A stretch of DNA of 64,000 nt from a virus. Its lineage: Duplodnaviria; Heunggongvirae; Uroviricota; Caudoviricetes. The translations under genes and the position numbers were made by a program. The DNA is taken from IMG/VR virus record IMGVR_UViG_3300022822_000008; one strand, written 5' to 3'. The notes under the pieces were generated by a model. It made no database searches. It saw nothing but the letters and a program-made list of their open reading frames with translations, and was not told where the DNA came from. Below are positions 1 through 64,000 of the stretch, in pieces. Numbering within the stretch: position 1 is the first letter of the stretch; each line of letters begins with the position of its first letter.

Positions 1-122
1 TGCATATGAACTGTCCGAATGACAATTATAGTCATAACGTCCACAGATACCGTTTCTACCATTACCGAATTTTTTAATTCTTACGAAAAAGACGCAGTTT
101 CCGCAAGTTCGTCCTGTCGGCA

Positions 123-578
123 TTATGCTGATGTTATAATGATAGTTAGCGGTGGCATAAAATGATCAAAAGGCATACCTGAATATATCTTAGGTTGATT
201 ATATGTTTTAAAGTTTTGCAAAATGTCTTTATACCTACTTTGGCCTTGATCTGAAACTAACATTATTGCCTTGTCACCATTGAGTAGATAATAAAAGTCG
301 CAGCGAGACACTCCTCTGTGAAATGATTCTTCATAGTTTAATTTGAACATACAGTATTCTGCCAAAGCATCTAATTCGGTTGTTTTGCCTGTTTGTCTAG
401 GTCTTATAATTCCGAATGTAAGATGTTCTGTCATCGTAGATGCGATCCTGTCAAGAGACGGTATATGAGAAGGAAAACCTTTCAATAAATCAAGTGGTTT
501 AGAACCAATTTCCGTATAATATTTTTTGTCTATTAATTTAATACTGTGATATTCATCTATCAAATCTTTAAAATTCAT
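123..578 (-). CDS. Small P-loop NTPase (Walker A RPRQTGKTTE)
   Basis: 151-aa ORF with a Walker A motif. Confidence 0.45.
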   Translation of the reverse strand: MNFKDLIDEYHSIKLIDKKYYTEIGSKPLDLLKGFPSHIPSLDRIASTMTEHLTFGIIRPRQTGKTTELDALAEYCMFKLNYEESFHRGVSRCDFYYLLNGDKAIMLVSDQGQSRYKDILQNFKTYNQPKIYSGMPFDHFMPPLTIIITSA

Positions 579-610
579 AATAAATTCCTCAATTGAGTGT
601 CATGCAAAGT

Positions 611-688
611 TGGAAGGTGAAGCCAGATTCGAACTGGCGGTTGTAGAGATTTGCAATCCCCTGCGTTGGGCCACTCCGCCATTCACCT
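611..688 (-). tRNA. tRNA-Cys (anticodon GCA), CCA encoded
   Basis: Minus-strand cloverleaf folded by hand: acceptor AGGTGAA/TTCACCT, T-arm GCCAG-TTCGAAT-CTGGC, anticodon loop TTGCAAA. Confidence 0.65.
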
Positions 689-733
689 AATTAATTTATA
701 TTATAACACAACAGTAGTTTTGCTAACTTTTAT

Positions 734-1000
734 TTAAGCTGCGTAACTGCATGTCCATTTGTATGTACCACTGATGTGATACCAATCGCTGGGAATCTTA
801 TGATTAACTAAGAAAACAACATAGTTATTATCGTCTCTTAATCGACAGGCAATTGACATCCCTGAAGTATTGTGAAACCTTATAAAGGTCTTACCTTCAG
901 GATTTAAAGTTTGTTCGGTAGTTATAGCTACACCTCTTTCAGTTGCACCTATAACTGCAATCATCCCTATTAAACATAAAATTAATATTATTTTTTTCAT
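734..1000 (-). CDS. Small secreted protein (N-terminal signal peptide) within the tRNA cluster
   Basis: Hydrophobic N-terminus MKKIILILCLIGMIAVIGA. Confidence 0.4.
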   Translation of the reverse strand: MKKIILILCLIGMIAVIGATERGVAITTEQTLNPEGKTFIRFHNTSGMSIACRLRDDNNYVVFLVNHKIPSDWYHISGTYKWTCSYAA

Positions 1001-1043
1001 TTAATAAATCTCGTTTATAAGTTATTGAATGATTATTTAAATT

Positions 1044-1126
1044 TGGTGGGTATGATAGGAATCGAACCTATATTGCCTTGCGGATCAGATTTACAGTCTG
1101 AACACGATCCATACGTGTCTACACGC
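1044..1126 (-). tRNA. tRNA-Tyr-like (anticodon GTA, 13-nt variable arm); acceptor stem has 2 mismatches
   Basis: T-arm ATAGG-TTCGATT-CCTAT; perfect anticodon stem TCAGA/TCTGA with loop CTGTAAA; 3' CCA encoded; acceptor pairing is imperfect, so possibly a pseudogene. Confidence 0.45.
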
Positions 1127-1179
1127 CCAATTTAATACAACTATTATAACAAACTTGAAGTGAAATGTCAACCTTTATT

Positions 1180-1265
1180 TGGTACGAGTGGTGGGAGTCG
1201 AACCCACATGATTTTTCAATCAGAAGATTTTAAGTCTCCCGTGTATACCGTTCCACCACACTCGT
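1180..1265 (-). tRNA. tRNA-Leu (anticodon TAA), type II with 15-nt variable arm, CCA encoded
   Basis: Acceptor ACGAGTG/CACTCGT; T-arm GTGGG-TTCGACT-CCCAC; anticodon loop CTTAAAA; variable hairpin TGATT...AATCA. Confidence 0.75.
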
Positions 1266-1654
1266 AAATTCTGGACGACTCTAAACTCATGTTACGACTA
1301 GTATCGCATGAATCCGTTTTATACCTTTCTCACCGCGAACGCCCCAGCGGATACCTTTCGGTTAAGGATTTTTAAACTATTTCAATGATGAATTCTTCTA
1401 CTCTTCCCGAGTGTCGCCCGTAATTATTAATTACAGTTCTTGCCGTCAATATTCCTGTAGGTGCAAATGTAAAACCTATATAATAACCGTCTTTGTGTAA
1501 AACTAATCTTACAGGTCTGATTTCCAATTTTGTGGAAATGAGCAATGTCATAGTCTCTGAAAGTTTTTAGTTTTTTGAGAAATTTCATGATCAACCCTTA
1601 AATTCATTTCACGTTTCACGAGCAAGACTTAACCTCTTATCTCAATTAAAATTT

Positions 1655-1748
1655 CGGAGGGACAGAGATTCGAACTCTGACGCCACTTGCGCGGCTAACG
1701 GTTTTCAAGACCGCATCCGGTACCCAGAATCTTTCGGATTACCCCTCC
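1655..1748 (-). tRNA. tRNA-Ser (anticodon TGA), type II, no encoded CCA; oversized 24-nt D-region
   Basis: Acceptor GGAGGGG/TCCCTCC; T-arm CAGAG-TTCGAAT-CTCTG; anticodon stem GCGGT/ACCGT with loop CTTGAAA; 18-nt variable arm. Confidence 0.55.
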
Positions 1749-1899
1749 ATTAATAATGCTACAACCAGTTTAGGACTCGAACCATATCAACCGTCACTTT
1801 TCACCAATCACTACAAAGGTTATTACGATCTGGTATGCGCCAATACATCACATAGGTTGTATCATCTACTCGCGACAGTGAATCGCTTTCGATAATTCT

Positions 1900-2235
1900 T
1901 TACTTATACCATCTAACAAATAATTCTGATTTTTCTGTTTCTTTTATAACAGCGTCATCTGCAGTCATAACTACAATTCTTCTAAATGTATATGATACTT
2001 CTTTTGTTTCTTCTATCTTCTTTCTTTGCCGTTCAACATAAACTTGATACGTGCAACATTTTTTCATAGGTTCATAACCTTGCATCATTTCAACTGATTT
2101 AGTAAACTCAGCAAGAGACATTATATTTTCATCTCTTTCTTCAGGCGTAAGATGCGAAACGTAATACATAAAATATGGCATATTATATCCTATTGTTGAA
2201 TTAGGAGCCGGCTCCACGATAAAATGGAGTATCAC
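1900..2235 (-). CDS. Hypothetical protein
   Basis: 111-aa ORF between tRNA genes. Confidence 0.4.
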   Translation of the reverse strand: MILHFIVEPAPNSTIGYNMPYFMYYVSHLTPEERDENIMSLAEFTKSVEMMQGYEPMKKCCTYQVYVERQRKKIEETKEVSYTFRRIVVMTADDAVIKETEKSELFVRWYK

Positions 2236-2351
2236 CCGGTATTATTTGTTAAATTCTGTGGTTTCATGTTGGAGTCGTACCACACGTCATTATCAAGCCA
2301 TCATGAAACCACGACGGGACGTCTTTTCTTTCTGCAAAAAATAATTATAGG

Positions 2352-2423
2352 GGTGGCCTGCGATGATCGAAATCGCACCTTCAAGGTCACAACCTGGAGC
2401 TCTGCCACTTGAGCTAAGACCAC
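2352..2423 (-). tRNA. tRNA-His-like (anticodon GTG); anticodon stem has a C27-A43 mismatch; no CCA
   Basis: Perfect T-arm GCGAT-TTCGATC-ATCGC; D-arm GCTC-AAGTGGCA-GAGC; acceptor GTGGTCT/AGGCCAC; anticodon loop TTGTGAC. Confidence 0.5.
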
Positions 2424-2436
2424 ACCTATAATTACT

Positions 2437-2664
2437 TTAAATATGTTTATCTGAAAGCTTGCCAAATATATTCCATATAAGCCTATACAAATCTTCAGTT
2501 TGTTTTGGAGAAAAATTATGACCATGCATATCATGATACTCATTTGTTACTTCTTCTACAAACTTTTCTTGTTCTATTATTCTGTTATGTACATTAGTAG
2601 TAACATTATGATTCTTGAGTTTTTTGTATTCTTGGTATTCTTCTTCGTTTAATAAATATTGCAT
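2437..2664 (-). CDS. Hypothetical protein
   Basis: 75-aa ORF with a promoter-like -35/-10 upstream at 2696-2725. Confidence 0.4.
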   Translation of the reverse strand: MQYLLNEEEYQEYKKLKNHNVTTNVHNRIIEQEKFVEEVTNEYHDMHGHNFSPKQTEDLYRLIWNIFGKLSDKHI

Positions 2665-2695
2665 AATTTAATTCCTTTATCAATTCAATATAGCT

Positions 2696-2725
2696 ATTAT
2701 ATCAAACTTGGTACCAAATGTCAAT
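2696..2725 (-). promoter_or_regulatory. Sigma70-type early promoter (-35 ATTGAC, -10 TTGATATAAT)
   Basis: Minus-strand TTGATATAAT with 17-bp spacing to the -35 box. Confidence 0.5.
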
Positions 2726-2732
2726 AGTTATT

Positions 2733-2960
2733 TTATCTAAATTTTTGTTTATTACCAATTTTAGCTAAACCCCAAGCTAAAGATAAACAAACGATTACAA
2801 TTGCGATTGTAATCCAAAATGGAGAAAGTACCCACAACCAAGACCACGCAATAAACCCAGTCAGTTTCAATACAATGAAGACAATCGTCAATAGACCTAA
2901 GAAGCCAATACCACCATCGTTATTGTTGTTATTCACATTATTTCTGTTACTCATTTTCAT
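2733..2960 (-). CDS. Small membrane protein; paralog of 3572..3820
   Basis: Track ORF 2733..3080 trimmed to the internal start MKMSNRNN, preceded by GAGAGG, because the upstream part overlaps a tRNA; shares LTIVFIVLKL.G.I.WSW.WVLSP.W with 3572..3820. Confidence 0.5.
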   Translation of the reverse strand: MKMSNRNNVNNNNNDGGIGFLGLLTIVFIVLKLTGFIAWSWLWVLSPFWITIAIVIVCLSLAWGLAKIGNKQKFR

Positions 2961-2981
2961 TCCTCTCTCATTATTAAAAAT

Positions 2982-3056
2982 TGGCTGGGATATCAAGGTA
3001 CGATCCTGAAATGACGGATTTAAAGTCCGTAGTGTTGCCAATTGCACCATATCCCA
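2982..3056 (-). tRNA. tRNA-Gln paralog with anticodon TTA (reads UAA); candidate ochre suppressor; non-canonical T-loop ATCGTAC; CCA encoded
   Basis: Acceptor TGGGATA/TATCCCA is identical to the 5' acceptor of tRNA-Gln(TTG) at 3838..3912, and the discriminator G is shared; perfect anticodon stem ACGGA/TCCGT with loop CTTTAAA; D-stem 3 bp; T-stem TCAGG/CTTGA. Confidence 0.6.
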
Positions 3057-3069
3057 TTTATTAATAAGT

Positions 3070-3172
3070 GATGTTGCCATGGAATCGAACCACGAGGCTG
3101 CCGTCGCATTTAGCTCTTCCAGAACACGCAGGAATCGAACCTACTTGCCTATCCTTATACAACATCATAATT
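3070..3172 (-). other. Degenerate tRNA-like region: two T-arm/acceptor-like modules without a foldable D-arm and anticodon arm (tRNA remnants)
   Basis: Two motifs (CATGG-AATCGAA-CCACG at 3078-3094; GCAGG-AATCGAA-CCTAC at 3128-3144) each with an adjacent acceptor-like 7-mer; no 5-bp stem with 7-nt loop found between them. Confidence 0.3.
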
Positions 3173-3250
3173 TGGTGGGTAGTCACAGAATCGAACTGTG
3201 TTCTCAGGATCTTCAATCCCGCGCTGAATTACCAAACTAGCTCACTACCC
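3173..3250 (-). tRNA. tRNA-Phe (anticodon GAA), CCA encoded
   Basis: Acceptor GGGTAGT/ACTACCC perfect; T-arm CACAG-TTCGATT-CTGTG; anticodon loop TTGAAGA. Confidence 0.7.
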
Positions 3251-3260
3251 TTTATAACTT

Positions 3261-3336
3261 TGGTGGCCCACCCTGGGATCGAACCAGAAACCTTTCGATT
3301 ATGAGTCGAGTGCTCTACCAGTTGAGCTAACGGGCC
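3261..3336 (-). tRNA. tRNA-Met or Ile2 (anticodon CAT), CCA encoded
   Basis: Acceptor GGCCCGT/GTGGGCC; D-arm GCTC-AACTGGTA-GAGC; anticodon loop CTCATAA; the body is nearly identical to the tRNA at 7629..7704 but the acceptor stem differs. Confidence 0.75.
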
Positions 3337-3341
3337 GTATT

Positions 3342-3415
3342 TGGTACTAGGTGGAAGAATTGAACTTCCGTCTGACCATTATCAGTGGTCCGTTCTACCA
3401 TTGAACTAACCCAGT
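3342..3415 (-). tRNA. tRNA-Ile (anticodon GAT), CCA encoded
   Basis: Perfect T-stem GGAAG/CTTCC; perfect anticodon stem GACCA/TGGTC with loop CTGATAA; perfect D-stem GTTC/GAAC. Confidence 0.8.
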
Positions 3416-3435
3416 ATATTTAAAATAGTTAAAGG

Positions 3436-3508
3436 GGTGAACGACGGGGCTCGAACCCGCACAATCTCGAATCACAATCGAGGACATTACCAATTCTGCC
3501 ACGTCCAC
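3436..3508 (-). tRNA. tRNA-His (anticodon GTG), no CCA
   Basis: Perfect anticodon stem CTCGA/TCGAG with loop TTGTGAT; T-arm GCGGG-TTCGAGC-CCCGT; acceptor GTGGACG/CGTTCAC. Confidence 0.7.
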
Positions 3509-3571
3509 GCCTTTAACTACTTTTCAATTATATAACCATCCTTGGTCATGTTTTTAGTACATAGTATCAAA

Positions 3572-3820
3572 CTATGATTGTTTTGTTAACTTATATTTAA
3601 TTTTTTTGAAGCCTTCGATACCAAGTATCGCCACGAAAAAGATTAAATAACCAATAGCTCCGCAAGAAATGACAACAGTGATAGGTAACCATAAAGGCGA
3701 AAGTACCCACCACCAAGACCACGTAATTGTACCGACCAACTTTAAAACAATAAAGACAATAGTCAATACTCCCATTGTACCTATACCATCTGAACTTACT
3801 TCTTTTTTCCTTGAACTCAT
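3572..3820 (-). CDS. Small membrane protein; paralog of 2733..2960
   Basis: RBS GAGGAAG upstream of the ATG; two transmembrane segments; conserved motif shared with the paralog. Confidence 0.5.
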   Translation of the reverse strand: MSSRKKEVSSDGIGTMGVLTIVFIVLKLVGTITWSWWWVLSPLWLPITVVISCGAIGYLIFFVAILGIEGFKKIKYKLTKQS

Positions 3821-3837
3821 TTTACTTCCTCATCATA

Positions 3838-3912
3838 TTAATAATCTTGGCAGGGACAGAAGGATTCGAACCTTCGATACCGGATTCAAAGTCCAGCGCC
3901 TTAACCGCTTGG
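3838..3912 (-). tRNA. tRNA-Gln (anticodon TTG), CCA encoded
   Basis: Acceptor TGGGATA/TGTCCCT; perfect T-arm GAAGG-TTCGAAT-CCTTC; anticodon loop CTTTGAA. Confidence 0.75.
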
Positions 3913-3930
3913 CCATATCCCAATTGTAAT

Positions 3931-4005
3931 TTTATTAATTTGGTGCAAGGTGATGATAACGATCCATCCTCTAGGGATTTTCAATACCTTACTAATACAT
4001 CTCAG
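3931..4005 (-). tRNA. tRNA-Phe-like (anticodon GAA), second copy with non-canonical T-loop ATCGTTA; CCA encoded
   Basis: Acceptor GCAAGTT/ACCTTGC (6 of 7 pairs); D-stem ACTG/TAGT; anticodon stem AGGTA/TCCCT (4 of 5) with loop TTGAAAA. Confidence 0.5.
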
Positions 4006-4022
4006 TTAAACTTGCAAATATT

Positions 4023-4099
4023 TGGTATCAAGAACTGGAATCGAACCAGTATCAATTATTCGTATCTCTCGAAATGCTCTACCATTGAGCTATCCTGAT
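4023..4099 (-). tRNA. tRNA of undetermined specificity (anticodon loop AGAGATA lacks U33); CCA encoded
   Basis: Perfect T-arm ACTGG-TTCGATT-CCAGT; D-arm GCTC-AATGGTA-GAGC; acceptor ATCAGGA/TCTTGAT; the anticodon arm is non-canonical. Confidence 0.5.
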
Positions 4100-4216
4100 G
4101 TTTGAGATCGTACACGGCTCTCGACCGCAGACTAGATGAACTATTGAAGTGCATGAATCAACAAAGACGTCTCTATGTTGCTTTCTCAACTCAATCTAGT
4201 TATACGAAATAAGGTT

Positions 4217-4266
4217 ATCACAACTTGACATTTCCGCTCTAATTGCTTGATGTGAGAGGTTGTGAT
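4217..4266. other. Long imperfect hairpin (ATCACAAC...GTTGTGAT) immediately 3' of tRNA-Asp; possible processing site or small stable RNA
   Basis: 8-bp terminal inverted repeat with a partly self-complementary interior. Confidence 0.25.
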
Positions 4267-4271
4267 ATATT

Positions 4272-4347
4272 TGGCGGTGTGTGCGGGATTTGAACCCGCG
4301 ACCTCTTGCGTGACAGGCAAGCATTCTTACCCCTGAACTAACACCCC
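4272..4347 (-). tRNA. tRNA-Asp (anticodon GTC), CCA encoded
   Basis: Perfect T-arm GCGGG-TTCAAAT-CCCGC; perfect anticodon stem CTTGC/GCAAG with loop CTGTCAC. Confidence 0.8.
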
Positions 4348-4354
4348 AAAAATT

Positions 4355-4573
4355 TTAACTACACTTAATTCTGTTACCTATATAATCTCTAAAGATTTTA
4401 GGTTTTGTTTTTTGATCTGATTCAATATGAACCACATAAAAATGTTTTACATTATCAATACAAACGTATTTTACATTATGCGTTGGGTTTAGAATTGCAT
4501 ATATGCAAAGACATATAACCGTAATAACAGCTCCAATAATTCGTTTATATTTCATATTGTTTTCTTTTTTCAA
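4355..4573 (-). CDS. Small membrane or secreted protein
   Basis: 72 aa with a hydrophobic segment; promoter-like element at 4575-4604. Confidence 0.4.
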   Translation of the reverse strand: MKKENNMKYKRIIGAVITVICLCIYAILNPTHNVKYVCIDNVKHFYVVHIESDQKTKPKIFRDYIGNRIKCS

Positions 4574-4574
4574 T

Positions 4575-4604
4575 TCAGTGTGTACATTGTATCAAATATC
4601 TTGC
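4575..4604 (-). promoter_or_regulatory. Sigma70-type promoter (-35 GTTGAC, -10 TTGATACAAT)
   Basis: Consensus boxes upstream of ORF 4355..4573. Confidence 0.45.
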
Positions 4605-4627
4605 CAATGTCAACAACTAATATAATT

Positions 4628-4695
4628 TGGTGCGTCACAAGGGAGTCGAACCCTCAATGATTGGGTTTAGAATCCTACATTAACCATTATGACGC
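4628..4695 (-). other. Truncated tRNA-like element: acceptor plus T-arm and CCA, no anticodon arm
   Basis: T-arm GAGGG-TTCGACT-CCCTT and acceptor GCGTCAT/GTGACGC pair well, but only ~40 nt remain and no 5-bp stem with 7-nt loop exists; the 5' part overlaps the 3' end of ORF 4680..4949. Confidence 0.3.
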
Positions 4696-4949
4696 AATGT
4701 AACTCCAATACTTAAAACCCATCTGGAGCCTTTTTCAATCTTTTTAACTTTGTGGAAGTTAGCATCTGCTCTAAATAGACAGAATCGCCACCAACGAAAT
4801 ACAACGTTGCTACAAACAAATTCACCACCCTTATCAGCTTTTTTCAATGTAATATTAAACCGATAATGACGACCATATTTACCAGGATCTTTATGTTTTG
4901 GTATAAAGGAGCCTGTTTTATAATGGAATATATAAATGTCTGTCTTCAA
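4680..4949 (-). CDS. Hypothetical protein
   Basis: 89-aa ORF. Confidence 0.4.
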   Translation of the reverse strand: MKTDIYIFHYKTGSFIPKHKDPGKYGRHYRFNITLKKADKGGEFVCSNVVFRWWRFCLFRADANFHKVKKIEKGSRWVLSIGVTLRHNG

Positions 4950-5494
4950 ACGTTTGCTATAGAATAAAGTAAATATTCGATACCCCGAATTAAATTTATC
5001 ATTACCCCAACGGAATAATCTTAAACTTGGCGTTTGCGTTTTCTTCTACATTTTAGCACCTTCTTGTTTATCGAAAAATTCATCAAAACTGCAATGACCC
5101 ACATGAGCAGCAATTTTGTTTAGTTCTACTATCATGATATCTAAATAAGACATCACTTTGTTAAAATCTTCATTACTCATTTTACATTTCCTTATTAATA
5201 TCAATCAAAGAGCGAGTAGCAAGTGAAGCAATAAACAGTATTCGCTTGCCCCGAAGGATACAATACGAACAAAACAAATCACAAAAAACAAATCACACTT
5301 GTCGTTACATTAGTTCAGTTAGCAATGGACAAGTCTTAAGACACCCAATATAGACTGTAGCAGTAACAAATTGACCGTAAAGGTCTCCATTAATGTTCTG
5401 AAATTAATCAGAGGTACTTGTTCTCTTTTCTCTTGATTGATAGTCATCTGTATAGGTCCCCCTAGGGTAGACTGTTTCCGATGACGCGAACTCT

Positions 5495-6067
5495 TTAAAT
5501 TAGATTTGATTTTGAAAGTGATGCCTCTACACTAGGTGAAAGATCAATTTCTGTTTTTATATTCAACTCTAACAATTTATCTTTTAAATTTTGTCTAGTT
5601 CTTTTGTACGTAGCAATCTCTTTTTCCGCGTTACTTAAATACGACTTACTAAGTACTGAAGTTGAAAAATTGCTCGACATTCTATCGTAAGATGAACTGG
5701 ATTCATTGCTTTTAATTTTCCAAATTTTACCTGCGATCAATTCAGCACTCATTTGCTCACCAGCCGTAATTGCATCTTTGGCGTCTTTCAAATGCGCTTC
5801 AATTAAAGCGATTTCGGTAAGCAAGTCACTGACGCCTGCTTTATGATTACTCCTTGATACATCTTTGCGTATTCTGTACAAAATATTAGTCAGATCAGAT
5901 TTTAAAACTTCTGCATCTTTGAAATTACTTCTTGCTGTGTCAATTTGCACATTGGCATCTTCATGCTCATTCAATCGAACTACTGCAAGAGAAGAAAGAT
6001 TAATGTTTTTAATTACACTTTGTATTTCTTGTTGTAAGGCATTTGCCTTTCTTAAACTAATTTTCAT
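5495..6067 (-). CDS. Hypothetical coiled-coil protein
   Basis: 190-aa ORF in the tRNA region. Confidence 0.5.
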   Translation of the reverse strand: MKISLRKANALQQEIQSVIKNINLSSLAVVRLNEHEDANVQIDTARSNFKDAEVLKSDLTNILYRIRKDVSRSNHKAGVSDLLTEIALIEAHLKDAKDAITAGEQMSAELIAGKIWKIKSNESSSSYDRMSSNFSTSVLSKSYLSNAEKEIATYKRTRQNLKDKLLELNIKTEIDLSPSVEASLSKSNLI

Positions 6068-6092
6068 TTTACATCCTCATTATAAATTATAT

Positions 6093-6170
6093 TGGTGTTC
6101 ACGGTTGGAGTCGAACCAACGACCTCAGGATTAGAAATCCCGTGTTCTTTCCAGCTGAACTACGCGAACG
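6093..6170 (-). tRNA. tRNA-Arg (anticodon TCT), CCA encoded
   Basis: Perfect T-arm GTTGG-TTCGACT-CCAAC; anticodon loop TTTCTAA; perfect D-stem GTTC/GAAC. Confidence 0.7.
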
Positions 6171-6178
6171 TTATTAGG

Positions 6179-6254
6179 CATCCCCACGTGGATTTGAACC
6201 ACGGTTTCTGCTCCGAACAGAGCATTGTCCTAGGCCTGACTAGACGATAGGGAT
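6179..6254 (-). tRNA. tRNA of uncertain specificity (possibly Asn GTT); anticodon loop is 6 or 8 nt, not 7
   Basis: Perfect T-arm CGTGG-TTCAAAT-CCACG; acceptor ATCCCTA/TGGGGAT; D-stem GTCT/GGAC; anticodon region TGCTC-TGTTCG-GAGCA does not give a 7-nt loop. Confidence 0.5.
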
Positions 6255-6263
6255 ATTAAAATG

Positions 6264-6333
6264 AGCAGGTAAAGGGAATCGAACCCTTTCTACACAGCTT
6301 GGAAGGCTGGCGGATAACCTTTATCTTACCTGC
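6264..6333 (-). tRNA. tRNA-Gly (anticodon TCC), no CCA
   Basis: Perfect acceptor GCAGGTA/TACCTGC; perfect T-arm AAGGG-TTCGATT-CCCTT; anticodon loop CTTCCAA. Confidence 0.65.
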
Positions 6334-6523
6334 ATTAAACTACTTAAAACGCTGGTTCATCCTTCTTGCGAAGATGTTGAACTATATTGGTATTACACTT
6401 AATTATATTATCTGCATTCGCGCCTATGTGTGCAGTACGTAATGATTCACATAGATTCTCTAATTCAACTAAAAACTCATAATGATCTTCTTTGTAATCA
6501 AACATAATAATTCCCAAATAATT

Positions 6524-6598
6524 TGGTACACCTAGAGAGAATCGAACTCTCATTGTCAGGTTGAAAACCTGGTGTCCTGACCGTTAGACGATAGGTGT
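6524..6598 (-). tRNA. tRNA-Glu (anticodon TTC), CCA encoded
   Basis: Perfect acceptor ACACCTA/TAGGTGT; perfect T-arm GAGAG-TTCGATT-CTCTC; anticodon loop TTTTCAA. Confidence 0.8.
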
Positions 6599-6604
6599 AA
6601 AAAT

Positions 6605-6682
6605 TGGTAGCGAGTAATGGAATCGAACCATTCTCTGTTCGGCTTATGAGACCGATGAGTTCTACCAGAACTCTAACTCGCG
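6605..6682 (-). tRNA. tRNA-Met/Ile2 (anticodon CAT), CCA encoded; body differs from the other CAT tRNAs
   Basis: T-arm AATGG-TTCGATT-CCATT; anticodon stem TCGGT/GCCGA with loop CTCATAA; D-stem GAGT/ACTC; C1-U72 mismatch. Confidence 0.7.
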
Positions 6683-6807
6683 TTTGTCATTTATTGGAAC
6701 GGTTATCACTGAACGATCCGCAATCAGTAGCTTTATCCGTTATAGTATTTTTCAACTAAACATATAAGGCAGGTATTTATTTCTTCGTGTTTCGATTCAA
6801 TATAAAC

Positions 6808-6837
6808 ATTATATCAAAAAACTAAAGCAAAGTCAAC
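6808..6837 (-). promoter_or_regulatory. Early promoter cassette with conserved leader, positioned to drive the tRNA sub-cluster 6682..6093
   Basis: GTTGAC-17-TTGATATAAT followed by TGTTTATATTGAATCGAAACACGAAGAA; no ORF follows, only tRNA genes. Confidence 0.6.
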
Positions 6838-7187
6838 CTTTATTTTCAATTATTCTGATATTATTCTTAATATTTTCCGGCAAATTTAAATGTGCAATTT
6901 TTTTGATAAAGTTATTTCGTGCATTTTCTTCATTCTTCGCCTTTAAAGTCAACCTTACAAATTCACCTTCTTGTATCCCATATTCACCAGTTACAATAAA
7001 AGTTTTCATTCAACCTCTTTAGGAAATAATGCCGCGACTGCAGTGAAAAGGTTAAGTTCTCTCAATGACAGTTTTGTAATTTCATCAACTGCCGCATCAG
7101 GATCTTCTTTAAACATTTCTCGCATTTCCCTAACATATTGCGCGCTTATTTCCGGGTGTAACATATCGTACTCCATAATAAAAAAAT

Positions 7188-7260
7188 TGGCACCAGAGTT
7201 AGGAATTGAACCCAACAGACGAGGGGTTGGAATCCTGTCGATACCCTGTATCTCTCTGGC
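7188..7260 (-). tRNA. Compact tRNA, anticodon ambiguous (CCA/Trp or TCC/Gly)
   Basis: Acceptor GCCAGAG/CTCTGGT; T-arm TTGGG-TTCAATT-CCTAA; the anticodon region GGTTGGAAT gives two alternative weak stems. Confidence 0.45.
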
Positions 7261-7270
7261 ATTGTAAATG

Positions 7271-7336
7271 TATTCACTCTAGGGATCGAACCTCGGCGTT
7301 CGTAGCACCGCGCTCTTCCATCTGAGCTAAGCAAAT
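7271..7336 (-). pseudogene. tRNA-Arg(ACG)-like remnant: D-arm, anticodon arm and T-loop present; variable loop and T-stem collapsed; acceptor does not pair
   Basis: D-arm GCTC-AGATGGAA-GAGC; anticodon stem CGGTG/CGCCG with loop CTACGAA; GGTTCGATCC T-loop lies directly against the anticodon stem (~6 nt missing). Confidence 0.35.
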
Positions 7337-7341
7337 ATCAG

Positions 7342-7433
7342 TGGCGGATAGACTAGGATTCGAACCTAGGGATCCCTGTAACAGGACCGACGAGTTAGCA
7401 ACCCGTTGCCTTAAGCCACTCAGCCATCTATCC
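7342..7433 (-). tRNA. tRNA-Ser (anticodon GCT), type II, CCA encoded
   Basis: Perfect acceptor GGATAGA/TCTATCC; perfect T-arm CTAGG-TTCGAAT-CCTAG; anticodon stem ACGGG/CTCGT with loop TTGCTAA; 20-nt variable arm. Confidence 0.75.
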
Positions 7434-7440
7434 AAATAAA

Positions 7441-7518
7441 TGGTGTGAACGGTGGGAGTCGAACCCACAAGCATCTGTTTCTAAAACAGATAGGTAAACC
7501 AATTCCCGTCACATTCAC
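7441..7518 (-). tRNA. tRNA with anticodon TAG (Leu-type anticodon) but a short type I variable loop
   Basis: Perfect T-arm GTGGG-TTCGACT-CCCAC; perfect anticodon stem TCTGT/ACAGA with loop TTTAGAA; acceptor GTGAATG/CGTTCAC. Confidence 0.55.
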
Positions 7519-7533
7519 AATAAAAGCATAATG

Positions 7534-7608
7534 TCAGAAAGGAAAGATTCGAACTTTCGACCCCACGGATCCAAACCGTGTACTCTGACCAGACTGAGCT
7601 ACTCTCTG
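7534..7608 (-). tRNA. tRNA-Pro (anticodon TGG), no CCA
   Basis: Perfect T-arm GAAAG-TTCGAAT-CTTTC; perfect anticodon stem CACGG/CCGTG with loop TTTGGAT. Confidence 0.8.
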
Positions 7609-7628
7609 ACATTATGCTCTTTAAATTT

Positions 7629-7704
7629 TGGTGCACCGCCCTGGATTCGAACCAGAAACCTTTCGATTATGAGTCGAGTGCTCTACCAGTTGAGCTAGCA
7701 GTGC
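7629..7704 (-). tRNA. tRNA-Met/Ile2 (anticodon CAT), CCA encoded; near-duplicate body of 3261..3336
   Basis: The internal ~60 nt are identical to the tRNA at 3261..3336 apart from a T-loop base; acceptor GCACTGC/GCGGTGC. Confidence 0.75.
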
Positions 7705-7727
7705 GTAATTTTAACTTTAAACAAATT

Positions 7728-7798
7728 TGGTGGAGAACCAGAGAATCGAACTCTGTTCTAGTCGGTGCAAGCGACCATCTGCATCCATGACGTTCCCC
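7728..7798 (-). tRNA. tRNA-Ala (anticodon TGC) with the G3:U70 identity pair, CCA encoded
   Basis: Acceptor GGGGAAC/GTTCTCC gives G3-U70; perfect T-arm CAGAG-TTCGATT-CTCTG; anticodon loop CTTGCAC. Confidence 0.8.
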
Positions 7799-7804
7799 AA
7801 TTTT

Positions 7805-8197
7805 TTACACCTTTAACTTATCATCTCTAGTAAGGTAGTTTTTCTTTCGCATAGTTGTTTTTGCTATAACATCTAATTCATCATTTCGTTTATCGTACTT
7901 AACCATAAAAGGTATGTTGATGTTTGAGTTAATGTCGAATAAAACTGCTTCGACACCTGGATTCATACCTCCGATTTTAGGTCCATGTTTTGCAAATACC
8001 TTCTTGAACATACTCATTAGCTCAACTATTGTAATTGCATTACCGTTTCTAGCATCGTTGACTCTTTCTCTAAAATGAGTACCAGATAAATCTATATCTA
8101 CACCAACAGCAGCGAATAACTTATCAGCAAATTTCTCTACTATACCAATATCTGTTCTTGAAAGTTCTTCTGAGAACATTTCTTTAAATCTTTTCAT
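7805..8197 (-). CDS. Hypothetical protein
   Basis: 130-aa ORF. Confidence 0.5.
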   Translation of the reverse strand: MKRFKEMFSEELSRTDIGIVEKFADKLFAAVGVDIDLSGTHFRERVNDARNGNAITIVELMSMFKKVFAKHGPKIGGMNPGVEAVLFDINSNINIPFMVKYDKRNDELDVIAKTTMRKKNYLTRDDKLKV

Positions 8198-8385
8198 TGT
8201 GACTACCTTATTATTTTTATCTATTTATCTATTTATGTACAAGGTTATCAACTAAATAATTATATGTCCAGTATCCTCACCTAAAAGAGGAATGCATCGG
8301 CCGTTTGCATCGCTAATCTTGACCCTATGCGTCCGAGGATTGGCATTTAGGAACGATCAATTTTGCATACTGGCATATAATTATT

Positions 8386-8461
8386 TGGTAGTGTGAAATG
8401 GATTTGAACCATTATCTAATCCCTTATGAGGAGATTTCTTTACCAATTAAGATACCACACT
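8386..8461 (-). tRNA. tRNA with anticodon CAT (fourth CAT tRNA), CCA encoded
   Basis: Perfect T-arm AATGG-TTCAAAT-CCATT; anticodon stem ATCTC/GGGAT with loop CTCATAA; acceptor AGTGTGG/TCACACT. Confidence 0.7.
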
Positions 8462-8472
8462 ATTAAAAAATT

Positions 8473-8548
8473 TGGTACTCGATGATGGGATCGAACCATC
8501 AACATCTGCCATGTAAAGGCAGTGCTCTGCCTATTGAGCTAATCGAGT
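8473..8548 (-). tRNA. tRNA-Val (anticodon TAC), CCA encoded
   Basis: Perfect acceptor ACTCGAT/ATCGAGT; perfect T-arm GATGG-TTCGATC-CCATC; perfect anticodon stem with loop TTTACAT. Confidence 0.8.
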
Positions 8549-8610
8549 TTTGGTGCCGAAACCCGGAACTGACCCGAGAACTAATGGTTACAAATCACTT
8601 GTTTTTCCAG

Positions 8611-9252
8611 TTAAACTATTTCGGCTATTTCGTTAATTGATTGCCAACTAAGTTGGCTCTTATTTAAAATTATTATTCTAACGCCATTCTGTTCTTCTAC
8701 TAGTTTTATCTTTTCACAATCTTTGAACCCAAGGCTTGGGTTGATGTTGTTAATTAGAAAGTCGTTTTTAGGGTCTAAATATAAATCATAGTCTATTAAA
8801 TATATGTCTGGTGTATAGGTTCTTGCTTTGCCTTTTGGGTCAATATAATTGAACCTCGAGCAAGTATCCCATTTAATGTCATTTTCATCTAAGCTCTTTG
8901 CAACTTCTAATTCGTAACTACTACCTAAAGTTTTACCTTTATATTTTATCCATCTAGACTGAGTTACGCCACCAAGGCCACGTTTTTTCGCGGCTATTGA
9001 TAATTTATTCCTAGCTTCTTGAGACCAATTACGATTTCTATTACGTTCGCTAATCTTATTTCTCGCGTCATCACTTAAAATATAAGGTATACCAGTTTCC
9101 GAAGATTTGATCCATTGATTGCTATTCTTCCTCTTATCATAATCAATTTTAGGGTCTGCAATTCTATCTGGATTTTCTGCGCATCTTGGTTGATGTGCGC
9201 TCAATACCCTTTTCTTTTCTATTTCTTTGTTACAATATTTGCAATTAAACAT
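8611..9252 (-). CDS. Putative free-standing homing endonuclease (N-terminal CxxC zinc finger, NUMOD3-like repeats, C-terminal nuclease-like domain)
   Basis: CKYCNKEI...HQPRC; repeated KIS/KLS.RNRNRNWSQEARNKLS motifs; located directly beside the tRNA cluster. Confidence 0.45.
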   Translation of the reverse strand: MFNCKYCNKEIEKKRVLSAHQPRCAENPDRIADPKIDYDKRKNSNQWIKSSETGIPYILSDDARNKISERNRNRNWSQEARNKLSIAAKKRGLGGVTQSRWIKYKGKTLGSSYELEVAKSLDENDIKWDTCSRFNYIDPKGKARTYTPDIYLIDYDLYLDPKNDFLINNINPSLGFKDCEKIKLVEEQNGVRIIILNKSQLSWQSINEIAEIV

Positions 9253-9424
9253 TAATGTTCTCTAATAATTTTAATATATTTATATTTATATAATTTAATT
9301 ATTCAAAACCAGTGCATCACCATCAATGCTTAATCGGCAGTTTGTTTATCTTCCCTTAGAGCCGTTAACGATAAACTTTGGCACGGTTATCAATTTTTCA
9401 ATTGTTCATCAATTCAGAACGTGT

Positions 9425-9454
9425 ATTATATCAAACTAATTTCTATTTGTCAAC
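9425..9454 (-). promoter_or_regulatory. Sigma70-type early promoter
   Basis: GTTGAC-17-TTGATATAAT upstream of the homing-endonuclease-like ORF. Confidence 0.55.
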
Positions 9455-9910
9455 CATTATTTTTGTTTTTATTTCATTTAATTTCGCAGTTAATCGTAAA
9501 AATGCTTTATGATATTTTTTCATCCGTTCGAAATCTTTATCTGTAATTCCTTTAAGTCGAGTTATATCACTGTTGTCTTTCAAATCAGCAAGTTTAACTC
9601 TTATTGAGTCAACATTCGTTTCTACACGACATAGATAATCTTCGTACGGTTCGCCTTTAATCTTTGTCATACATATAATACCTGAAATGACCCGTTCGGT
9701 GAATCCTTCTTGTCGTAAATAATTCAGCGTTATTTCTGGGCAATCTTCAACTGTATCATGAAGAACTGCAATTTGTTGTGTTTCATATCCATCAACAGAT
9801 TTCATTACTCTTAATGGATGTAGAATATATGGATGTCCACCTTTATCAACTTGATCTACGTGAGCTCTTGCAGCTATCATAATTGCTTTGCTTAACATAT
9901 CAATTTCCAT
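9443..9910 (-). CDS. HD-domain (p)ppGpp hydrolase (small alarmone hydrolase, SpoT/Mesh1-like)
   Basis: AARAHVDQ..GGHPYILHPLRV..AVLHDTVED motifs in a 155-aa single-domain protein. Confidence 0.7.
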   Translation of the reverse strand: MEIDMLSKAIMIAARAHVDQVDKGGHPYILHPLRVMKSVDGYETQQIAVLHDTVEDCPEITLNYLRQEGFTERVISGIICMTKIKGEPYEDYLCRVETNVDSIRVKLADLKDNSDITRLKGITDKDFERMKKYHKAFLRLTAKLNEIKTKIMVDK

Positions 9911-10433
9911 AATTATTCTCTTAATGTTTTATTCAATACAACTATTGTATCAAGTTTAATAATTTTGTCAATGACTAATTTGCCCAATCTATACTAAAAA
10001 AGGTTAACAAATAAATGTTAACCTTTAGTTTAATTTTTTAAATTAATACTTACGTTAACATCGGTAGATCCACTCATCATTATTTTTATGTGACGGCATC
10101 CCTACAGGACTAATTATAAAATACGCGCTCACAATAGACTGTCGCGTCGAGGCGAGTCTTAAGTTTGCTTGTATTAGTTGAATTATAGAATTCATTTTAA
10201 TCCTTTGTTTAATTATTAATTTTATTTATAACACTTTGCATCTTTCGTGAAAAACTTTTTACCTGATATTCGTCAGTTTATTTAACATTGTAAACAAACG
10301 TATACACTCCATTTCTTCCGGCTCGACACTAGGATTTGATTGAATTTCTTTTGCCGTTGGAGCTTTGTCGTATTGACCATAGACACCTGATGTTTTACTT
10401 TTATACATGTACTTCGTCATAATCACTTTCCTG

Positions 10434-10637
10434 TTATTCTGGAATGCTATTTAAACACTCATTCACTAATTGACTATTTTCATAGCCGTTTGCTGTTGCA
10501 TCTAGAACCTCACATGGAGTAAGATTCCTCGTTTTTTGTGGTTCAGTTGTGGTGTCTGTAGTGTATATTTTCAATAAGAACACACACATCAGCAAAAAAA
10601 TTAAAATTGCTGCTGTTTTAGTTGTTTTATCTTTCAT
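10434..10637 (-). CDS. Small secreted or membrane protein
   Basis: Hydrophobic N-terminus. Confidence 0.35.
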   Translation of the reverse strand: MKDKTTKTAAILIFLLMCVFLLKIYTTDTTTEPQKTRNLTPCEVLDATANGYENSQLVNECLNSIPE

Positions 10638-10751
10638 GTTATGTAACCCTCTACTAATTGTAAACCTAAGAACATTCCAACAAAAAGTATTACTAAAACT
10701 TTTATGATATGTCCTAATATTTTTGCTGTTTGATGTATTCTCAAAATATGA

Positions 10752-11351
10752 TCACTCAGTAGTATTTACTATTTTCTTGCCGGAGGTGCCTATCATTATT
10801 TTGGTATGCATTTTTCCGCCGATTTCACGCTGATAAAAGTAATCTTTTAACTGTGGTGTATATCGGACATTTTCATCATCATCTGGAACTTCACTTAATT
10901 CCTCTCCCGATATTTTCTCAGCTTCTTCAGGTGTCTTTGCATATTTAATAATGAAATCCAGACCTAGAATTTTTTTCGTAAAACCTAAGGCATTGCCTGA
11001 AATTTCCGAATATGACCTACCAAATTCATCTTTTTTGATGTCAATTAAAGCATCTTTACCAGCATCGGATCCATCAGTAAATGAAGCAACACCTTTTCGG
11101 CCGCCTTTATCTTTATAAAGGATTCCAGCTACGATTTTATCATTTTTTCTGACTATTTTCCAAAACGGAATTTTTTTAATCATATCTTCAGCAGAGTTAA
11201 AACCACTACCCTTAATTCCACCTTGTGATTTATATGATTGTTGTAGCATATCAAATACAGTATCAGCATACTTTTCACGTTCATCTTTATCTTTTGTGAA
11301 TAAATTTAACACTCGCTCATTTAACTGCATGTGATTTTTAAAACTTTCCAT
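10752..11351 (-). CDS. Hypothetical protein
   Basis: 199-aa ORF. Confidence 0.5.
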   Translation of the reverse strand: MESFKNHMQLNERVLNLFTKDKDEREKYADTVFDMLQQSYKSQGGIKGSGFNSAEDMIKKIPFWKIVRKNDKIVAGILYKDKGGRKGVASFTDGSDAGKDALIDIKKDEFGRSYSEISGNALGFTKKILGLDFIIKYAKTPEEAEKISGEELSEVPDDDENVRYTPQLKDYFYQREIGGKMHTKIMIGTSGKKIVNTTE

Positions 11352-11384
11352 CGATCCGTATTCCTATTAAACATTTAAAACTAT

Positions 11385-11921
11385 TTATAATTCACAATCG
11401 ACGAAGTAAGTGTTAAAAGCATAGTCGATCAACTCATTAACATTATCCATATTTTCAACTCTATGGTGTCCACCTTCGTGACATTTTAAATAAGACACAT
11501 CTTTCAACATCTTAATTGTTTTCGAGACTTCAATAATTTCGTCGCTTGTTTCGATGTAAACGTATTTCGGGACTCTATTTTTTAACTCATTTTCACTAAT
11601 ATTTGGATATGCCAAATGTGGCAAGCTTTTTTCTGGGAAAATTGCGGGGTTGATAATCACTGCAGGTATTTCATATTTCGCAGACATTTTCAATGCCCAA
11701 TAAGCACCCAAACTATGACCAACAAGCATTTCAGGTTTCGACGATTCTATTTGTTCAGAATAAAGTGCGTTAATCTCTGCATAGCTCAAGAAATCATAGT
11801 TTACGGTTTGACATTTTTTGTCATACCTTTTGATTTGAGTGAATTTATTTGTTTGACTACTTGATTGATAGCCATGGTAAAACATAATCATTTTGTAAAA
11901 CTCCGTAAATCGAAACAACAT
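11385..11921 (-). CDS. Alpha/beta-hydrolase fold esterase (GHSLGA nucleophile elbow)
   Basis: GxSxG motif MLVGHSLGAYWA; size and layout of YqiA-like esterases. Confidence 0.55.
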   Translation of the reverse strand: MLFRFTEFYKMIMFYHGYQSSSQTNKFTQIKRYDKKCQTVNYDFLSYAEINALYSEQIESSKPEMLVGHSLGAYWALKMSAKYEIPAVIINPAIFPEKSLPHLAYPNISENELKNRVPKYVYIETSDEIIEVSKTIKMLKDVSYLKCHEGGHHRVENMDNVNELIDYAFNTYFVDCEL

Positions 11922-11973
11922 TAATTCGATGTGTTAATTGTATCAAGCGCTGCAGAGACTGTCAACCTTTATT

Positions 11974-12261
11974 TTAATAAGCCTGTATTTGTATGATTTT
12001 CGTGTATTCACCTTCATAGTCATGAATATCATCTTCAGATATTTCATCAGCCAAATATTCAGCATCGTCTGATATATATGATAGACCAATCCAAGTGGCA
12101 CTCATCAGTTCTTGACCGTGGTCACAGCTAAGACGAACATTAGTATCCCCGCCGTATTCTTTTTTAAGTTCAATTATTGCTATTTCTAATTCGTTTAATG
12201 TCATGTTATTTACCTTCTGGTCTTTTTGCTTTTGCGTTTTTTGCCAATGCCAAACCGTCAC
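11974..12261 (-). CDS. Hypothetical protein
   Basis: 95-aa ORF. Confidence 0.4.
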   Translation of the reverse strand: MTVWHWQKTQKQKDQKVNNMTLNELEIAIIELKKEYGGDTNVRLSCDHGQELMSATWIGLSYISDDAEYLADEISEDDIHDYEGEYTKIIQIQAY

Positions 12262-12430
12262 GTTGCATCTTTTCGTAATAATGGAATCCCATATCGCTGA
12301 GTTTTTCTAAGTCCACGTAGTCAAGGCCTAGTGCCTTTGAATTCGTCTGTATAAATGTTGCAGCTTTAACAATTTCTGCTTCGTTTTTTGCTTTTTCTAA
12401 CAGCTCGCGAGCCATATGAAATTTGGACAT
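12206..12430 (-). CDS. Hypothetical protein
   Basis: 74-aa ORF. Confidence 0.35.
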   Translation of the reverse strand: MSKFHMARELLEKAKNEAEIVKAATFIQTNSKALGLDYVDLEKLSDMGFHYYEKMQRDGLALAKNAKAKRPEGK

Positions 12431-12693
12431 TATGATTTACCTTTTTTTAATTTCTTTTTGAGTTTCTTATTCTTTTCAGCAAGCTTTATGTATTCAGTCT
12501 TCAATTCATCGTACTTTCCTTGAAGTTCAACAAGTGCAATTTTGTTCCACATTTCAGTTAATAATTCTGACATTTTTGGCATATTAAGTAGCACCTCCAG
12601 TTGCGCCGGACAAAACGAACCAGCATATGATAAATACAGCGACCCAGAAAGCAAGACACACACCCTTTTTGAATGAGTCGAACCAACTCTCAC
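12430..12693 (-). CDS. Hypothetical protein (membrane N-terminus)
   Basis: 87-aa ORF. Confidence 0.35.
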   Translation of the reverse strand: MRVGSTHSKRVCVLLSGSLYLSYAGSFCPAQLEVLLNMPKMSELLTEMWNKIALVELQGKYDELKTEYIKLAEKNKKLKKKLKKGKS

Positions 12694-12751
12694 CGCCGAT
12701 TATCGCACCGATGATTATAAAGAACAGTATTAGAAGTATTATTTCCATGAC

Positions 12752-12973
12752 TTATTCAAACCCCAATTTATTCAGTGATTGTATAAAACTAAGTGCGCTT
12801 CCTTCTGTTTCGATTCCTATATAACTTGAGGCAAAGTAAACCTCAGCGATTACGAATGAATCGTTTTTTATCCAGTCTTGTAAATTTGTTGTAACTTCAG
12901 TTATCAAATTTCCGAAGGTAGAAATTATTTTTAAATTCTTTTCGCTACGTTCCAAGTGTATAATTGTTTTCAT
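12752..12973 (-). CDS. Hypothetical protein
   Basis: 73-aa ORF. Confidence 0.35.
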   Translation of the reverse strand: MKTIIHLERSEKNLKIISTFGNLITEVTTNLQDWIKNDSFVIAEVYFASSYIGIETEGSALSFIQSLNKLGFE

Positions 12974-12985
12974 AAGTTTCTCAGT

Positions 12986-13237
12986 CTAGACAAGTTCAAG
13001 GCATACGGCGTATGTTTTACCGATATGTAATAAGTCGGAGGTTTTATAAGAACCTTCGATAATTCCGTCTTGTATTTCAGTTGCGATATCAGTCACTTTG
13101 CAAGAATAAGAATCAACTTTGTATTCATTAGTTTCTATTGATCTTTCAGTTTTTGATTCATCCAATTTTCTATGAAATTTCACAAGTTTAATACTCATAA
13201 TTTCGTATGATTTGCAAAGTGATAATAAAGTTTTCAT
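12986..13237 (-). CDS. Hypothetical protein
   Basis: 83-aa ORF downstream of the promoter cassette at 13269-13299. Confidence 0.45.
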   Translation of the reverse strand: MKTLLSLCKSYEIMSIKLVKFHRKLDESKTERSIETNEYKVDSYSCKVTDIATEIQDGIIEGSYKTSDLLHIGKTYAVCLELV

Positions 13238-13268
13238 GTTTCTCTTTGTTGTTTCGATTCAATACAAA

Positions 13269-13299
13269 TATTATATCAAAATATGACGTCCGTGTCAAT
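13269..13299 (-). promoter_or_regulatory. Early promoter cassette with conserved leader (ATTGAATCGAAACA)
   Basis: -35 ATTGAC, -10 TTGATATAAT, then TATTTGTATTGAATCGAAACAACAAAGAG. Confidence 0.6.
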
Positions 13300-13302
13300 G
13301 GT

Positions 13303-13536
13303 TTACCGCGTATTTGTATAAGGATGATCCGATATATTTAAAGCATCATAAAGCCTTTTCAGTAACATACAGATTCCATAGCCTGTCACCAGACCGCCCG
13401 TAAATAACATCACATATTCAAAGATGAACCAAAATTGGAACGTAATAAAAAGCGCAATTATTAGGGATCCTATAGCAGTAGTAACAACAAACCAATATTG
13501 TTCTTTATCACTCATGTTTCTTAATCTATTCAACAT
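13303..13536 (-). CDS. Small membrane protein
   Basis: Two hydrophobic helices. Confidence 0.4.
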   Translation of the reverse strand: MLNRLRNMSDKEQYWFVVTTAIGSLIIALFITFQFWFIFEYVMLFTGGLVTGYGICMLLKRLYDALNISDHPYTNTR

Positions 13537-13538
13537 GA

Positions 13539-14645
13539 CTACATATCTCTCGCGGTTTTATATAATGCAATCGACACAGGAAATCTAGGAACCCCATCAG
13601 GAGTTCGCGTGAAGAATTTCACAGTGACTTCACCACCAACATATAATTCAGCATCTTCTAATAATTGTTTGGCATATGCAAAATTACCTTTCAAACCAGA
13701 ACCACATTCGCGGCCGTCTTCCAATTTAAAAACAACTCGTTTTGCGTGACCAGACCAATTACCTTTACCTTCTTCAACACGAACGATTTCAAATTCGGCG
13801 TCTTCGAAGTCTTTACGTTTCATCAACGATTTACTACGTTTTCCTTCGTAAGGTTCATCTAATCGAGCCATACCACCTTCATATCCTTCACTCATGAATT
13901 CGCCGTAATATTCATCAGCTTCAGATTCATTTTCAGCTCTGAAGGTAGGAACGAATTTAGTGTATTTCAAATCTTGCGTCAGTTCGAAGAGTTCAACAGT
14001 TCGTGAAGTAAAAACACCTGGATTGCTCGGCAAGTCATAAGTATGAAATTGAGCCATTTCTTTTGACTTCACAAGGTCGTCTTCAGATGGTTTGGTACGT
14101 CGAACGATAGAAATAATCTCATTGAAATCTTCTTTCAGGTCGTGGTTGTACAATTCGCCGTCAAGAATAAGATCAGGATTTTTCTCAAACAATGGTGCAA
14201 GCTCTTCGAGGATATGAGGAATTGTGGGAATTGGTTTGCCGTTGCGTGTAGTAGCGCCTGTTGAAGATATGATGCAGCGAATGCCATCAAGTTTTGGCTG
14301 AACGAATATGGGATAAGTTATTTTATCTTTACGATCTTCCCATTTACATGCAAGCATTGGTCCGAAAAAGATGAATTTTCCGACATCTTCAATTTTGTCA
14401 TGATAATTTTGTTCACGTTGCTTAGTGTACATAGCTGTCACCTTAGCGATAGCTTGTTCCTCATTTGTAGTTGCATTCGCCTTTCCTACATTAACGCCTT
14501 TAGCGGTCGTCCACTTCGCGACTACCATTTTGCCGCCATAAACACCAGCGACTGTGCGGTATTTGTCATCTTCTAATTCGCAGAACCATTCGCGGGTTTT
14601 GCCTTTTGTGTCCAGTTTGAATAACGAGCTCATTTGATAAATCAT
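13539..14645 (-). CDS. ATP-dependent DNA ligase (T7-type, ~368 aa)
   Basis: Motif I KLDGIR, motif III LDGELY, motif IV EGGMARL, motif V LMKRKDF, plus a C-terminal OB-like region. Confidence 0.7.
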   Translation of the reverse strand: MIYQMSSLFKLDTKGKTREWFCELEDDKYRTVAGVYGGKMVVAKWTTAKGVNVGKANATTNEEQAIAKVTAMYTKQREQNYHDKIEDVGKFIFFGPMLACKWEDRKDKITYPIFVQPKLDGIRCIISSTGATTRNGKPIPTIPHILEELAPLFEKNPDLILDGELYNHDLKEDFNEIISIVRRTKPSEDDLVKSKEMAQFHTYDLPSNPGVFTSRTVELFELTQDLKYTKFVPTFRAENESEADEYYGEFMSEGYEGGMARLDEPYEGKRSKSLMKRKDFEDAEFEIVRVEEGKGNWSGHAKRVVFKLEDGRECGSGLKGNFAYAKQLLEDAELYVGGEVTVKFFTRTPDGVPRFPVSIALYKTARDM

Positions 14646-14707
14646 AATATTTCTCTTTGTTGTTTATTTGATACAACCATAATAACAATAATGCAGGCAG
14701 CTGTCAA

Positions 14708-15031
14708 TCATTCTTTATAAGTAACATCAAACAATTCAAATAATTCTTCTAAAAGATTCTGGGCGACCTCATCAGAAAATTGAGAGCTGACACCACCCTT
14801 TTCTAGCATATCAACATACGTCTTATAAAGTGTATCGTAAGCACTTTTACTTTCCAGTTTCGCTAATTTCAATTTTAATTCTGCATTTTCTTTTTTCAAT
14901 TCTTCATAATTAGATAAGTTTGGGGTCGAGAAAGGCGGAGAACTTCCATCGATTCTTCTTGACGTGGCTTTACTGAGTTCTTGCCATGCCCTTGCGTTTT
15001 CATCTTTATCGTTAATGTGTGAACCTGCCAT
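14708..15031 (-). CDS. Hypothetical protein
   Basis: 107-aa ORF. Confidence 0.4.
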   Translation of the reverse strand: MAGSHINDKDENARAWQELSKATSRRIDGSSPPFSTPNLSNYEELKKENAELKLKLAKLESKSAYDTLYKTYVDMLEKGGVSSQFSDEVAQNLLEELFELFDVTYKE

Positions 15032-15061
15032 TATGTTTCCTCTTTTATTTTAATACGCAAA

Positions 15062-15085
15062 AAGGCCACCCGAAGGCAGCCGTTT
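15062..15085 (-). terminator. Rho-independent terminator (UUCG-tetraloop hairpin plus U-tract) downstream of the SPFH gene
   Basis: Minus strand reads GGCUGCC-UUCG-GGUGGCC-UUUUUGCG. Confidence 0.55.
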
Positions 15086-15098
15086 CATTATTTAATCA

Positions 15099-15983
15099 TT
15101 ACTGATTTTTTGTTCCGTAAATGCGATTTTGTGCACCGACGGTTGACATTGCTTCATAAGGCATAAACACAGCGGCCTTATTTTTTGCCATTTCACTTTG
15201 AACTTCTAAGGCGCGTAATGATAACAAGTCTTCGGTAATACCTTCTCCGATTATCTTGTTGGCATCACGAACCGCTTTAGCACGAGTGATTTCAATTTCG
15301 TAATCTTTCAGAGCAAGAACCAATTCGTTCTCTTTCTTGGTCATATCGATTGCGGCCTGTGCCTCTTCTTTTTCAATTGCGAGACGTCTTTCCTCGTTAG
15401 CTTCAATCGAGGCATTAATGACTTCAGGATAATTAATATTACCAATCATCACTTGAGACAATTCAATAGGCGTAGTTTTAAACGATAACAAAACAGCATC
15501 AGCGATTTGTTGGCTTATTCGTTTGTAATTAGTATGAACATCATCGACAGTATATTCGCTGATTATTTCACGAGTTTTATTACGGATGATCATTCGACCA
15601 TACACAGCATAAACTTCATCAAAAGCGACTCGACGATCATCACCAGCCACGATATCATTAAAGATCGTATTCACAACAGACGGATCACTTGAAATTCGAC
15701 CTGAGAACTTAACATCGACGAACAAAGTCAATTTGTCTTTCAGTTTAACTTCAATGTTATTTTCGCTATAAACTTTTGAAGATGTGTCTAAAATGACCAT
15801 ATCATCACGACCGAACAGGGTGTATTTACCAGGTTCTAATACTTCAGGTTGATAACCGGAGGTGGTTAGGATTTTACCTTTACTGGCAGGTTCGACAGTG
15901 TAAAAACCACAGCCGCCTAATGTGATTGCTGTTAATAGTAATAGTGTTTTACTTAGGGTTTTCATTGTTGATCTCATTTTCAA
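15099..15983 (-). CDS. SPFH/band-7 (prohibitin/HflC-like) lipoprotein
   Basis: Lipobox LTAITLGGC; band-7-type coiled-coil C-terminus AIEKEEAQAAIDMTKKENEL. Confidence 0.7.
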   Translation of the reverse strand: MKMRSTMKTLSKTLLLLTAITLGGCGFYTVEPASKGKILTTSGYQPEVLEPGKYTLFGRDDMVILDTSSKVYSENNIEVKLKDKLTLFVDVKFSGRISSDPSVVNTIFNDIVAGDDRRVAFDEVYAVYGRMIIRNKTREIISEYTVDDVHTNYKRISQQIADAVLLSFKTTPIELSQVMIGNINYPEVINASIEANEERRLAIEKEEAQAAIDMTKKENELVLALKDYEIEITRAKAVRDANKIIGEGITEDLLSLRALEVQSEMAKNKAAVFMPYEAMSTVGAQNRIYGTKNQ

Positions 15984-16386
15984 TTTCCTGTTGATTTTGT
16001 TTAATTACTTCAGCTTGTTTGCGGAAGTCTTGGTTTAAAGGGTCTTTTGCACCCTCGGATTTTTCTACGATTGATTTTTGTGTATTTGTGAAACTTGTTT
16101 TACCTGTCATGGAAGTACTTTCCAATCTGACGGGCATTCCTAACAACACAATAATAATAAGACTTACAGCACCGAGCATCTTATATTTGTGGTTTGAAAT
16201 CTTTGTTGCTGTTTCTTCTTCAAGAAACGGTTTTAATAATTTCGTATAAACTAAGCAGAAAACACTTAGCGCTAAAAATGCGGCTATATAGCTATAAATC
16301 ATTGTATTTCTCCACTTTTGTTTTATCATTCCTGAGTTTTTGAATAAACCCAAGGTTCTTTTTACATCTGATACATATTCCATCAC
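15949..16386 (-). CDS. NfeD-like membrane protein partnered with the SPFH gene (35-nt overlap)
   Basis: Two transmembrane helices followed by a soluble C-terminus; operon position typical of NfeD-SPFH pairs. Confidence 0.45.
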   Translation of the reverse strand: MMEYVSDVKRTLGLFKNSGMIKQKWRNTMIYSYIAAFLALSVFCLVYTKLLKPFLEEETATKISNHKYKMLGAVSLIIIVLLGMPVRLESTSMTGKTSFTNTQKSIVEKSEGAKDPLNQDFRKQAEVIKQNQQEIENEINNENPK

Positions 16387-16545
16387 ATGATCTGGTTTCG
16401 GTGTATATCAAATGTTCACAAAAATGCTGGTTTACAGATTCTCTTAATGCACCCATTAATTTTATAAACAACATGATAGTTTCACCCATTTCGTTACTCC
16501 GTATTTGTTTTGATAGACACATTATTACAAATTATATTAGTAATG

Positions 16546-17451
16546 TCAACCATTATATTCTTCCATGATGATATCTTTTATTTTGCTCATATCGTTATAT
16601 TCTGGCAAATCACTCGCCTCAAGTTTTTCCGTAACACTATCATACATATCAGTGATTATAGAAACAGCATCTTCTTGAGGTACTTGACCTAATTTGATTT
16701 TCATAATTTCGTCAGCACGAACCAAAGGAAATACTAAATCTCTTGTGTCGATTATTTCCTCAAGTTGGATAATAGCCCTGACTGCATGACTCAATGCCTT
16801 CCAATCGCCACCTGAATGTGAACTTACTACAGTTCGGTCACCGTAACGACTTATTTTTTGCTCCAAACAAGTTTTAAGATGCTCCATACGACAGGTAATT
16901 TGATTGCGGCTGCCACAAATATCAATGTTAGCAATAATATTATCTTTATGTGGAGTGAACGTAATATATTTAAAATCAGATCTCATTATTTGTTCAGGTA
17001 TCGTGGTTTCAGCAACTCTAACACTATCGTGATAAACATGCAACCAATTATTTAGTTCCTGCATTTCCTGATAACGTCTAACTTTATGGCCATATTTCGT
17101 AGACATCGTTTTTATATAACCAAGAATTCCTCTCATATTTTTACAATAAATGCCAGATCTATTTTTCTGAATTTCATCCCAAGCAGGCGTCGAGTTTAGT
17201 GTAAATTCCTTCGGTGTGTGTATCATATCAACAGAAACAGTATCACCCTTGTCTAGCATGCTGAAATATTTTCCAATTGCATACAGCGAAGTGTCAATAT
17301 CATCAGTTTGTTTTTCTATGACAGGTTGAAAATTTCCAAATACAACATCTTCTAAAGTAGGAACAAAAAGGCCTTTGTAATCTGTATCGCTCTGTGGCCT
17401 AGATAATCCATACAGATGCGAACCAAATACTCCATTAAATAAAATTTTCAT
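16546..17451 (-). CDS. Pol-beta-superfamily nucleotidyltransferase (GS..DxD motif)
   Basis: GVFGSHLYGLSRPQSDTDYKG plus a downstream acidic residue in VSVDMIH. Confidence 0.6.
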   Translation of the reverse strand: MKILFNGVFGSHLYGLSRPQSDTDYKGLFVPTLEDVVFGNFQPVIEKQTDDIDTSLYAIGKYFSMLDKGDTVSVDMIHTPKEFTLNSTPAWDEIQKNRSGIYCKNMRGILGYIKTMSTKYGHKVRRYQEMQELNNWLHVYHDSVRVAETTIPEQIMRSDFKYITFTPHKDNIIANIDICGSRNQITCRMEHLKTCLEQKISRYGDRTVVSSHSGGDWKALSHAVRAIIQLEEIIDTRDLVFPLVRADEIMKIKLGQVPQEDAVSIITDMYDSVTEKLEASDLPEYNDMSKIKDIIMEEYNG

Positions 17452-17732
17452 TAATAGGCACCTAAGTAGACTTTGCGAACTTCATAAGCAGGAATTTCTA
17501 TAAATCCTTGCTTCATTGCGGCAATGTAAGAAATAGATTTTCTTTCATGTGTATGGAATATATCAGCATTATCAAGGCTAGTAACTTCACTTACATTATT
17601 CAAATCATTTTTACCCCAACCTGCATCTTTAGAAACTCTTTTGGCATATAAACCTTTCGTGTTAATAAGTACAAAAGTTTTCGATATTGATTGAATTCCT
17701 TTTTCGTCATAAGACGTTTCGTTTTCTGACAT
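17451..17732 (-). CDS. Hypothetical protein, start/stop-coupled to the nucleotidyltransferase
   Basis: ATGA overlap at 17451. Confidence 0.4.
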   Translation of the reverse strand: MSENETSYDEKGIQSISKTFVLINTKGLYAKRVSKDAGWGKNDLNNVSEVTSLDNADIFHTHERKSISYIAAMKQGFIEIPAYEVRKVYLGAY

Positions 17733-18049
17733 TAGTAATCTCTTATTTTGCTATGTTTTGAATTCATCAACATTTGAAGCTGACGATCCATTAGAGTAAA
17801 CATACCTCGAGGCCAGTTATTTAACCGGCCATCTTTGCCGCATTCGATAGTTTCACCTTCGAATTTAAAAGACCAAGGTGCAATTTCACCAAGCATAACC
17901 CCAATTCTAAGCTCTGTAAATTGACAATCATTCGCTACGAAAACATGAGACTCGTTACTGGAAAGCATCGAGTCATACCAGGTTCTTAGCTCCGAGTCAG
18001 GTATGCAGTCATCAGGGTCTGTACTTATACAGAGGATTATATCTTTCAT
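17732..18049 (-). CDS. Hypothetical protein
   Basis: 105-aa ORF. Confidence 0.4.
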   Translation of the reverse strand: MKDIILCISTDPDDCIPDSELRTWYDSMLSSNESHVFVANDCQFTELRIGVMLGEIAPWSFKFEGETIECGKDGRLNNWPRGMFTLMDRQLQMLMNSKHSKIRDY

Positions 18050-18232
18050 TGTTTTAACAACTCTTTAAATTGGTTGTAAGTGCGAATGCTGCGAACTTCA
18101 CCTTTATCTACACGATCAACAAAGTTTTGCATGGCTTTTTCAAGGTCGATAATTCTTAGATTGAGAATTTGCGTCTCTGTTAGTTCAACATATGGCATTT
18201 GTTTATACTCTTTGTTATTAAAACGATATGTA

Positions 18233-18261
18233 TATTATAACAAGTAATGAGAGAATGTCAA
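18233..18261 (-). promoter_or_regulatory. Sigma70-type promoter (-35 GTTGAC, -10 GTTATAAT)
   Basis: Consensus boxes upstream of ORF 17732..18049. Confidence 0.45.
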
Positions 18262-18264
18262 CAA

Positions 18265-18504
18265 TTAAGTTGCATTCTCATCAAATAATTTTGCATCATA
18301 ACGAGTCATCCATTTGCCATTCATTTTCATCGCTCTGAGGAATATTTGATCAGTGTCAAGAAAACCTATAACAACCTCTTCGGGTGTTTTAACGATGTCA
18401 TATCCAGCTTGACTACAATCTTTAGCGATTTGATTAACGAATTTTTTGTCCCAAATTCTCACGACAGGACGAGCAATGTTGCTATGATTAAATGATTTTT
18501 TCAT
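18265..18504 (-). CDS. Hypothetical protein
   Basis: Preceded by the promoter/leader cassette at 18549-18579. Confidence 0.5.
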   Translation of the reverse strand: MKKSFNHSNIARPVVRIWDKKFVNQIAKDCSQAGYDIVKTPEEVVIGFLDTDQIFLRAMKMNGKWMTRYDAKLFDENAT

Positions 18505-18548
18505 GATTTTTTCTCTTAGGTTGTTTTCGTGTTTCGATTCAATATAAA

Positions 18549-18579
18549 TATTATATCAAAAACTCACCTTCAAGTCAAA
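18549..18579 (-). promoter_or_regulatory. Early promoter cassette with conserved leader
   Basis: TTTGAC-17-TTGATATAATATTTATATTGAATCGAAACACGAAAACAA, then the ATG of 18265..18504. Confidence 0.6.
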
Positions 18580-18582
18580 CAT

Positions 18583-18894
18583 TTATTTCAACAATTCATC
18601 ATTTAATTTTTCTGTATCCTTCTTATCACTGGCACGTGCAGCTGCTAAACTTTTTGCAACACACTTCATAGCTGCTCGGTGTACTATGATTTTACCTATA
18701 AACCCAAATGGACTATATTCAACAGGCGACCATACTCTACAAAACATAAACCCATTTGCTATCCACAATTTTTTATCGGTATTTGTTTTCTGTATAGTAA
18801 TAAAGGACGAGTCTGCGCGACTCCATATTGGTTCCCAAAGACCTTCGTCAATCTGTTTCGCAACTGCGCGTGCTAGTTTTATTCCGCTTTTCAT
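18583..18894 (-). CDS. Hypothetical protein; tandem paralog A
   Basis: Shares KLARAVAKQI.EG.W...LWIANG..FC....PV.Y.PFGFIG.IIVHRAA with 18891..19208. Confidence 0.5.
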   Translation of the reverse strand: MKSGIKLARAVAKQIDEGLWEPIWSRADSSFITIQKTNTDKKLWIANGFMFCRVWSPVEYSPFGFIGKIIVHRAAMKCVAKSLAAARASDKKDTEKLNDELLK

Positions 18895-19208
18895 AATGTA
18901 TCCAGTAATTTAGCATTCATTTGTTTTATTTGTTCCCTTTTAATCTCAGTCGGCTTTATCTTCATCCGACCAATATATTTCCAAGCGGCTCGATGTACTA
19001 TGATTCTACCTATAAAACCAAATGGGTTATATTGAACTGGTTTGTACATTTCACAGAAAAACCATCCATTTGCAATCCACAATTCGTTATCGGTTCTTAT
19101 CTTTTGCATCGTAACGTAACTAATAGTTGATGGATTCCAATATGGAATCCATTGTCCTTCCTCTATTTGTTTCGCAACTGCACGCGCCAGTTTTATCCCA
19201 TTTTTCAC
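18891..19208 (-). CDS. Hypothetical protein; tandem paralog B
   Basis: See 18583..18894. Confidence 0.5.
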   Translation of the reverse strand: MKNGIKLARAVAKQIEEGQWIPYWNPSTISYVTMQKIRTDNELWIANGWFFCEMYKPVQYNPFGFIGRIIVHRAAWKYIGRMKIKPTEIKREQIKQMNAKLLDTL

Positions 19209-19411
19209 GGTTTAAATCTTCCACAGCAATTGTCTTTGTTTAACTTACGCTCTAGATGTAAAATGTATTCGGCCATTTCTTCGAAGAGATGCGTCGAGCG
19301 CCAATCTTCAGTGTCTCTATACTTTACATAATCTCTCATTATGTGATTATCTAATTCTCCACCAGCTTCAAAGTAATCACGCAGTTTGTCTCTAGATTCT
19401 TTCAAATTCAT
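19205..19411 (-). CDS. Hypothetical protein
   Basis: 68-aa ORF. Confidence 0.35.
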   Translation of the reverse strand: MNLKESRDKLRDYFEAGGELDNHIMRDYVKYRDTEDWRSTHLFEEMAEYILHLERKLNKDNCCGRFKP

Positions 19412-19583
19412 TTGATAATTCTCCTATTATTTTAGCACATTGCATACAAAAAAATATAGTCATTCCTCTATTTCTAAGTGAATAAGTATAGATTAAATCA
19501 GTACCTTTTTTCATTTCTTTGTCACACCCGCGGCACATGCAAGTTCTTTCAGCCTTTCGCCTTATGATAGAATCAACACGCAT
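19392..19583 (-). CDS. Small C4 zinc-ribbon protein
   Basis: CMCRGC...CMQC. Confidence 0.4.
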   Translation of the reverse strand: MRVDSIIRRKAERTCMCRGCDKEMKKGTDLIYTYSLRNRGMTIFFCMQCAKIIGELSNEFERI

Positions 19584-19936
19584 TAGAATGGTATCCCATC
19601 TGGATCGTTTGGGTCAATTCCGTTTTCTAGACATAATCGACGTAAACGATCCACATCAGATTCCAATCTAGAAATTTCCCCGTGTAACGCATGTCTGTAA
19701 TTTTTTATACCATCAGGACTGAATATGTCTAACCAATTTCTAGACATTGATTCATAATCGGCCCAAGGTCTTATATTTTTATTGTCGGTATACATATACA
19801 GTTCACTCGAGCAATGACTTAAATCATAGGCACATCTTCTTGCCGCCTTTAAAGTTAATTCATATTGCTGTGCCAGCTCAGAAAAAGGTTTATTTCTTTG
19901 TTTCCAGCATATGATATAAAACCATAACATTTTCAT
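19583..19936 (-). CDS. Hypothetical protein
   Basis: 117-aa ORF adjacent to thyA. Confidence 0.45.
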   Translation of the reverse strand: MKMLWFYIICWKQRNKPFSELAQQYELTLKAARRCAYDLSHCSSELYMYTDNKNIRPWADYESMSRNWLDIFSPDGIKNYRHALHGEISRLESDVDRLRRLCLENGIDPNDPDGIPF

Positions 19937-19939
19937 TAT

Positions 19940-20803
19940 TTATACCGCCATAGGAGCTTTTATGTTCGGATGTGGATTGTAGTTTTCTAATTCGTAATCG
20001 CTTGTCTTTGTTTCGAGTAACTCTTCAAGAGTAGTAAAGGCGGGCATTTTCAATGTAGGTGCTTTTCTTGTTGTTCTGCTCAACTGTTCTTCAGCCTGTT
20101 CGACGTGATTAGAATAGACATGAGCGTCACCAATTGTATGGATGAAATCACCTACTTTTAAATCGCAAATCTGAGCTAGCATATGAGTCAACAGCGAATA
20201 ACTTGCTATATTGAATGGTACACCTAAAAAGAAATCAGCGCTGCGTTGATACAACTGACAACTTAATTCACCGTCTTGGACGTGAAATTGAGCAAGACAA
20301 TGACAGGGAGGTAGAGCCATAAATTCGACTTCATTAGCATTCCACGCAGACAATATATGTCTACGGCTATTTGGGTTGTTTTGAAGATCATTAATAAGTT
20401 TTGCTATTTGGTCGTTACCCCAAAATCTCCACTGGAATCCATATACAGGCCCAAGTTCTTTAATCATGGGAGTATTTTCATAACCCAATGCAACACCTTG
20501 ATTGTCAGCGTTTTCTGTCCAAATTGTAGTCTTATCTGCAAGTTCGGCACGAGGTTTTTCAAACCGAATCTCTGCCAACCTGCGTTCGTCTGTATTTCCT
20601 TCAAGGAACCACAACAGTTCTGATACAACACCTTTCCAAGCAAGTTTCTTTGATGTTGGTGCAGGAAATCCATTGCGGAGATTGTATCGAGTTTGCATGC
20701 CAAAAAGACCAATCGTGCCTGTACCCGTTCGGTCGTCGCGGCGTTTGCCATTTTCTAGGATGTATCTTAAATCGCATAAATATCGGTTCATTTTAGCACT
20801 CAT
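19940..20803 (-). CDS. thyA: Thymidylate synthase
   Basis: Hallmark ThyA motifs including the catalytic LPPCH. Confidence 0.95.
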   Translation of the reverse strand: MSAKMNRYLCDLRYILENGKRRDDRTGTGTIGLFGMQTRYNLRNGFPAPTSKKLAWKGVVSELLWFLEGNTDERRLAEIRFEKPRAELADKTTIWTENADNQGVALGYENTPMIKELGPVYGFQWRFWGNDQIAKLINDLQNNPNSRRHILSAWNANEVEFMALPPCHCLAQFHVQDGELSCQLYQRSADFFLGVPFNIASYSLLTHMLAQICDLKVGDFIHTIGDAHVYSNHVEQAEEQLSRTTRKAPTLKMPAFTTLEELLETKTSDYELENYNPHPNIKAPMAV

Positions 20804-20838
20804 TGTTAATTATAGACTGCGATTGATCTCTATTCAGA

Positions 20839-21045
20839 TCAATCAGTATTTTGAACGTAGTCACACATTGCCATCATTGCATTGCAGAACCAACCCATCA
20901 TGAATTCTTCATCTATAACAATATCAGGATTTTCTTCAATTGTTTTCATAAAGAATTGAGCCCAAGCTTGACCGTCGGGATTTTGATGTATACTCATATC
21001 ATAACCTCCCATTTGTGCTGTTTCTTCCCCGTTGTAATCTTTCAT
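20839..21045 (-). CDS. Hypothetical protein
   Basis: 68-aa ORF. Confidence 0.35.
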   Translation of the reverse strand: MKDYNGEETAQMGGYDMSIHQNPDGQAWAQFFMKTIEENPDIVIDEEFMMGWFCNAMMAMCDYVQNTD

Positions 21046-21356
21046 TTTAAACTCCTGTTATATTCTATTTCTATTTCTTTCTTAGCGTTGCGTTTACCAA
21101 AGTAAGCTCTCATTAATATAAAGATAGGTAATAAGGGGATAACAATTATTAAAGATATTAAATGCCCCACCGTATACTCAATTGGGTTTTTGTGTACTAC
21201 TTCCTTTATTTCCCTACAAAGATAAAAAGCAGATAGTTTTACTCTTTTTATAAAACTTTGGTGATACATAGCCCTAGGTGAATTTCCATTTATATCAAAG
21301 TCAGATTTTAGCTGAGCTTTTCTGTATTGCTCATTTTCATATTCTTCAAAAGTCAT
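21042..21356 (-). CDS. Hypothetical membrane protein
   Basis: Transmembrane segment LISLIIVIPLLPIFILM. Confidence 0.4.
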   Translation of the reverse strand: MTFEEYENEQYRKAQLKSDFDINGNSPRAMYHQSFIKRVKLSAFYLCREIKEVVHKNPIEYTVGHLISLIIVIPLLPIFILMRAYFGKRNAKKEIEIEYNRSLK

Positions 21357-21545
21357 AATTTATCCTTTATTCCACGATAGCTGAAACACACCAGTCAATT
21401 GTCATTACAAGTACTGTAAAACCAGTCATAACAATGTTGCCGATGGTGAATGCCATAAAAATGCTGAAGTCACTCTGATCTAAAATTAAACCAGTTATGG
21501 GGATGAGGAACATACACCATAAAATAACCCATGCTATAATTTTTT

Positions 21546-21854
21546 TCATCTTTTGTTCTCCAATTTCATAAAGTGTCTGAATTGATCTGCGCTCATAACG
21601 ACTGGGCAGGCTATACTATGTGGATAATCGTGATAGTCGTCCTGATATATCCAACATTCTTCGTTGTTAAACCATTTGAATGTTTTCAGTTGCAACTCGA
21701 ATACTTCTTGGTGATATTTTCTAGCGAATTTACTTAATGATTCAAGTTTCATTTTTAAGGTATCACGTTCGGCAATAACTTCATCAAGTTGTTCTTGTAC
21801 AGTTTTCATAGTTGATTGTCCATTAAGTTTTTCCAGAGGTGTCTGGGGAATCAA
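21546..21854 (-). CDS. Hypothetical protein
   Basis: 102-aa ORF. Confidence 0.4.
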   Translation of the reverse strand: MIPQTPLEKLNGQSTMKTVQEQLDEVIAERDTLKMKLESLSKFARKYHQEVFELQLKTFKWFNNEECWIYQDDYHDYPHSIACPVVMSADQFRHFMKLENKR

Positions 21855-22233
21855 CTATGATATCATAACACCACGAAAAGATCATCATGATCATTACAAG
21901 CACAAATAAAATAAGTAGAACCACATTTGCTATTGCGAATGCTGGTAATATAGAGCCGTGTTCTAAATAAAGAGGAAAAGTAATCATAGAGGTTGCCATA
22001 ACATAAAGGATAATAACTGCTAGTATTTTTTTCATAGTTGATTGTCCATTAAGTTTTCTTCAGCGGTGTCTGGCCTATACAATGGTTTAAAACTTGAAAT
22101 GCAGTGATTTCCATCTTGTTTGTAATCCCATTCATCAAACATATAACAATGTTGACCTTCTTTTTTGTCGGGCCAAGTGGCATTTTTATTAAAATATTGA
22201 CAACCACTGCATTTTGGCCCGTTAGGATTAAAT

Positions 22234-22722
22234 CTAGTATTCATCGCCATTCTCATCGAAATCATCTTCACACCAATATGAGTCTTCGTCTTCGTCTTCA
22301 TAGAAATCATCTTCTTGATGATCGAAAATTTCAGAATCACTTGGGAGAGTTGCAATTTTTGTGTATTCGATATTAAAACGAACAGCATAATCTACGATAG
22401 TATCAAGAGCAAGTTCAACGTATTTAGTAATAGTAGAATAACTGTCTGTGTTGGTAAGCGGAATTATAAGGTCCAAAGAATCTTTTAATTCTTTGTAATC
22501 TTCATTTTTGAAATTTGGCAATAAACAAAGATTCAAGAAAATTGCGGCGCCTGAGGTGTTGTTGAGGAAACCGTTATTGAATGCATCATAATAAAGTTTC
22601 ATCGCACCGCGCAACACTTCACCGCCCAGAGTATCACACGCACCAGAATGTGGTACAAGAGTCGTAGACATAGCATCAAGTTCTGTTTGGTACGTACCTG
22701 CGTTATTCCAATATTTTGTCAT
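22234..22722 (-). CDS. Hypothetical protein with a highly acidic C-terminus
   Basis: Promoter cassette at 22764-22793; tail DEDEDSYWCEDDFDENGDEY. Confidence 0.5.
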   Translation of the reverse strand: MTKYWNNAGTYQTELDAMSTTLVPHSGACDTLGGEVLRGAMKLYYDAFNNGFLNNTSGAAIFLNLCLLPNFKNEDYKELKDSLDLIIPLTNTDSYSTITKYVELALDTIVDYAVRFNIEYTKIATLPSDSEIFDHQEDDFYEDEDEDSYWCEDDFDENGDEY

Positions 22723-22763
22723 AATAATTACCTTTTGTTTTTCGTGTTTCGATTCAATATAAA

Positions 22764-22793
22764 CATTATATCAAATCTTCAAGCAGAGTCAAC
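22764..22793 (-). promoter_or_regulatory. Early promoter cassette with conserved leader
   Basis: GTTGAC-17-TTGATATAATGTTTATATTGAATCGAAACACGAAAAACAA. Confidence 0.6.
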
Positions 22794-22798
22794 AACTA

Positions 22799-23098
22799 TT
22801 ATAAAGGAGTCCCGTTTTTTTCGCATTTAATTAACACTGGAGCTATTACTGCGTTCCAATGTGATACTTCGCCGCATTTGCCACAGGTTGTAATAGATCC
22901 AATATCAACCTCATCAATGTCGAATAATGCTTCATATTTGTGATTGTATTGTATTGCACTTATGCTATACCAAGTTTGGCAATTTGTACAAAGAATATCA
23001 GTTTTATGCTTTGCAAGATGTTGTTCTTTAATTTTAGATTCGGACCTTACATACATTGCGGTATAAAACTTTTGCATACAATTAGTTAAACTAAACAT
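22799..23098 (-). CDS. Small zinc-finger protein (two CxxC pairs)
   Basis: CTNCQTW...CGKCGEV. Confidence 0.4.
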   Translation of the reverse strand: MFSLTNCMQKFYTAMYVRSESKIKEQHLAKHKTDILCTNCQTWYSISAIQYNHKYEALFDIDEVDIGSITTCGKCGEVSHWNAVIAPVLIKCEKNGTPL

Positions 23099-23495
23099 TA
23101 CGCATCTTCTTTTTTATTTTCGCAAGATTTTCTTCGGCTATACTAAGTGCTTTATTATCTTTCAATTTTTCAGACAATACTTTTCTCATTTCTTTTGCGT
23201 CAACTCTTTGCTGCAAACGGACGAAATACGACTGGCGTTTTTCTTCATCCAACAAATCGTCAGGCAAAATACCAAAACTATATTCATCATCACTACAACC
23301 GCGTAGATATTTAGTACCCTCAAATGAAATCTCTCCGTACTCATCGAATCCTGTATAACTTAATAATTCATAACCATCAATAGGTTCGATTAGGTTGTGG
23401 TCCGAAAGGAAGTTTTTAGCTAAATCCTCAACAGCATTTTGTAGTGCTATTCTATCGGAATTCATTTTGTGTACGGCTTTCAATAAGTTATTCAT
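23091..23495 (-). CDS. Hypothetical protein
   Basis: 134-aa ORF. Confidence 0.45.
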   Translation of the reverse strand: MNNLLKAVHKMNSDRIALQNAVEDLAKNFLSDHNLIEPIDGYELLSYTGFDEYGEISFEGTKYLRGCSDDEYSFGILPDDLLDEEKRQSYFVRLQQRVDAKEMRKVLSEKLKDNKALSIAEENLAKIKKKMRNV

Positions 23496-23549
23496 AATTT
23501 TCTCGTTTATTTGATTGAGGTTACATCATAACAAAATTAGTCTTAATTG

Positions 23550-24014
23550 TCAACCTTCATTTAACGATATTGGAGTTTTTGTGGAAAATATTCCTACAAA
23601 CTCGGACAGTTCACAATCAAGTAATACGACATCTGCTTTGTTATATGAGTGACGTATGAACCGTTTCAATGTAACGCAAGACGCCTTCAACCGATATTTT
23701 ACATTACAAAACTGTTCAGCTTTATATACGCAACCTTCAACATAATTATTCATGTATCTTAAGGCAAGCATCTTTTCCTGTATGCTATCATAAGAATTAT
23801 CTCCTCGAAATACGCTACCCAAATGAGTTCTTAGTATTTCGGATTTAGTTTTCTCACGCTTCCAGAAAAGTATTCCAGTGGTCACACCTTTGAAATCTTC
23901 ATAAAAATCACTGGTCCCTTTTTTATAGTTGGCATTCTGCAATTCATATTCTTTGTCGTAATTATCTACAGCATTTTTAATATCGCCGCATTTTATTTCT
24001 CTTAAGCCTTCCAT
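23550..24014 (-). CDS. Hypothetical protein
   Basis: 154-aa ORF. Confidence 0.45.
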   Translation of the reverse strand: MEGLREIKCGDIKNAVDNYDKEYELQNANYKKGTSDFYEDFKGVTTGILFWKREKTKSEILRTHLGSVFRGDNSYDSIQEKMLALRYMNNYVEGCVYKAEQFCNVKYRLKASCVTLKRFIRHSYNKADVVLLDCELSEFVGIFSTKTPISLNEG

Positions 24015-24237
24015 AATTAATTAATCCATTTTACTCTGTGAATTTCTGGGATCGTATCGCAAGAATCTCTTCTGCCATTATCATGTTCAATTCGGATACA
24101 AGCTCTCGTCTCGTTTGACATAATCACAATCGGAGCTTCAGCCATTTCTAAAACATATGTTACTTGTCTTTGTAGAATGAAAGCCATTGTACAAGTAAGT
24201 ATCACAACTATACCAAAAAATATTCTAAATTTAATGT

Positions 24238-24534
24238 TCATATCACACCTGATTGTTTTAAGATCGTTTCGTAGTTAAAATCAGCGATTCTTAAGTTTAA
24301 AGTTTCGCCCCATTTTTGAGTTTTGAAGTTGTAAGTATCAACATAGAATCTACTTTTATCTTGATTAGCATCTCGTACGTCAATGAAGTAGTTTGAAGTG
24401 GCCACGCGATAATTGTCTTTACCAGACTGAGCATGATCAATGACAGATTTTGTTGGTATATCATCATTTAATTTAATGACGATTTCTGGGACTGGATACT
24501 TACGAGCCATTATAATGCCTCTTTTAATTGGCAA
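24238..24534 (-). CDS. Hypothetical protein
   Basis: 98-aa ORF. Confidence 0.4.
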   Translation of the reverse strand: MPIKRGIIMARKYPVPEIVIKLNDDIPTKSVIDHAQSGKDNYRVATSNYFIDVRDANQDKSRFYVDTYNFKTQKWGETLNLRIADFNYETILKQSGVI

Positions 24535-24701
24535 ATCGAATCTTCTAAATCAGCAATACGACTTTTGTATATTGAAATTCCGTTTCGACCGTCGATTTTT
24601 TCATAAATTCTTAATGATATTTTCGCCGATTGAAGATCTTGTTCATAAGATACGAGGAATACTTCAGCATTATCTAATTCGTGTTGATTTAAAGGTTTCA
24701 T
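24510..24701 (-). CDS. Small protein; tandem paralog of 24772..24963
   Basis: Shares GISIYKSR(I/V)ADLE..ICQLKE; has its own promoter/leader cassette. Confidence 0.45.
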   Translation of the reverse strand: MKPLNQHELDNAEVFLVSYEQDLQSAKISLRIYEKIDGRNGISIYKSRIADLEDSICQLKEAL

Positions 24702-24736
24702 AATTTTCTCTTTTCGTGTTTCGATTCAATACAACT

Positions 24737-24765
24737 ATTATATCAAAACTCACGTTAAAGTCAAC
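24737..24765 (-). promoter_or_regulatory. Early promoter cassette with conserved leader
   Basis: GTTGAC..TTGATATAATAGTTGTATTGAATCGAAACACGAAAAGAG. Confidence 0.6.
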
Positions 24766-24771
24766 ACTTAT

Positions 24772-24963
24772 TTACAAATATTCTTTTAATTGACAAATAG
24801 CAGCTTCTAAATCAGCAACACGACTTTTGTATATTGAGATTCCTGGAGGATATTCAATTTTAGTCATTTCAGCTAGCTTTTCTTCAGCATCAACAATATA
24901 TCTTTCATAGTCTGAAATGAATATAGCCGCGTTTTTTATTACAAATGGAGTCATTAATCTCAT
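24772..24963 (-). CDS. Small protein; tandem paralog of 24510..24701
   Basis: See 24510..24701. Confidence 0.45.
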   Translation of the reverse strand: MRLMTPFVIKNAAIFISDYERYIVDAEEKLAEMTKIEYPPGISIYKSRVADLEAAICQLKEYL

Positions 24964-25289
24964 TTTTGCATCTCTATCAATAATTGCTTAGCGCTTTCTA
25001 ATCTTTCAATAAGAACGTCGAAGGAAGCAACATTGTCCGAAATTATTTGATAGTGTGCGTTTTTTTGTAAGTAATCATCTTCCTCGTCGGGTTCAACTAG
25101 AACACCGTCAATCATATAATTTGCGCCCACAGATCTAGGCTTGTTACTGTTTGTGAATGAGACACCTGCATAACCTTCGTCAGGATTAGACATAGTACCA
25201 ACTAAGGTACTTCCATTACCTAACACCAAAGTATCTATCTGTAAATCATCTAAATCTGGGTATATAAAAGTACATTGACCATAATTCAT
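24960..25289 (-). CDS. Hypothetical protein
   Basis: 109-aa ORF. Confidence 0.4.
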   Translation of the reverse strand: MNYGQCTFIYPDLDDLQIDTLVLGNGSTLVGTMSNPDEGYAGVSFTNSNKPRSVGANYMIDGVLVEPDEEDDYLQKNAHYQIISDNVASFDVLIERLESAKQLLIEMQK

Positions 25290-25475
25290 TTTTGTATTTC
25301 CTCTGCATAAACTGACCAGAACGTATCAATATCTCGTGAATTTTTCTGGCAATAATAATTTGAACCTTCCATATTACAAGCTATGGCTTCACCAAGTGCA
25401 ATTGCGCTGTCATAAGAATTAGCTTGTATTTGCATGGAGACCTCAGCGCCAAGTCGTGATAATGAGAATATTAAT

Positions 25476-25883
25476 TTATAATCCATCATAACCACGATGT
25501 CCAATCCATTTCTTGACATTTTCTTTGGAACCTCTGGCTGAATTGGGGAATTCATTATACATAAATTCTACAATACGAAGCATTAAACGACGGTTTACAA
25601 AGTCGGCACAACCGAACGAATCTGTAAGGTCATTTTCCAACACAGCATTAAGGAAACTGCCACATTCAATGCCATGTTTTAGGTAGCGATTGAGACTAGG
25701 TTCTAAGTGAACCAAGTCGGAATATTGTGTAAAATCTAATTCTCTCATACATTTCTCTTTGTTGTTTATTTCAATACAACCATTAAGGAAACTGCCACAT
25801 TCAATCCCATGATGTAAATAGCGATTAAGAACAACCCAGAAACTGAGCCAATAGCAAAACCTTGTAAAAAATCTCTCATACAT
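25476..25883 (-). CDS. Hypothetical protein whose N-terminal extension comes from a divergent ~145-bp tandem duplication that includes the 5' leader
   Basis: Internal repeat RYL(H/K)HGIECGSFLN; the peptide CIEINNKEKCM is the translated duplicate of the leader ...tgaaataaacaacaaagagaaatgtatg. Confidence 0.45.
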   Translation of the reverse strand: MYERFFTRFCYWLSFWVVLNRYLHHGIECGSFLNGCIEINNKEKCMRELDFTQYSDLVHLEPSLNRYLKHGIECGSFLNAVLENDLTDSFGCADFVNRRLMLRIVEFMYNEFPNSARGSKENVKKWIGHRGYDGL

Positions 25884-25912
25884 TTCTCTTTGTTGTTTAT
25901 TTCAATACAACC

Positions 25913-25941
25913 ATTATATCAAACATTCAAGCAGAGTCAAC
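25913..25941 (-). promoter_or_regulatory. Early promoter cassette (leader variant TTGTATTGAAATAAACAACAAAG)
   Basis: GTTGAC-17-TTGATATAATGG. Confidence 0.55.
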
Positions 25942-26226
25942 AATTAATTTATCTATATAAGAGATTTCATCTTTTGCGTCTTGGATGATTTCTAATAATT
26001 GTTCGCGTCTCTTTCCATGTAAGTTATAATGTACGAATAAATCTGCTGGGTGTGAGAATAGTATCGGAAAGTTGCCTTCAACTAATGATACTGCTAAGAA
26101 ATCTTGGCGATAATCTTCAAACAAAAATGCTTTTCTTATAGTATATAGGGCGTCAACCTTTAAATAGTTTTTTTCATCTTCTTCTACACAGACAACAGGG
26201 TCTCCGACTTTAAATTTAGGTATCAT
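25927..26226 (-). CDS. Hypothetical protein
   Basis: 99-aa ORF. Confidence 0.4.
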   Translation of the reverse strand: MIPKFKVGDPVVCVEEDEKNYLKVDALYTIRKAFLFEDYRQDFLAVSLVEGNFPILFSHPADLFVHYNLHGKRREQLLEIIQDAKDEISYIDKLIVDSA

Positions 26227-26671
26227 TGTCTATCCACTCCCAACCAAGCATTTCTTTGTGGTTATCAATATATTTCTGCAATGGTCTTTCTTCAAGGTAA
26301 ACCTCTAAACCATCACAGATTTTATATCTGCCTGCATTAACGGGATATGAAAATGTAAGTGTTGTGTGCATTAGTGAGCTATTCGTTAGGTTATCACTTA
26401 TCGAATATGTATCGGAACCTTTCTGTGGACGTTCATTCTGATCTTCATAATCATTTACGGGTTCATAATCATCCATATTATTTAATCCTCTCTTAGATAA
26501 TAGTTGTCAGCTTGAAATTGCGTGTAAGTTTTTGTGCATTCAGCGCCAACGTGATTGATATAATTAACGAAACCTGCATAGATTAATGCACCTTCCGAGT
26601 CATATTTGCTTTCTTTTAAGGAAGTCACACTTACTGGTTGTGGTTGTTTAGGCAAATAAGTTCCGCCTACT

Positions 26672-27148
26672 TTAATTTCTTCCATAACTCATTCTCCTGA
26701 AATATTCATTAATCGTCAACCAATCAGGAAAACGAACACTGCCAAACTGTATAAGTTCACCGTCGAATCTGTCTTGGCCTTTTCCTGATATACAATCATC
26801 TATCAATATATCGCCCTTTGATAGATGTTTAACTGGGCTTATGATGAGTCGTTGCAACACATCAAGGCCCAAATGTTTTTCGATGGAGTTTCTCTTTTCA
26901 GTGTAACAAAGGGGATTCATTACAGAAGGTGCTGTCAAGATGTAGGGGTCGAAATCTGTATGTTTCAGCAATCTATTAAAGGTTTTAATGGCACCTTCGA
27001 TTGGATGGAGATTTTCAAAGAAACCATACTGTGATTGTGGATATTGTATGCTTGGATTTTTTTTGATCATTTCATCAAAACGTCTAGTGAAATGGAACAT
27101 GGTATCATCCATATCAAAGTATACAATAATCTTAGTGTGAAACGTCAT
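26672..27148 (-). CDS. HAD-family 5'(3')-deoxyribonucleotidase-like protein
   Basis: N-terminal DxDxT motif VYFDMDDTMF. Confidence 0.55.
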   Translation of the reverse strand: MTFHTKIIVYFDMDDTMFHFTRRFDEMIKKNPSIQYPQSQYGFFENLHPIEGAIKTFNRLLKHTDFDPYILTAPSVMNPLCYTEKRNSIEKHLGLDVLQRLIISPVKHLSKGDILIDDCISGKGQDRFDGELIQFGSVRFPDWLTINEYFRRMSYGRN

Positions 27149-27648
27149 TACATTTGCTCTTTACAAATAGTCTGGATATATTGCATATATTCAATAGCAT
27201 CTTCGGGTGTGGAAGTGTCAAGTTGCAAATGAGGGAATGAGTCATGAAACAACCCAGCATCTATAGCTGCTTCGTTTCTGACATCGAAAGATTCGTCGTA
27301 GATAGAAATTGCCAAATCATTACCTAATAAAAATTTCAATTTGTCGGCTACAATCATGGCCATATCTGTGAGTATATCGATGGCCGTGTATTCTGGATTT
27401 TCTACAATTGCTTGATATCCACAAATGCAGGCGGTTGTTCCACAAAAGTGTTGCTGGTCATTCAGACTAAATCTATTATTGTTCGGTGTTATAAATTGAG
27501 ACATATCAAAATTTGCTTTTTCTTCTAATTTATCTGTAAACTTATTGTAGTCAATAACTTGCTGCATCGTGTTGATGAATTCTTGCAGATATAAAATCGC
27601 GTCTCTAGGTTCAGGTATTGTCGTTAACATTGGTTCTAATTTTCTCAT
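27148..27648 (-). CDS. Cys-motif family protein, tandem copy 3 (CGTTACICGYQAI ... DAIEYMQYIQTICKEQM)
   Basis: Translationally coupled triplet with 27648..28115 and 28115..28621; a distant fourth member is at 42675..43115. Confidence 0.5.
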   Translation of the reverse strand: MRKLEPMLTTIPEPRDAILYLQEFINTMQQVIDYNKFTDKLEEKANFDMSQFITPNNNRFSLNDQQHFCGTTACICGYQAIVENPEYTAIDILTDMAMIVADKLKFLLGNDLAISIYDESFDVRNEAAIDAGLFHDSFPHLQLDTSTPEDAIEYMQYIQTICKEQM

Positions 27649-28115
27649 TACATTTTTTCCTTACAAACAGTCTGGATGTATTCCATATATTCAATTGCAT
27701 CTTCTATTGTAGGATATTCACACTGTAAATGTCTGAAGTCAACATCTAGGTGTTTGCATTTTTTGGCGTATTTTCTTCGGCGCTCGGCCGTTGTTGAGTA
27801 AATTGAAAATGCTATATTTTCACCTAATCTTTTTCTAAGTTTGTAAGTAATTCCTAATGCAAGATTCCCAAGCTCGAATGCACATTTTTCTTTTGGGTTT
27901 TCTGCGATTGCTTGATACCCACAAATACAACCTGTCGTCCCGCAAAGATTATTTAGTTCACGCAAGTGCGAAGGCAAAACAAAGTCTTGCATCTTGAACT
28001 TTGCTTTTTGATTAAAATTGCCTTGCAGTAGACCGTTATAGTCATTAACTTTATGCATGGTATTAATAATTTCTTGTAAATAATCAAAAGATTCAGAAGG
28101 TTGTAGTATTTCCAT
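27648..28115 (-). CDS. Cys-motif family protein, tandem copy 2
   Basis: N-terminus FDYLQEIINTMHKVNDYN, CGTTGCICGYQAI, C-terminus DAIEYMEYIQTVCKEKM. Confidence 0.5.
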   Translation of the reverse strand: MEILQPSESFDYLQEIINTMHKVNDYNGLLQGNFNQKAKFKMQDFVLPSHLRELNNLCGTTGCICGYQAIAENPKEKCAFELGNLALGITYKLRKRLGENIAFSIYSTTAERRRKYAKKCKHLDVDFRHLQCEYPTIEDAIEYMEYIQTVCKEKM

Positions 28116-28621
28116 TACATCTGTTCCTTACAAATAGTCTGGATGTATTGCATATATTGAATAGCATCTAAAGGCGTTGGTGTATCTAAAATTAAATGTG
28201 AAAATGTTATATCATCCATCTCACAATCTTCAGCGTGTGACATTCTGTATCCGGAACTTTCTTCATAAATGCTACTTGCTAATTCTTCGCCCAACAATTT
28301 GTCCAGTTTATATGATACTTTAGCTGCTTTAGATTTAAGTATGACGGTGAGACTATATTGATTCGAAACATTATAAATGCTTAAATCGGCAAGTTTGTTT
28401 TCTTCAATTGCTTGATAGCCACAAATGCAAGCGGAAGTACCACAAAGATGCTCACTAGTTACACTATTAATTTTGATAAACTCAGTCATATTAAACTTTG
28501 TTTTTTTATTTTCATCAGGAGTAATTGCATTGTAGTCATTAACTTTATGCATGGTATTAATAATTTCTTGTAAATAATCAAACGCAAGTTTTGGATGTGG
28601 TACTGCATATTTAGTTTGCAT
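28115..28621 (-). CDS. Cys-motif family protein, tandem copy 1
   Basis: Same conserved blocks as the other two copies. Confidence 0.5.
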   Translation of the reverse strand: MQTKYAVPHPKLAFDYLQEIINTMHKVNDYNAITPDENKKTKFNMTEFIKINSVTSEHLCGTSACICGYQAIEENKLADLSIYNVSNQYSLTVILKSKAAKVSYKLDKLLGEELASSIYEESSGYRMSHAEDCEMDDITFSHLILDTPTPLDAIQYMQYIQTICKEQM

Positions 28622-28679
28622 ATTTTTCTCAATTTATTATCTAACAAAAAGGACCGACAATCGCCAGTCTATTTCTTTA

Positions 28680-29075
28680 CTATAACGCAGCGATACGAGA
28701 CTTAATATCCTCTTCGGATAAATTCTCAAGACCTGCATCTTGTTTACGCGACAGAATTTCAAGCAATTTCGCTTTTTCCGCTCTTTTGTTAGCGACCGCA
28801 GCACGTTCTAAGACTTCGTTTTGTCTGTCTGCGATTATTTCTTTCACAATATCCAATTGCAATTCAAGAGTAGATGATTTATTTGATTTTTTGACAACAA
28901 AGCTCTCATCAGCAAGTTCTTTAATTTGGCGACTCAGTGCAATAGCAACACCATCAAGAGAAGGACGAGTTGCTGCAGCTGACAATGGCAAATCAAAAAG
29001 ATCTTGTATTGTAATTTTGCCTGCTGGGCATGGAAACAAGAGTTTTAATGCGAGTACAGTTTTAAATTTGTTCAT
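28680..29075 (-). CDS. Hypothetical protein
   Basis: 131-aa ORF. Confidence 0.45.
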   Translation of the reverse strand: MNKFKTVLALKLLFPCPAGKITIQDLFDLPLSAAATRPSLDGVAIALSRQIKELADESFVVKKSNKSSTLELQLDIVKEIIADRQNEVLERAAVANKRAEKAKLLEILSRKQDAGLENLSEEDIKSRIAAL

Positions 29076-29166
29076 AATGTAATTCCTTTATTCGATTATT
29101 CGATTTATTGAGGTTGTATTATAACAAAATGGCAAACAGTTGTCAACCATTTTGTTTGTTTATTGA

Positions 29167-31182
29167 TTAAAAATTAACCTTCAATACCCGATTGAAAGAA
29201 CCTTTGACGCGAACAACAACACTGTTGCGTTGAGTTGAACTGAAACCTAATCCACTTAGTTGTTCCTTTGTGTGTTCAGCTTTAAATTTACTACTTAATA
29301 CTTCAAACACTTTACGATGTTTTACCAAACTTCCGTTCAGGAATTCGTTGTAAAAACCACGCGCGGGTTCAGGATTCAGACAACCATCAAGAATAAAGAA
29401 AACATGCTTGTTGCCAGTTTCACAGTTATCCCAATGATTAGGACTATTCATGATCATAGACACCTTCGTCCATTCGTTTGTATTTACACCCCAAACTTCT
29501 TTTGATGAAGTAGTACTTTCCATCGATTTGGTTATAACCACACCTTTAGATTTGCTGTAATTAAAATGCAACACAGTAACTTTTTTGCCATCGGGTAAAG
29601 CATCAGGATGTTTAATTAATTGAGTAGCGCCTTTTATATCAAGTTCCAATTCAAAACCCACATTAGATGTAGATCGTTTGGAATAATTATGAACAATAAC
29701 TTTATAATTACCTTCAATCATTGTCGATAAGCGATTCCAAGTAATATTTTCTACTGGGTCTGTTTTATTTGAAGGACCTCCAGCATTCATATCAACATCA
29801 AGGAGACCACCGCTGGCACCTTTCTTTGAAGAAAAGTATATAGCATTACCACTAGGTTCGATTACACTTAAGTCCAAATCGTCGCCATTGTACCACGCAA
29901 GACTAAATCGTAATTCACCAGTGACGGATCCACCAGCAGTCTTAACACGTTCCTTTATACCGTCTGTAACTTCTCCATTGTAACTCCAAGAGAAATTATT
30001 ATCCCATTTCAGCATGTTATTTGAATCTGCATCAACAGGCGCGACAACACTCATAAGATTATTAACTTGATTGTTGGCAACTTGCATCTCTATGCTATCA
30101 ACCTTCGGAAGCACTTTTGAGATGAAATCATCAATTGCAATTTCTTCAATTTTATCTGTTTTAGGTATTGAAGATTTAGTCGGTGATAGACCAAGGACGC
30201 CCATTTGTTCTTTAGCAGCTCTGTCTGCAAACAGCACATTATTGATCGTAATGTCATGAACATTAGCAAATCTGCGTTGAAGCGAATTTTCCAGACCAAG
30301 TTCAGTCACGGTCGCTTCTGCACTTGTTATCATGGACTGTGTAATAAGTGAAGTTGTGCGTTTGTAATTCGTTGGCGCAACTTTCGACTCAAATGATTTC
30401 ACTGCTTTTTCAAGTTCAACACCTTCACTTATATCAGCAATAAGAGTTCCAATTACATCATTGCGGAAACGAGCAGCACCTTTTAATTTTGCGGCAAGTG
30501 ACCATATAAAATTGGATTTATTTTGAGTTACAAGAACCGTATAATCAATTTTATATTGTTTGATTGTATTAACCAACTGACGTTTTTCAGTACCGCGATA
30601 TAAGCTGTTTTGTTCAATCAAGTCACTCACGATGTGGATCGCCTCAAGATTAAATTCACGAAGGCTACGTTCCAATACCTGCGAATCAGCAAGTTTACCG
30701 CCTGCGAAGTCACCGTATGATTTACCATGTGGCAATACATATTGTTTAGGAAGTTCAATAAAGAAATGCTCATGTTCAACGGTCTGACCTGAATCAGTCA
30801 GTTCGATATTCATTTTATTGCCGATTTTCTTTTCGTCAGACATAAATTGATTTCTGATATCAAGCGATTTTACATAAGCACTCATTGCATTAGCAACTTC
30901 TTGATAATAACCTTCAACTTCAATATCCCAAATACTTGATATGGATAAGTCTGCATTGATAGAAACTACTCCACCCATTCTACGAATAAATGTTTTGCAA
31001 CAGTTACAGTCATGAACAGTACGTTCTCGATGAATTGGATTTGTGCCTTCAGGAAAAGATGGCAGATATACATTATAATAGATTTCGTCTTTGTCGAAGT
31101 CAACTACAAATAAGGTTTCACCATTCGCTGTCATTTTCTTGAATTGTTTTTCAACTGCTTGTTGAAATATACTGAATTTCAT
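29167..31182 (-). CDS. Large hypothetical protein (671 aa), function unknown
   Basis: Long uninterrupted ORF with an HDCNCC motif near the N-terminus and a beta-rich C-terminal half. Confidence 0.6.
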   Translation of the reverse strand: MKFSIFQQAVEKQFKKMTANGETLFVVDFDKDEIYYNVYLPSFPEGTNPIHRERTVHDCNCCKTFIRRMGGVVSINADLSISSIWDIEVEGYYQEVANAMSAYVKSLDIRNQFMSDEKKIGNKMNIELTDSGQTVEHEHFFIELPKQYVLPHGKSYGDFAGGKLADSQVLERSLREFNLEAIHIVSDLIEQNSLYRGTEKRQLVNTIKQYKIDYTVLVTQNKSNFIWSLAAKLKGAARFRNDVIGTLIADISEGVELEKAVKSFESKVAPTNYKRTTSLITQSMITSAEATVTELGLENSLQRRFANVHDITINNVLFADRAAKEQMGVLGLSPTKSSIPKTDKIEEIAIDDFISKVLPKVDSIEMQVANNQVNNLMSVVAPVDADSNNMLKWDNNFSWSYNGEVTDGIKERVKTAGGSVTGELRFSLAWYNGDDLDLSVIEPSGNAIYFSSKKGASGGLLDVDMNAGGPSNKTDPVENITWNRLSTMIEGNYKVIVHNYSKRSTSNVGFELELDIKGATQLIKHPDALPDGKKVTVLHFNYSKSKGVVITKSMESTTSSKEVWGVNTNEWTKVSMIMNSPNHWDNCETGNKHVFFILDGCLNPEPARGFYNEFLNGSLVKHRKVFEVLSSKFKAEHTKEQLSGLGFSSTQRNSVVVRVKGSFNRVLKVNF

Positions 31183-31212
31183 TTTAATCTCACTTTTCTC
31201 ATTTTATAATGT

Positions 31213-31235
31213 GGGCGCTTTGTGTAACAGCGCCC
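31213..31235. terminator. GC-rich hairpin (GGGCGCT-N9-AGCGCCC), possible terminator after ORF 31246..31446; the U-tract is better on the + strand
   Basis: Perfect 7-bp stem; GUGAUUUUGG follows on the + strand, while the minus-strand flank is A-rich. Confidence 0.3.
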
Positions 31236-31245
31236 GTGATTTTGG

Positions 31246-31446
31246 TTAGTAAACGCCGCGTTCGGCTACCGATTGAGCGTAATCATAAAGTTTCGTGTGT
31301 ACTGATTTTGTAATATATTCTTGTGCCCATAATGCGTCAGCTGTTCCTCTAACTGCGTTTAATTTGCACATATAAGATCTACCTTCTAAATCTTTGGGTG
31401 TCATAAATTGCGTTTTCTTAGCTTGTGCAACAGTCATTTTTTTCAT
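31246..31446 (-). CDS. Hypothetical protein
   Basis: 66 aa downstream of the promoter cassette at 31488-31517. Confidence 0.45.
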   Translation of the reverse strand: MKKMTVAQAKKTQFMTPKDLEGRSYMCKLNAVRGTADALWAQEYITKSVHTKLYDYAQSVAERGVY

Positions 31447-31487
31447 AATAATTACCTTTTGTTTTCGTGTTTCGATTCAATGTAAAT

Positions 31488-31517
31488 ATTATATCAAAAC
31501 CCAAAGATGCTGTCAAC
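31488..31517 (-). promoter_or_regulatory. Early promoter cassette with conserved leader
   Basis: GTTGAC-17-TTGATATAATATTTACATTGAATCGAAACACGAAAACAA. Confidence 0.6.
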
Positions 31518-31610
31518 CGTTTTATGCAAATACAAAAAAAATAATCATCACTGCGCAACAGATTACCAAAGCAAAAAGCGCACCAATTGCAAAACCTTCC
31601 ATAAAATGCT

Positions 31611-31931
31611 TCATTTTAGTTGCTCTTTGATGTATTTTTCTAACAAAGCATCATATGCTGTAATTGCATTCGTCCAACCGAAGGTATAATCATCATGATA
31701 GTCATCATTTAAGTCAAGACTGCCTGATTGCATAGCTTCTCGAACTGCAGCAGCTTTATTTACTGCAGCTGCGTCTGCACCCATCGTTTCAGAATGACTT
31801 AATTTTTTTCGTAATGCTTCTGTTATTTCTTGCATTTTAATAAAATTGCATTCATGGATCGTTGCAGTAGTTTCTAGAGTTTTAATGCGTTCTAGTAAAT
31901 ATAATTCTGTTTTACTTGTCATCATTCTCAT
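31611..31931 (-). CDS. Hypothetical protein
   Basis: 106-aa ORF. Confidence 0.4.
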   Translation of the reverse strand: MRMMTSKTELYLLERIKTLETTATIHECNFIKMQEITEALRKKLSHSETMGADAAAVNKAAAVREAMQSGSLDLNDDYHDDYTFGWTNAITAYDALLEKYIKEQLK

Positions 31932-32083
31932 TCCTTAATTCGTGTATTTTTTTCATTGCTAGTCTAAAATCTTCGGTGTGTTTTGCAGACCATACAAAGT
32001 CTGGGTTAATTTCGGATCCGTCGTTTATATGTACTGTTTTCTTTTCATCTTTTCTAAATAACGACTTTATGAACTCGAGCAAA

Positions 32084-32416
32084 TTATTTTTCATCTTCAC
32101 TTAACCTTTCAAAGCCAGTTTCTACAAAATAATAATCCTGAATTCCTTTAGTAAAAAACACTTTGACGGTTTCAACTTCACAAAAGTTTTCAACAGCCAT
32201 GTGTTTGCAGATTTTAATCCAATCCTCTGGTTCTTCATCTGATTTGGGATTTGCATTTGATATGCAGCTTAATGTAAAATCAGCAACTTGATTTTTAATC
32301 TCAGTAGTTGAACAAAATGATCTACTTTCTAATCGTACCATATGTTCAATTTCTTTAGGATCAGCACACCCTGTAAGAACTGTAATTGACATAGCAAGCA
32401 TTAATAATTTTTTCAT
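32084..32416 (-). CDS. Lipoprotein (lipobox LTGC)
   Basis: MKKLLMLAMSITVLTGCADP. Confidence 0.5.
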   Translation of the reverse strand: MKKLLMLAMSITVLTGCADPKEIEHMVRLESRSFCSTTEIKNQVADFTLSCISNANPKSDEEPEDWIKICKHMAVENFCEVETVKVFFTKGIQDYYFVETGFERLSEDEK

Positions 32417-32512
32417 GAGTTTTCCTTGTTAATTCGATATACAAACTATAACAAAAAGGTCAACCGAAGTCAACCTTTTTTATAAAACAATTCACGTTCG
32501 ATTTAATCGTCT

Positions 32513-34261
32513 TTAGATCGAATCAAGAACGTTTTTACGCACTTCTTCGAGCGTTGTTGTCAATATCATTTTAGAGTCCTTAAAAATCGTTTTGAGTTCG
32601 CCTTGTTTTTCTTGTTCCTGAGTTTGCCCATCATATTGAACATAGACGCCATCTTCAAGTTCGATACGTAATAAACCAAATGCAGATTTCTTTTTAGAAT
32701 CAGTTTTTGGGTCTTTACAAACATTAACAGAATTTCCGTTTTCTTCAATGTAAGTTGCTTTTACAGCAGAACCGTGGGTGTCACGACTAACAAACTGATA
32801 AGAATATGAACCAACACCCATTACGACAAGTGGAGCGAAACCTTTTTCCATCAAACGACGGTAAATTTCAGTTTGTCTAACAAGCGTAATTGAATCACCG
32901 TAGATTGCGCCAATTTGGTCGTGCAAGATTTTATATCCAACTTCAGTTTCAACACCACCAAAGATATCCCACAAACATTCAACCAAACCTTTGTCTTCGG
33001 AAGACAATTGCATCTCAGTAAATGTACAAAAGTCAAGATCATCACCGTAGTTATCAACATAATAATAAGTTTTATCATGGCGATTCAGTTCAGGTTCATA
33101 TGTGACTTTATAAGGAGTTCCGTCTGGAGCTCTATAGAATCCAGTTGAGCAGCTTATTGGGTTTGTGCAGTCTTCAGCCAATTCATCACAAAATTCCTCA
33201 TCTAATTCTGCAGCAACGGCTTCTTTCCAAGATTGTACGTTATCATTAAAATCAGTTACTTTTTTGAATTCACGACCACAAAGAACTTCTACAGGATCAC
33301 CAGAATCAGGCCGAACAACAAATTTACCAGAACGAGCAAGGATGTCTTCTTTCAATAAAGGAATACCTTCAGATACAAATTTCCAAAAGTCAAAAGAATC
33401 AGAAACATGCGAAAGGATTTTATTTTCTTTAACTTTAGTAAATAAATATCTGACATACATCAATTCAGCGTCGAATTTGCTAATTCCTTCTTTTTGAGCA
33501 ATTGCCATAATGAATGAAGTTGCTGTGCTGTGTTCAGTTGCATAAACGCTTTTACCTACACATTCACCTTTAACTTTCGCACCATAGTATTTTTCGACAC
33601 CCATAATACCAGCGATAGTATCAGTTCCGAATGAGCTTGTTAATTGACCCATTGAACTCATCATAGCGGCCTCCGGTCCGAACATACCGCGCGCCGAAAA
33701 ATCGTGATTCATAAACCAAGCAACACCTGGATCTACACCAGATGCCAAATAAGCTTTAATGGTATTTTTCAGATAGGCGCGTGAAGTTGTAGCTGAAGTT
33801 TGTAAAGGCCAAACGCATTGACTGTGTAGCGTTTCTAAGTAGTTTCCAATCCAAGCAAAATCATCATGAGTTGTTTGATAAGTAGTACTAGCAACACCGT
33901 AAGGAACCATAACACCTTCAGGTAGAGATTTAATTTCGAGCGGCAAATATTGCAAATCATGCAAAGCTTCAAAGTGCGAAACATCTACATCTTCATCAAG
34001 AATAGCATCAACATGTGACTTTAAAAACTTACAAGCGATAGCTTTATCAACTTGAAAGAAAGTCTCATTCCATTGTTTAATAAGATATTCAGTCACATAA
34101 TACTGATTACCAAAGTTCATAACACCGTCACGTTCTTCATGTGGGATATTACTCAACCGAGAGTTTCGGTTTGTCATGTTACCATAAACTTTAGTTATTC
34201 CATCGATGTAAGCATCTTTATGGAATAACTTATAAGCATCTGTTGCTAGTGCTACAAACAT
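32513..34261 (-). CDS. nadV: Nicotinamide phosphoribosyltransferase (NAMPT/NadV)
   Basis: N-terminus LATDAYKLFHKDAYIDGITKVYGNMTNR matches the NAMPT signature. Confidence 0.8.
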   Translation of the reverse strand: MFVALATDAYKLFHKDAYIDGITKVYGNMTNRNSRLSNIPHEERDGVMNFGNQYYVTEYLIKQWNETFFQVDKAIACKFLKSHVDAILDEDVDVSHFEALHDLQYLPLEIKSLPEGVMVPYGVASTTYQTTHDDFAWIGNYLETLHSQCVWPLQTSATTSRAYLKNTIKAYLASGVDPGVAWFMNHDFSARGMFGPEAAMMSSMGQLTSSFGTDTIAGIMGVEKYYGAKVKGECVGKSVYATEHSTATSFIMAIAQKEGISKFDAELMYVRYLFTKVKENKILSHVSDSFDFWKFVSEGIPLLKEDILARSGKFVVRPDSGDPVEVLCGREFKKVTDFNDNVQSWKEAVAAELDEEFCDELAEDCTNPISCSTGFYRAPDGTPYKVTYEPELNRHDKTYYYVDNYGDDLDFCTFTEMQLSSEDKGLVECLWDIFGGVETEVGYKILHDQIGAIYGDSITLVRQTEIYRRLMEKGFAPLVVMGVGSYSYQFVSRDTHGSAVKATYIEENGNSVNVCKDPKTDSKKKSAFGLLRIELEDGVYVQYDGQTQEQEKQGELKTIFKDSKMILTTTLEEVRKNVLDSI

Positions 34262-34263
34262 AA

Positions 34264-34593
34264 TTATTTTCCTTCTTCATTTTGAATTAATTCAAAATAC
34301 ACCACGGCGCGGCATATTGCTTTTTCGTGCGTTTCATCTTCATTTTCAAATGCGAGAAACCTTTCAAGTTCTTGATTTTCGTGGCACCAGTAATTAGGAC
34401 CAAGACAATCGTAATCTTCATAGCTTTTATTTACGTTGAATTCTTGTGCTATGTAAGCACCACCCGACAATGAAAAGGGATCCAATGGAGCAATCATCCA
34501 TTCATATGAGTTACATATTGCGATTATTGCTTCACTCAACTCGTCATCGGTCATATCGAATACTTTATAATATAATGGTAATTCTTCTCTCAT
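34264..34593 (-). CDS. Hypothetical protein
   Basis: 109 aa between nadV and the prs-like gene. Confidence 0.4.
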   Translation of the reverse strand: MREELPLYYKVFDMTDDELSEAIIAICNSYEWMIAPLDPFSLSGGAYIAQEFNVNKSYEDYDCLGPNYWCHENQELERFLAFENEDETHEKAICRAVVYFELIQNEEGK

Positions 34594-35471
34594 TGTATTT
34601 TACTCATTTTGTTTTTTATTCGTTGATCATCATTATAGGTATTTAGTGATTTTTCAGTTACATAGTCAGCAATGATATTATGAGTATAAATTGCGTCAAT
34701 ATGATCTTTGAATATCTCTAGACCTTTTGCAGCGATTAAGTGAGTGACGTAGAGATCTACTTCATATCCCATTTCTTTCAATTTTACGGCGAGTGGAATA
34801 AAAGTACCTCCACCGTCTAAGATATCATCCACAATTAATACTCTTCGCTTGGATTTAACTAAATCTGCATGTGATTTGCAATTCAATTCCACACTTTCAA
34901 TTCTGCCAGTTTCAAGATTACGTTTCTTTAATGCATACAAAACAGGAACTCCAGACATTTCAGATATCTTTTGTATTTTGGTAACAGCGCCAGCGTCAGG
35001 AGAAACTATATAATCGTAATCTGCCATTTGGATATGAGATTTTTTCAAAGTTTCCCGTAGGCAAGTCGCCTGTGTATTAATAACGTAGTTAAGATAATGA
35101 TGATCTAAGGCCTGTTCATTATGCGGGTCGTTGATGTGGATTTCGTCAAAGTTAAATCTTGACAACCAATCTTGAAATACTCTCAGAGGCTCAGTATTTC
35201 CAGTTTGAAAGATTCTATCCGCACGAGCGTAAGGTAAATATCCCAATACTAGAATTTCTTGAATATTATCCATATCGAAAGTATCATAAATTGCATAGTA
35301 AAGCATTTCCATTTTTTCTTTCATTAGAGGAATGTTGTTAGTTTCATCTGTCACATCGATTGAGATGTATTTTTCAATTACTGCATCTGGGTCAACACGA
35401 CAGGTAATAGCAGAATCAGAGAAGGTTAACCATTGTACGTCGATCACTTCGTTGTTAGATATTAGTTGCAT
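34590..35471 (-). CDS. prs: Ribose-phosphate pyrophosphokinase-like protein (PRPP synthetase family)
   Basis: VSPDAGAV..KI flexible-loop motif and PRPP-binding loop RRVLIVDDILDGGGT. Confidence 0.65.
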   Translation of the reverse strand: MQLISNNEVIDVQWLTFSDSAITCRVDPDAVIEKYISIDVTDETNNIPLMKEKMEMLYYAIYDTFDMDNIQEILVLGYLPYARADRIFQTGNTEPLRVFQDWLSRFNFDEIHINDPHNEQALDHHYLNYVINTQATCLRETLKKSHIQMADYDYIVSPDAGAVTKIQKISEMSGVPVLYALKKRNLETGRIESVELNCKSHADLVKSKRRVLIVDDILDGGGTFIPLAVKLKEMGYEVDLYVTHLIAAKGLEIFKDHIDAIYTHNIIADYVTEKSLNTYNDDQRIKNKMSKIQ

Positions 35472-35554
35472 TATATAGATTCTCTTTATGTTGTTTAACG
35501 CGATAGGTCTATTATAACAAGATTATAACGACCTGTCAACCCTTATTTCAATTA

Positions 35555-36136
35555 TTAATGAATTAAAGCACCAGCGGGCATTTTTGGGAATTTGTAAATT
35601 GTTGCAGTTTTCGTAGGCGTTTTAACAATCGGAGTTTGTGTTACCTTAGCGTCTGGATGTATCAGAACAACCGCAGGTTCGAACGTCTCAGCGACACCCT
35701 TTGTGAGGATATATGGCTTATCGTGTGAACCGATGTTGATGTCTACGTAGTGTGAGCGGTGAAAATAATCAGTCATCGTATCGTCATCATTAAAAAATGA
35801 TGGTCCTTCCATTGCAGTTTTCAATTCCTCAAGGAACTGAGTGACAGTAGGACAATCGAACGACTCTGATATCCAATATGTGTTAACATCAATGCAATCT
35901 CTCGTTAGAACGTAGTTGAGGCGTTGTACATCATAAACATCATACATATCGTTTTTAAGACTTTTCAAAGCATTTCGTTTGTTCGCGGCAAGAAGGTCAA
36001 GGTCGCCTGATTTTATGTTAACGATGAGTGTGCTATGATGACGGACACCGATTGTACCTTTCATTCCAAATTTTTTCAAAACAGCCTTGATAGCCGGAGC
36101 GAGGTTTTTTTTGTTTTCTTGTGAAATATAAGCCAT
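35555..36136 (-). CDS. Hypothetical protein
   Basis: 193-aa ORF. Confidence 0.45.
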   Translation of the reverse strand: MAYISQENKKNLAPAIKAVLKKFGMKGTIGVRHHSTLIVNIKSGDLDLLAANKRNALKSLKNDMYDVYDVQRLNYVLTRDCIDVNTYWISESFDCPTVTQFLEELKTAMEGPSFFNDDDTMTDYFHRSHYVDINIGSHDKPYILTKGVAETFEPAVVLIHPDAKVTQTPIVKTPTKTATIYKFPKMPAGALIH

Positions 36137-36184
36137 GATTGTAATTCCTAATGATTGTTGTTTGTGTTTCGATTCAATATAAAT

Positions 36185-36214
36185 ATTATATCAAAGATTC
36201 ATCTTCAAGTCAAC
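36185..36214 (-). promoter_or_regulatory. Early promoter cassette with conserved leader
   Basis: GTTGAC-17-TTGATATAATATTTATATTGAATCGAAACACAAAC. Confidence 0.6.
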
Positions 36215-36226
36215 GTTTATTTCAGG

Positions 36227-36547
36227 TTATTTTTCAAGTAAGCGATGTTTTTTCAGTTTATTTTGAAACTTTATTTCTTCATGATGCATTTCAACGATTG
36301 TGTAAGCAAGAGCGTGCATTTTAATACCTACATAAGATATGGTGTGAGTGCTTCCATTCATTTCAATTTCAGCTGTCATTGTATTGTAGTCAATAAGAGC
36401 GTAGGCAATAATCTGGCCAAATCCGTCGATAACTGTAACTCGGGGAGAAGGCATTTCTTTTCTGAAGGTTGCACCGTATATTTTATTTTCGTAATCAAAA
36501 ACATAATCAGCATAAGCGTAGATGTAGAATTGTGGTTTTGTATTCAT
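36227..36547 (-). CDS. Hypothetical protein
   Basis: 106-aa ORF. Confidence 0.4.
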   Translation of the reverse strand: MNTKPQFYIYAYADYVFDYENKIYGATFRKEMPSPRVTVIDGFGQIIAYALIDYNTMTAEIEMNGSTHTISYVGIKMHALAYTIVEMHHEEIKFQNKLKKHRLLEK

Positions 36548-36594
36548 GATTTAATTCCTAATAATTGTCGTTTGTGTTTCGATTCAATACAACT

Positions 36595-36624
36595 ATTATA
36601 TCAAGTCTCACCTTCAAGTCAACT
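36595..36624 (-). promoter_or_regulatory. Early promoter cassette with conserved leader
   Basis: GTTGAC-17-TTGATATAATAGTTGTATTGAATCGAAACACAAACG. Confidence 0.6.
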
Positions 36625-36687
36625 TTATTATGAATCTTTTTCGTTTCTTTTGAAACGAAACCATCAGAATACACGAAAATAGATAAT

Positions 36688-36933
36688 TTATCTTTTTGAC
36701 CTCCCGATACACTGCCGAGTAAATGTATCTTGAAAAATTGACCAACCCCTATCCCAAGATATATGACGTCTCAAGGCCCAAAATTCGTCTGCGTATTGCT
36801 CGATATCATCTTCAAATATATAATGCCAAGGAGTTTCGTTGTGCGTTATAGAAACCCATTCATCAATAGAAAAAGATGGGTGAGTGAGTTTGTTACCGAG
36901 TCTCAGCGACTCCATTGCCTCTAATCTGTTCAT
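36688..36933 (-). CDS. Hypothetical protein
   Basis: 81-aa ORF. Confidence 0.4.
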   Translation of the reverse strand: MNRLEAMESLRLGNKLTHPSFSIDEWVSITHNETPWHYIFEDDIEQYADEFWALRRHISWDRGWSIFQDTFTRQCIGRSKR

Positions 36934-37340
36934 GATCTTTCCTGAATTGCTTTATAACCTTCCTCAATATAATCTAAACATGATGAAGGTAAATGCCCAG
37001 CATTTGTGCGAGTTGCAATGCGACACGCAAAGTCATGAACAAACCCAACTAGAGCATTTCCGTGGTGTAGCACATCATGAGATAGCTGTATATCAACCAT
37101 GCATTTATTTGTATAGGTATCAACTGTACCATATTTTTTGTTTATATATCCCAGTTGTATCAACTTTTCTACTGTAAACTCTTCAAGTTCGGGTGTATAC
37201 AAATCATCAGGAATAACTTGACCAACAGCACATTTAAAATTTCCACATTGCGATCTATAAACGCAGCCACCGTTAGAATTTACAGAAATTCTACCTTGCA
37301 ACATAGTTTTTACTATCATATCTCTCAATATTAATGACAT
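36930..37340 (-). CDS. LQG...GGC.YRS...C.IGQ.IP family protein (paralog 2)
   Basis: Shares MLQG....GGCxYRS....KCA(I/V)GQ(L/V)IP and C-terminal LP..CL.YIEE with 37340..37780; a weaker copy is at 40500..40916. Confidence 0.5.
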   Translation of the reverse strand: MSLILRDMIVKTMLQGRISVNSNGGCVYRSQCGNFKCAVGQVIPDDLYTPELEEFTVEKLIQLGYINKKYGTVDTYTNKCMVDIQLSHDVLHHGNALVGFVHDFACRIATRTNAGHLPSSCLDYIEEGYKAIQERS

Positions 37341-37780
37341 TATACTTCCTCAATATAGGTTAGACAAATTTCAGGTAAGACACCTTCCGCGACAGCATCC
37401 TTTATAAGACTAATGAATGATTTTACAAATAAATGTGGCTGCCTGCTAGAGCAGTCATGGGAAGCCTGTATTCTTTGTAATTGAAAATCTTTCTTTGCAG
37501 TAAGTTTACCATATTTTTTATACATCAAACCCTTCGCAAACAGTTTTTTTATAGACAGGCCTTCTATTTTGACATCATATTTTTTATTTGGTATTAATTG
37601 CCCAATTGCGCATTTATATTGTAAATCATTAGAACGATAGGCGCAGCCGCCTAAATAACCCACACAAGCCTTTCCCTGCAATATAGTTTTTTGTATTGAA
37701 TCTTTTAATACCTTTGACATAATTTTTATCTCATTTTGTTTCAGTGTGTTTATTCTATCAAATGTAAAATAGTATGTCAA
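37340..37780 (-). CDS. LQG...GGC.YRS...C.IGQ.IP family protein (paralog 1)
   Basis: See 36930..37340. Confidence 0.5.
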   Translation of the reverse strand: MTYYFTFDRINTLKQNEIKIMSKVLKDSIQKTILQGKACVGYLGGCAYRSNDLQYKCAIGQLIPNKKYDVKIEGLSIKKLFAKGLMYKKYGKLTAKKDFQLQRIQASHDCSSRQPHLFVKSFISLIKDAVAEGVLPEICLTYIEEV

Positions 37781-37828
37781 CCATTATTACAGCCTATACT
37801 AAAAAAGTTGACATAAGTCAACTTTGTT

Positions 37829-38164
37829 TTATTCAGGATAATCAATATTAATCCAGTCGGTGTCTTCGTCCATCAAGACAACGACTTCGCCGTATATGTC
37901 TTTCAGTTGTTGGTAAATACCTGTTGTGTTCATTCGTAAACCAAAACCATTTTTATGGCAGACATAAATAGAACCTGACGAACCATGGAAAAGATAGTTA
38001 TCTCCTTCTCTTGTCACTTTGACGATTCCGCTGTTCATGCGCCAAGAATCTCCGTCTAAGTATCCGCCGCTCCATCCTCCCAATACTTTATATAAACTTT
38101 TCTTCGTTGGCTTTACTATTTTTATTTCTAAAATCACCCAATTGTCTGGTGTGTATTGATTCAT
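37829..38164 (-). CDS. Hypothetical protein
   Basis: 111-aa ORF. Confidence 0.4.
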   Translation of the reverse strand: MNQYTPDNWVILEIKIVKPTKKSLYKVLGGWSGGYLDGDSWRMNSGIVKVTREGDNYLFHGSSGSIYVCHKNGFGLRMNTTGIYQQLKDIYGEVVVLMDEDTDWINIDYPE

Positions 38165-38475
38165 AATTTAAATTCCTTGACTAATTTACTATTTATTTTA
38201 CCAAAAACTAGGTCGTCTTTATCATATCTTGTTAATGATACCTCCTCATCAACAATTGCAAGATCATACCTCAATCCCCTTAATCGACCAGGATCTTCCA
38301 TTGAAATGAATTTATATTGCAGTAGGTCTACATCTAAAATAATATAATTTCCACTAACCACGGCTTTGTGACCGGACTCACATAACAGTCGGTATAATTT
38401 TATTTTTTCTTCATGCGCTTCTTGAGCAGAATTATAAACCTTCAGGACGCTTTTCATTTCTATAATCCAATTCAT
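38161..38475 (-). CDS. Hypothetical protein
   Basis: 104-aa ORF. Confidence 0.4.
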   Translation of the reverse strand: MNWIIEMKSVLKVYNSAQEAHEEKIKLYRLLCESGHKAVVSGNYIILDVDLLQYKFISMEDPGRLRGLRYDLAIVDEEVSLTRYDKDDLVFGKINSKLVKEFKL

Positions 38476-38827
38476 TTAGCATTGCTTGACGCATCTGGGG
38501 ATACATATAAGGACAGTCGGCGATCACAGCGTAAATGTGAGCGGTGTCCATGTCTCGTACAGATACATAAGTTTTTGGTTGATCACCTTTAGGTCCGTAG
38601 GTTCCCCACGTAGCAGCTTCACGAACAATTTCATGGCCGTCTGAAGTGCGTATAGAAAGGTCAACTTGATCGGCATGCGTTGAGCATCTAATGTAACTGA
38701 GACCACCATCGACCATATATTCTAAACCTGAAATTTCATCAGTATGTGTTTTATAGTCATGGCGAGTCAAGCTTTCAATTATCGTTCCGTCTGGAGTCTG
38801 AATTGCGTTTCTAATTAAATCGCTCAT
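38432..38827 (-). CDS. Hypothetical protein
   Basis: 131-aa ORF. Confidence 0.4.
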   Translation of the reverse strand: MSDLIRNAIQTPDGTIIESLTRHDYKTHTDEISGLEYMVDGGLSYIRCSTHADQVDLSIRTSDGHEIVREAATWGTYGPKGDQPKTYVSVRDMDTAHIYAVIADCPYMYPQMRQAMLNELDYRNEKRPEGL

Positions 38828-39087
38828 TATAATTTGCCTTGTGCCTGTTGATTAACCAGTTGAATTCTCCCACCTTCGAACATGTCATCCATGAAACCTG
38901 ATATGGGTGTACAGAATGATGGTTCGCCCATATCGTAAACTTTGTCTTCAGAAACCGCTTCGATAATATCACAAAAATATAAACCACGTGCTGCGTCAAT
39001 GTCGGTAATTGTACCTGTTATGTAGCAGTCCGTGCGGCCTGGGAAATCGAAAGATTTGATCGTCTCTCCAATTAGAAATCTAGTCAT
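38827..39087 (-). CDS. Hypothetical protein
   Basis: 86 aa downstream of the promoter cassette at 39123-39151. Confidence 0.4.
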   Translation of the reverse strand: MTRFLIGETIKSFDFPGRTDCYITGTITDIDAARGLYFCDIIEAVSEDKVYDMGEPSFCTPISGFMDDMFEGGRIQLVNQQAQGKL

Positions 39088-39122
39088 AATTTAATTCCGT
39101 TCGTTGTTTAATTCAATACAAT

Positions 39123-39151
39123 TATTATATCAAGATTGGCAGCATTGTCAA
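39123..39151 (-). promoter_or_regulatory. Early promoter cassette (leader variant ATTGAATTAAACAACGAACGG)
   Basis: GTTGAC-17-TTGATATAATAATTGTATTGAATTAAACAACG. Confidence 0.55.
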
Positions 39152-39360
39152 CCGTTATTTCAAATTTCGCCATCATATCTTTTAAACTCAGCACCATTTG
39201 AACATTTAAAGGAGGTAAAATCATAGTACACCAATTCTGCATCTACTGATAAACACTTTCTAGACAATGGCCCTTCTCGGGGTGATGTGTCAGTAAAAGA
39301 TGCAGCTGCCAAAGTAATAAGAACCCCAAGGATCAAACCTACAAAAAATACCATCATCGT

Positions 39361-40536
39361 TCATAATTTCATCCCTAACCAAGTTGAAAATTTATCCCAC
39401 TTAGTATTTGATCCTACATTAGATTTCACTTTAGACATCATCATATCTTCAACCTTCTTTGAATCAAGATATCCGAATATAAAGTAACCCAGAGACTTGT
39501 CGTCAAGTTGAGTAATGAATTCCAGCGCAATTGCTTTGCGATTGTCTCCGTACATATTCACAACAAACTTACACATCAGTCCTATTTCAAGTTCTTTATC
39601 TTCGATAGATTTGAAAAACAAGGCTTGTGTATCTTTAACTTTTTTCACATCAGCTTCAAGTAAAATAGGCAACACATCATCAACTTCGTTATTAATAATT
39701 AAATTAATAATATTACGCTGAGAACGTACTAAGTCTTTTACTTTATGAATGCGAACATACCACTCGTTTTTGATTTTAATCATATGACCGGAATCAAATC
39801 GAATAACGACACCCTCGCGTCCTTCCTCTAATTTTATTCCATCAGAAAACCCTTTTAAATTCTTATCAACTTGTCCGTATTCAGGTGCTTTATTAAAAGG
39901 AGGGTAATCTTCGAGAGGTAAGTATTCGCCTGTAATGTTATGACGAAGTGCTAACAAAACCAAATCAGCTGCTTCATATTCCAATACTATTTGATTATCA
40001 GGCGCGATAAATTCAAACAAAGGAGTCACATTAAATCTTAGACATTTTTCCATCCATCCGTAGGATATAGCAGAATCTTCCAATCCTGCAAGATAGGTTT
40101 CAGCCTGCATTGCAACATCAGTCACTCCCATTTTTGTACCTAAGCGAATATGACCATCAACCACAAAAGGGCGAATCATCGAACCATCCATTTTTTCCAT
40201 GACCGTATGAGGTTGAGTAATATCTACAACAGATGGTTGTGTTTCCTCACGTTCATTAAGATTGAAGAACTTATGGAATGGACGGCTGATGATTCGGCCC
40301 GTAGTATCGAAGATTAAACCGCGACATTCTCGGCGCATTGAACCAGTAAGAGGATTTCCTGCAATATCAAAAGTATCATCTTTACAGACGACATAGTTAA
40401 TTACAGTATAACCTTCTTTTTCGACTACAACAAACTCGGTGCGGCCTTCGATGTGCGGTAATACATCTTCGATTGTGTTGATAATTGGAAATTTATAATT
40501 CATTTTTTGCTTCCGCCTTGACCCATTGAAATCCAT
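39361..40536 (-). CDS. rnlA: RNA ligase 1 (T4 RnlA / gp63 family)
   Basis: ECRGLIFD, KFFNLNE and nucleotidyltransferase motif I EKMDGSM align with T4 Rnl1. Confidence 0.8.
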   Translation of the reverse strand: MDFNGSRRKQKMNYKFPIINTIEDVLPHIEGRTEFVVVEKEGYTVINYVVCKDDTFDIAGNPLTGSMRRECRGLIFDTTGRIISRPFHKFFNLNEREETQPSVVDITQPHTVMEKMDGSMIRPFVVDGHIRLGTKMGVTDVAMQAETYLAGLEDSAISYGWMEKCLRFNVTPLFEFIAPDNQIVLEYEAADLVLLALRHNITGEYLPLEDYPPFNKAPEYGQVDKNLKGFSDGIKLEEGREGVVIRFDSGHMIKIKNEWYVRIHKVKDLVRSQRNIINLIINNEVDDVLPILLEADVKKVKDTQALFFKSIEDKELEIGLMCKFVVNMYGDNRKAIALEFITQLDDKSLGYFIFGYLDSKKVEDMMMSKVKSNVGSNTKWDKFSTWLGMKL

Positions 40537-40916
40537 ACATCAATATTTGGATTGCTAACATCTAAGCCGTAAGACATAAATATGGGTTTTAGCGATCCTC
40601 TGTACTTAGCATTAACTATATCGTGAAAGCTTTGAATGTCTTTAAACAGATTTGCGTTATCTAAAATAATGTCGGGTAACAGATGTCTATCAAATGTATT
40701 AATTAAATCTTCTACATCACCCTGAAATTCCATTAAGTCTTTATTGTTATGATCCAATAAAAATCCTATTGAGCAATGTAGGCCGTCCCGGGTTCCATAT
40801 GCACAAGTGCCAAATAGTGTTATTGATTGCTCTCCTTGAAGTACCAATCGATCAATTACATAGTCGAAATTTTCTTGTAAGTTCATTTCAATATCTCCTG
40901 TTATTAATTTATGCAA
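40500..40916 (-). CDS. Hypothetical protein, distant member of the LQG..C.YG..C.IG family
   Basis: VLQGEQSITLFGTCAYGTRDGLHCSIGFLL; lies between the pnk kinase ORF and rnlA. Confidence 0.4.
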   Translation of the reverse strand: MHKLITGDIEMNLQENFDYVIDRLVLQGEQSITLFGTCAYGTRDGLHCSIGFLLDHNNKDLMEFQGDVEDLINTFDRHLLPDIILDNANLFKDIQSFHDIVNAKYRGSLKPIFMSYGLDVSNPNIDVWISMGQGGSKK

Positions 40917-40932
40917 CCATTATAACAAAATT

Positions 40933-41475
40933 TTAATCAGTGTCAACGACTAATTGACTCATTAACAAACCAGCCATCTCGCCATAAATATCTATAAATA
41001 TCACAGTATCAAATCCTTCTTTAAGAGTAGGTTCTTGATAAGATTCCTTCATGCTTTTTAATATGCCTGGCGGTATAGTCTTACCTGGTCGACTTTCAAG
41101 ACGTCGATTCCATTCCGCAATATCTTTTTCTGTTTTTGCAGGCAAAAAAGTCTGGCAAACTACTGTATAGCCTGCTTTGGTCATACGTTCCACGATCACT
41201 TTTCGCTTTTTAGAAGTGAGGTTAGTTTGATCCCATATAACATCTTGATTGTTCACTATGGCTTGAGTTAAACCCACTTCGCAAACTTTAATAGCAGGTT
41301 TAATCGTTTCCATAAAAACATCATTATATGTTTTATCTTCCAATTTAGCTACGGATTCTATATAAGCATCCGACGAATACACAAAAATATTTTTTGATGC
41401 TTTAGACGTCATTGTGCTTTTTCCTGAGGCAGGAAGACCAACCATTACGTGACAGAACTTTTGTTTCGTTTCCAT
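40933..41475 (-). CDS. pnk: Polynucleotide 5'-kinase domain protein (T4 Pnk N-terminal-domain homolog) as a stand-alone ORF
   Basis: Walker A GLPASGKST; SSDAYIE and DQTNLTSKKRK align with T4 Pnk kinase motifs. Confidence 0.65.
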   Translation of the reverse strand: METKQKFCHVMVGLPASGKSTMTSKASKNIFVYSSDAYIESVAKLEDKTYNDVFMETIKPAIKVCEVGLTQAIVNNQDVIWDQTNLTSKKRKVIVERMTKAGYTVVCQTFLPAKTEKDIAEWNRRLESRPGKTIPPGILKSMKESYQEPTLKEGFDTVIFIDIYGEMAGLLMSQLVVDTD

Positions 41476-41933
41476 TAGAAATCTACTCCACTTTGATTAC
41501 AATCAAATACCCAGATGCCTTCTTCGCGCCACATTTTGACAACACGAGGACGATCATCGAATACCATATCAGGCATCTGTTTATAACTTTCTATGATACC
41601 ATATAAGATTTCTCTCTTTACGATTGAGTCGCAGCGATAGTCACCGAATCTACGCATGTATAAATCATCATATTCTCCCATGCCATTTTCGCTCAACCAC
41701 GTTTCAGTATCTTTTCGTGTATCGTCAGAACGCCCAGATGCAAAGATTACATACACATTTGGATCTTCAATATAACGGATGCAAACGTCAACGGTTGCTT
41801 TAATAGGCAAATCAAATTTAATGGCCTTATTAAAAGCAGGCCAGTTTTTTGGTTTACATCTCACATATTTTAAACGGTGATCCAAGTTTGCAACAGTTCC
41901 ATCAATGTCAAACACTACTAATAATTTACTCAT
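41475..41933 (-). CDS. Polynucleotide 3'-phosphatase domain protein (HAD; T4 Pnk C-terminal-domain homolog) as a stand-alone ORF upstream of the kinase ORF
   Basis: DxDGT motif VVFDIDGTVA; C-terminus DDRPRVVKMWREEGIWVFDCNQSGVDF closely matches the T4 Pnk C-terminus. Confidence 0.7.
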   Translation of the reverse strand: MSKLLVVFDIDGTVANLDHRLKYVRCKPKNWPAFNKAIKFDLPIKATVDVCIRYIEDPNVYVIFASGRSDDTRKDTETWLSENGMGEYDDLYMRRFGDYRCDSIVKREILYGIIESYKQMPDMVFDDRPRVVKMWREEGIWVFDCNQSGVDF

Positions 41934-41942
41934 AATAATCTC

Positions 41943-42380
41943 TTAATCCGTAAAATCAATAAAGGGGCAAATTTTTGCTTTCTTAGCTTTAATATAAGAT
42001 ACGACTAATCCATCTTCAACTGGGACAAAGTCTCTGCTAAGGTATCTGCGATTTTTATAACGAGAATATATTTTTAATGCATAACTTCCACTATTCCATA
42101 CAAGCAATGCGTAAGAACCCGTTCCGAATATTAATGTAGCAGCTAAGATACCATCAGGCGAAAGTGTCACAACACCAAACAAAGTAAGGGGTACTGTGAA
42201 TATACCAACTAAGCATGCTAATGCCAAAATTACAATAGCAGATAAAATTAACAGCGCTATCCCAGGAAATATAGTGGTTGAAAACACGACTTGCCATAAA
42301 TATACGCACAAACTTCGACTTTGTACTATTTTCAATTTGCTTAACCATCTGTAATGCCACGACTTTGTACTAATTTTCAT
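41943..42380 (-). CDS. Integral membrane protein
   Basis: Several hydrophobic helices. Confidence 0.45.
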   Translation of the reverse strand: MKISTKSWHYRWLSKLKIVQSRSLCVYLWQVVFSTTIFPGIALLILSAIVILALACLVGIFTVPLTLFGVVTLSPDGILAATLIFGTGSYALLVWNSGSYALKIYSRYKNRRYLSRDFVPVEDGLVVSYIKAKKAKICPFIDFTD

Positions 42381-42381
42381 T

Positions 42382-42678
42382 TTAATCTTTCCTCATATAT
42401 GTATCTTTGGTTAATGGATGTACCATCAACATGTAGTCAATTGCTCTATGGCGGCTGACAAAACCGTAAACTAACGTAGGTATTTTATGTTTATATGTGT
42501 ACTCATCACCATAAACCATACATACCCAACTGTTATCATTTCTGGTGCCACTTTTGCCTATGCATCCTATGCTCGTTTCGCCAAGATGAAATGAATAATC
42601 AAATGGATGTGCATCAGATAATTTTTTAAATTTAAAATCATGAGGCACACCTTCGACAAATGCAAAATATTTACTCAT
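42382..42678 (-). CDS. Hypothetical protein
   Basis: 98-aa ORF. Confidence 0.4.
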   Translation of the reverse strand: MSKYFAFVEGVPHDFKFKKLSDAHPFDYSFHLGETSIGCIGKSGTRNDNSWVCMVYGDEYTYKHKIPTLVYGFVSRHRAIDYMLMVHPLTKDTYMRKD

Positions 42679-43115
42679 CTTAATTTAGACCTTAACATTT
42701 TCATATAAGATATTGCTTCTTTCAAGGAAGTGTCACTGTTTAAGTGAGGATGGTTTAATTCCTCAGGCGTGAAATAACCTGATGCCACAGCACGGTGCCT
42801 GCGTACCTTTTCCCCTGGCCCAGTGATAGAATCAGATAGGTCAAGGCCAATCACTCGAGTTATTTCTCTTTCAACAGCACTAGCTTCGTTTCTAATTCTA
42901 TTCTCATAATCTTCATCATTCTCTGTAGGTTGTCGATCCGATAGAGTACGCAAAGCCACAAAGCCGCATATACAGGCGGCATAACCACAAAAATGTGTGC
43001 TCTCATATCTAAATTGAACCCACTCTCTCATATCTAAAACTTCTTCCCTTGAGTTTGATAATTCTAAGGTTTCTATCAAATACGATAATAGTTGAACTTT
43101 ATTTAAACCATTCAT
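42675..43115 (-). CDS. Distant member of the CGY..CICG Cys-motif family
   Basis: HFCGYAACICGFVAL ... KEAISYMKMLRSKL. Confidence 0.4.
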   Translation of the reverse strand: MNGLNKVQLLSYLIETLELSNSREEVLDMREWVQFRYESTHFCGYAACICGFVALRTLSDRQPTENDEDYENRIRNEASAVEREITRVIGLDLSDSITGPGEKVRRHRAVASGYFTPEELNHPHLNSDTSLKEAISYMKMLRSKLR

Positions 43116-43654
43116 TTACTTAGACTCTCCAATAATTCTTCCGCTGTGTATGTACCATCAACTCTGATACCCCAATGGAGTAACGCCTGACGTCTCACAG
43201 GACTGCCAGTATTTTTTGTCCACGTGTCCATTTCAAAACGATTAGTAATATAAGTCAAATGTCGCTTAATTTTTTTCCAGCGCATAATTTGTCTAGCATC
43301 ATCATCGGTGCGGCGACCCATATAGAAACGGCAGTACCATTGAAACCAACCGCGCGGATCTTGTTCGTGAATCCAGCCACTATCACGCCACTCTTTAAGA
43401 TTTTGACTTGCCTTGCATTTGAAGAAATTAAGATTTACGTTGTATTTCTTTGAATCCAATTTAGCATTATCGAACCAAACAGCAGGAAATTCATCACGAC
43501 AGTCGGTCATGTATTTTCCGCCAAAGACGCCCATTTCAAGCATATCTTTTGGAGTCGCTGTAGGATTGAAGTTGTCTGGCAAATCGCCTACATTTGCGGG
43601 GCAGCCGTATTGATAATTCGACTGCATTTTATCATTAACAGTGACTAACCGCAT
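43112..43654 (-). CDS. Hypothetical protein
   Basis: 180-aa ORF. Confidence 0.45.
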   Translation of the reverse strand: MRLVTVNDKMQSNYQYGCPANVGDLPDNFNPTATPKDMLEMGVFGGKYMTDCRDEFPAVWFDNAKLDSKKYNVNLNFFKCKASQNLKEWRDSGWIHEQDPRGWFQWYCRFYMGRRTDDDARQIMRWKKIKRHLTYITNRFEMDTWTKNTGSPVRRQALLHWGIRVDGTYTAEELLESLSK

Positions 43655-43854
43655 ATGACAATCTCCAGTTTTTTGTCGTCTTCGAAGTGAAGGATTTCAT
43701 AATTCATAAAACCCATATTGGAAGCCAATTCTTGAAGTTCGAGTATCAAGAAATCTCTATCAATAGAGTCGTCTGTGACTATATCAAGAATACCTGAATG
43801 TGGGTTGAAAGTGAATTCGTGGTAAGATAAACCTTTTTTAAATACATTTCGCAT
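43645..43854 (-). CDS. Hypothetical protein
   Basis: Downstream of the promoter cassette at 43889-43917. Confidence 0.4.
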   Translation of the reverse strand: MRNVFKKGLSYHEFTFNPHSGILDIVTDDSIDRDFLILELQELASNMGFMNYEILHFEDDKKLEIVICG

Positions 43855-43888
43855 AATTATTCCGTTTGTTGTTTAATTCAATACAACT

Positions 43889-43917
43889 ATTATATCAAGC
43901 CTAATCTTAAAATCAAC
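43889..43917 (-). promoter_or_regulatory. Early promoter cassette (-35 variant GTTGAT)
   Basis: GTTGAT..TTGATATAATAGTTGTATTGAATTAAACAACAAACGG. Confidence 0.5.
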
Positions 43918-43919
43918 CA

Positions 43920-44120
43920 TTATTTTGATTTTAATTTAAAACAGACAATTACGAGCTCGTCGTCTTTTAATTTACCAACTATACGAAATCTTGTTGCGGC
44001 ATGTTCAGATTTCAATACAGATTTCAATTCATCGACTGCGTAACTTGGTACTCTATATGCAGCGTGAGTTTGCACCGGATCAAAAAGAGTTTGTACGCTG
44101 TAATCTAAAATGTTATGCAT
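43920..44120 (-). CDS. Hypothetical protein
   Basis: Downstream of the promoter cassette at 44157-44185. Confidence 0.4.
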   Translation of the reverse strand: MHNILDYSVQTLFDPVQTHAAYRVPSYAVDELKSVLKSEHAATRFRIVGKLKDDELVIVCFKLKSK

Positions 44121-44156
44121 GATTTATTTCCGTTTGTTGTTTAATTCAATACAACT

Positions 44157-44185
44157 ATTATATCAAAACTCACCTTCAAGTCAAC
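44157..44185 (-). promoter_or_regulatory. Early promoter cassette
   Basis: GTTGAC-17-TTGATATAATAGTTGTATTGAATTAAACAACAAACGG. Confidence 0.55.
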
Positions 44186-44447
44186 AATTATCTTCGCTAA
44201 ACCAAAAAACTTTTCTTGCATTATTGAACTCTAAACATTTAGTCGGTAGTTCTTTTCTCGCTTTAAATGAAATATGATCTCGCAATACGTCTGACATATA
44301 AACCATGTCTTTGAATGCCCAAGGACTGTTTAGCACCAGTGTATAATAAGTCATCTTGGATTCAACCTCACCTGATATGCATAGATCTTCATTGCTGCAT
44401 GCTAGAAATTGATTCAAATCTGCAATAAATTCGTGTTCGGTTTTCAT
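44181..44447 (-). CDS. Hypothetical protein
   Basis: 88-aa ORF. Confidence 0.4.
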   Translation of the reverse strand: MKTEHEFIADLNQFLACSNEDLCISGEVESKMTYYTLVLNSPWAFKDMVYMSDVLRDHISFKARKELPTKCLEFNNARKVFWFSEDNC

Positions 44448-44460
44448 TGTTTAATTACCT

Positions 44461-44775
44461 CTAGTAGTTCTTACATTCGCCTTTGACAGCTGGAAATACT
44501 CGCCCATCTTTTGTGGTTCGTCTCTTTAAACTTTCCGCTTCACATTGTTCTACTTGTCTGTTGTGCTTTTCCCAATCGCAAGTCATACCAAAATCTTTAT
44601 CGCTATTTCTATACGTGATACACTCCAGTCCGTTGTATCTGTGTACTTCGTCAAAATGAACCTCCAATGGAGTTTTTTGAGTACCAGGTGTGTTATAGCT
44701 GTATATAAAAAACACTACAATCACACAAGCTAATATGACATTAACAGTCTTCCAACTCATAATTTTAAACTTCAT
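44461..44775 (-). CDS. Membrane-anchored protein
   Basis: N-terminal transmembrane segment. Confidence 0.4.
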   Translation of the reverse strand: MKFKIMSWKTVNVILACVIVVFFIYSYNTPGTQKTPLEVHFDEVHRYNGLECITYRNSDKDFGMTCDWEKHNRQVEQCEAESLKRRTTKDGRVFPAVKGECKNY

Positions 44776-45160
44776 GATCGAGTGACATTTTAAGGTTATC
44801 TATGTTCTTGATTTCGCCAACGAAAGTTTGATATGAAACTCCAAATTTTGCGGCAAGGCCTTTTGCGTTAGGATTTGCTTTTTGAAAAATGGTTTTTGAT
44901 TCGCCTTCAATAAGGCCTTTGGATAGAAGTGATAAGCAAGCGTTATATGAGATTTTACTTTTGTTAGATTGACCGTAAATTCTTCCGTATGTAAAACCGA
45001 TACGGTTGATAGATTCTTTAAGTAATTTTCTTTCAGCTTTATTGAGGAACATAATTTTCTCTTTTGTGTTTTGATTCAATACAACTATTATATCAAAGTC
45101 CCAAGTAGAGTCAACCCTTTTATGCACTATACTAAAAAAGTTGCAAACAAACGTCTGCAA
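44765..45160 (-). CDS. Hypothetical protein
   Basis: 131-aa ORF. Confidence 0.4.
   Translation of the reverse strand: MQTFVCNFFSIVHKRVDSTWDFDIIVVLNQNTKEKIMFLNKAERKLLKESINRIGFTYGRIYGQSNKSKISYNACLSLLSKGLIEGESKTIFQKANPNAKGLAAKFGVSYQTFVGEIKNIDNLKMSLDHEV
45087..45115 (-). promoter_or_regulatory. Early promoter cassette
   Basis: GTTGAC-17-TTGATATAATAGTTGTATTGAATCAAAACACAAAAGAG. Confidence 0.55.
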
Positions 45161-45347
45161 CCTTTTCTCTAGTCTAAGTAAGCTTCACCGAAACCCCAAT
45201 CTTCTTCTTGAGTTTTCATTATATTCTCTTTATGTTAATCCCAGTAGCCGTCTTCGTAATTGTTGACTCTGCTTGTTGGGAGTTGATACCACAAACATAT
45301 TAAATATCTATAATATGTTTTGCAATGCTGATTTGCTAGGCTGTTCA

Positions 45348-45830
45348 TCAACATACCAAATTTTGAAAATATTTGCCAAACAATACAAACCCACGATCTA
45401 CTCTCTGATAAAACTGAAACATTTTATCGTCATCGCATTTATAAGTATGATTTTTACCTTCTTTCATATTTTTTCCTATATATTCAATTGCACCAGTCGC
45501 GTAAAAGTAGTCTTCATTGTAGTCTGGATCGTTTTGACATTTGTAAGTATGATTAAATGAAAAGATCATCTCATCAAGAATCCAGGCCCAGCGCTTTTCA
45601 CTAAAACCTTCATGTTTTTCTTCTGGATCAAGTTGTAATAAAAAAGGAACATCCAATTTATCAGTTAATGGTGTTCCTTTTTTATTTTTTCTCAACTGTT
45701 TCAGCATCGGCAATATAACAGGAGAAAGTGTGCAGCCGAAATCCCAGCTGTCATGCTTGTCCAATCTTAGTTTGTATCTTGCGCCATAATTCTTTTTTGT
45801 GTTATCGAACTTATAACTATATTTCATCAT
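45348..45830 (-). CDS. Hypothetical protein
   Basis: 160-aa ORF. Confidence 0.45.
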   Translation of the reverse strand: MMKYSYKFDNTKKNYGARYKLRLDKHDSWDFGCTLSPVILPMLKQLRKNKKGTPLTDKLDVPFLLQLDPEEKHEGFSEKRWAWILDEMIFSFNHTYKCQNDPDYNEDYFYATGAIEYIGKNMKEGKNHTYKCDDDKMFQFYQRVDRGFVLFGKYFQNLVC

Positions 45831-46185
45831 TTAATCCTTTCAACCACGGGTGCCGTCAATCCTCTTGTATATCATGCTTAATATACGCATCGAGAATTCT
45901 TTGTTTTTGTTACAATTTTCAGGTAATATCATATAGCCATCTTCATCAGTTAGAGCTGGACTGAATTTGGCGTGATTTGGTCTCTTTGTAGTAACTCTCA
46001 TTCTTTCCCCTCTACATACGAATCAAGTTTCTTTCCTATAAACCTACCGAGGTGCCAACCTCCTATCACGGTCATCATAGGAACACTAACTTGATATGCT
46101 AATACGATAGTCACTGAAACAAGACACAGTATTATCAGTGATAATACAATTCTAAACTTCTTACTTTCAAACATAATCCCAACCT

Positions 46186-47205
46186 TTATTTTTCTTTCAA
46201 CAGATATTTATTGCTTATTGCTTTGAAACTTTTTTGGCCGTCATGGCTTTTAAATACTAAACCTTCTCGATTAGTACTATTTAGAATACTCATTCCGTCT
46301 GCATCTTTAATAATATCAGAAGCAGTTGTATATCGTACAGACAGAGGCGTATAGTATAAAACAGGCACTGAATCTATCCCAACACGTTTAAATTCGAATC
46401 TTGCATCTGGGGTTAAGTATCGTTGTGTTTGTATATCGAATATATCAAATACCTTAAATTGAGTTTTATCAAGTTTGTAGATGTTTTTCTGAATGCCTGG
46501 TCCGATAAGCTCACCTTGAATCGCAATATTATCCCAATATCTACCATCAATAAATCCACAATTTCTCATCTTTGTTTCGATATCTAAACGTCTTGCGCAT
46601 TCCCAAAAGCCATTACCTTCGGTCTCTTTAAGATCGAGATTTCTGCTACATACACCAAATTCACCGTCAATTAGATAACAGGTCATTGAACTGCCTTCTA
46701 ATTTTTCTGTAATTTCCCATGATTCAGGAGAAGTCAAATAGTTGGCAACATGAGACATACAATTTTGAATTCTTTCTTGATCTGTTTTTCTTATTTGCGG
46801 AGGGAAATTACCTTTGGCCATACCTGCAAGTTGAGCATTTACGGGAGGATCGTATTTAGCGATATTCAAAATTTCAGAAACATCGTCACCGATATCCCAA
46901 AAGTCAGTTAGGAGTTCAGTAGATAATATTAGACCTTGACTAATTTGCCCGCGCAATTTAATTGTTCTGAGGCGTTCACCTTTCACGCCTTCATACGTGC
47001 GAGGTTCTTTTCCTTTAGATAGAAACGGTGCCAAATCTATAGGTATCCAACTGTCAATTTCACAAAAAACAATTATCTGTCCTTCGTTGTATTCACCTTT
47101 TCTGATTACAACTTTCCAGCCGTCTACGGTCGCGACTTCAATTGCGTCAGCGTTTTCGATTGGGCTCACGTCGCTAATCATTCGTACTGTTGCCATCTGT
47201 CTCAT
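46186..47205 (-). CDS. Rnl2-superfamily RNA ligase with an extra N-terminal (OB-like) domain and no Rnl2 C-terminal domain (Rnl5/DraRnl-like architecture)
   Basis: Motif I EKLEGSS; GELIGPGIQKNIYKLDKTQFKVFDIFD aligns with T4 Rnl2 GEFAGPGIQKNV...FYVFDI; motif IV EGLVFKS; motif V KAISNK. Confidence 0.7.
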   Translation of the reverse strand: MRQMATVRMISDVSPIENADAIEVATVDGWKVVIRKGEYNEGQIIVFCEIDSWIPIDLAPFLSKGKEPRTYEGVKGERLRTIKLRGQISQGLILSTELLTDFWDIGDDVSEILNIAKYDPPVNAQLAGMAKGNFPPQIRKTDQERIQNCMSHVANYLTSPESWEITEKLEGSSMTCYLIDGEFGVCSRNLDLKETEGNGFWECARRLDIETKMRNCGFIDGRYWDNIAIQGELIGPGIQKNIYKLDKTQFKVFDIFDIQTQRYLTPDARFEFKRVGIDSVPVLYYTPLSVRYTTASDIIKDADGMSILNSTNREGLVFKSHDGQKSFKAISNKYLLKEK

Positions 47206-47277
47206 AATATAATTCCAGTTTATTTAAGTTTATAGGTGTATTATACGTAAAATTTGTTTTACTGTCAACATTTATTT

Positions 47278-48252
47278 TTATTTTCTTTCCCACATATAAG
47301 GTGTCATATTAAAGAATTGTTTTTCCATTTTTACATAGCCTTTATCACGCATAAGTTGGTTGAATCTTCTACTTATTTTCTTCCAATCAATTATGTCAGT
47401 GCCAACAAAGAAATTACTATCTTTATATTCTTTGAAGTGCCCGATGCCTACAGTACCGAAAGAGTTGGCGATTATCATATATCTAGGATTGTTTGCTTCA
47501 ATAACCTCAGCAAGATGTTCTAGCGGATATTCGATGTGTTCAAAGTATTCACAAGCAAATAATATATCAATTTCACCCAAGTTGAGTGAATTTTCTTCTA
47601 GTCGGAAATCGCAGGTTTTTTGTAACGCCTGGGATATTTTCCATTGTTCGCAGTCTTTAAAATTTGTAGCAATAACCTCTGCATCTGGATATAGGCTTTT
47701 CCAACCTACAGTCGTTCTACCTATACCGTTACCGAGATCCAATATGCGTTTCACGTCTGAAAATATGTGTAAGTGTTTAGAAAGACCTTTCATAACATTT
47801 CGAGTATAAACCATCCAGCAAGCATAAGCCTCTACATAATAATCATCGTCAGAATAAACCGAGTAGTCTATTTCGCCTTTATCTAGAGCATCAATCCATT
47901 GTCGCTCTAAATGCTCCAATGGATTTGCCGGGCGTTCTGGATCTTTAGAACCGTAGGAATAATATTTAATTAAAGAATTAACTTTTGCTGTTGCTTCATC
48001 AGCATCTAGCGTCCTTACATTTTCATTAAATAGTTCGATGAACTGTCTTAAATCTTCTATAGGTCGTATTTCTAAACTGTTCATAATGTATATTGCCTTA
48101 CTGTCGAATATTATTTTGGATTCGTTTTCAATTTTCCTAGGTATGTATAATTTCCCATCCAATACAATTTTAGTTTTAACGTCAAAAGGGTCTCTTGTGT
48201 TGAACTCATCGACCGTAAAATTTGCATCGGCTCCTTTCCGACAGTGTACCAA
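47278..48252 (-). CDS. Hen1-like SAM-dependent methyltransferase (candidate RNA 3'-terminal 2'-O-methyltransferase)
   Basis: SAM motif I ILDLGNGIGRTT; motif II DAEVIATNF; motif IV DILFACEYFEHIE plus downstream LEHL resemble the Hen1 metal-binding E..EH/H signature; gene is adjacent to the RNA ligase. Confidence 0.5.
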   Translation of the reverse strand: MVHCRKGADANFTVDEFNTRDPFDVKTKIVLDGKLYIPRKIENESKIIFDSKAIYIMNSLEIRPIEDLRQFIELFNENVRTLDADEATAKVNSLIKYYSYGSKDPERPANPLEHLERQWIDALDKGEIDYSVYSDDDYYVEAYACWMVYTRNVMKGLSKHLHIFSDVKRILDLGNGIGRTTVGWKSLYPDAEVIATNFKDCEQWKISQALQKTCDFRLEENSLNLGEIDILFACEYFEHIEYPLEHLAEVIEANNPRYMIIANSFGTVGIGHFKEYKDSNFFVGTDIIDWKKISRRFNQLMRDKGYVKMEKQFFNMTPYMWERK

Positions 48253-48370
48253 TTTTCGTATACCGTCTTTACACCTTTGTAATAAATTGTCTTAAGTTCT
48301 TCATAGGTATCAACGATGTACTTGTTATCAACATCAAAGTAAATGTAATTAATTAAATCAGAACCTTCTT

Positions 48371-48787
48371 CTACATTAGACATAATTTTTCTTCCATTTC
48401 ATAGGCTTCAATTTCCCATGGACGTTCTAAGTAAGGCGTTCCAAAATAATCAACGCCTTCCCATGTAAAATCATCAAGGCGACCAGACAAGAATTGCTGT
48501 ACGTGTACCAACTCGTGAGCTATGTTGCGCAGCATTTCGTCGATTGGTATCACGCCTTGAGAGTCATGTTGAGCGATTGAAACGTAAGCGGTTTGGTCGT
48601 CACCGCTTGATCCTCCGCCGTGTCCATCCAAGTCGTGAAGAAATTCAATATCAACGAAGCCTTCATAGTCATAGATATTTAGTTCTTCGCAAACTCTACC
48701 GATGAATGAAACCAAATAATTAAAAGATTCACATAGGTTTGAAGGTTTGTGTATAGTTACATTTTCAATTGTTTTCATTTTATCCAA
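48371..48787 (-). CDS. Small HExxH protein (putative zinc metallopeptidase)
   Basis: IAHELVHVQQF. Confidence 0.4.
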   Translation of the reverse strand: MDKMKTIENVTIHKPSNLCESFNYLVSFIGRVCEELNIYDYEGFVDIEFLHDLDGHGGGSSGDDQTAYVSIAQHDSQGVIPIDEMLRNIAHELVHVQQFLSGRLDDFTWEGVDYFGTPYLERPWEIEAYEMEEKLCLM

Positions 48788-48807
48788 ACTAGGCTTTTTG
48801 AGTGAAT

Positions 48808-49374
48808 CTATTTTTCATTAGATTTATAATTATTCAAACTTTTTTCTAGATTCTTAATGTGAGACTTATAAAGTTCTGAGTCAGCATGAAGTTTATCGTT
48901 TTCAAGTTGGAGTTCGGATTTTGTATCGGATATAGTTTTGTATTTAGCTAATAGTGCTTTGAATTCACCGTAGAGTTTCTCATGTTTATCTCGCATCGCA
49001 TGTCTTTCTTGTGGTTCGGCGCTTAATTCTTCAATATGAGACTTATAGATTTTTACATCGGCGTCAATCCTAAGTAGCGAAACTCTAAGAGTATTATTAG
49101 CATTTGTCAATTTCAAAACGTCATCCTGCAATTTTGAAATTTTAATGTCTTTATCATCAGGTTCGGGATTTACATTTTTCACCAGACTTTGTTCATGTGT
49201 TTCTTGCAATTCTTCAAACCGCAGCTGATAAATTGTGTACATACCTAGTAATGCATTAAGTATGTTATCTTTATTATCGCCGAAATCAGTATCACTTATG
49301 TTACGGTACAACAAATCAATATCATCCACGACCTGCCATGCTTTCATGTATTTGTCTTCAACTGTATATTTCAT
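48808..49374 (-). CDS. Coiled-coil protein
   Basis: 188-aa ORF with heptad-rich sequence. Confidence 0.45.
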   Translation of the reverse strand: MKYTVEDKYMKAWQVVDDIDLLYRNISDTDFGDNKDNILNALLGMYTIYQLRFEELQETHEQSLVKNVNPEPDDKDIKISKLQDDVLKLTNANNTLRVSLLRIDADVKIYKSHIEELSAEPQERHAMRDKHEKLYGEFKALLAKYKTISDTKSELQLENDKLHADSELYKSHIKNLEKSLNNYKSNEK

Positions 49375-49562
49375 TTTATAGCTCCTAAGAATTCTTCATA
49401 ATTCATACTACCATTTTTCAGTAATATGTTCAATTTTAATATAACGTGGTCCGCATAATCGACACCACACTTTGTACACTCTAGAAAAAACATTTGTTCG
49501 CCGTTGTATCTTTCGGATTTAATTTTAATTTCAGAACGTTCTCCACATACGTCACAGTTCAT
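49371..49562 (-). CDS. Small zinc-ribbon protein
   Basis: CDVCGE...CTKCG. Confidence 0.4.
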   Translation of the reverse strand: MNCDVCGERSEIKIKSERYNGEQMFFLECTKCGVDYADHVILKLNILLKNGSMNYEEFLGAIK

Positions 49563-49848
49563 GCTTGCGCATCCGATCGGGATAAAAATCCGAATCTGTT
49601 ATGATAATATCGTTAATTTCCAAAGATGTGTATGTTGTGCCATCCATACATAATACACGTATATGTTTTGTTGATTTCATGTTAGCAGTGGCTGGAAAGG
49701 GATAAAACTCATACATCCCACCATTATCTTTACAAATAAATTTTCCTTTTGCTATGTGCATATTGCTCATCTTGCCGCAACCAAATATGATTGCAATTGC
49801 AAAAAGCAAACATATAGGTTTGCTAAACTTTTTCATATTCACTAACAC
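49552..49848 (-). CDS. Small secreted protein or lipoprotein
   Basis: Signal-like N-terminus ending in FGCGK. Confidence 0.4.
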   Translation of the reverse strand: MLVNMKKFSKPICLLFAIAIIFGCGKMSNMHIAKGKFICKDNGGMYEFYPFPATANMKSTKHIRVLCMDGTTYTSLEINDIIITDSDFYPDRMRKHEL

Positions 49849-50266
49849 CTCTGAACTGCAATTCGTCTAAAACATAGGTCAAGCCTGCACAATGTAAAGC
49901 CATTCCGTGAGAACCGTCTTGACAAGATGCCCAATGTTCGTTTTTATCTCTTATCGAGAAACATTCAGCGCGTAATTCTTCAATTGTCATTTCTTTTACG
50001 TTCATGGTTATTACCTGTTTTTTGATTAGGATGTAATCATATCAAATGCTAATGTCAGTGTCAATGTTTAAATTGTAAAATCTAAAATTACTTTCTGATA
50101 TGCCGTAATGTGTTCTTCGATAATATCAATGTCTTGCAGATTATTATTATAGACAAAAATATTCAGACTCTCGCCTGCTCTTATTTTCTTTGCGCTTTCT
50201 TGGAGGAACATGAGTCCTTCCTGTAAACTTTTTCGTACTATGGATTCTACCATTTCATCATTTAAC

Positions 50267-50812
50267 TTAATCTTCATAACCGTACTCCACAAGTAATGAT
50301 TCTCTAAAGCGTTGTTCTTTTAATTGATGTAAATTTACAGGCTTATACCTTACGTTTTCACAAGATACATTAATGAAGCCCGGGTCGCGCACAGTGTTTC
50401 CGTGAACGTGACCATGGATATTAATACAGCCCCTAAGTTCATCTGGATGAATTGGAGGATGAGTCAACCAAAAACCTGACTGTTTGAACATGGAACCTAC
50501 CTTTGCGTAATATCCTTGCTTGATAGACTCTTTTAAAATCTCAACTCTCTCGGCGTTGTCCGTATCGTGGTTACCTGGAACAAAATTAATACGCTCATAA
50601 TATGGCGCAATTTCTTGAAGAAACTTATACGATTCCCAAGTGAAGAAACAGTCACCTAGCATCCAGAGTTGATTTCTTTTGCTGCCCGCAAGTTTAATAT
50701 TTTCTTTCAAAAGTTCGTCGTGTTCTTCAATCGAAGAAAACTCAGGTCTGTACTTAATTATTGAGCCGTGCCCAATGTGAAGGTCGCTGATAATATAACT
50801 ACTGCTCATCAT
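50267..50812 (-). CDS. Calcineurin-like metallophosphoesterase (Ser/Thr phosphatase or diadenosine tetraphosphatase family)
   Basis: SDLHIGH, GDCFF, GNHD and HGHVHG motifs. Confidence 0.7.
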   Translation of the reverse strand: MMSSSYIISDLHIGHGSIIKYRPEFSSIEEHDELLKENIKLAGSKRNQLWMLGDCFFTWESYKFLQEIAPYYERINFVPGNHDTDNAERVEILKESIKQGYYAKVGSMFKQSGFWLTHPPIHPDELRGCINIHGHVHGNTVRDPGFINVSCENVRYKPVNLHQLKEQRFRESLLVEYGYED

Positions 50813-50824
50813 GTTTTGCTCCTG

Positions 50825-51043
50825 TTAATTATATTCTTTGTCGTATTCATCTTGAGTTAAGTCTCTGAAAGACTCATAAACAATTAAACCCTCTTTGCCC
50901 CTGCCTACTTGTAAGCAAGGCGCACCATCTTTATCTTTATGTCTACCATGCCAACCTCCATGCGTACACCACCATCCAGCACCGTCCTTTTTAAAGTAAG
51001 TTTTAATAATACCTCTTTCATATACTCTATAAGGATTACTCAT
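50825..51043 (-). CDS. Hypothetical protein
   Basis: 72-aa ORF. Confidence 0.35.
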   Translation of the reverse strand: MSNPYRVYERGIIKTYFKKDGAGWWCTHGGWHGRHKDKDGAPCLQVGRGKEGLIVYESFRDLTQDEYDKEYN

Positions 51044-51528
51044 GTAAAGATGCCTTTTCTGAAAACATCATCAATAATATGAGTCGTACCTTCGGTGTAC
51101 TTGCTTTAATACTTTCTAGCGTTTGTAGTTCAGACATTAGCTTTACCATCCCCCGCCGCTTGAATTTTTAAGATTAAAACAAAACATTACATTTTCATGT
51201 AGTGGTTTCATCACTATGTCTTCCGTATGTGTAGGCCCACACATTAGATTGAGATTATTGCTATCCTCTAAATACCAATTTATATTTTGGTCTGAGTCCG
51301 TTTGTATCTCATCTCTAGCATCATTTAATGCTTTAACGGCTCTTTTAATTTTATTATATTGCTTTGTCGTCAATTCAATCATTACTCTACACTCCCGTTA
51401 AATAATTAAAACATTCTTGTCATTGTCGGAACTGAGGTATTCCATTTGTTCATATATAACCTTATCGCTAGACATATCGCTGGTATATACTGCACCATCT
51501 GAATTTCTTTTAACTTTGATCATCATAT

Positions 51529-52080
51529 TTATCCTTGTTTCATTGATTTTGTGAATATGTCCCAAAGGCGATCTTCTGACCATTGTTTTCTGTCAAAATC
51601 CTCATCAGGTTTCACGTTTACTTTACAGTATGAATGAGCGCCTACGTTTTCAGAATGTGTTTTTGTCATTAAAGTAACTGTGATATCTTCGCACTGAGTG
51701 GAGTGAAGCATATAAGGATTCATTTCATAGCTTTCTCCAGGCAGTATTATTCTTGGTTCTCCTACCTTTTCAAGTAAACAAGGATAAACTTTCAGCCAAG
51801 GTCGATTGCCAAATTTAGTTCTTTCGCCTTCGTGCAAATATGACCAGTGAGTCACTTTTTCAGAATTATGTATTTCTCTGTAAAGTTGATTCACTTGTGT
51901 CCCAATAAGCACTTTAGAAACAAAGCCAAATCGATGATCGTGAATAGAAGAACTTTCAAAGCAACTGCGTCTTGGTAGATCAGGATGCCATACATGCAAC
52001 CTTTGATCGCCTGGTAATATCACTTGAAGAAATCCGAGACCATGTAGAGTTATTTGTTCTTTTGTTTTTTCAAACTTCAT
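51529..52080 (-). CDS. Hypothetical protein
   Basis: 183-aa ORF. Confidence 0.45.
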   Translation of the reverse strand: MKFEKTKEQITLHGLGFLQVILPGDQRLHVWHPDLPRRSCFESSSIHDHRFGFVSKVLIGTQVNQLYREIHNSEKVTHWSYLHEGERTKFGNRPWLKVYPCLLEKVGEPRIILPGESYEMNPYMLHSTQCEDITVTLMTKTHSENVGAHSYCKVNVKPDEDFDRKQWSEDRLWDIFTKSMKQG

Positions 52081-52669
52081 CTTTTTTATCCTCTAATAGA
52101 TTCGCATATGATACCAACTCTTGTTTTAGCACAGCAAACCCAGGTAAAGCAGATGCGACGGGATGTAAGTTAATATCACAGTGCGTTAAAGCTTCTCGGA
52201 TGCCATCAATCTTTGCAGCAGCTAAACGATTTGGTATAGACCACAATTCTTTGGAAATTAAACCATTATCATTGTATTGTTTCAGATACTTAGTTCTCCA
52301 GTGATCAATCGCTTTGCTTTCAGAGGTTGAGTATCCTGCATCATATAAGTTTTCCGCAAAATCACAACACAAAGAATCCAATTTACATTCTGCGTAGCTT
52401 AACATTTTATCAACCGCTTTTTCTTTTGCGGTTATCTCTGGGTCTGGTACAAGTCTATATTGCGGCTGTTTAACAGCTATGCTATATATAGAAATTTGTT
52501 TATTGTTCATAAGATTTTCAACAAAGAACTGGACTCCGTCTGCATGATGTCCTACTACTTTATGAGTAGCTTTACACCACCATTCTTCAATACCTTTACT
52601 TCCAAAAACTTTACCCGTATCTAACTGTGTACCTAAAAGAGGCACTCCGATGCCGTTCCACTTATTCAT
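52070..52669 (-). CDS. Hypothetical protein
   Basis: 199-aa ORF. Confidence 0.45.
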   Translation of the reverse strand: MNKWNGIGVPLLGTQLDTGKVFGSKGIEEWWCKATHKVVGHHADGVQFFVENLMNNKQISIYSIAVKQPQYRLVPDPEITAKEKAVDKMLSYAECKLDSLCCDFAENLYDAGYSTSESKAIDHWRTKYLKQYNDNGLISKELWSIPNRLAAAKIDGIREALTHCDINLHPVASALPGFAVLKQELVSYANLLEDKKDEV

Positions 52670-53006
52670 TGTCTTTACCTTCTAGTTGTTTGGTGTTCTT
52701 TATTTTGAAATGTAAACAAAAGTTACGTAAAAAAGGAATTAAGCTATTTGAATATATTTTTATATTGTTGTGTGTCCATAGGTAATCGCTAATCTCTTCG
52801 TTTGATATATTGAAAGCATCAGCCTTTGCACTAGCTAACTGCTCGCGTAATCTTTTAATTTCATTTTCTTTCTCAAGAAGTAACTTCAGTGACTCACGCA
52901 ATGCCTTGTTTTTTTCTCTCGCATTGCTTGGAATTGTTATTTCATAACTATAACCCCCAGATAACTCATCCGTAACTGACGCTTTGCCCACATTTACTGT
53001 TGTCAT
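52662..53006 (-). CDS. Hypothetical protein
   Basis: 114-aa ORF. Confidence 0.4.
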   Translation of the reverse strand: MTTVNVGKASVTDELSGGYSYEITIPSNAREKNKALRESLKLLLEKENEIKRLREQLASAKADAFNISNEEISDYLWTHNNIKIYSNSLIPFLRNFCLHFKIKNTKQLEGKDNE

Positions 53007-53587
53007 TAGCCTTTACCCTCTAGTAATTCAAAATGTGGGTTTTCCATCCAAGCTACAATTTTCTTGCTTGCATTTTCAACAAATGAATTTGATCTTTGCC
53101 AGCATCCGCCAACCTCTAAATCTGAATTAAAGTAAGATAAAGAATAAACTAAACCTATATCACATAAACCTATAACTCTTTTTGACCAAGTACCATTCGC
53201 TGATCTTGGCAAGTATTCATCAACACTTATCCATTTTGGCGCACTAGCTAACTGCTCATTTAAACAAACATTATCCCAAACTATGTTTCTGTTTTGTGAG
53301 TCCATAGAATTAAAAGCACTTGTCATTTCAGCTAACTGTTCACGTAAACTATCAATCTCTTTCAACTGGTCTATCTGTTTTTCTATGTCAGCGAGTGAGC
53401 GCATTAAAAGAATGTTATAACCATCTGCAATAATCCATTCGCCATCTTCAAAAATAAACCATTCATCAAATAATTTGCATTTAGTGTTTTGGAGTACTTT
53501 TATGAATAAGTTTGTCTTTTCTTCTATATGAGTAGCCCTTTCTGGCTTATCCGCGATAATACTTTCTAGCGTTTCTAATTCATTCAT
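53006..53587 (-). CDS. Hypothetical protein
   Basis: 193-aa ORF. Confidence 0.45.
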   Translation of the reverse strand: MNELETLESIIADKPERATHIEEKTNLFIKVLQNTKCKLFDEWFIFEDGEWIIADGYNILLMRSLADIEKQIDQLKEIDSLREQLAEMTSAFNSMDSQNRNIVWDNVCLNEQLASAPKWISVDEYLPRSANGTWSKRVIGLCDIGLVYSLSYFNSDLEVGGCWQRSNSFVENASKKIVAWMENPHFELLEGKG

Positions 53588-53877
53588 TAGCTAAATATCT
53601 CATATAGGTGATAGATTATTTTGTTATGTTTAACACTACGAATATATTGGACATTTTTATATCCAATCGGAGTTCCTGTATAGTAATAGACAAAGGTTCT
53701 GACATCATGAACACAAGAACCAACATCCTCTTCGAAGAATACCCACAATTTTTCGTATTCCGTATTGTCGCCTACTTGCATTTCAGCACCCAATAATTCA
53801 GAACCACAAGGAACGGTTATCTTTTCTCTTTGCCCCTCGCCCCATCTTATTTGATATTTTCGGATTATTCTATTCAT
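53587..53877 (-). CDS. Hypothetical protein
   Basis: 96-aa ORF. Confidence 0.4.
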   Translation of the reverse strand: MNRIIRKYQIRWGEGQREKITVPCGSELLGAEMQVGDNTEYEKLWVFFEEDVGSCVHDVRTFVYYYTGTPIGYKNVQYIRSVKHNKIIYHLYEIFS

Positions 53878-54171
53878 GTGTACCTCTACTAATTCATTAC
53901 AGCAATCATATCACAGAAACAAGCAAAAGTCAAATAATTGTCGCTTTGAACTTTTCAAAAGTTCTTGTGTTCATTAATATTTTTGATTCTGTTTTCAATA
54001 TTTGGTCGTCAATGAGTATTTCTGTGAGTGTCGTACTTGTTTTTGTTCTTTTGAAGGACCAAGGTCTTTCTGTGAAAAATTGGCGCAATGTTCGCTTTCT
54101 TACTATTTTTGTTTCAACCGGAGGTACTATATAAACTTGATATCCTCCATAACAACATTGATATTCGTGGC

Positions 54172-54645
54172 TCATTTTACCTCCAAAGACCTGTAATGAG
54201 AACGCAAAGTTGTTATTCCGCTCCTTTCCATGAGAGCGTTATAGACCATTCTGTTATGCATCTCGTAACCGACGAGTTGCTGACAATCTATATTATAAAA
54301 ATCTCTATAATATTTAGCGATTGCGGCGCTACGACTGATGCCCGCGAAGCAATGAACTAATAACATCTTGTTTTGTTTTTTAGTCTCTGCTAGGAATTCA
54401 ATTATCTTGTCAACTTTTGCATCAGTAAGACCTGAACTATATTCGTCTTCGGTATCGGCAAAGTTAAGGAATATAGCGGCGCTCATTGGACCTTTGGTTA
54501 TTTTCCAGACGTTGTGCATATGTTCTTTTTCTTTGTTGGTATCACTTACGCTTATGAAGTCTACTTTACCGTCTTCTAAATTTTCATCGTCTTCAATAAA
54601 CTTTAAAGCTTCAGCACGTCCTATGAAAGCAATTTTTAAATTCAT
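54172..54645 (-). CDS. Cys-based protein phosphatase (dual-specificity/PTP fold, HCxxGxxRS)
   Basis: P-loop VHCFAGISRSAA. Confidence 0.7.
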   Translation of the reverse strand: MNLKIAFIGRAEALKFIEDDENLEDGKVDFISVSDTNKEKEHMHNVWKITKGPMSAAIFLNFADTEDEYSSGLTDAKVDKIIEFLAETKKQNKMLLVHCFAGISRSAAIAKYYRDFYNIDCQQLVGYEMHNRMVYNALMERSGITTLRSHYRSLEVK

Positions 54646-54872
54646 AACAATCCTTTGTAATTCTTAAGTATATATGCTGGGCATTCTTCATGCACTGTGA
54701 CTATATAATAAGGTTCATTTAAGTAAGACTCTGGATCATAGACTATAGGGTTATTTTTAATCCATTCGAAAGGAACCTCAGGACAATTGGACACGAACTT
54801 AGTTGTGCTTGAAATACCTTCGTGATCAAACTCTAGTATTTCTTCAACTATGTAATAAAATTTATTCATCAT
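54642..54872 (-). CDS. Hypothetical protein
   Basis: 76-aa ORF. Confidence 0.35.
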   Translation of the reverse strand: MMNKFYYIVEEILEFDHEGISSTTKFVSNCPEVPFEWIKNNPIVYDPESYLNEPYYIVTVHEECPAYILKNYKGLL

Positions 54873-55177
54873 TGTTCTCCTGAAATTCCTTCAAGGGCAA
54901 AACCGCCTGGGGCGAAGTCATATATTTGCATGGTAACCTGAAAATCACCAGTTAAACCATTGACCTTTTTTGATAAGTAAGTTCTTTGTAAAATTTCTTT
55001 TTGATACATATTGACCAGCTCTCCTGTTTTCAAGTTATGCATGTCTTCCAAGTCTGTAAGTTGTTTATTGATATTGTCGTTACCCATAAACAAGATTGTT
55101 TGGTCGAGAGTAAATCCTAAAGATGAGATAGTTACATCAAGCATCGGACGATACATTTCAAGAATTGTATTTTTCAT
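54869..55177 (-). CDS. Hypothetical protein
   Basis: 102-aa ORF. Confidence 0.4.
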   Translation of the reverse strand: MKNTILEMYRPMLDVTISSLGFTLDQTILFMGNDNINKQLTDLEDMHNLKTGELVNMYQKEILQRTYLSKKVNGLTGDFQVTMQIYDFAPGGFALEGISGEQ

Positions 55178-55395
55178 AATAGTTCCTTTACAGCGCTGAT
55201 TTGATTGCAGAGTCAGGCGTGTCGCCGTTCATAAAATAATCGTACCATTCGATAAGTGATATTTCCGATATTCTCTCAAAAGAAGCACGTTGTGAAATGG
55301 CCAACATAAATTCTTCAAATTTTGATTTTTCGTTTTCGCAAAGGTCGTCATAAAAATCGTTCATAAAATGTAATTCCTTATTAATTCAATACAAC

Positions 55396-55424
55396 TATTA
55401 TATCAAAGTCTCAAGCAGAGTCAA
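55396..55424 (-). promoter_or_regulatory. Early promoter cassette
   Basis: GTTGAC..TTGATATAATAGTTGTATTGAATTAATAAG. Confidence 0.55.
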
Positions 55425-55768
55425 CCATTAATATATGCTTCCATAACTTTAATTTCAGTTACTTCTAGATTTTGTCTTTTGACTTGTTGTTCCTTAATTT
55501 GAACAATGTAACCGTAATTAGGATATTTGCTCTTGTTGTTTGCAGTTACTTCTTCATCTAATTTTTCGGATTTCTTGGCGTCAGTAGTAAAATAATATTC
55601 ATTATCAATATTATAGTCACCATCCTTGGACAATTGTCTGATTCCTTTTTGGGCGTTTTTAGCATTTGTAAATATGCTTGCCATGTTGATATCGTGGGTG
55701 AAAGCCTGATAATTTAGGCTTCTGAGATATGTTTCAGTGAGGGTGTCTTTGATGGTAAATAATTTCAT
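55421..55768 (-). CDS. Hypothetical protein
   Basis: 115-aa ORF. Confidence 0.4.
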   Translation of the reverse strand: MKLFTIKDTLTETYLRSLNYQAFTHDINMASIFTNAKNAQKGIRQLSKDGDYNIDNEYYFTTDAKKSEKLDEEVTANNKSKYPNYGYIVQIKEQQVKRQNLEVTEIKVMEAYING

Positions 55769-55781
55769 TTTATACGACCAT

Positions 55782-56063
55782 TTAAGTTAAATAATTAGAA
55801 ATTATTGTTGCGGATGTTCCGTGTTTTTCTTTAATAAATTCCGTCATTTCTTTTATTGTAGATTTGATTACTGTTTCTCCATAAGAACCCCAAGCTGATT
55901 GTTTGGTCTCTGTAACATTTTCCCATTTACCAAACCAAGCTATTTTATATTTTGCGTAATAATAAATACCATCTTGAGCCACAACTGGGTATATTTTAAC
56001 TTGCATGTTCTTCATTATATTTTCCAACCTTGATCTTGTGCTATGTTTCGTATCATTTGACAA
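55782..56063 (-). CDS. Hypothetical protein
   Basis: 93-aa ORF. Confidence 0.4.
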   Translation of the reverse strand: MSNDTKHSTRSRLENIMKNMQVKIYPVVAQDGIYYYAKYKIAWFGKWENVTETKQSAWGSYGETVIKSTIKEMTEFIKEKHGTSATIISNYLT

Positions 56064-56299
56064 ATCGTCTCATTATCTTTATCCTTACTCTCTGATAATT
56101 TCACAACCTCTTTTTCAAGTAAGACAATTCGCTGTTCAAGGCTAGCTGTATAAGAATCTTCAGGTGCTGAGGTGTTGACAAATTTAGCTTCATAAAGTTC
56201 TTTAAATCTTTCGTCTGTCATACCGCTCCTTTCAAGTTCGTCCATTTGAAACCAACTTTTTTCTGTACCCCAGTCATATGGTGGTGTGCTACTCATAAT

Positions 56300-56554
56300 T
56301 TATAACTCCTCTTCTTTTATGAATTCTATCATTCTCAGTCTTTCTGAGATTCTAATCATCTGTGAAGTGTGTCCTAGTTTATCATAAAAACCTTTACAAC
56401 ATACATCGCCATCGTCAGCAATGCTTGACTTATGACATACAAAATAACCTTGTTCGCCAGTTATTTCTTTCAATAGCTGTACTCTACGTTCATCACTTAC
56501 AACCTTGTTCTTGTACATCAGACATTCATTGCAGCAGGTTTTCATGACTCTCAT
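56300..56554 (-). CDS. Cys-rich small protein
   Basis: CCNEC...C..C. Confidence 0.35.
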   Translation of the reverse strand: MRVMKTCCNECLMYKNKVVSDERRVQLLKEITGEQGYFVCHKSSIADDGDVCCKGFYDKLGHTSQMIRISERLRMIEFIKEEEL

Positions 56555-57076
56555 AATTGATTCTTCTTCTTTACGACTGCAATGATATGTTCCATTAAAT
56601 GAATATTATTGAAATCATCACCTTCTAAGAATTTGATAATATTCTCAAGTGTTACATAACCATCAATATCTCCTGATAGCTTATTTCTAAATTCATCGCG
56701 TAAATACGACACATCAGAAGCGATTGATTCAATTTGGTGTATTGTTAAACTCATTTTGCGTAGCTCTCATATTTTGATTTAGTGATATAAAGAGAGTCAG
56801 CAATTATTATTGCCAACACATTAAGAGGTGTATCAGAAATGGCATCAAGAGGTGTATCAGAAACGACATCAAATTCATCTTCAATATCAGTTTCTAATCT
56901 TTCTGCAAAGGCTTCTATCGCCTCCTCAGAATAAGCGTCGATTAATATCAACACTTCGGCATAACTGTTAAGAATGATTTGTATGTTTTTTTTGAGTTCT
57001 TCGGTTGAAGACATAATATATTTCCTTTAATTCAATACAAGCACAATAACAAGTTATTGTGCTGCTGTCAACCATT

Positions 57077-58234
57077 TTACTCGTCAGATAAGATATCACA
57101 AATTTCGTCTGCAAGAGCAGAGAAGAAACCATAATCATTTTTTGGATTGCATCTTGTTGTTTCAGCTGCTGTACCTAATCTAATACCGCTTGTTTGAACG
57201 AATGACCTCGGATCATTAGGAACACTATTTTTGTTTACCGTTATATGTCTTAATTCTAAAAGATCAGCTGCTTCTCTACCGCTATATTTTGAATTACTTA
57301 AATCAAGCAATATGATATGACATTCAGTACCTCCAGTCAGAACTTTAAATCCTCTTTCAATAAAAATATTGGCCATGGTTTGAGCATTAGAAATAACTCT
57401 TTTTGCGTAGCTTATAAATTCTGGTGTATCTGCTTCAATAAAACACTGAGCCTTCGCTGCAATAATATGCATCAATGGACCGCCTTGAGTACCTGGGAAT
57501 ATAGCGCTGTTGATTCGTTTGGATAAGCATTCAGAATTCCATAAAATAAATCCACCACGCGGGCCGCGTAAAGTTTTGTGTGTTGTAGAAGTTACTACAT
57601 CAGCATAGGGTACGGGTGAAGGATAAGCTTTTGCAGCAATTAAACCAGAGTAGTGTGACATATCAGCAACTAAAAAAGCGCCTATTTCGTCTGCAATTTC
57701 TCTGAAGATATGCCATTCGATTATACCTGAATATGCACTAGCACCAGCAACAATAACTTTAGGTTTAAATGTTAACGCTTTGTTTCTAACGTCTTGCATA
57801 TCGATATAGCCATCTTCATCAACTCCATAGGAATAAGAGTCGTAAGTTTTACCTGATATATTTACAACACTGCCATGCGAAAGATGACCGCCTGCAGATA
57901 ATGACATTCCTAACAAAACATCACCAGGTTCAAGAAGTGCTTGATAAACAGCTGTGTTTGCATTCGCGCCAGAATGGGGTTGGACATTTGCAAATCTTGC
58001 ACCATATAACTTACAAACAGAATCAATTGCTAATTGCTCAATTTCGTCCATATGATCGCAGCCATTATAATAACGCCTGCCTGGATATCCTTCAGCATAT
58101 TTGTTAGTAAAGACAGAACCGCACAAATCCATAACTTCTTGACTAGCGAAATTTTCACTAGCAATTAGCTCGATTGTTCTATCTTGTCTTTTCGTTTCTT
58201 TATATAATATTTTTGCTATGCTGTTATCTATCAT
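57077..58234 (-). CDS. glyA: Serine hydroxymethyltransferase
   Basis: SHMT motifs LIASENFAS, YSGLIAA and the PLP-lysine loop TSTTHKTLRGPRGG. Confidence 0.9.
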   Translation of the reverse strand: MIDNSIAKILYKETKRQDRTIELIASENFASQEVMDLCGSVFTNKYAEGYPGRRYYNGCDHMDEIEQLAIDSVCKLYGARFANVQPHSGANANTAVYQALLEPGDVLLGMSLSAGGHLSHGSVVNISGKTYDSYSYGVDEDGYIDMQDVRNKALTFKPKVIVAGASAYSGIIEWHIFREIADEIGAFLVADMSHYSGLIAAKAYPSPVPYADVVTSTTHKTLRGPRGGFILWNSECLSKRINSAIFPGTQGGPLMHIIAAKAQCFIEADTPEFISYAKRVISNAQTMANIFIERGFKVLTGGTECHIILLDLSNSKYSGREAADLLELRHITVNKNSVPNDPRSFVQTSGIRLGTAAETTRCNPKNDYGFFSALADEICDILSDE

Positions 58235-58681
58235 TTATAACCCCATTGTCTTTAGTATATCGTCGTATTCCATTTGACGTCTTTTATCATCTGATAGAAT
58301 TGCCTGTGCTCGTTTTTCCAGTTGCGCCAATGCAGTTTCTTTTTGTTTTAGCTCTATCATGGACATTCTTTTCTTGATGTCAGTAGTCCAATCTTTAACG
58401 TAAAAGCTTTTAAACAATATAGGTTTTGCTATCTGATTCAACGTTGCATCTGCACGACCTCTAAATTCTTCCCACATTAAAAGTTGAGTCAATGATTCAA
58501 CTAACACAGGCGCCGATGCTGTGGCGATATTAATAGAATCAGAATTTCCGAACTTCAAGGAACAATTGGTAACCCAACAACTCTGAAGCTCTGATTTAAC
58601 TTTTGCAATTTCTGTTCTGTCGCTTTCTATTTTTTGGATGATTGCTTCGATCTTATCGTCGATGCCGTAATCTTTACTCAT
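58235..58681 (-). CDS. Hypothetical protein
   Basis: 148-aa ORF, start/stop-adjacent to glyA. Confidence 0.45.
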   Translation of the reverse strand: MSKDYGIDDKIEAIIQKIESDRTEIAKVKSELQSCWVTNCSLKFGNSDSINIATASAPVLVESLTQLLMWEEFRGRADATLNQIAKPILFKSFYVKDWTTDIKKRMSMIELKQKETALAQLEKRAQAILSDDKRRQMEYDDILKTMGL

Positions 58682-58693
58682 TTTTATTTCTCC

Positions 58694-59908
58694 TTAGTAT
58701 CTACGTACAGGGGTAGATGTGCCGTTTGAACAAACCAGAGTAGCCACTTTAAACCCAGTTACTTCTAGCTGTTGTAATAATCTTTCTCTTGTTGTTTCTG
58801 TTTTATTTTCAAAAATAATACTTTCATAGCGCGCCAAAATTTCTCTGGAAGCGGAATCTGGATCGTAATCTTTTATCATTTGACCGTCGATAAATTCTAC
58901 AATTGCAAATAAGTTTCTATTTCTTCCGTTTCCGTAACCGTTATGAAAATGTCTTCTATCATATCTACTTACTAAATTTGATTGGTGATAATAACTTATA
59001 GTGCCATCGAATGTAACGAATTTACCCTTCGTCTCAATCTCTTTAAAAAAAGATACATTACCGGAATAATTGTTTGCAAGTAAATAAGCATCACTTTCTT
59101 TCTTTGTTACATCAGTCAACTTATAACCTGTAATGGGCTGACTTAGTCGCGATTTTTCAAATTCAATTACACGATCTGCATAGTCATCCACACATTCGTC
59201 AAGGATACATTCAGCAAGTTGGGAAGTAGACGGTACAATAAATGTCCTTCTTTCAAAACTGTATTCACAGCAATCTGTGTATTGAAAGATGTGTTTGTTA
59301 CCCTTCAATAACATTCTTCGGCTCATTGCGTTTGAATTGAGTGTGCCGTGAGATTCCTCTTGATACCACGGACGAAATCCGATATAAATCAGTTTGTTTT
59401 CGTTACTTTTCATACTGTAGGTATGACCTTTAACAAAGTCTTTAGTGGATAAGTTTTTGGACTGTTTCTTGGTGTGAATTACGGATTCTCTGTACTGTTC
59501 GGAGTTTGTAGGTAACAACACTAAGTCTTTGCCGCACCAAGCATAAACGCATTCTTCAACAATATCGCGCTTGGATACGTCTGAGTGCATGAGAATACCG
59601 ATTAGATTATCTACTGAAATTTCAAATTCGAAATCGCGCTCATCGTGTACTCTGACTACGCTTCGCCCAGAACCAAAATGTGATCCAGATCTTTCAATTC
59701 CCTTATTGAACATAAAGGAGGTTTGTGGTTTGTTTTCAAGTTCTAAAGTTCCGAGCTGATGATTTCTCCAACTGTCCCATGAGGGTTTCTTCCTGTGTAC
59801 GCCTTTATCATCAACATAGACAATGTAAGCAAGTTTACCAGTGAAGGTACCATAACGTTCTTGAAATCCTACCATAATGGTTTTTGGTATATACAATTTA
59901 CTATTCAT
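58694..59908 (-). CDS. Hypothetical protein (404 aa)
   Basis: Long ORF with no recognisable motif. Confidence 0.55.
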   Translation of the reverse strand: MNSKLYIPKTIMVGFQERYGTFTGKLAYIVYVDDKGVHRKKPSWDSWRNHQLGTLELENKPQTSFMFNKGIERSGSHFGSGRSVVRVHDERDFEFEISVDNLIGILMHSDVSKRDIVEECVYAWCGKDLVLLPTNSEQYRESVIHTKKQSKNLSTKDFVKGHTYSMKSNENKLIYIGFRPWYQEESHGTLNSNAMSRRMLLKGNKHIFQYTDCCEYSFERRTFIVPSTSQLAECILDECVDDYADRVIEFEKSRLSQPITGYKLTDVTKKESDAYLLANNYSGNVSFFKEIETKGKFVTFDGTISYYHQSNLVSRYDRRHFHNGYGNGRNRNLFAIVEFIDGQMIKDYDPDSASREILARYESIIFENKTETTRERLLQQLEVTGFKVATLVCSNGTSTPVRRY

Positions 59909-59915
59909 AATTTAG

Positions 59916-60176
59916 TTACTCTCTGCTCTTTGGCCTAACATCACTGCATGGGGTTTCCATATAATCATTTTTCATTTTGTTGATAATTTCTATACACTCA
60001 CGAATAGCACCATTATATGCCATCTCATATTCGTCATTTCCGAATAATTCTAGGCTCATAATTTCTTCGACTATGTCATAAGTCATTAGCGATATATTTA
60101 TATCAGATACAGATCTATTCTTCATCTTATTTCTTCCACAATTTTTTGGCGAGTTTAAGTGCGGATATAATAGCAT
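59916..60176 (-). CDS. Hypothetical protein
   Basis: 86-aa ORF. Confidence 0.35.
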   Translation of the reverse strand: MLLYPHLNSPKNCGRNKMKNRSVSDINISLMTYDIVEEIMSLELFGNDEYEMAYNGAIRECIEIINKMKNDYMETPCSDVRPKSRE

Positions 60177-60351
60177 CTACATCATCCATTTTTAAATGTC
60201 CAACTTTTTTGCCTTCCCAGGTAATTAAATCAATATTGCCGCCACAGTGCATACCTTTCATAGAAGCGATCATTTCAGTTCCACCACTACCTGTAGTAAA
60301 CTGTAATTCATTAACACTTTCCGAACCATTACCTATAAATATTTTAGTCAT
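60127..60351 (-). CDS. Hypothetical protein
   Basis: 74-aa ORF. Confidence 0.35.
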   Translation of the reverse strand: MTKIFIGNGSESVNELQFTTGSGGTEMIASMKGMHCGGNIDLITWEGKKVGHLKMDDVDAIISALKLAKKLWKK

Positions 60352-60353
60352 TT

Positions 60354-60632
60354 TTATTTCTTTCCCGTTAATGTTGCAAGTTTGTTAAAAGTGAATGGGA
60401 TACCTTTTGCAAAAGTAAGAGTTATGGTTACGCTTATTAACAATAATATTATTCCCAATAAAGATATCGGCCAGATTAAACATCCACAAAATAATGCAAT
60501 TGTCCATCTGTTGAAGAATTCTTTATTATCGTCTGTTATTTTTCTGAACCTGGCATGACAGAATGAAACTATGCAGCCCAAAAATACGCCGGAAATTAAC
60601 ATAGTCAAAACTGTATCGGGTTGAATTATCAT
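60354..60632 (-). CDS. Small membrane protein
   Basis: Two transmembrane helices. Confidence 0.4.
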   Translation of the reverse strand: MIIQPDTVLTMLISGVFLGCIVSFCHARFRKITDDNKEFFNRWTIALFCGCLIWPISLLGIILLLISVTITLTFAKGIPFTFNKLATLTGKK

Positions 60633-61066
60633 TATTCACATCTCTCTAAGATTTCATAAACATCAAAGAATAAATCACGAACAACGGTGTCTAGATGGTA
60701 AATTGAGGCGATCAATTCTTGGTCATCACGATCCGTTTTGTAAGCTTTGATGAATAAATCCATAGCGGCAAGATCATCTGCAATCATTTCTGCAATCGTT
60801 TCTTTTAATTCGACATCGCCGTCATACTCTTCTTGATCTTTATTATCACTTAAATACGCTGCGCGGATAGAATCTAGTTTGTCAATAACATTCCAAACTG
60901 TAACTTCTTCAGGTGCCGGTTCACATCCACGTTCTCTCATTATCTGGGCCTGTAAATCACTAACCTGAGTTTCCAAGTTGTGAATATAAGTAAACATGTT
61001 GGCAATATCTTCATCAGAAGTGCCATGTTCTAGGTGATGGGCAAGTACAACGTTTGGTTTAATCAT
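60632..61066 (-). CDS. Hypothetical protein
   Basis: 144 aa downstream of the promoter cassette at 61101-61129. Confidence 0.45.
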   Translation of the reverse strand: MIKPNVVLAHHLEHGTSDEDIANMFTYIHNLETQVSDLQAQIMRERGCEPAPEEVTVWNVIDKLDSIRAAYLSDNKDQEEYDGDVELKETIAEMIADDLAAMDLFIKAYKTDRDDQELIASIYHLDTVVRDLFFDVYEILERCE

Positions 61067-61100
61067 AATTATTCCGTTTGTTGTTTAATTCAATATAACT

Positions 61101-61129
61101 ATTATATCAAAGACTCAAGTAAAGTCAAC
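61101..61129 (-). promoter_or_regulatory. Early promoter cassette
   Basis: GTTGAC-17-TTGATATAATAGTTATATTGAATTAAACAACAAACGG. Confidence 0.55.
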
Positions 61130-61355
61130 AAAATATTTTGATTTATCCATCAGCATATACTTTGTTACTATTGATTGTTCAGTCCAATCAGGAAGATAAG
61201 TTTCTTCTTTATCGTAATGGTAGATTGTGTTGTCTATCATTTTTTCTATAACATGTGATTGTTTTGTAGTTTCGCAAGTCTCGATGCATTTTTGAATCTT
61301 TAAAAGTGCCTGCCAATAATTTAATCGTAGTGGTTTTTTCATTTAATACTCCAGT

Positions 61356-61757
61356 TTATTTGTGAGCTTCAATAAAGTCGCGGTAGAAATATATCTCCTT
61401 TCCACTAACCAGCGTGACTGTATCGTTTGTTTTTAGTGCACTGTGCAGTTTAATCAAAAACATAGCATAATCATTATAGTACACTTGTTTATCTTTATCA
61501 TCCCAAAACCTTCGACCCATTGAACTTAGTGCGGGATGATCTGTAAACCGTTCGAGAGCCGCCGTATCAAGGACTTTCTTTTTGTATTTGATAAATCCTA
61601 AACGTGTTACCTTCACAGTCTTAAGAAACGTTTTGGGTCTGGTTTCAAATAAGTCACGAATGTTGATCATATATTCAGTTAATGCCACCTTTGTTTCAGG
61701 TGATGCCTTTATGTCTTGATTCATTTTAAATTTACCTTTATTAATTTCAATACTCAA
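61356..61757 (-). CDS. Hypothetical protein
   Basis: 133-aa ORF. Confidence 0.4.
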   Translation of the reverse strand: MSIEINKGKFKMNQDIKASPETKVALTEYMINIRDLFETRPKTFLKTVKVTRLGFIKYKKKVLDTAALERFTDHPALSSMGRRFWDDKDKQVYYNDYAMFLIKLHSALKTNDTVTLVSGKEIYFYRDFIEAHK

Positions 61758-61782
61758 ATTGTATCAAGTTTAAAAGTGAGTG

Positions 61783-62124
61783 TCAACAACTATCTTTGCT
61801 CATTTGTTCTTCAATGTTCTCTTCCCAAGATCCGCCGCCATTATGATGATTCGTTAAGAAACTAATGTTGCCGTTTTTCTCATAATTCAGAACCGTGAAT
61901 TCACTTTCTCCATGCGTTTCATGTTTTAATAATGTATACCATTCGCCGTTGAATTTTCGCATATTAATATCTTCTACATGATCTAAAAAATATTCACACA
62001 TCTCGCTAAAGTCTTCATAGAATTTTCTTATGTCAGGTTCTTCTTCCCACATATAAACACAAACTTGATAATCATTCATATTGCTAGGTCTCAAAAGACC
62101 TTTGTTTATTTCCATGTTGCTCAT
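61783..62124 (-). CDS. Hypothetical protein
   Basis: 113-aa ORF. Confidence 0.4.
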   Translation of the reverse strand: MSNMEINKGLLRPSNMNDYQVCVYMWEEEPDIRKFYEDFSEMCEYFLDHVEDINMRKFNGEWYTLLKHETHGESEFTVLNYEKNGNISFLTNHHNGGGSWEENIEEQMSKDSC

Positions 62125-62773
62125 AAGTCACCAAACGGGCTTATCAAAATGTATTCTTTAGGTTTGTAACTTTCAATCGTCCTGTCGTTTCTACGCATTA
62201 CCGCTTTATAGGCTTTCATGCCACGTTTACCTTCTTCTGTTACACCCTCACCCATTGATTCACAACTAGCTGCACAATCCATAAGAGCGTCAAGTTCTTT
62301 TTGAGTTATTAACAGATGCTTTGTCATTTCTTTTCAGCCTTTTCGTGTGCAATCGCCATGTTTACTATTGTTTTTTCAAGCGTCTGAATTTTAAGAATTA
62401 ACTTTTCATTTTCATTCTTTAGTTTATTAGTATTGTCTTGATTAAGGATAGAAGTGCAGGGAGCACAGGAAAAGTCACGTTTCCTTCCCATGAAATTATC
62501 ACCACATTTAGTGCACGTGCAGGTATAACCTTGATTTTTCGCATTAAAACCACTATACATTATTAGTGCCTCTATTTAACTTTTTCGTTTCAGTATTATA
62601 CCTAATTGTAAATGTTCTTGCCAAGGCGACAATAGTAAATATTGCAGTTGCTACCACGCTTATAACAAGCGTGCTTTTTATTTGTAATACATCAATCAAC
62701 AAATATAGTATTACAATATTCAAAGGAAAATTGATAGCAAGACCTGAGAAAACTAACCACATGGTCTCTTTTG

Positions 62774-63292
62774 CTATTTCTTTTTTGTTTGCTTTTTGCA
62801 TCTTTTAAATCCTATAATGAATAAAACTAAAATAAAAAACCCCATTGTTCCGAAAAAACTTGGCGCCGAAACTTCATATACAGGTTTATTTTTAAATTGT
62901 GGTATGGGTTGGGTCTCAATAGGTATTACAACTTGATACCATTGTTCACCTCTCATTAATACCATAAAATTATTAGTGCCTGTTTGTGGTAAAAATTTAG
63001 GTTGATCGACCACTTCAGTCAAGTTCTTATTAATTAATACCACCAAAACGCTAGATGTTTCTAGTTCAAGTATGTAATCACGACGAACTTTTGAATAATA
63101 TTCGTAGTTGTCATTCATACCGCAATCAATATAAAGTTTAAATTCGTTTGGCGCAAAGGCAACATTGTAATCTTGATTATTACAAGCGATGGGTTTATTC
63201 ATCAACTTGCCGTCGTCTTTAAAATACAAATTATCGCCAGCAACTATGCCGAATGATATTATAAAAAATAACAGTATGAATGATTTTTTCAC
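62774..63292 (-). CDS. Secreted/membrane-anchored protein (signal peptide plus C-terminal transmembrane segment and basic tail)
   Basis: MKKSFILLFFIISFGIVAG ... FFILVLFIIGFKRCKKQTKKK. Confidence 0.45.
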   Translation of the reverse strand: MKKSFILLFFIISFGIVAGDNLYFKDDGKLMNKPIACNNQDYNVAFAPNEFKLYIDCGMNDNYEYYSKVRRDYILELETSSVLVVLINKNLTEVVDQPKFLPQTGTNNFMVLMRGEQWYQVVIPIETQPIPQFKNKPVYEVSAPSFFGTMGFFILVLFIIGFKRCKKQTKKK

Positions 63293-63295
63293 GAG

Positions 63296-63574
63296 TTAAT
63301 CAGCCTTTGCCTGAGTGATATCTTTGCCGTCAAAACTTACTAAAGAGTCAACGCGGAACGAACGCCATTGCTGTATTCCAGTATCGAAACACCGCACGAC
63401 AGATTCGTTTTCTTTAGCGGGTTCTTGGCCTTCTTTCAAGACAGGTAGTAATTCTTTTGGGATGTAACCGCTGTTTAAAGTTCCAGTCATTACTCTTTTT
63501 TCACCGTTCACTTTCGTGAAGGTGAACATTACAACTTCTTGTCTAAGTGCGTCTTGTATTTGTGATCTGTTCAT
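63296..63574 (-). CDS. Hypothetical protein
   Basis: 92-aa ORF. Confidence 0.4.
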   Translation of the reverse strand: MNRSQIQDALRQEVVMFTFTKVNGEKRVMTGTLNSGYIPKELLPVLKEGQEPAKENESVVRCFDTGIQQWRSFRVDSLVSFDGKDITQAKAD

Positions 63575-64000
63575 TTTGCTTCCTTTGTTTTAACGGCTAT
63601 GCCGTAGTCATTTTTGAGTTTATGTCTTTTAAAGTTTTCAATTGTACGTTCTGCATCTTTATAGGTATGATGACAGAACTCATGTACGTATGAGTTTTCC
63701 TTTCCCAAGAAGATGGAAATCCAGGACCCACAGATTGTGGCATATTCATACCAAAATAACCCAAGATGGCGTCTTCGAACGCCAAATTTACCATCGTTAA
63801 ATTCTACAATTTTCATGATTATGCCTTAGCGCCTGGAGTGAATTTATAAGAGATAGGTACAGTGGTATCCTTAACTTTAAAAACTAGCATTTCTTTAATT
63901 AAGGTATTAATGCCGGTTTTTTCATCATCGTTTAATTCATCATAGATTACCGTGGTTTTACGAACAAGAGCGGCGACTGCCATACGAGTTGGCCTACTGC

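Follow-up and report, generated by a model that had tools for sequence, protein, structure and literature searches.

The window analysed here, that is the whole stretch of 64,000 nucleotides from a virus of the class Caudoviricetes, carries on its minus strand a short transcription unit in which the gene of a protein with two transmembrane (TM) helices is followed by that of an SPFH (band-7) lipoprotein and by an intrinsic terminator (Table 1). All of these elements had been named in a preliminary description made from the sequence alone, and all of them were confirmed to exist. No near-identical DNA was found among 50,697 phage records, and the phage is a large, uncultured one; a 671-aa protein of the same phage is 53% identical to proteins of the Ackermannviridae.

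Table 1. Features of the SPFH transcription unit, with positions in the window
Feature	Position	Strand	Remarks
Sigma-70-type promoter-like site	16521..16549	-	TTGACA-17-(TG)AATAAT, 11/12 matches, extended -10
Variable first gene of the unit, 65-aa Cys/His-rich protein	16292..16489	-	GGAG 8 nt 5' of ATG 16489
Two-TM partner gene, 117 aa	15949..16302	-	True start ATG 16302, GGAG 7 nt upstream
Overlap of partner and SPFH genes	15949..15965	-	17 nt; 29 nt if the SPFH start is ATG 15977
Gene of the SPFH/band-7 lipoprotein, 288 aa (292 aa if started at ATG 15977)	15099..15965 or 15977	-	Band_7 profile, lipobox
Lipobox L-G-G-C, codons 16-19	15909..15920	-	Read from the sequence; Cys19, +2 residue Gly
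Intrinsic terminator GGCUGCC-UUCG-GGUGGCC-U5	15059..15081	-	7-bp stem (5 G-C pairs), UUCG loop, U5; 18 nt past the SPFH stop

The promoter-like site lies in the gap between a gene for an RlaP-type protein and the 65-aa open reading frame (ORF) with which the unit begins. In this region, near-consensus sigma-70 promoters with an extended -10 element occur 33 times on the coding (minus) strand and once on the plus strand, which bears out the earlier placement of the genes in an early-type region and suggests that the unit is itself of the early type and read from a host-type promoter. The length of 65 aa for the product of the first gene is also that called by public gene callers; it would be 76 aa if ATG 16522, which is situated inside the promoter, were used. 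This protein matches PHROG_14388 (E=1e-9). In the closest relative of the window, the locus L043, an unrelated 82-aa ORF takes the place of this gene, which is outside the conserved module.

The start of the partner gene at ATG 16302 agrees with public gene callers, and GTG 16386 is not the start. The ORF 15099..15983 reported for the SPFH protein is real, and translation likely begins at ATG 15965 (MKTLSK..., 288 aa) or at ATG 15977 (292 aa, the choice of public gene callers) rather than at TTG 15983. The two genes overlap as had been claimed, though with the re-assigned SPFH start the overlap comes to 17 (or 29) nt and not 35 nt. In eight relatives of the same marine clade the corresponding overlaps are 14–17 nt, and this arrangement suggests translational coupling of the two genes. 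The UUCG-tetraloop terminator described behind the operon was found as well and is kept in L043, where its stem shows a change from G.U to G-C.

The assignment of the downstream gene to the SPFH/band-7 superfamily is solid. The Pfam Band_7 profile (PF01145), which had been proposed as a check, matches residues 30–210 with E=9.5e-17 and 62 bits against a cut-off of 23.6 bits, Band_7_1 is also above its threshold (26.8 vs 24 bits), and the protein matches PHROG_200, annotated as 'lipoprotein', at 2e-45. A PDB profile search with the SPFH family retrieved prohibitin and archaeal stomatin chains. The AlphaFold2 (AF2) model of the protein (mean pLDDT 75) contains strands at residues 64–74, 80–91 and 167–178 and helices within 95–164, so that the alpha/beta domain covers approximately residues 64–178; it is followed by a long coiled-coil helix of 60 residues (181–240) and a further helix (245–261), in line with the prohibitin/HflC-like coiled-coil C-terminus noted before. 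Foldseek searches with this model found cage subunits of prohibitin, stomatin, HflK/C and erlin with E-values of 1e-11 to 1e-8 over 245–300 columns, and QmcA with E=1.2e-6. The conserved C-terminal segment AVFMPYEAM aligns with the VVYLP segment of prohibitins and is compatible with a role in cage closure.

At its N-terminus the protein begins with the signal peptide MKTLSKTLLLLTAITLGGC, which combines a basic n-region, a hydrophobic h-region and the LGGC lipobox that had been pointed out earlier and that agrees with the pattern [LVI][ASTVI][GAS]C. The lipobox Cys does not vary among 14 sequences and reaches at least 90% conservation in a set of 44, and the tblastn matches to the protein in 160 phage records start at this very residue. 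In the mature protein, Cys19 would stand at the N-terminus and carry the lipid. The first 30 residues of the mature lipoprotein are conserved and were poorly modelled by AF2 (pLDDT below 50). The SPFH protein of the window belongs to an uncultured marine-type clade, with metagenomic relatives that are 55–89% identical. The same lipoprotein family, with the same lipobox, is found in cultured large lytic phages of Gram-negative hosts at 23–48% identity in alignments that cover 90% or more of the length, none of them being a near match to the protein of the window.

Among known SPFH proteins, the best matches are the prohibitins PHB1/PHB2 together with the prohibitin-like proteins of bacteria (SPFH4) (9urz with E=6e-5 in the profile search; 9o9z and 8rrh with E of about 2e-11 in Foldseek), and the alignment extends from the SPFH domain across the coiled coil to the VF-P motif at the C-terminus. 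Prohibitins, however, have an N-terminal TM anchor, form hetero-oligomers and possess neither a lipobox nor a small TM partner gene. HflK and HflC of E. coli, which form a cage around FtsH, likewise share the SPFH domain, the long wall helix and the closing segment with the phage protein and are matched over the full length (Foldseek, 7vhq, 7wi3 and 9paw, E of about 1e-10 to 1e-9), although the identity is only 17–21%. They face the periplasm, as is predicted for the phage protein, and neither system has an NfeD partner (PMC2636767). In contrast to the phage arrangement of a single lipid-anchored SPFH protein and a separate two-TM protein, HflK/C is a hetero-oligomer of two SPFH paralogues, each with its own N-terminal TM anchor.

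The upstream protein has the two TM helices and the soluble tail ascribed to it earlier. TM1 (residues 2–23) is followed by a K-rich loop, TM2 (39–55), a disordered linker and a polar C-terminal helix (90–112), and a conserved juxtamembrane motif, PVRLESTSMTGKTSF, stands after TM2. The AF2 model is a weak one (pLDDT 61, with residues 61–88 below 50); it consists of helices only (2–23, 29–37, 39–55 and 90–112) without a single strand, and its linker amounts to about 35 disordered residues. The protein has no NfeD, Pfam, PHROG or PADLOC match, and tblastn and phmmer searches with it alone returned one relative only, which is 62% identical. Sequence searches alone would suggest an orphan, and it was synteny that revealed the family.

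An exhaustive profile search of 1.84 billion representatives yielded 37 clusters of this upstream-type partner family, all of 97–121 aa and all matching end to end. The family is characterized by a YLAWS-like N-terminal motif, two TM helices, the juxtamembrane pattern N[VI]GxRQxxLxRSxF[DN] and a C-terminal helix, and 27 of 38 members match the unannotated PHROG_32239. The partner of the window gives no match to PHROG_32239 at E up to 1e-3, and its high score against the family profile is circular, as the protein was part of the query; it fits the family by length, architecture and gene position, and the columns that hardly vary in the family (Tyr, Gly, Arg/Lys and Phe) are preserved in it. As to its topology, the positive-inside count gives 86 K+R residues in the loops of the partners versus 48 when the N-termini are taken together with the first 15 residues of the tails, and 0 of 23 N-termini contain a K or R. 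The partner is therefore predicted to have both ends outside, with its tail in the periplasm beside the lipoprotein.

The preliminary description had interpreted the upstream protein as NfeD-like, and this was not supported. The profile PF01957 was compared with 25 proteins, namely the partner of the window and 15 upstream-type partners from elsewhere (E up to 10) and another 9 proteins of the partner type (E up to 1), and matched none of them; a PDB profile search with the partner family returned no NfeD chain at E up to 10. The non-helical part of the tail, with only about 35 residues, is too short for an OB barrel, and the proteins retrieved by the exhaustive search are all too short to be NfeD-sized. 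The suggestion of a genuine NfeD-SPFH operon, in which a short NfeD would bind the SPFH protein through its OB fold, has in its favour that many bacteria have NfeD-SPFH operons (PMC13086221, PMC2636767) and that the gene order, the gene overlap and the succession of N-terminal TM helices and soluble part are all alike; such a layout does not, however, define homology. In the QmcA-YbbJ (QmcA/YbbK-YbbJ) system of E. coli the small multi-TM gene is also placed immediately upstream and overlaps, and the QmcA fold is matched by the phage protein (8z5g, E=1e-6); a cage combined with a membrane partner is plausible for the phage pair too. This NfeD-SPFH cage protrudes into the cytoplasm (PMC13086221), whereas the phage SPFH protein is a secreted lipoprotein and its partner lacks the OB fold and has a tail predicted to be periplasmic; in the more distant lineages the gene of the partner type is found downstream. 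In addition, a survey from 2009 (PMC2636767) listed NfeD homologues neither for HflK/C, which faces the periplasm, nor for the prohibitin-like proteins. Taken together, the NfeD interpretation is largely refuted, and we regard it as very improbable. An upstream protein that lacked the NfeD OB fold and was an unrelated membrane protein had been named in advance as the finding that would speak against it; the fold is indeed missing, but the protein is not an unrelated one. It is a conserved, obligately linked protein of a non-NfeD family.

This linkage was followed through 34 distinct loci, in every one of which the SPFH lipoprotein gene has as its neighbour the gene of a protein that crosses the membrane two or three times; a hydrophilic tail is present in all of these proteins except that of Kuttervirus. 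The clade of the window contributes 25 loci with a two-TM protein of about 96–121 aa with tail encoded immediately upstream, the lone apparent exception being L028, where the partner protein is present and lacks a canonical start codon. The partner is also upstream in phiCbK, in a version with three TM helices, and in Kuttervirus PhiSH19, as an unannotated 72-aa ORF with two TM helices which overlaps the SPFH start. A two-TM protein with tail is encoded immediately downstream instead in seven more distant, KVP40-type loci (KVP40, D490, Vibrio P1, Alteromonas PT11-V22, Aeromonas 4L372XY, Acidovorax ACP17 and Xanthomonas XacN1). A pattern-limited scan of genome contigs gave four loci, all metagenome-assembled, one of which duplicates a viral contig already found. 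None of the 62 other ORFs of 80–150 aa in the window shares the two-TM and tail architecture, yet next to the SPFH gene a protein with two or, once, three TM helices, and almost always with a tail of this kind, is encoded in each of the related loci examined; the linkage is more than chance. The two proteins diverge together: identities of SPFH protein and partner to those of the window are 88–89% and 62%, 65% and 40%, 56% and 31%, and 47% and 10%. Comparison of the upstream-type and downstream-type partner profiles by hhalign gave a probability of 30%, which does not show homology, and the shared architecture could be convergent. The FxsA annotation (PF04186) of the downstream partner KVP40.0338 was not reproduced by a Pfam search.

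A third conserved gene was not detected when 116 flanking ORFs from 24 lineages were compared with Pfam, no family occurring in more than two lineages. This bears on the idea that the SPFH protein works with adjacent RNA-repair genes, as in the bacterial RtcB / Band-7 / b7a-tRNA loci; the bacterial association of Band-7 and RtcB is cited in 10.1101/312249. Such neighbours do exist: an RlaP-type nucleotidyltransferase as the next gene upstream, both in the window and in L043, RtcB two genes downstream in phiCbK, an RNA ligase three genes downstream in PAK_P3, and RtcA with a Clp1-type kinase about 1 kb off in L027. Moreover, infection by PAK_P3 induces the Band-7/RtcB/RtcA operon of its host about 400-fold. 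These neighbours, however, are restricted to 4 of the 24 lineages and were judged not significant, large phages carry RNA-repair genes anyway, and in the window a promoter separates the RlaP gene from the SPFH unit. A periplasmic lipoprotein could not act on cytoplasmic RNA, and a functional connection of this kind is hardly to be expected.

We lean, by a small measure, towards an early-expressed, periplasm-facing SPFH assembly of two components with the hairpin partner as its integral-membrane subunit. A host-type early promoter would drive both genes of the cassette, so that the SPFH lipoprotein would be co-produced with a hairpin protein of the inner membrane, which has two TM helices and would have both ends outside and a periplasmic tail of about 60 residues. 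The lipoprotein has all elements of cage-forming SPFH proteins, namely the SPFH domain, the long wall helix, the second helix and the conserved C-terminal closing segment. As the TM anchor is replaced by a lipid-modified Cys, the assembly would sit on the periplasm-facing surface of the membrane, as HflK/C does. In function the hairpin might then take the place of NfeD or of the missing TM helix while being a homologue of neither. Its juxtamembrane motif may meet the lipoprotein at the N-terminal segment of the latter, which is highly conserved and close to the membrane; through this contact the assembly could be held or nucleated at the inner membrane, and the resulting dome might fence off a membrane patch early in infection. 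The gene models, the family and fold of the SPFH protein, the lipobox, the obligate linkage, the partner family with its missing OB fold and the motifs of promoter and terminator are established here, and from there on we infer the topology, the physical interaction, the inner-membrane location and the formation of a cage.

RNA-seq data for PAK_P3 are of interest in this respect. The SPFH gene of this phage, gp41, is transcribed at both 3.5 and 13 min (PMC4933390, S5 table), in keeping with early expression, and per nucleotide its mRNA is about 10-fold more abundant than that of the partner, which counts against a simple 1:1 complex. Such a ratio would be expected if there were few clients per cage, that is, if the two-TM protein were the active agent (an Imm-like blocker of DNA entry, a pore or a holin-like protein) which the SPFH cage confines, stabilises or times, in the way that such cages treat FtsH or unfolded membrane proteins. 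The faster evolution of the partner, with a dN/dS of 0.26 relative to L043 versus 0.06 for the SPFH protein and an identity of 62% versus 88–89%, is what proteins that face a variable target usually show and fits this explanation too. Its small size, TM helices and charged tail recall holins and Imm; the predicted topology with both termini outside, however, differs from that of class II holins, the early sigma-70 promoter and the lack of lysis genes nearby speak against a holin, and there is no sequence similarity to known Sie or holin families. SPFH cages which enclose clients have been documented (PMC13086221, PMC11222466). On the whole, we consider the client explanation unlikely.

A different location of the lipoprotein has to be considered as well, because the lipidated Cys is followed by Gly or Ser, and by Asp in no case. 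In E. coli the residue at +2 decides the membrane to which a lipoprotein is sorted, and where Asp is absent the protein goes to the outer membrane. By this rule the lipoprotein would end up away from its inner-membrane partner, although the host may differ. The Lol system would then deliver it to the outer membrane, into the inner leaflet, where it would act alone, masking or disabling a receptor or channel in the manner of T5 Llp or Cor, or stiffening the membrane; the partner would be a transient assembly or retention factor or part of a spanin-like bridge from the inner to the outer membrane. An inner-membrane gene that overlaps a lipoprotein gene does recall Rz/Rz1. Spanins, however, are late genes of the lysis cassette, with small, proline-rich o-spanins and with i-spanins in which a single TM helix is joined to a long coiled coil, and the SPFH lipoprotein is far larger than o-spanins. 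Spanins, T4 Imm and Sp and T5 Llp are all small envelope proteins of lytic phages, some of them early, and the phage pair resembles none of them in sequence or fold.

In support of the outer membrane, an HflK/C-like protein of a Pasteurella multocida prophage island occurs in outer-membrane vesicles and signals via TLR1/2 (PMC9872710), and an SPFH lipoprotein was present at a low level in virion preparations of Kuttervirus (PMC10892097). Against it, sorting rules vary between hosts, the most conserved motif of the partner is juxtamembrane at the inner membrane, PAK_P3 has a separately annotated Rz-like spanin, and an SPFH dome of 20 nm beneath the outer membrane would presumably hit the peptidoglycan. 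Placement in the outer membrane is in our opinion distinctly unlikely, more so than the client role.

For the periplasm-facing two-component assembly, the purpose can only be guessed. The exclusion of superinfecting phage DNA or of imported toxins, the protection of the envelope against membrane-targeting abortive-infection effectors, and the mimicking or displacing of HflK/C on FtsH are each conceivable, and each is put forward tentatively. At E up to 0.1, PADLOC profiles matched neither the SPFH protein nor its partner nor the genes next to them, and a literature search for a function or phenotype of phage SPFH genes returned only annotations and the Pasteurella prophage-island protein. A broader proposal, which we think rather doubtful, is that large lytic phages of Gram-negative hosts share a periplasm-facing, lipid-anchored prohibitin-like cage with a fast-evolving two-helix subunit in the inner membrane, made from the first minutes of infection, that walls off part of this membrane against competing phage DNA or imported toxins or takes over FtsH.

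The structures of the SPFH cages of HflK/C, prohibitin, stomatin and flotillin have recently come to be understood, the partners and purposes of the bacterial ones less so. We found no paper or annotation that notes a linked two-TM partner of phage SPFH lipoproteins, and the pair of SPFH protein and hairpin looks like a two-part membrane module not described before. With the hairpin, SPFH proteins would have another kind of partner in addition to NfeD, and one on the periplasmic side; if the broader proposal is true, this would be the first non-NfeD partner family for SPFH proteins, and the pair would stand for a new class of envelope-level exclusion or counter-defence. Concrete pairs are at hand in cultured, tractable phages, namely gp40/gp41 of PAK_P3 and KVP40.0338/.0339. 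Even without such a role the annotation is corrected, since in public genomes the partner is unannotated or, as in PhiSH19, missed. Should the pair exclude competitors or protect the envelope, a widespread early function would be added to those of therapeutic Pseudomonas and Klebsiella phages.

The protein encoded by the SPFH gene had been described as an SPFH/band-7 lipoprotein, and this description proved correct: it matches Pfam Band_7 (62 bits, cut-off 23.6) and PHROG_200 'lipoprotein' (2e-45), its lipobox cysteine is conserved and its fold agrees. In the AF2 model (pLDDT 75) the alpha/beta SPFH domain is followed by a helix of 60 residues, another helix and a segment at the C-terminus, and Foldseek aligned this model over 245–300 columns with cage subunits of prohibitin, stomatin, HflK/C, erlin and QmcA (E 2e-11 to 1e-6), while the family sequence profile matches prohibitin and archaeal stomatin chains. 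Homologues were found in 160 phage records, with carriers among the Pseudomonas jumbo and PAK_P3-like phages, Klebsiella Miami, Erwinia Joad, KVP40-like vibriophages, phiCbK-like Caulobacter phages and phages of Aeromonas, Alteromonas, Acidovorax and Xanthomonas. Many closer relatives (55–89% identity) occur in metagenomes, and SPFH proteins are common in other viruses too. The alignments start at the lipobox cysteine, which is invariant in an alignment of 14 sequences and at least 90% conserved in one of 44. Whereas cellular SPFH proteins are anchored by a transmembrane (TM) helix, the phage protein carries a predicted lipid-modified cysteine instead, a new feature which would force it to the periplasmic side.

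The upstream partner had been regarded as NfeD-like, a reading that the lack of the NfeD OB fold was to refute; the profile, PDB and AF2 results contradict it. The window partner has no assignment in Pfam, PHROG, NCBIfam or PADLOC. PF01957 (NfeD) matched none of 16 upstream-type partners, encoded 5' of the SPFH gene (E up to 10), and none of nine further partner-type proteins (E up to 1), and a PDB search with the partner family profile returned no NfeD structure at E up to 10. The AF2 model consists of TM1 (2–23), a short helix (29–37), TM2 (39–55), a low-confidence linker (61–88) and a polar helix (90–112), and no strands; an OB barrel would not fit.

Instead, the partner is a conserved protein obligately linked to the SPFH gene. 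Among the 21 viral and 4 genome loci scanned for SPFH neighbours, a partner-type gene was found at every locus of the window's clade, and likewise in two further relatives; in Psa21, PAK_P3 and Miami the gene directly 5' of the SPFH gene encodes a 114–121-aa protein of the same plan. The control set, the 62 other window ORFs of 80–150 aa, contains none with this architecture. The apparent exception is an Endozoicomonas metagenome-assembled contig, whose partner frame, though unbroken and encoding two TM helices and an APVRKE motif, contains no ATG, GTG or TTG before residue 62; this could reflect an unusual start codon or a fault of assembly. When 1.84 billion representatives were searched exhaustively with the profile, 37 partner clusters were recovered, all of 97–121 aa and matched end to end, which share an N-terminal YLAWS-like motif and a juxtamembrane N[VI]GxRQxxLxRSxF[DN], with an EKV motif plus a helix after these. 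The unannotated PHROG_32239 takes in 27 of 38 partner members; the window partner, probably a divergent member of the upstream-type family, does not itself match it but retains the nearly invariant columns (Tyr, Gly, Arg/Lys, Phe). Partner identity drops in parallel with SPFH identity, about three times faster, and dN/dS against the closest relative is 0.26 for the partner and 0.06 for the SPFH protein.

The arrangement varies between phages. The phiCbK partner is a three-TM version, and in Salmonella phage PhiSH19 (Kuttervirus, JN126049) we found an unannotated two-TM ORF; directly upstream of it lies a gene labelled 'superinfection exclusion protein' (Pfam GP17, PF17420). In seven more distant lineages (KVP40, D490, Vibrio P1, Alteromonas PT11-V22, Aeromonas 4L372XY, Acidovorax ACP17 and Xanthomonas XacN1) a two-TM-plus-tail protein of 105–139 aa is encoded directly 3' of the SPFH gene. 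Homology between upstream and downstream types could not be shown (hhalign probability 30%), and they are therefore named as the same architecture and not as the same family. The downstream-type KVP40.0338 is labelled PF04186 (FxsA) in GenBank; current Pfam does not yield this match at E up to 1. A third conserved neighbour was not found, since among 116 flanking ORFs from 24 lineages no Pfam family occurred in more than two lineages.

All genes around the pair are encoded on the minus strand. TTG 15983 is possible as a start codon of the SPFH ORF; plausible starts are ATG 15965 (MKTLSKTLLLLTAITLGGC..., 288 aa) and ATG 15977 (292 aa), the latter chosen by public gene callers. For the partner, GTG 16386 was rejected because reading from it would cross the preceding gene, in favour of ATG 16302, which has GGAG 7 nt 5', yields 117 aa and is also called by public gene callers on three independent metagenomic contigs. 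The overlap, given as 35 nt in the preliminary description, is therefore 17 nt (29 nt from ATG 15977); it is 14–17 nt in eight relatives. The UUCG-tetraloop terminator reported after the operon is present, and its hairpin is kept in the closest relative apart from a G.U to G-C change. The unit thus runs from a promoter through a 65-aa Cys-rich ORF, the partner and the SPFH gene to the terminator. The product of the 65-aa ORF, which matches PHROG_14388 'membrane protein' (1e-9), may bind metal; the closest relative has an unrelated 82-aa coiled-coil ORF there instead. At three other compared loci (L004, L006, L007), too, the pair is preceded by small Cys-rich ORFs.

Of the near-consensus sigma-70 promoters in the window (at least 11/12), 33 lie on the minus strand, where they form a dense host-type early array and nearly all have an extended -10 TG, and one lies on the plus strand. 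This strand bias, a cluster of 23 tRNA genes and many small ORFs mark the window as an early or auxiliary region transcribed by host RNA polymerase. The window, which corresponds to an uncultured contig of ~210 kb, has no match to cultured phages at the DNA level, and its proteins are ~53% identical to those of Ackermannviridae. Homologues of its 671-aa protein are inconsistently labelled there ('DNA-directed RNA polymerase', 'DUF2135' or hypothetical). The window also carries genes of NAD salvage (nicotinamide phosphoribosyltransferase, PRPP synthetase, NadR, PnuC), which two other phages have near their SPFH pair.

Features of the SPFH gene pair, its surroundings and compared loci
Feature	Locus	Coordinates	Strand	Remarks
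SPFH lipoprotein gene	window	15099..15965 (or 15977)	minus	
Partner gene	window	15949..16302	minus	
Terminator GGCUGCC-UUCG-GGUGGCC + U5	window	15081..15064	minus	18 nt 3' of SPFH stop
Promoter TTGACA-17-(TG)AATAAT	window	16549..16521	minus	11/12 positions match
65-aa first ORF of unit	window	16292..16489	minus	C-x-H ... C-x3-C-x2-C
Further promoters (examples)	window	1171..1143, 18261..18234, 47268..47240	minus	
Cluster of 23 tRNA genes	window	611..8625	minus	
Predicted suppressor tRNA	window	2982..3056		anticodon UUA (reads UAA); within tRNA cluster
Irregular tRNA	window	6177..6254		without anticodon call; within tRNA cluster
671-aa protein	window	29167..31182	minus	PHROG_1735 (unknown function); ~53% identity across Ackermannviridae
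RlaP-type nucleotidyltransferase	window	16546..17451		
RNA ligases	window	39361..40536, 46186..47205		
NAD-salvage genes	window	32513..34261, 34590..35471		
NAD-salvage genes	phage locus L023	431..2104		
NAD-salvage genes	phage locus L003	4454..6256		
RtcB	phiCbK (L031)	2598..		
RtcA + Clp1-type kinase	compared locus L027	5792..7682		
82-aa coiled-coil ORF	closest relative (L043)	1912..2160		
Partner frame without canonical start codon	Endozoicomonas contig (L028)	3652..3987		
72-aa two-TM ORF	PhiSH19 (L029)	2432..2650	minus	stop overlaps annotated SPFH-domain start
KVP40.0338	KVP40 (L030)	2374..2733		
gp40/gp41 pair	PAK_P3 (L002)	2572..3798		gp40 immediately 5' of gp41

The N-termini of all 23 partner-type proteins analysed lack K and R. 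Their inter-helix loops are short and basic: K+R number 86 over all loops, compared with 48 for the N-termini and the first 15 tail residues taken together. This charge distribution predicts an N-out/C-out topology, in which the tail with its conserved juxtamembrane motif would lie on the periplasmic side, in the same compartment as the lipoprotein. The residue after the lipidated cysteine is Gly or Ser. By the E. coli sorting rule Gly or Ser at this position directs a lipoprotein to the outer membrane, although the rule may differ in the host concerned here. Outer-membrane sorting would be hard to reconcile with an inner-membrane complex, unless the lipoprotein is kept back by the partner or another rule applies. 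The outer-membrane model stands as a rival, as do a client model and an RNA-repair link.

In published RNA-seq data of PAK_P3 the SPFH gene gp41 is abundant at 3.5 and 13 min, with no significant change (log2 fold change -0.5), and the partner gp40 has 20–40 times fewer reads at both early and late time points (PMC4933390, S5 table), suggesting an internal promoter or differential mRNA stability. Expression of the pair thus begins early and is kept up, probably in a ratio other than 1:1. A functional tie of the pair to RNA-repair genes is a lead rather than a finding: published RNA-seq also showed ~400-fold induction by PAK_P3 of a host operon of tRNA-Arg, SPFH/Band 7, RtcB, nucleotidyltransferase and RtcA, and a Band-7/RtcB association in bacteria is reported in 10.1101/312249. 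Genes for RlaP, RtcB, RNA ligase, or RtcA and Clp1 lie close to the pair in 4 of 24 lineages; this enrichment is not significant in so small a sample.

The evidence best supports an SPFH assembly of two components that would face the periplasm, in which the lipoprotein would provide the cage wall and the two-helix protein would act as its integral-membrane subunit or nucleator. The pair would work like the NfeD-SPFH and HflK/C systems and yet belongs to neither. HflK/C cages enclose FtsH (PMC13086221). Candidate purposes of the pair are to exclude superinfecting phages, to shield the envelope from membrane-targeting abortive infection, or to interfere with FtsH.

The SPFH half is known in kind, since there are annotated phage SPFH lipoproteins and a PHROG_200 already; in the literature on them we found no functional study and no mention of a linked partner. 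A 2009 survey of prokaryotic SPFH proteins gave no NfeD homologue for SPFH3, 4 and 6–12, including the periplasm-facing HflK/C (PMC2636767). What is new is an SPFH operon whose partner, predicted to face the periplasm, is not NfeD, a two-gene cassette that has spread among unrelated large phages.

Follow-up and report, generated by a model that had tools for sequence, protein, structure and literature searches.

The question raised by this locus is what three similar small genes, lying head to tail, encode, and why a large uncultured phage would keep several versions of them side by side. The window, that is, the whole 64,000-nucleotide stretch of DNA analyzed here, carries them as three consecutive ORFs (copies A, B, and C), just as the earlier note had described, and their exact coordinates are given in Table 1. 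The distant fourth copy reported at the same time is also a genuine ORF (copy D), and all four genes lie on the minus strand. By pairwise BLASTP, A and B are 45% identical (5e-47), A and C 49% (9e-48), and B and C 43% (3e-43), while copy D shares 23 to 34% identity with A, B, and C (E = 2e-9, 5e-6, and 5e-14, respectively). On these alignments, chance does not come close to explaining the similarity among the four. When the six-frame translation of the window was searched with a family HMM, exactly these four ORFs were retrieved, even at E<=10.

Table 1. Features of the array and of the distant copy in the window
Feature	Position	Strand	Remarks
NT5C-type 5'(3')-deoxyribonucleotidase	26672..27148	-	TAATG-coupled to copy C; conserved downstream border of the array
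Copy C	27148..27648	-	166 aa, pI 4.27; TAATG junction with copy B
Copy B	27648..28115	-	155 aa, pI 7.56; start shares one base with the stop of copy A (TAATG)
Copy A	28115..28621	-	168 aa, pI 5.05; 11-residue insertion after the Cys motif
Copy A motif H58-L-C60-GTSA-C65-I-C67-G-Y69	about 28450..28415	-	coding position of the motif
Terminator-like hairpin, then CTTTTTGTT	28652..28669	-	between the 131-aa gene and copy A; imperfect stem
131-aa gene	28680..29075	-	PHROG 2018, unknown function; first gene after the promoter
Predicted sigma-70-type promoter	29118..29146	-	TTGACA-17-TATAAT with TG extension; 12/12 consensus match
Copy D	42675..43115	-	146 aa, pI 5.61; divergent subfamily, motif HFCGYAACICGF

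The first description of the array needs correction in several details. Coupling of the genes by overlap stands, but the junctions at 27648 and 28115 are not ATGA; they read ...ATG TAATG..., the last base of the stop TAA doubling as the first of the following ATG. The Shine-Dalgarno of copy B (AAGGAA) falls within the last codons of copy A. It is copy D that shows 4-nt ATGA overlaps, one with each of its two neighbors. The three sequence blocks said to be common to A, B, and C are present as stated, except that copy B reads QAIAEN where E or V had been given, and the signature described as CxxxCxCGY is in fact C-x4-C-x-C-G-Y (C60, C65, and C67 in copy A).

Identical or near-identical genes recur across independent metagenome assemblies, and copy B differs from its allele in a related contig (L004) by 16 nucleotides with a dN/dS of 0.24; the array genes are therefore real and constrained by purifying selection. 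The same allelic ratio gives no sign of positive selection at that time scale. A tract of 50 nt is identical in copies A and B (28533..28582 and 28039..28088, respectively, both on the minus strand), and in copy A it encodes FDYLQEIINTMHKVNDY. Within it, identical residues use identical codons in 16 of 18 cases, against 10 of 22 in the middle of the gene, and by this codon comparison it is a gene conversion tract. The net charges of A, B, and C are -8, +1, and -16.

Across related phages, the slot between the 131-aa gene and NT5C holds two copies (L004), three (the window and L005), or four (L023). Thus, the tandem triplication recognized in the earlier note is correct for this genome, as one state of a polymorphic array. 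L004 is 98.8% identical to the window and has two copies, without copy C. We considered an assembly artifact there unlikely, because the longest exact match between B and C is 12 nt, compared with an assembler k-mer of 141, and because the junction has its own 8-nt filler. In related phages, too, the 131-aa gene immediately precedes the array; the order DUF8224, 131-aa gene, array, and NT5C is kept in L003, L005, and L023, and NT5C also borders the array in these three and in L006. The family typically forms multicopy arrays (8 of about 11 independent loci), and even the orthologue of copy D (P0011, 52%) adjoins a second copy in L021/L022. In every array the variable parts are the loop and the middle of the protein. 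When these parts alone were compared, A, B, and C formed a clade with P0004 and P0008, a grouping by which the three copies of the window are a lineage-specific expansion. One-to-one orthology between this triplet and that of L005 was rejected, since all three copies group with P0008 and P0004 in the variable regions. Such changes in copy number between close relatives fit host interaction genes and prove nothing yet.

The earlier note could not match these proteins to any family, which holds for Pfam, NCBIfam, PADLOC, and the PDB, but they are already cataloged as PHROG 19396. Copy D matches this profile at E = 1.2e-9 (profile positions 23 to 160 of 170, protein residues 18 to 138), and copies C, B, and A match it with partial coverage (2.6e-6, 4.2e-5, and 1.6e-3). 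PHROG 19396 consists essentially of gp07 and gp09 of the Marinomonas phage CPP1m (5e-101 and 6e-82) and is annotated as “unknown function”; the link is confirmed by the family HMM, which also scores both CPP1m proteins. Pfam, NCBIfam, and PADLOC gave no usable match for A to D, and Pfam searches with 88 relatives gave none above threshold except an HNH domain in one fusion protein. Matches to GDSL-lipase, IR1-M, TsoX, and dihydroorotase were weak, far below threshold, and were discarded. When profiles of 4 and of 88 sequences were run against PDB sequences, the only matches were designed helical proteins with E values above 0.006, a chance level, and no PDB fold match was found. Profile searches thus led to no well-characterized family, and this one is uncharacterized rather than undiscovered.

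A full HMMER scan of 1.84e9 representatives retrieved 225 clusters at E<=1e-3, and scanning 185,579 species genomes yielded no relative. The family is found almost only in phages. It is rare among cultured ones: megablast with the 4-kb region had no match among 50,697 phage records, tblastn with copies A and D and with P0018, another relative, yielded Alteromonas phage R22Y alone (26%), and a word-indexed protein search gave few relatives (13 to 15), with no informative names. Literature searches for phrog_19396 and for zinc-binding, anti-defense, or early-gene paralogues found nothing. The members are ca. 150 aa long, mostly acidic (median pI 4.85), and largely alpha-helical. One relative (P0078) is fused to an HNH nuclease; we rejected DNA binding as a general function, given that the family is acidic and the fusion is a single case.

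Conservation was assessed over 162 members, all of them cluster representatives and mostly sharing 50% identity or less. C60 is kept in 158 of them, C65 and G68 in 159 each, and H142 in 152, while the third cysteine (C67 column) is found in 88 (54%) and is replaced elsewhere by L, I, M, V, or A, so that the motif, once thought invariant, is so only inside the window. R126 is present in 161 (with a gap in the remaining one) and S117 in 143, the Y156 column is Y or F in 154, and S117 and Y156 covary. S117 lies inside the “variable” middle of the protein, and its conservation, with that of R126, counts against the reading favored below, since it resembles a pocket for catalysis or ligand binding more than a binding surface free to diversify. 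Ten of the 162 members have F or Y in place of H142, an uncommon exchange for a metal ligand and a further point against that reading.

A swap involves positions 58 and 69: H, D, or E occupies position 69 in 9 of the 90 members with H58 and in 56 of the 72 without it (Fisher p = 2e-19), and the pair ranks 11th of about 8000 by covariation (MI-APC z = 5.8). The metal or redox site suggested earlier at the cysteine signature is plausible as a metal site, but its ligands would differ from those proposed, since H58 and H/D/E69 replace each other and the motif can do without its third Cys. By conservation, the candidate ligands are C60, C65, and H142, together with H58 or H/D/E at 69. AF2 models of copy A (pLDDT 81.6, pTM 0.81) and copy D (pLDDT 87.7, pTM 0.85) are almost entirely helical. 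In the latter, H41-x-C43 is placed in a hairpin loop (pLDDT below 50) and C48 at a helix start, with residues 45 to 47, between both cysteines, called a beta strand, and the model is compatible with both cysteines reaching one ion and also with their not doing so. Conservation and the 58/69 swap fit a structural zinc knuckle or treble-clef-like site, the relevant loop of copy D being of low pLDDT, and we infer that the proteins probably hold a structural metal ion, probably Zn2+. The proteins show neither the H-x3-C-x2-C of zinc-binding anti-sigma factors (ZAS, zf-HC2) in a four-helix anti-sigma domain nor the His triad, DinB-type four-helix bundle, and match to solved members that define DinB/YfiT-like proteins.

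As to when these genes would be expressed, a consensus promoter heads the predicted transcription unit that contains the array, and the hairpin upstream of copy A is possibly, from its sequence, a leaky terminator or attenuator. In CPP1m, gp07 and gp09 are both upstream of the gene for the phage RNA polymerase; in Murciavirus, this is the early region, which is transcribed by the host and varies most (PMC12455610). The sigma-70 consensus and the CPP1m location together give the family genes an early-region position.

The explanation that we favor, although tentatively, is that these are metal-stabilized early host interaction proteins, anti-defense or host takeover binders, in which the variable surface of each paralogue would face a different or changing host target. 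The genes would be expressed from host-type early promoters, and each product would be a helical bundle with its N-terminal helix packed on the C-terminal one. The metal ion, probably Zn2+, would sit in a short knuckle (H-x-C-G-T-A-A-C) where the second helix begins, bound through C60, C65, and H58 or else an H/D/E located one turn of helix past C65, possibly with H142. This scaffold (helix 1, knuckle, and last helix) would stay alike among copies, in part via gene conversion, while the preknuckle loop (residues 34 to 57), the central helices (76 to 141), and the net charge diverge, and the array would expand and contract within one fixed slot, bounded by the 131-aa gene and the NT5C gene, as copies are duplicated in tandem or deleted. 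Both the protein-binding function and the anti-defense role are what we infer from context, namely the sigma-70 consensus, the early-region position of the T7-like homologues, the small acidic products, and the rapid turnover. No experimental or homology-based link to any defense system or host target was found. A stronger version, possible if rather doubtful, is that the metal knuckle and helices form an undescribed fold that serves as a diversifiable scaffold, making this a new anti-defense family with plastic copy number in marine T4- and T7-like phages. Here, the helix 1/last helix core and a Cys2-His(+His/Asp/Glu) site would keep the shape, and the loop and central helices would be swapped and diversified, through tandem duplication, deletion, and gene conversion, to neutralize different host immunity or housekeeping proteins.

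The conserved residues of the middle region also suit small metal-dependent enzymes or “sponges” of nucleotide-type ligands, with a pocket made of the Cys/His/Asp metal site, R126, and S117 and with paralogues that differ in preference. The near-invariance of R126, S117, and the aromatic Y156 column and the covariation of S117 with Y156 would be expected of such a pocket, and Asp or Glu as an alternative fourth ligand, with H142 perhaps dispensable, is more typical of catalytic or open sites. NT5C adjoins the array in the T4-like relatives, and DHFR, thymidylate synthase, and NAMPT genes are nearby, so the neighborhood could hint at a metabolic role; however, adjacency is weak evidence in T4-like hyperplastic regions, and in the T7-like phages the neighbors are early genes, not metabolic ones. 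No similarity to an enzyme family or fold was found, and two to four copies with 25 to 45% identity in the would-be pocket are rare for enzymes. We therefore regard this as unlikely.

That at least two adjacent copies occur at most loci, in T4-like and T7-like phages alike, raises the alternative that the paralogues are subunits of one hetero-oligomer, needed together and joined through the helix 1/last helix face or an interchain metal. Translational coupling would favor equimolar synthesis, helix 1 and the C-terminal block are homogenized among copies, and just three firmly conserved ligands would allow an interfacial site. Against such an assembly, L007, L011, and L017 are single-copy loci, a near-identical phage dispenses with copy C, and arrays of two to four copies are nonorthologous in composition. 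Covariation puts helix 1 in contact with the last helix within one chain, so the fold accounts for their conservation. Obligate subunits are accordingly a poor prospect, less credible than an enzyme.

Two near-invariant cysteines five residues apart at a helix N terminus could also be a redox-active dithiol (a thiol switch or small oxidoreductase) instead of a metal site. We consider this improbable: the C-x4-C spacing is not CxxC, the almost entirely helical models are not thioredoxin-like, and the exchange of H58 for H/D/E69 and the conserved H142 are predicted by a metal site and not by a disulfide. Least probable is that these are dispensable, fast-evolving ORFs of a hyperplastic region, kept by duplication and drift without distinct roles, as the polymorphic copy number, the close relative missing one copy, and the rarity in cultured phages might suggest, since the motif and a dozen positions are kept across the 162 representatives, the dN/dS is low, unrelated phage groups keep the family, and each copy retains a Shine-Dalgarno and a coupled start.

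If early host interaction is indeed the function, a compact scaffold without a recognizable fold would be deployed early by phages as unlike as T4-like myoviruses and T7-like podoviruses of marine Gammaproteobacteria, and its copy number would expand and contract within a few percent of sequence divergence. Early variable families of this sort have repeatedly proved to be inhibitors of bacterial immunity or host machinery. Natural two-, three-, and four-copy variants, along with the cultured two-copy Marinomonas phages, make the family directly testable. Were the proteins enzymes or signal-binding proteins instead, the near-invariant Arg and Ser with the metal site would represent a new small catalytic or binding fold. 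At present, this is a well-delimited uncharacterized family with a metal site prediction, not a demonstrated new mechanism.

Among known systems, the closest are CPP1m gp07 (YP_009789996.1) and gp09 (YP_009789998.1), from an Autographiviridae phage of the genus Murciavirus, which belong to the same family by profile (1e-38 and 1e-32 with the HMM built from the relatives of the window). They agree with the window family in size, motif, and predicted fold (BFVD match A0A1W5S465), and CPP1m, too, is multicopy, its two family genes lying in the early region. Identity is about 25 to 30%, and CPP1m is T7-like, whereas the window copies come from a T4-like genome of ca. 210 kb; unlike the latter, the two CPP1m copies are split by an unrelated gene and are not translationally coupled. 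PHROG 19396 carries no functional annotation, and membership in it says nothing on mechanism.

T7-like class I early genes and T4-like hyperplastic-region ORFs (e.g., Ocr) are small and acidic, are transcribed by the host RNA polymerase from strong sigma-70 promoters, and lie where the genome varies most, being gained and lost among closely related phages. The window family resembles them in context only (see also PMC12455610). Neither sequence nor fold similarity to Ocr or other characterized early proteins was detected, and the conserved Cys/His motif and multicopy arrays set the family apart from Ocr-type proteins. ZAS domains (RsrA, ChrR, and RslA; H-x3-C-x2-C) are small and helical, hold zinc by His and Cys, and act by binding a partner protein; the likeness lies in the small helical build, the candidate His/Cys ligands, and the proposed partner binding. 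Finally, remote “CGTAGCAIGH” phage proteins (e.g., L001 9782-10393) and PHROG 889 share an F-x-M-x-x-[FWY]...C-G-T-x-x-C-x-x-G segment with the family. Only the N-terminal half of the “CGTAGCAIGH” proteins can be aligned (E about 1e-4 with the family HMM), and the C-terminal half differs. All are annotated as “hypothetical,” and homologues occur in Agrobacterium/Rhizobium phages of ca. 150 kb, often at two places per record among isolate phages. In L001 (the same contig as L016) and L015, such a protein adjoins two copies of the family.

Copies A to C are three adjacent paralogous ORFs and copy D is a more distant fourth, as an earlier note had described apart from the strand, which is minus for all four. 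By BLASTP, A, B, and C were 43 to 49% identical to each other (E values of 3e-43 to 9e-48), while copy D was 23 to 34% identical to them (5e-6 to 5e-14). When the entire window was translated in all six frames and searched with the family HMM, these four ORFs were the only matches, even at E<=10. In the array, net charge differs strongly: -8 in A, +1 in B, and -16 in C. The junctions, of which the note had read A/B and B/C as ATGA overlaps, are all TAATG with a 1-base overlap: ...CAG ATG TAATG GAA... (A/B), ...AAA ATG TAATG AGA... (B/C), and ...CAA ATG TAATG ACG... between copy C and the deoxyribonucleotidase gene (NT5C) that borders the array. Each downstream gene has its Shine-Dalgarno sequence (AAGGAA or AAAGAG) inside the final codons of the preceding one (CKEQM).

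Features of the window discussed in the text
Feature	Coordinates	Strand	Remarks
tRNA cluster	611-8625	minus	23 genes
Stretches singled out in the tRNA cluster	2982-3056; 6177-6254	minus	
135-aa ORF	25476-25883	minus	no Pfam or PHROG match
Next strong promoter	25940..25913	minus	consensus match, activity predicted
NT5C	26672..27148	minus	5'(3')-deoxyribonucleotidase
Copy C	27648..27148	minus	166 aa
Copy B	28115..27648	minus	155 aa
Copy A	28621..28115	minus	168 aa
Terminator-like hairpin	28669..28652	minus	between 131-aa gene and copy A
Sigma-70 promoter	29146..29118	minus	12/12 consensus match plus TG extension, activity predicted
DUF8224/DUF2135 protein	29167-31182	minus	671 aa, PHROG 1735
NAMPT and 293-aa protein	32513-34261; 34590-35471	minus	
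Copy D	43115..42675	minus	146 aa
SHMT and RNA-repair genes	57077-58234; 39361-40536; 46186-47205; 41475-41933; 16546-17451		

Pfam gave no family for any of the four proteins or of 88 relatives. For the four, NCBIfam and PADLOC were also negative, and PDB sequence searches with the 4- and 88-sequence family profiles were likewise negative. All copies match PHROG 19396, annotated as "unknown function" and carrying no functional information. In essence it comprises gp07 (5e-101) and gp09 (6e-82) from CPP1m, a Marinomonas phage, and from the relatives of that phage. When 1.84 billion cluster representatives were searched exhaustively with HMMER, 225 clusters came up at E<=1e-3, almost all of them 120 to 190 aa long, and the family has a median pI of 4.85. 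The only cultured phages found with it were the Marinomonas murciaviruses and Alteromonas phage R22Y, and pattern matching across 185,579 species genomes gave no relative. The one genome-borne member seen, in Glaciecola punicea, sits in a phage-like stretch with an RNA-polymerase-like gene, DNA polymerase A, and helicases. This is an uncharacterised family, almost exclusively phage-borne and without a recognisable fold. The single Glaciecola member has a Tad2-like (anti-Thoeris family) gene about 4.5 kb upstream (L007, LZXY01000001.1, 5206-5691). Rare fusions join the family domain to an N-terminal HNH endonuclease (P0078, 307 aa), a 150-aa acidic C-terminal extension (P0080, 298 aa), or a C-terminal extension matching PHROG 20106 (P0114, 241 aa). 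A 184-aa remote relative with the motif NCGTAGCAIGH and an acidic tail adjoins two family copies in two contigs (L001, 9782-10393, the same contig as L016; L015, 4191-4802). Its tblastn homologues, labeled "hypothetical," occur in Agrobacterium/Rhizobium phages of ca. 150 kb and in other phages, and a record often has them at two positions, which hints at a wider superfamily that may be likewise prone to multiple copies.

Conservation was counted over 162 cluster representatives, mostly <=50% identical to each other, with residues numbered as in copy A. The shared blocks were as previously described, but the motif is spaced C-x4-C-x-C-G-Y rather than CxxxCxCGY, and its supposed invariance did not hold, since the third Cys, at position 67, is present in just 88 sequences and is otherwise L, I, M, V, or A; it looks like a core position, probably not a ligand. 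The conserved Cys2/His-type motif itself is established: C60 (158/162), C65 (159/162), and G68 (159/162), together with M45 (154/162) and H142 (152/162). H58 is found in only 90 sequences; at position 69, one helical turn past C65, H, D, or E appears in 56 of the 72 sequences without H58 versus 9 of the 90 with it (Fisher p = 2e-19), and the pair 58/69 ranks 11th of ca. 8,000 by MI-APC (z = 5.8). In a metal site one would expect that a ligand could come from one or the other of two positions on either side of the cysteine pair, and we propose C60, C65, and H58 or [HDE]69 as its putative ligands. H142 may be a fourth, with the caveat that F or Y replaces it in 10 of the 162. A treble-clef-like zinc site is possible, bearing in mind that the loop has low confidence in the models.

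AlphaFold2 models of copy A (15 sequences; pLDDT, 81.6; pTM, 0.81) and copy D (144 sequences; pLDDT, 87.7; pTM, 0.85) share one architecture. A long N-terminal helix leads into a poorly defined loop and then into a short helix, which starts at the second Cys; three central helices follow, and after them a short H-L turn and a C-terminal helix. The top MI-APC pairs (12-109, 13-110, 18-161, 24-150, 23-70, and 117-156; 162 sequences) put helix 1 in contact with both the central helices and the last one, supporting the bundle independently of AlphaFold. Identity with ZAS anti-sigma domains, thioredoxin-like proteins, or DinB-like bundles was rejected after checking their defining features, which were absent.

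Multi-copy arrays are a trait of the family. Three tandem copies are found in L005 and likewise in L008, which is a T4-like contig carrying UvsX, gp41, frd, and td, and two copies in L009, L010 (CPP1m gp07 and gp09), L012, L015, L001, and L021. Relatives of the window keep a fixed slot (DUF8224, 131-aa gene, array, NT5C) that holds four copies in L023, three in L005 and the window, and two in L004. L004 (1-1608) does not differ from the window (28944-26849) anywhere in copy A or in the final part of the 131-aa gene; then come 16 differences, all within copy B (8 synonymous and 8 nonsynonymous; Nei-Gojobori dN/dS, 0.24). In L004, copy B leads straight into an NT5C ca. 6% diverged from that of the window, and copy C is absent. 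In this natural variant the pattern also points to a sharp breakpoint of recombination where A borders B. Copies A and B have a 50-nt exact tract in common, in which the codons of identical residues are themselves identical at 16 of 18 positions versus 10 of 22 mid-gene, a gene-conversion signature. Neighbour joining on the variable parts alone grouped A, B, and C with proteins P0004 and P0008 (bootstrap, 100), apart from the P0007/P0016 and P0006/P0009 types, which stand first and second in the arrays of L005 and L023. Provisionally, given the short alignments, the window triplet would thus have arisen by expansion of a single type within its own lineage and would not represent three ancient orthologues. 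In every array the variable parts are loop 34-57 (between-copy identity of 8 to 67%, and 8 to 32% in most arrays) and middle 76-141 (22 to 49%), while the motif (44 to 89%; 67 to 89% in the four T4-like arrays) and the C-terminal helix (45 to 85%) are better kept. Rapid birth-and-death evolution under purifying selection is established.

The source, a large T4-like phage, has no close cultured relative: megablast against phage records gave no match, and the best match for its nicotinamide phosphoribosyltransferase (NAMPT) was 54%. The window is part of a ca. 210-kb contig with a GC content of ca. 35%, and every long ORF is on the minus strand. From the sigma-70 promoter, the order is a 131-aa gene (PHROG 2018), the hairpin, copies A, B, and C, and NT5C, the layout of an early operon predicted to be read by the host polymerase; the early-operon position is among the established points. 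The CPP1m homologues lie upstream of the phage RNA polymerase gene, a region that in murciaviruses is host-transcribed, early-injected, and the most variable part of the genome (PMC12455610). Promoter, gene position, and that study together support probable early expression of the family. The DUF8224/DUF2135 protein is kept in >500 phage records. In several GenBank records its label is "DNA-directed RNA polymerase," a name that Pfam does not back and that looks like annotation carry-over. Thymidylate synthase, DNA ligase, and a phage-encoded serine hydroxymethyltransferase (SHMT; Pfam, 1e-146) are also present, with an RNA-repair set of two RNA ligases (Rnl1-like and Rnl2-like), a PNKP phosphatase domain, and RlaP. 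The NAMPT gene adjoins that of a 293-aa phosphoribosyltransferase-domain protein, as in the related contigs L003 and L005, which suggests that a candidate NAD+ salvage module lies upstream of the array at a distance of ca. 4 kb. Within the 135-aa ORF, the peptide LNRYL[H/K]HGIECGSFLN is directly repeated. Among the tRNAs, ARAGORN called one "tRNA-Stop" with the ochre-suppressor-like anticodon TTA and another with an aberrant two-base anticodon; the paralogue genes end in TAA.

From the family character, the motif, the early position, and the turnover, we tentatively infer early proteins, each stabilised by a metal ion, that would bind host targets, with paralogues that would differ in their variable surfaces. 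A small metal-dependent enzyme or ligand binder, the main rival, seems unlikely, although R126 (161/162), the near-invariant S117 (143/162), and the neighbouring nucleotide-metabolism genes speak for it. A hetero-oligomer of paralogues is more doubtful still, given single-copy loci and the natural two-copy variant. A redox dithiol fits the data poorly and is very improbable, and drift of dispensable ORFs, an equally poor fit, is scarcely credible. The earlier observation thus stands with strand, junctions, motif spacing, and invariance corrected, and its interpretation, a metal or redox site in possible anti-defence or host-takeover factors, is supported in part. The family is a solid lead: its metal site is clearly predicted, copy number varies naturally, and the cultured Marinomonas phages can serve as a model system. 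The array genes resemble the class I early genes of T7 and the early genes of the T4 hyperplastic region, a likeness that is one of context only.

What the first reader, a model, noticed from the sequence alone, without database searches (positions are those of the whole stretch)
32513..35471. NAD+ salvage module: NAMPT plus a PRPP-synthetase-like gene
A 582-aa nicotinamide phosphoribosyltransferase (N-terminal LATDAYK..H signature) is followed, after a 109-aa ORF, by a Prs-like protein with the PRPP-binding loop VLIVDDILDGGGT and the VSPDAGAV flexible loop. NAMPT consumes PRPP, so co-encoding Prs would supply substrate for NMN and NAD+ regeneration during infection. This may counter NAD+-depleting defence systems (Thoeris, DSR, CBASS-NADase, SIR2). 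No NMN adenylyltransferase was recognised in this window.
Basis: partly seen in the sequence, partly recalled or inferred. Interest (0 to 1): 0.55.

Follow-up and report, generated by a model that had tools for sequence, protein, structure and literature searches.

The report
Phage NAD+ rebuilding operon (NARP1)
The two genes are real, but they most likely form the already described phage pathway NARP1, which rebuilds NAD+ directly from the fragments left by bacterial NAD+-destroying defences, rather than a PRPP-to-NMN salvage route; this is a new, uncultured-phage example of a known counter-defence.

Summary
All three ORFs are at the stated coordinates on the minus strand: Prs-like (293 aa), a 109-aa ORF, and NAMPT-like (582 aa). 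They form one tight unit with a perfect sigma-70 consensus promoter upstream and a hairpin terminator downstream.

This locus fits NARP1. Adps converts ADP-ribose and ATP to ADPR-PP, and Namat joins ADPR-PP to nicotinamide to give NAD+. No NMNAT is needed.

- **Prs-like protein.** It falls below every curated Prs cutoff, as validated Adps enzymes do (82 bits against a cutoff of 113; E. coli Prs scores 423). In a tree it sits between validated ICP1 and SPbetaL1 Adps (197/200 bootstraps). It keeps the catalytic Lys and the ADPR/ATP contact residues.
- **NAMPT-like protein.** It carries the Namat-specific adenine clamp motif (GSYSYQFVSRD). Its best solved match by sequence and fold is SPbetaL1 Namat.
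- **Rest of the window.** No NMNAT, Nudix, Macro or RyR domain was found.

Two features are not described in the NARP1 papers read here: a three-cluster ORFan family wedged between adps and namat, and a folded ~92-aa insertion in Namat shared by many marine-phage relatives.

Verdict: new member of a known kind; modest interest.

The parts
35511..35539 (-). Promoter-like site TTGACA-17 nt-TATAAT with an extended -10 TG (12/12 match), 40 nt upstream of the adps start codon
   Evidence: scan; sequence. The total number of promoter-like sites in the region is not above chance (23 against 19.2 expected), so only the perfect match and its position argue for it. Its function is inferred.
34590..35471 (-). 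adps: Prs-like ADP-ribose pyrophosphokinase (ADPR-PP synthetase), 293 aa
   Evidence: It scores below all curated Prs cutoffs, as validated Adps enzymes do. It scores 144 bits against ICP1-type Adps and 47 bits against E. coli Prs. It lies inside the clade bracketed by validated Adps (197/200). It lacks the N-terminal helix and the C-terminal alpha11-alpha12 of Prs.
34887..34931 (-). Catalytic beta-hairpin of Adps (LKKRNLETGRIESVE). K182 is equivalent to ICP1 K185 and SPbetaL1 K162.
   Evidence: K185A and K162A abolish activity in the published enzymes (PMC13586617; Osterman 2024).
34800..34829 (-). PP loop of Adps (DDILDGGGTF). D215/D216/D219/F224 are equivalent to ICP1 D212/D213/D216/F221.
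   Evidence: F224 is Phe in 38/39 phage-type sequences and Leu/Ile in E. coli and human Prs. I217 is Ile/Leu in 39/39 and Met in both Prs.
34264..34593 (-). orf109: small conserved ORFan. Its start overlaps the adps stop (ATGA) and it ends 2 nt before the namat start.
   Evidence: Only two other clusters match among 1.84 billion representatives (47% and 59% identity). Both lie between adps and namat in related metagenomic phages. There is no Pfam, PHROG or NCBIfam hit. The AF2 model is poor (pLDDT 62).
32513..34261 (-). namat: NAMPT-like nicotinamide ADP-ribose transferase, 582 aa
   Evidence: The best PDB match by sequence (E 2.9e-95) and by fold (E 2e-46, TM 0.93) is SPbetaL1 Namat (9W5X/9W5W). 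The catalytic His244 and R317 are conserved.
32780..32812 (-). Namat selectivity-clamp helix motif GSYSYQFVSRD, with aromatic Y486 and F490 at motif positions 3 and 7
   Evidence: The published Namat consensus is G-S-X-phi-X-phi-X-phi-T-R-D with X aromatic. SPbetaL1 has GSFTYQYNTRD, H. ducreyi NadV has GAQTYQRNTRD and human NAMPT has GGGLLQKLTRD.
32996..33271 (-). 92-aa insertion in Namat (residues 331-422), absent from SPbetaL1, ICP1 and FADO Namat and from NAMPT
   Evidence: It is predicted with confidence as a folded helix plus five-stranded module (block pLDDT 81-96). The insertion length ranges from 10 to 106 aa among 58 marine relatives and is about 93 aa in many.
32453..32480 (-). Terminator-like hairpin (12-bp stem, T-rich tail) 33 nt downstream of the namat stop codon
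   Evidence: This is a pattern match only, and the count in the region is not above chance.

Best explanation
This is a NARP1 (NAD+ reconstitution pathway 1) operon of an uncultured marine phage whose longest known contig is about 210 kb.

- **Trigger.** When a host defence (SIR2, TIR or SEFIR type NADase) cleaves NAD+ into ADP-ribose and nicotinamide, the pathway's substrates appear.
- **Step 1.** The Prs-like enzyme (Adps) transfers the beta,gamma-pyrophosphate of ATP to the 1'' hydroxyl of ADP-ribose, giving ADPR-PP.
- **Step 2.** The NAMPT-like enzyme (Namat) displaces that pyrophosphate with nicotinamide and regenerates NAD+ directly. No PRPP, NMN or NMN adenylyltransferase is involved.
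- **Expression.** The genes are probably transcribed early by host RNA polymerase from a consensus sigma-70 promoter, as one unit: adps, orf109, namat.

Shown here: homology, diagnostic residues and motifs, clade membership, synteny, and the absence of NMNAT in the window. Inferred from published enzymology of homologues: the two reactions and the counter-defence role. Unknown: the function of orf109 and of the Namat insertion.
For: 1. Published experiments on the same gene pair. In Bas63, SPbetaL1, FADO and ICP1 the 'Prs' makes ADPR-PP from ADPR and ATP. The SPbetaL1 enzyme gave no product in the PRPP-synthetase assay. The 'NAMPT' makes NAD+ from ADPR-PP and nicotinamide. Of Adps-clade genes, 97% have Namat within 10 genes.
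2. Adps side, scores.
 - Against TIGR01251 (cutoff 113 bits) the window protein scores 82. Validated or Adps-type proteins score 98 (ICP1-type), 106 (SPbetaL1) and 96.5 (FADO). E. coli Prs scores 423.
 - By blastp it scores 144 bits against ICP1-type Adps, 47 against E. coli Prs and 31 against human PRPS1.
3. Adps side, tree. In a neighbour-joining tree of 41 sequences the window protein lies inside the clade spanned by ICP1 and SPbetaL1 Adps, excluding Prs, in 197/200 bootstraps.
4. Adps side, residues. ICP1 residues F18, R87, F92, H121, D161, K185, D212, D213, D216 and F221 correspond to window F17, R83, F88, H117, D159, K182, D215, D216, D219 and F224. The clade signatures G189, I191, I217 and F224 are all present. 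The Prs N-terminal helix and C-terminal alpha11-alpha12 are missing.
5. Namat side. [quoted passage not shown] R35 aligns with the SCL stacking residue R40. H244 and R317 are conserved. SPbetaL1 Namat is the best solved relative by sequence (323 bits, against 289 for H. ducreyi NadV and 152 for human NAMPT) and by fold.
6. Context. The genes overlap or abut. A 12/12 promoter and a hairpin flank the unit. No NMNAT, Nudix, Macro, RyR, PnuC or NadR domain was found in about 140 window ORFs. Three long-insert Namat relatives also sit directly beside an Adps-like gene.
Against: - No enzymology exists for these particular proteins. Identity to validated enzymes is moderate: Adps is 36% identical to the ICP1 type and 26% to SPbetaL1; Namat is 50% and 41%.
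- The PP loop differs from ICP1 at several ATP-contact positions (L218, G221, G222, T223 and P226 against C215, A218, A219, S220 and F223). Its DGGGT resembles canonical Prs.
- The Namat motif ends in SRD, not TRD.
- The sequence margin of Namat over a true bacterial NadV is small (323 against 289 bits).
- Namat enzymes retain some PRPP-to-NMN activity in vitro, so some NMN formation is not excluded.
- The tree uses only two canonical Prs as outgroup and a distance method.
- Only 64 kb of a genome of at least 210 kb was seen, so an NMNAT elsewhere cannot be ruled out.
Confidence: 0.85

Rival explanations
1. The Prs-like protein is a true PRPP synthetase that feeds a true NAMPT, producing NMN. 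A host or unseen phage NMN adenylyltransferase then converts NMN to NAD+ (a NARP2-like or classical salvage route).
For: Both proteins belong to the Prs and NAMPT superfamilies. The NAMPT-like protein just passes the NCBIfam PRK09198 cutoff (412.8 against 405). The DGGGT in the PP loop resembles canonical Prs. Namat enzymes can make NMN from PRPP in vitro. Only part of the genome was seen.
Against: - The Prs-like protein fails every curated Prs threshold and the Prs-specific Pfam domains. It groups with validated Adps rather than Prs.
- The SPbetaL1 homologue showed no PRPP synthetase activity.
- The NAMPT-like protein has the adenine clamp that true NAMPT/NadV lack.
- PRK09198 is also passed by validated Namats, so it does not discriminate.
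- No NMNAT is present in the window.
- Osterman et al. report that 94% of phages with a KVP40-type Nampt also encode Nmnat, and they found no phage with both pathways.
- In Bas63 the counter-defence worked in a host lacking pncC and nadR.
Confidence: 0.06
2. The chemistry is NARP1, but the role is general NAD+ housekeeping for phage metabolism rather than counter-defence. For example, it could compensate for NAD+ consumed by phage or host ADP-ribosyltransferases or ligases.
For: The window encodes a large nucleotide and RNA-repair metabolism set (ThyA, SHMT, NT5C, ligases), typical of phages that remodel host metabolism. No defence system or host is known for this phage.
Against: The NARP1 substrates, free ADPR plus nicotinamide, accumulate mainly when an NADase is active. 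In Bas63 infections ADPR-PP was detected only when the defence system was present. All tested NARP1 operons counter NADase defences and not a non-NADase control. The window's DNA ligase is the ATP-dependent type.
Confidence: 0.08
3. The three genes form an extended NARP1 in which orf109 is a third, functional component. This would be analogous to the Macro-domain phosphatase Adpp of NARP1-AP or to the cADPR glycosidase/sponge RyDEP. orf109 would convert or capture another NAD+-derived molecule so that it can enter the pathway, or it would protect ADPR from host Nudix hydrolases.
For: - orf109 occupies the position Adpp holds in Vibrio phage Gary (Adps, Adpp, Namat) and appears translationally coupled (ATGA overlap and 2-nt gap).
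- Its only homologues are in the same slot in related phages.
- Twenty invariant, mostly polar or charged residues (K56, E59, Y61, C70, H71, N73, E77, E87, H89, E90, K91, R95) suggest a ligand or catalytic site rather than a spacer.
Against: - No similarity to Macro, RyR or any other family, even at E up to 10.
- No structural match, and the model is poor.
- The family has only three clusters.
- In one relative (L013/L014) the homologue is split over three frames, so it looks dispensable or decaying.
- Wider relatives with the same long-insert Namat have adps and namat directly adjacent.
- Small unrelated genes commonly insert between phage genes.
Confidence: 0.2

Closest known systems
NARP1 (Adps + Namat) of phages Bas63, SPbetaL1, FADO and ICP1 (Osterman et al. 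2024; structures PMC12774641 and PMC13586617)
   Same: Same two protein families in the same order (adps upstream of namat) and on the same strand. The catalytic Lys, the acceptor and donor residues and the truncated Prs scaffold are shared in Adps. The NAMPT catalytic core plus the aromatic SCH clamp motif are shared in Namat. No NMNAT is present. The operon lies in an early-gene region.
   Different: - Sequence identity to characterised members is moderate (36-50% to ICP1, 26-41% to SPbetaL1).
- A 109-aa ORFan lies between the two genes.
- Namat carries a ~92-aa folded insertion and an extra ~11-aa segment after the catalytic His.
- The Namat motif ends in SRD instead of TRD.
- The PP loop is DDILDGGGTF, against DDICDGAASF in ICP1.
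- The phage is uncultured and has no nucleotide-level match in INPHARED.
NARP1-AP of Vibrio phage Gary (Adps, Macro-domain ADPR-1''-phosphatase Adpp, Namat; Osterman et al. 2026 preprint 10.64898/2026.01.28.702374)
   Same: Three-gene architecture with an extra gene between adps and namat. Marine and Vibrio-type phage background.
   Different: The middle gene here is 109 aa and shows no Macro-domain signal (PF01661, PF14519, PF20016) by hmmscan. Its low-confidence model is all-helical. No Macro protein was found anywhere in the window.
NARP2 of Vibrio phage KVP40 (NadV Nampt + NatV Nmnat/Nudix)
   Same: A phage-encoded NAMPT-family enzyme used to restore NAD+ under NADase defence.
   Different: NARP2 uses PRPP to make NMN and then NAD+, it needs an Nmnat, and it has no Adps. 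The window has an Adps, no Nmnat, and the adenine clamp motif. I did not retrieve the KVP40 NadV sequence (one search missed it), so there is no direct sequence comparison. H. ducreyi NadV (9KE8) served as the bona fide Nampt comparator.
Canonical ribose-phosphate pyrophosphokinase (Prs/PRPS; TIGR01251) with bacterial NadV salvage
   Same: Same folds and the same pyrophosphoryl-transfer and phosphoribosyl-transfer chemistry. The DD..D.GGT PP loop and the catalytic K-x-R are retained.
   Different: Below the Prs family cutoffs. Lacks the N-terminal helix and the C-terminal alpha11-alpha12 regulatory and filament elements. Carries clade-specific residues (G189, I191, I217, F224). Bacterial prs genes are only very rarely next to a NAMPT homologue.
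RyDEP (RyR-domain cADPR glycosidase or sponge next to NARP1 in mycobacteriophage DyoEdafos; PMC13232231)
   Same: A small accessory protein encoded beside NARP1 that feeds ADPR into the pathway. This is a precedent for what orf109 might be.
   Different: orf109 has no PF02026 signal. It does not show the H75/W78/H100/D117 pattern as far as can be judged without an alignment, and it has no conserved Trp.

Membership tests
NARP1 Adps (ADPR-PP synthetase) | Belongs to the phage Adps clade, separate from cellular Prs | tested here: met
   In a neighbour-joining tree of 41 sequences the window protein lies inside the clade spanned by ICP1-type and SPbetaL1 Adps, excluding E. coli and human Prs, in 197/200 bootstraps. 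By blastp it scores 144 bits against ICP1-type Adps and 47 bits against E. coli Prs. Caveat: only two outgroup sequences and a distance method.
NARP1 Adps (ADPR-PP synthetase) | Catalytic lysine on the beta-hairpin (ICP1 K185, SPbetaL1 K162) | tested here: met
   K182 aligns with both, and the column is invariant in 41/41 sequences. This residue is also present in Prs, so it is necessary but not discriminating.
NARP1 Adps (ADPR-PP synthetase) | ADPR-binding and ATP-binding residues of the ICP1 structure (F18, R87, F92, H121, D161, D212, D213, D216, F221; PP loop) | tested here: met
   Window F17, R83, F88, H117, D159, D215, D216, D219 and F224 are all conserved. PP-loop positions 218, 221-223 and 226 differ from ICP1 (L, G, G, T, P against C, A, A, S, F) but match the majority of the clade.
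NARP1 Adps (ADPR-PP synthetase) | Loss of the Prs C-terminal alpha11-alpha12 regulatory and filament module | tested here: met
   The alignment ends about 20 residues before the E. coli and human Prs C-termini. A ~15-residue N-terminal helix is also absent. Length is 293 aa, against 315 and 318.
NARP1 Adps (ADPR-PP synthetase) | Namat homologue within 10 genes | tested here: met
   Namat is two genes downstream in the same tight unit.
NARP1 Adps (ADPR-PP synthetase) | Enzyme activity: ADPR + ATP gives ADPR-PP + AMP, with no PRPP synthesis | not testable with these tools
   Requires purified protein and LC-MS.
NARP1 Namat (nicotinamide ADPR transferase) | SCH clamp motif G-S-X-phi1-X-phi2-X-phi3-T-R-D with aromatic X at positions 3 and 7 | tested here: met
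   The window has GSYSYQFVSRD (Y486, F490; phi = S, Q, V). The only deviation is S for T before RD. H. ducreyi NadV has Q and R at those positions, and human NAMPT has G and K.
NARP1 Namat (nicotinamide ADPR transferase) | SCL loop supplying a stacking residue (third residue Arg, Lys or Tyr) | tested here: inconclusive
   R35 aligns with SPbetaL1 R40. The loop is 4-5 residues longer and the register of a variable loop cannot be fixed from sequence. Model block pLDDT there is 75.
NARP1 Namat (nicotinamide ADPR transferase) | Conserved NAMPT catalytic core (phospho-His; Arg equivalent to SPbetaL1 R306) | tested here: met
   H244 and R317 are invariant in 62 aligned sequences.
NARP1 Namat (nicotinamide ADPR transferase) | Closer to validated Namat than to NMN-forming Nampt | tested here: met
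   By phmmer it scores 323 bits against SPbetaL1 Namat, 289 against H. ducreyi NadV and 152 against human NAMPT. Foldseek gives E 2e-46 (TM 0.93) against Namat, 4e-42 against NadV and 3e-35 against human NAMPT. The margin over NadV is modest.
NARP1 Namat (nicotinamide ADPR transferase) | Preference for ADPR-PP over PRPP; product is NAD+ | not testable with these tools
   Requires an enzyme competition assay.
   It scores 82 bits against a cutoff of 113, and 82.7 against 296 for the best equivalog. There is no PF13793 or PF14572 hit at E up to 0.01; only PF00156 hits. E. coli Prs scores 423 and 533 bits.
NARP2 (Nampt + Nmnat) | An NMN adenylyltransferase encoded by the same phage, and no Adps | tested here: not met
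   No CTP_transf_like, NUDIX or NadR hit in about 140 ORFs of the window, and an Adps is present. The rest of the genome (at least 210 kb) was not seen.
NARP1-AP (with Adpp phosphatase) | Macro-domain protein (PF14519, PF01661 or PF20016) within two genes of the operon | tested here: not met
   No Macro hit for orf109, orf193, orf110 or any other window ORF by hmmscan. The published survey used HHpred, which is more sensitive, so a very divergent Macro fold is not strictly excluded.
RyDEP (RyR R12-domain protein) | PF02026 RyR domain | tested here: not met
   No hit for orf109 or its homologues even at E up to 10, and none elsewhere in the window.

The most novel reading that the evidence does not exclude
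orf109 and its two known homologues, always wedged between adps and namat, could be a previously unrecognised third component of an extended NARP1. It might be a small enzyme or binding protein that channels another NAD+-derived product or immune signal into ADPR, or shields ADPR from host hydrolases. That would widen the set of NADase defences the operon can beat, as Adpp does for aRES and RyDEP does for Thoeris signals. The conserved ~92-aa insertion domain of the marine Namat subclade could be its docking site or a regulatory module.
Probability: 0.15. Interest if true: 0.55.

Novelty: new member of a known kind. Interest (0 to 1): 0.27.

Why it matters
**Practical lesson.** This gene pair is still labelled 'ribose-phosphate pyrophosphokinase + nicotinamide phosphoribosyltransferase' in nearly all phage records that matched. 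An unaided reader, or an annotation pipeline, will therefore infer the wrong pathway and look for a non-existent NMNAT. Recognising the pair as NARP1 predicts that this uncultured marine phage meets NAD+-depleting defences in its host.

**Possible leads.** Two things go beyond the NARP1 papers read here.
- The adps-namat junction in this lineage is a slot that collects small accessory genes (orf109, and a 68-71-aa family in relatives). Two known NARP1 accessory enzymes were found by examining such neighbouring genes.
- A large marine subclade of Namat carries a confidently folded insertion domain that the solved SPbetaL1 structure lacks.

Tried and rejected
- **Megablast of the 4.2-kb locus against INPHARED phages:** no match. 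The phage is not a sequenced isolate.
- **tblastn of orf109 against phages:** nothing. The word-indexed search of 5.8 billion proteins found only the protein itself. The full HMMER scan of 1.84 billion representatives added just two clusters.
- **AF2 model of orf109 from a 3-sequence alignment:** pLDDT 62, with the conserved core below 50. Foldseek against PDB gave only noise (best E 3.6), so I draw no fold conclusion.
- **orf109 as Macro (Adpp) or RyR (RyDEP):** considered and rejected on present evidence. No Pfam signal even at E up to 10.
- **KVP40 NadV as a NARP2 comparator:** I guessed its position and fetched the wrong 50 kb, which held structural genes. I did not pursue it and used H. 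ducreyi NadV (9KE8) and human NAMPT instead.
- **9KE8 as a possible phage protein:** a tblastn showed it is not. Foldseek later named it HdNadV.
- **First bootstrap scripts:** one crashed on name handling and one timed out. One run had undefined distances for very divergent pairs (88-90/100). The corrected run is.
- **Upstream 193-aa ORF (35555..36136):** conserved next to the operon in relatives but has no family hit other than PHROG 10415 of unknown function. It is separated from adps by the promoter, so I did not count it as part of the system.
- **PS17B-2 'phosphatase' upstream of its adps:** no Pfam hit by hmmscan, so I could not confirm it as Adpp.

Full report
**1. What is in the sequence**

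- a Prs-like gene at 34590..35471 (293 aa);
- a 109-aa ORF at 34264..34593;
- a NAMPT-like gene at 32513..34261 (582 aa).

The quoted peptides (LATDAYK..H, VLIVDDILDGGGT, VSPDAGAV) are present. The 109-aa ORF starts inside the stop codon of the upstream gene (ATGA) and ends 2 nt before the NAMPT-like start, whose Shine-Dalgarno-like GAAGGA lies inside it.

Forty nucleotides upstream of the first gene is a 12/12 sigma-70 consensus with an extended -10 (TTGACA-17-TATAAT, 35539 to 35511). A 12-bp hairpin with a T-rich tail follows the last gene (32480 to 32453). The overall counts of such sites are not above shuffled expectation. Only the perfection and placement of these two sites suggest a single early transcription unit.

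The window is a block of about 140 small genes, 138 of them on the minus strand, at 35% G+C. It encodes an ATP-dependent DNA ligase, ThyA, SHMT, NT5C, two RNA ligases and a split PNKP. This is a typical early region of a large phage. The same sequence occurs on 11 metagenomic contigs, the longest of 210,608 bp. It has no nucleotide-level relative among 50,697 deposited phage genomes.

**2. Family assignment at face value**

- PHROG 448 'NAMPT', E 2.9e-156;
- PHROG 619 'ribose-phosphate pyrophosphokinase', E 9.6e-60;
- Pfam PF04095, E 1.6e-24.

The Prs-like protein, however, hits only the generic phosphoribosyltransferase domain PF00156 (E 3e-7).

**3. What the literature says about this gene pair**

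Osterman et al. (bioRxiv 10.1101/2024.02.11.579819) started from the same annotation-based idea: Prs makes PRPP, NAMPT makes NMN. They showed it to be wrong.
- Deleting the pair from phage Bas63 sensitised it to SIR2-HerA.
- Protection did not need the host NMN-to-NAD+ enzymes PncC and NadR.
- Infected cells accumulated ADPR-pyrophosphate.
- The purified SPbetaL1 'Prs' gave no product in the PRPP-synthetase assay but pyrophosphorylated ADP-ribose. It was named Adps.
- The 'NAMPT' joined ADPR-PP to nicotinamide to give NAD+ directly and preferred ADPR-PP over PRPP. It was named Namat.

The pathway, NARP1, was found in 859 phages (4.3%). Of Adps-clade genes, 97% have Namat nearby.

Later structural work defined diagnostic features.
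- **Adps (PMC13586617).** The work on Vibrio phage ICP1 Adps named the ADPR and ATP contacts and the catalytic K185. It also showed loss of the Prs C-terminal regulatory helices.

**4. Testing the Prs-like protein**

I fetched validated or genetically tested Adps from an ICP1-type phage (JSF1), SPbetaL1 and FADO. In JSF1 every residue cited in the ICP1 paper has the same number. I also fetched E. coli Prs.

- **Curated thresholds.** Against TIGR01251 (cutoff 113 bits) the window protein scores 82. The Adps references score 98, 106 and 96.5, a related Vibrio phage scores 94.6, and E. coli Prs scores 423. The window protein therefore behaves like Adps and fails Prs membership.
- **Pairwise scores.** It scores 144 bits against ICP1-type Adps over the full length, 79 and 71 against the Bacillus-phage Adps, 47 against E. 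coli Prs and 31 against human PRPS1.
- **Tree.** A neighbour-joining tree used 41 sequences: 34 metagenomic relatives, 5 phage proteins and 2 Prs.
  - The window protein groups with three close relatives (200/200).
  - That group lies inside a marine-phage group whose sister is ICP1 Adps.
  - The clade joining the window protein and ICP1 excludes Prs and the Bacillus-phage Adps in 197/200 replicates.
  - The window protein lies within the span of ICP1 and SPbetaL1 Adps, excluding Prs, in 197/200.
  - An earlier run with undefined distances gave 88-90/100.
- **Residues.** ICP1 F18, R87, F92, H121, D161, K185, D212, D213, D216 and F221 correspond to window F17, R83, F88, H117, D159, K182, D215, D216, D219 and F224.
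- **Clade signatures.** Four positions separate the 39 phage-type sequences from the two Prs, and the window protein has all four:
  - G189, present in 39/39 and a gap in Prs;
  - I/L191, against S or V in Prs;
  - I/L217, against M in Prs;
  - F224, present in 38/39, against L or I in Prs.
- **Truncations.** The N-terminal helix and the last ~20 residues of Prs are missing.
- **Differences from ICP1.** Several PP-loop positions differ (DDILDGGGTF against DDICDGAASF), but the window version is the majority form in the clade.

The PDB copy held no Adps chain that matched. The best solved relative by sequence was an archaeal Prs, 4TWB, at E 9e-12.

**5. Testing the NAMPT-like protein**

- **Best solved relatives.** The best match by sequence is SPbetaL1 Namat (9W5X/9W5W; E 2.9e-95, 323 bits). 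Next come 9KE8 (289 bits) and human NAMPT (152 bits).
- **Fold.** A high-confidence AF2 model (pLDDT 92, pTM 0.88) gives the same order by Foldseek. Namat scores E 2e-46 with TM 0.93. 9KE8, identified there as Haemophilus ducreyi NadV, scores 4e-42. Human NAMPT scores 3e-35.
- **Clamp motif.** The window has GSYSYQFVSRD (32780..32812). Tyr and Phe occupy the two adenine-stacking positions. SPbetaL1 has F and Y there, NadV has Q and R, and human NAMPT has G and K. All 58 marine relatives examined have GSYSYQ[YFMH]x[TS]RD or a near variant.
- **Other residues.** R35 aligns with the SCL stacking residue R40, but the loop is longer, so I call that feature inconclusive. The catalytic His244 and Arg317 (SPbetaL1 R306) are invariant.
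- **A non-discriminating test.** The NCBIfam model PRK09198 is passed by the window protein (413 against 405) but also by all validated Namats.

**6. Context**

Pfam scans of about 140 window ORFs found no NMN adenylyltransferase, Nudix, NadR, PnuC, Macro or RyR domain. This fits NARP1, which needs only the two enzymes. It argues against NARP2 (KVP40-type Nampt plus Nmnat) and NARP3 (PnuC plus NadR), at least within the 64 kb seen.

**7. Features not described in the NARP1 papers read here**

*(a) orf109.*
- It has no hit in Pfam, PHROGs, NCBIfam or deposited phages.
- An exhaustive HMMER scan of 1.84 billion cluster representatives found only two other clusters, one of 114 aa at 47% identity and one of 55 aa.
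- Both lie between adps and namat in related metagenomic phages (L015, L016, L013).
- Twenty positions are invariant, most of them polar (K56, E59, Y61, C70, H71, N73, E77, E87, H89, E90, K91, R95).
- In L013/L014 the homologue is broken across three reading frames. This suggests decay, although both assemblies may derive from one sample.
- Those relatives also carry a second small gene (68-71 aa) in the same gap. Vibrio phage PS17B-2 has an unrelated 49-aa ORF there.
- Wider relatives have the two enzymes directly adjacent.
- The position recalls the Macro-domain phosphatase Adpp of the Adps-Adpp-Namat operon of phage Gary (NARP1-AP) and the NARP1-neighbouring RyDEP. No similarity to either was detectable, and the structure model is too poor to use.

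*(b) The Namat insertion.*
- Namat carries a 92-aa insertion (residues 331-422; 32996..33271) that SPbetaL1, ICP1, FADO, NadV and human NAMPT lack.
- It is predicted with confidence as a long helix plus a five-stranded sheet.
- Insertions of 10 to 106 aa occur at this site in marine relatives. About 93 aa, with a conserved Y-x-V-T-Y-x-P-x-L-N-R-H-D-K-T-Y-Y-Y-V-D-N core, is common.
- It is therefore a subclade trait, not unique to this phage. Its role is unknown.

**8. Mechanism, with shown and inferred steps separated**

Shown here:
- the gene order, and the promoter-like and terminator-like sites flanking it;
- Adps-clade membership and active-site conservation;
- the Namat clamp motif and the conserved catalytic core;
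- the absence of an NMNAT in the window.

Inferred from homologues' enzymology:
- Adps transfers the ATP beta,gamma-pyrophosphate to ADPR;
- Namat replaces the pyrophosphate with nicotinamide to give NAD+;
- the operon neutralises defences that cleave NAD+ to ADPR and nicotinamide (SIR2-HerA, DSR1/2, type I Thoeris, SEFIR). It would not be expected to beat aRES, whose product ADPR-1''-P needs Adpp.

Not known: the host, the defences actually met, and the functions of orf109 and the insertion.

**9. Verdict**

This is a new member of the known NARP1 system, from an uncultured phage whose closest isolated relatives infect marine Gammaproteobacteria (Vibrio, Alteromonas, Pseudoalteromonas, Rheinheimera). 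Interest is modest. The only open leads are the small accessory gene in the adps-namat slot and the Namat insertion domain.

Noticed in passing
window 34590..35471, compared with loci L009 and L010: Two strain variants of the same phage differ from the window at 20-21 positions inside adps (12-13 synonymous, 8 non-synonymous: S104T, D109N, N128D, Q148K, A150T, I155V, H201Y, V229I). They differ at 0 positions in the adjacent 2,079 bp of orf109 plus namat. This could be a local diversity hot spot or a recombination tract confined to adps.
   Followed up: partly
L013 7102..7419 (also L014): In a related metagenomic phage the orf109 homologue is split over three reading frames (45, 55 and 30 aa pieces). 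It looks like a pseudogene, unless this is an assembly error shared by two assemblies of possibly the same sample.
   Followed up: partly
L015 6879..7094, L016 5215..5427, L013 6896..7102: Relatives carry a second small conserved gene (68-71 aa; motif ADHGQ ... EDGET) directly after adps. The window lacks it. The adps-namat junction seems to collect small genes.
   Followed up: partly
window 39361..41933 and 46186..47205; also 16546..17451: There is an RNA-repair set. It comprises a T4 Rnl1-like RNA ligase (39361..40536), a polynucleotide kinase-phosphatase split into two abutting ORFs in reversed order (HAD phosphatase 41475..41933, then P-loop kinase 40933..41475), an Rnl2/PHA02142-like ligase (46186..47205) and an RlaP-family nucleotidyltransferase (16546..17451). 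This probably counters tRNA-cleaving defences. The split PNKP is unusual.
   Followed up: no
window 57077..58234 and 19940..20803: The phage encodes a serine hydroxymethyltransferase (PF00464, E 1e-146) together with a thymidylate synthase (E 7e-101). This implies a phage-supplied one-carbon and dTMP supply. An NT5C-type 5'-nucleotidase lies at 26672..27148.
   Followed up: no
window 29167..31182: A 671-aa protein has no Pfam hit in my scan but is recorded as DUF8224 in the precomputed table. It is conserved a few genes downstream of namat in the related phages.
   Followed up: no
window 35555..36136: A 193-aa protein (PHROG 10415, function unknown) lies immediately upstream of the operon promoter. 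It is conserved at 67-76% identity in the same position in relatives L015 and L013. No domain was detected.
   Followed up: partly
window 15099..15977: A phage-encoded SPFH/Band 7 protein (PF01145, E 9e-17), with a 144-aa ORF (15949..16383) overlapping its start.
   Followed up: no
window 36185..36213 and 36595..36622 (minus strand): Two more near-perfect sigma-70 promoter-like sites (11/12, both with an extended -10 TG) lie upstream of the neighbouring small genes. This is consistent with a host-RNA-polymerase-transcribed early region.
   Followed up: no
L001 3530..3970 (Vibrio phage PS17B-2) and hits H19-H29: Many related Vibrio phages have a gene annotated 'phosphatase' or 'Appr-1-p processing protein' directly upstream of adps. 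These are probably NARP1-AP operons with Adpp. hmmscan gave no Pfam hit for the PS17B-2 protein, so this is unconfirmed.
   Followed up: partly
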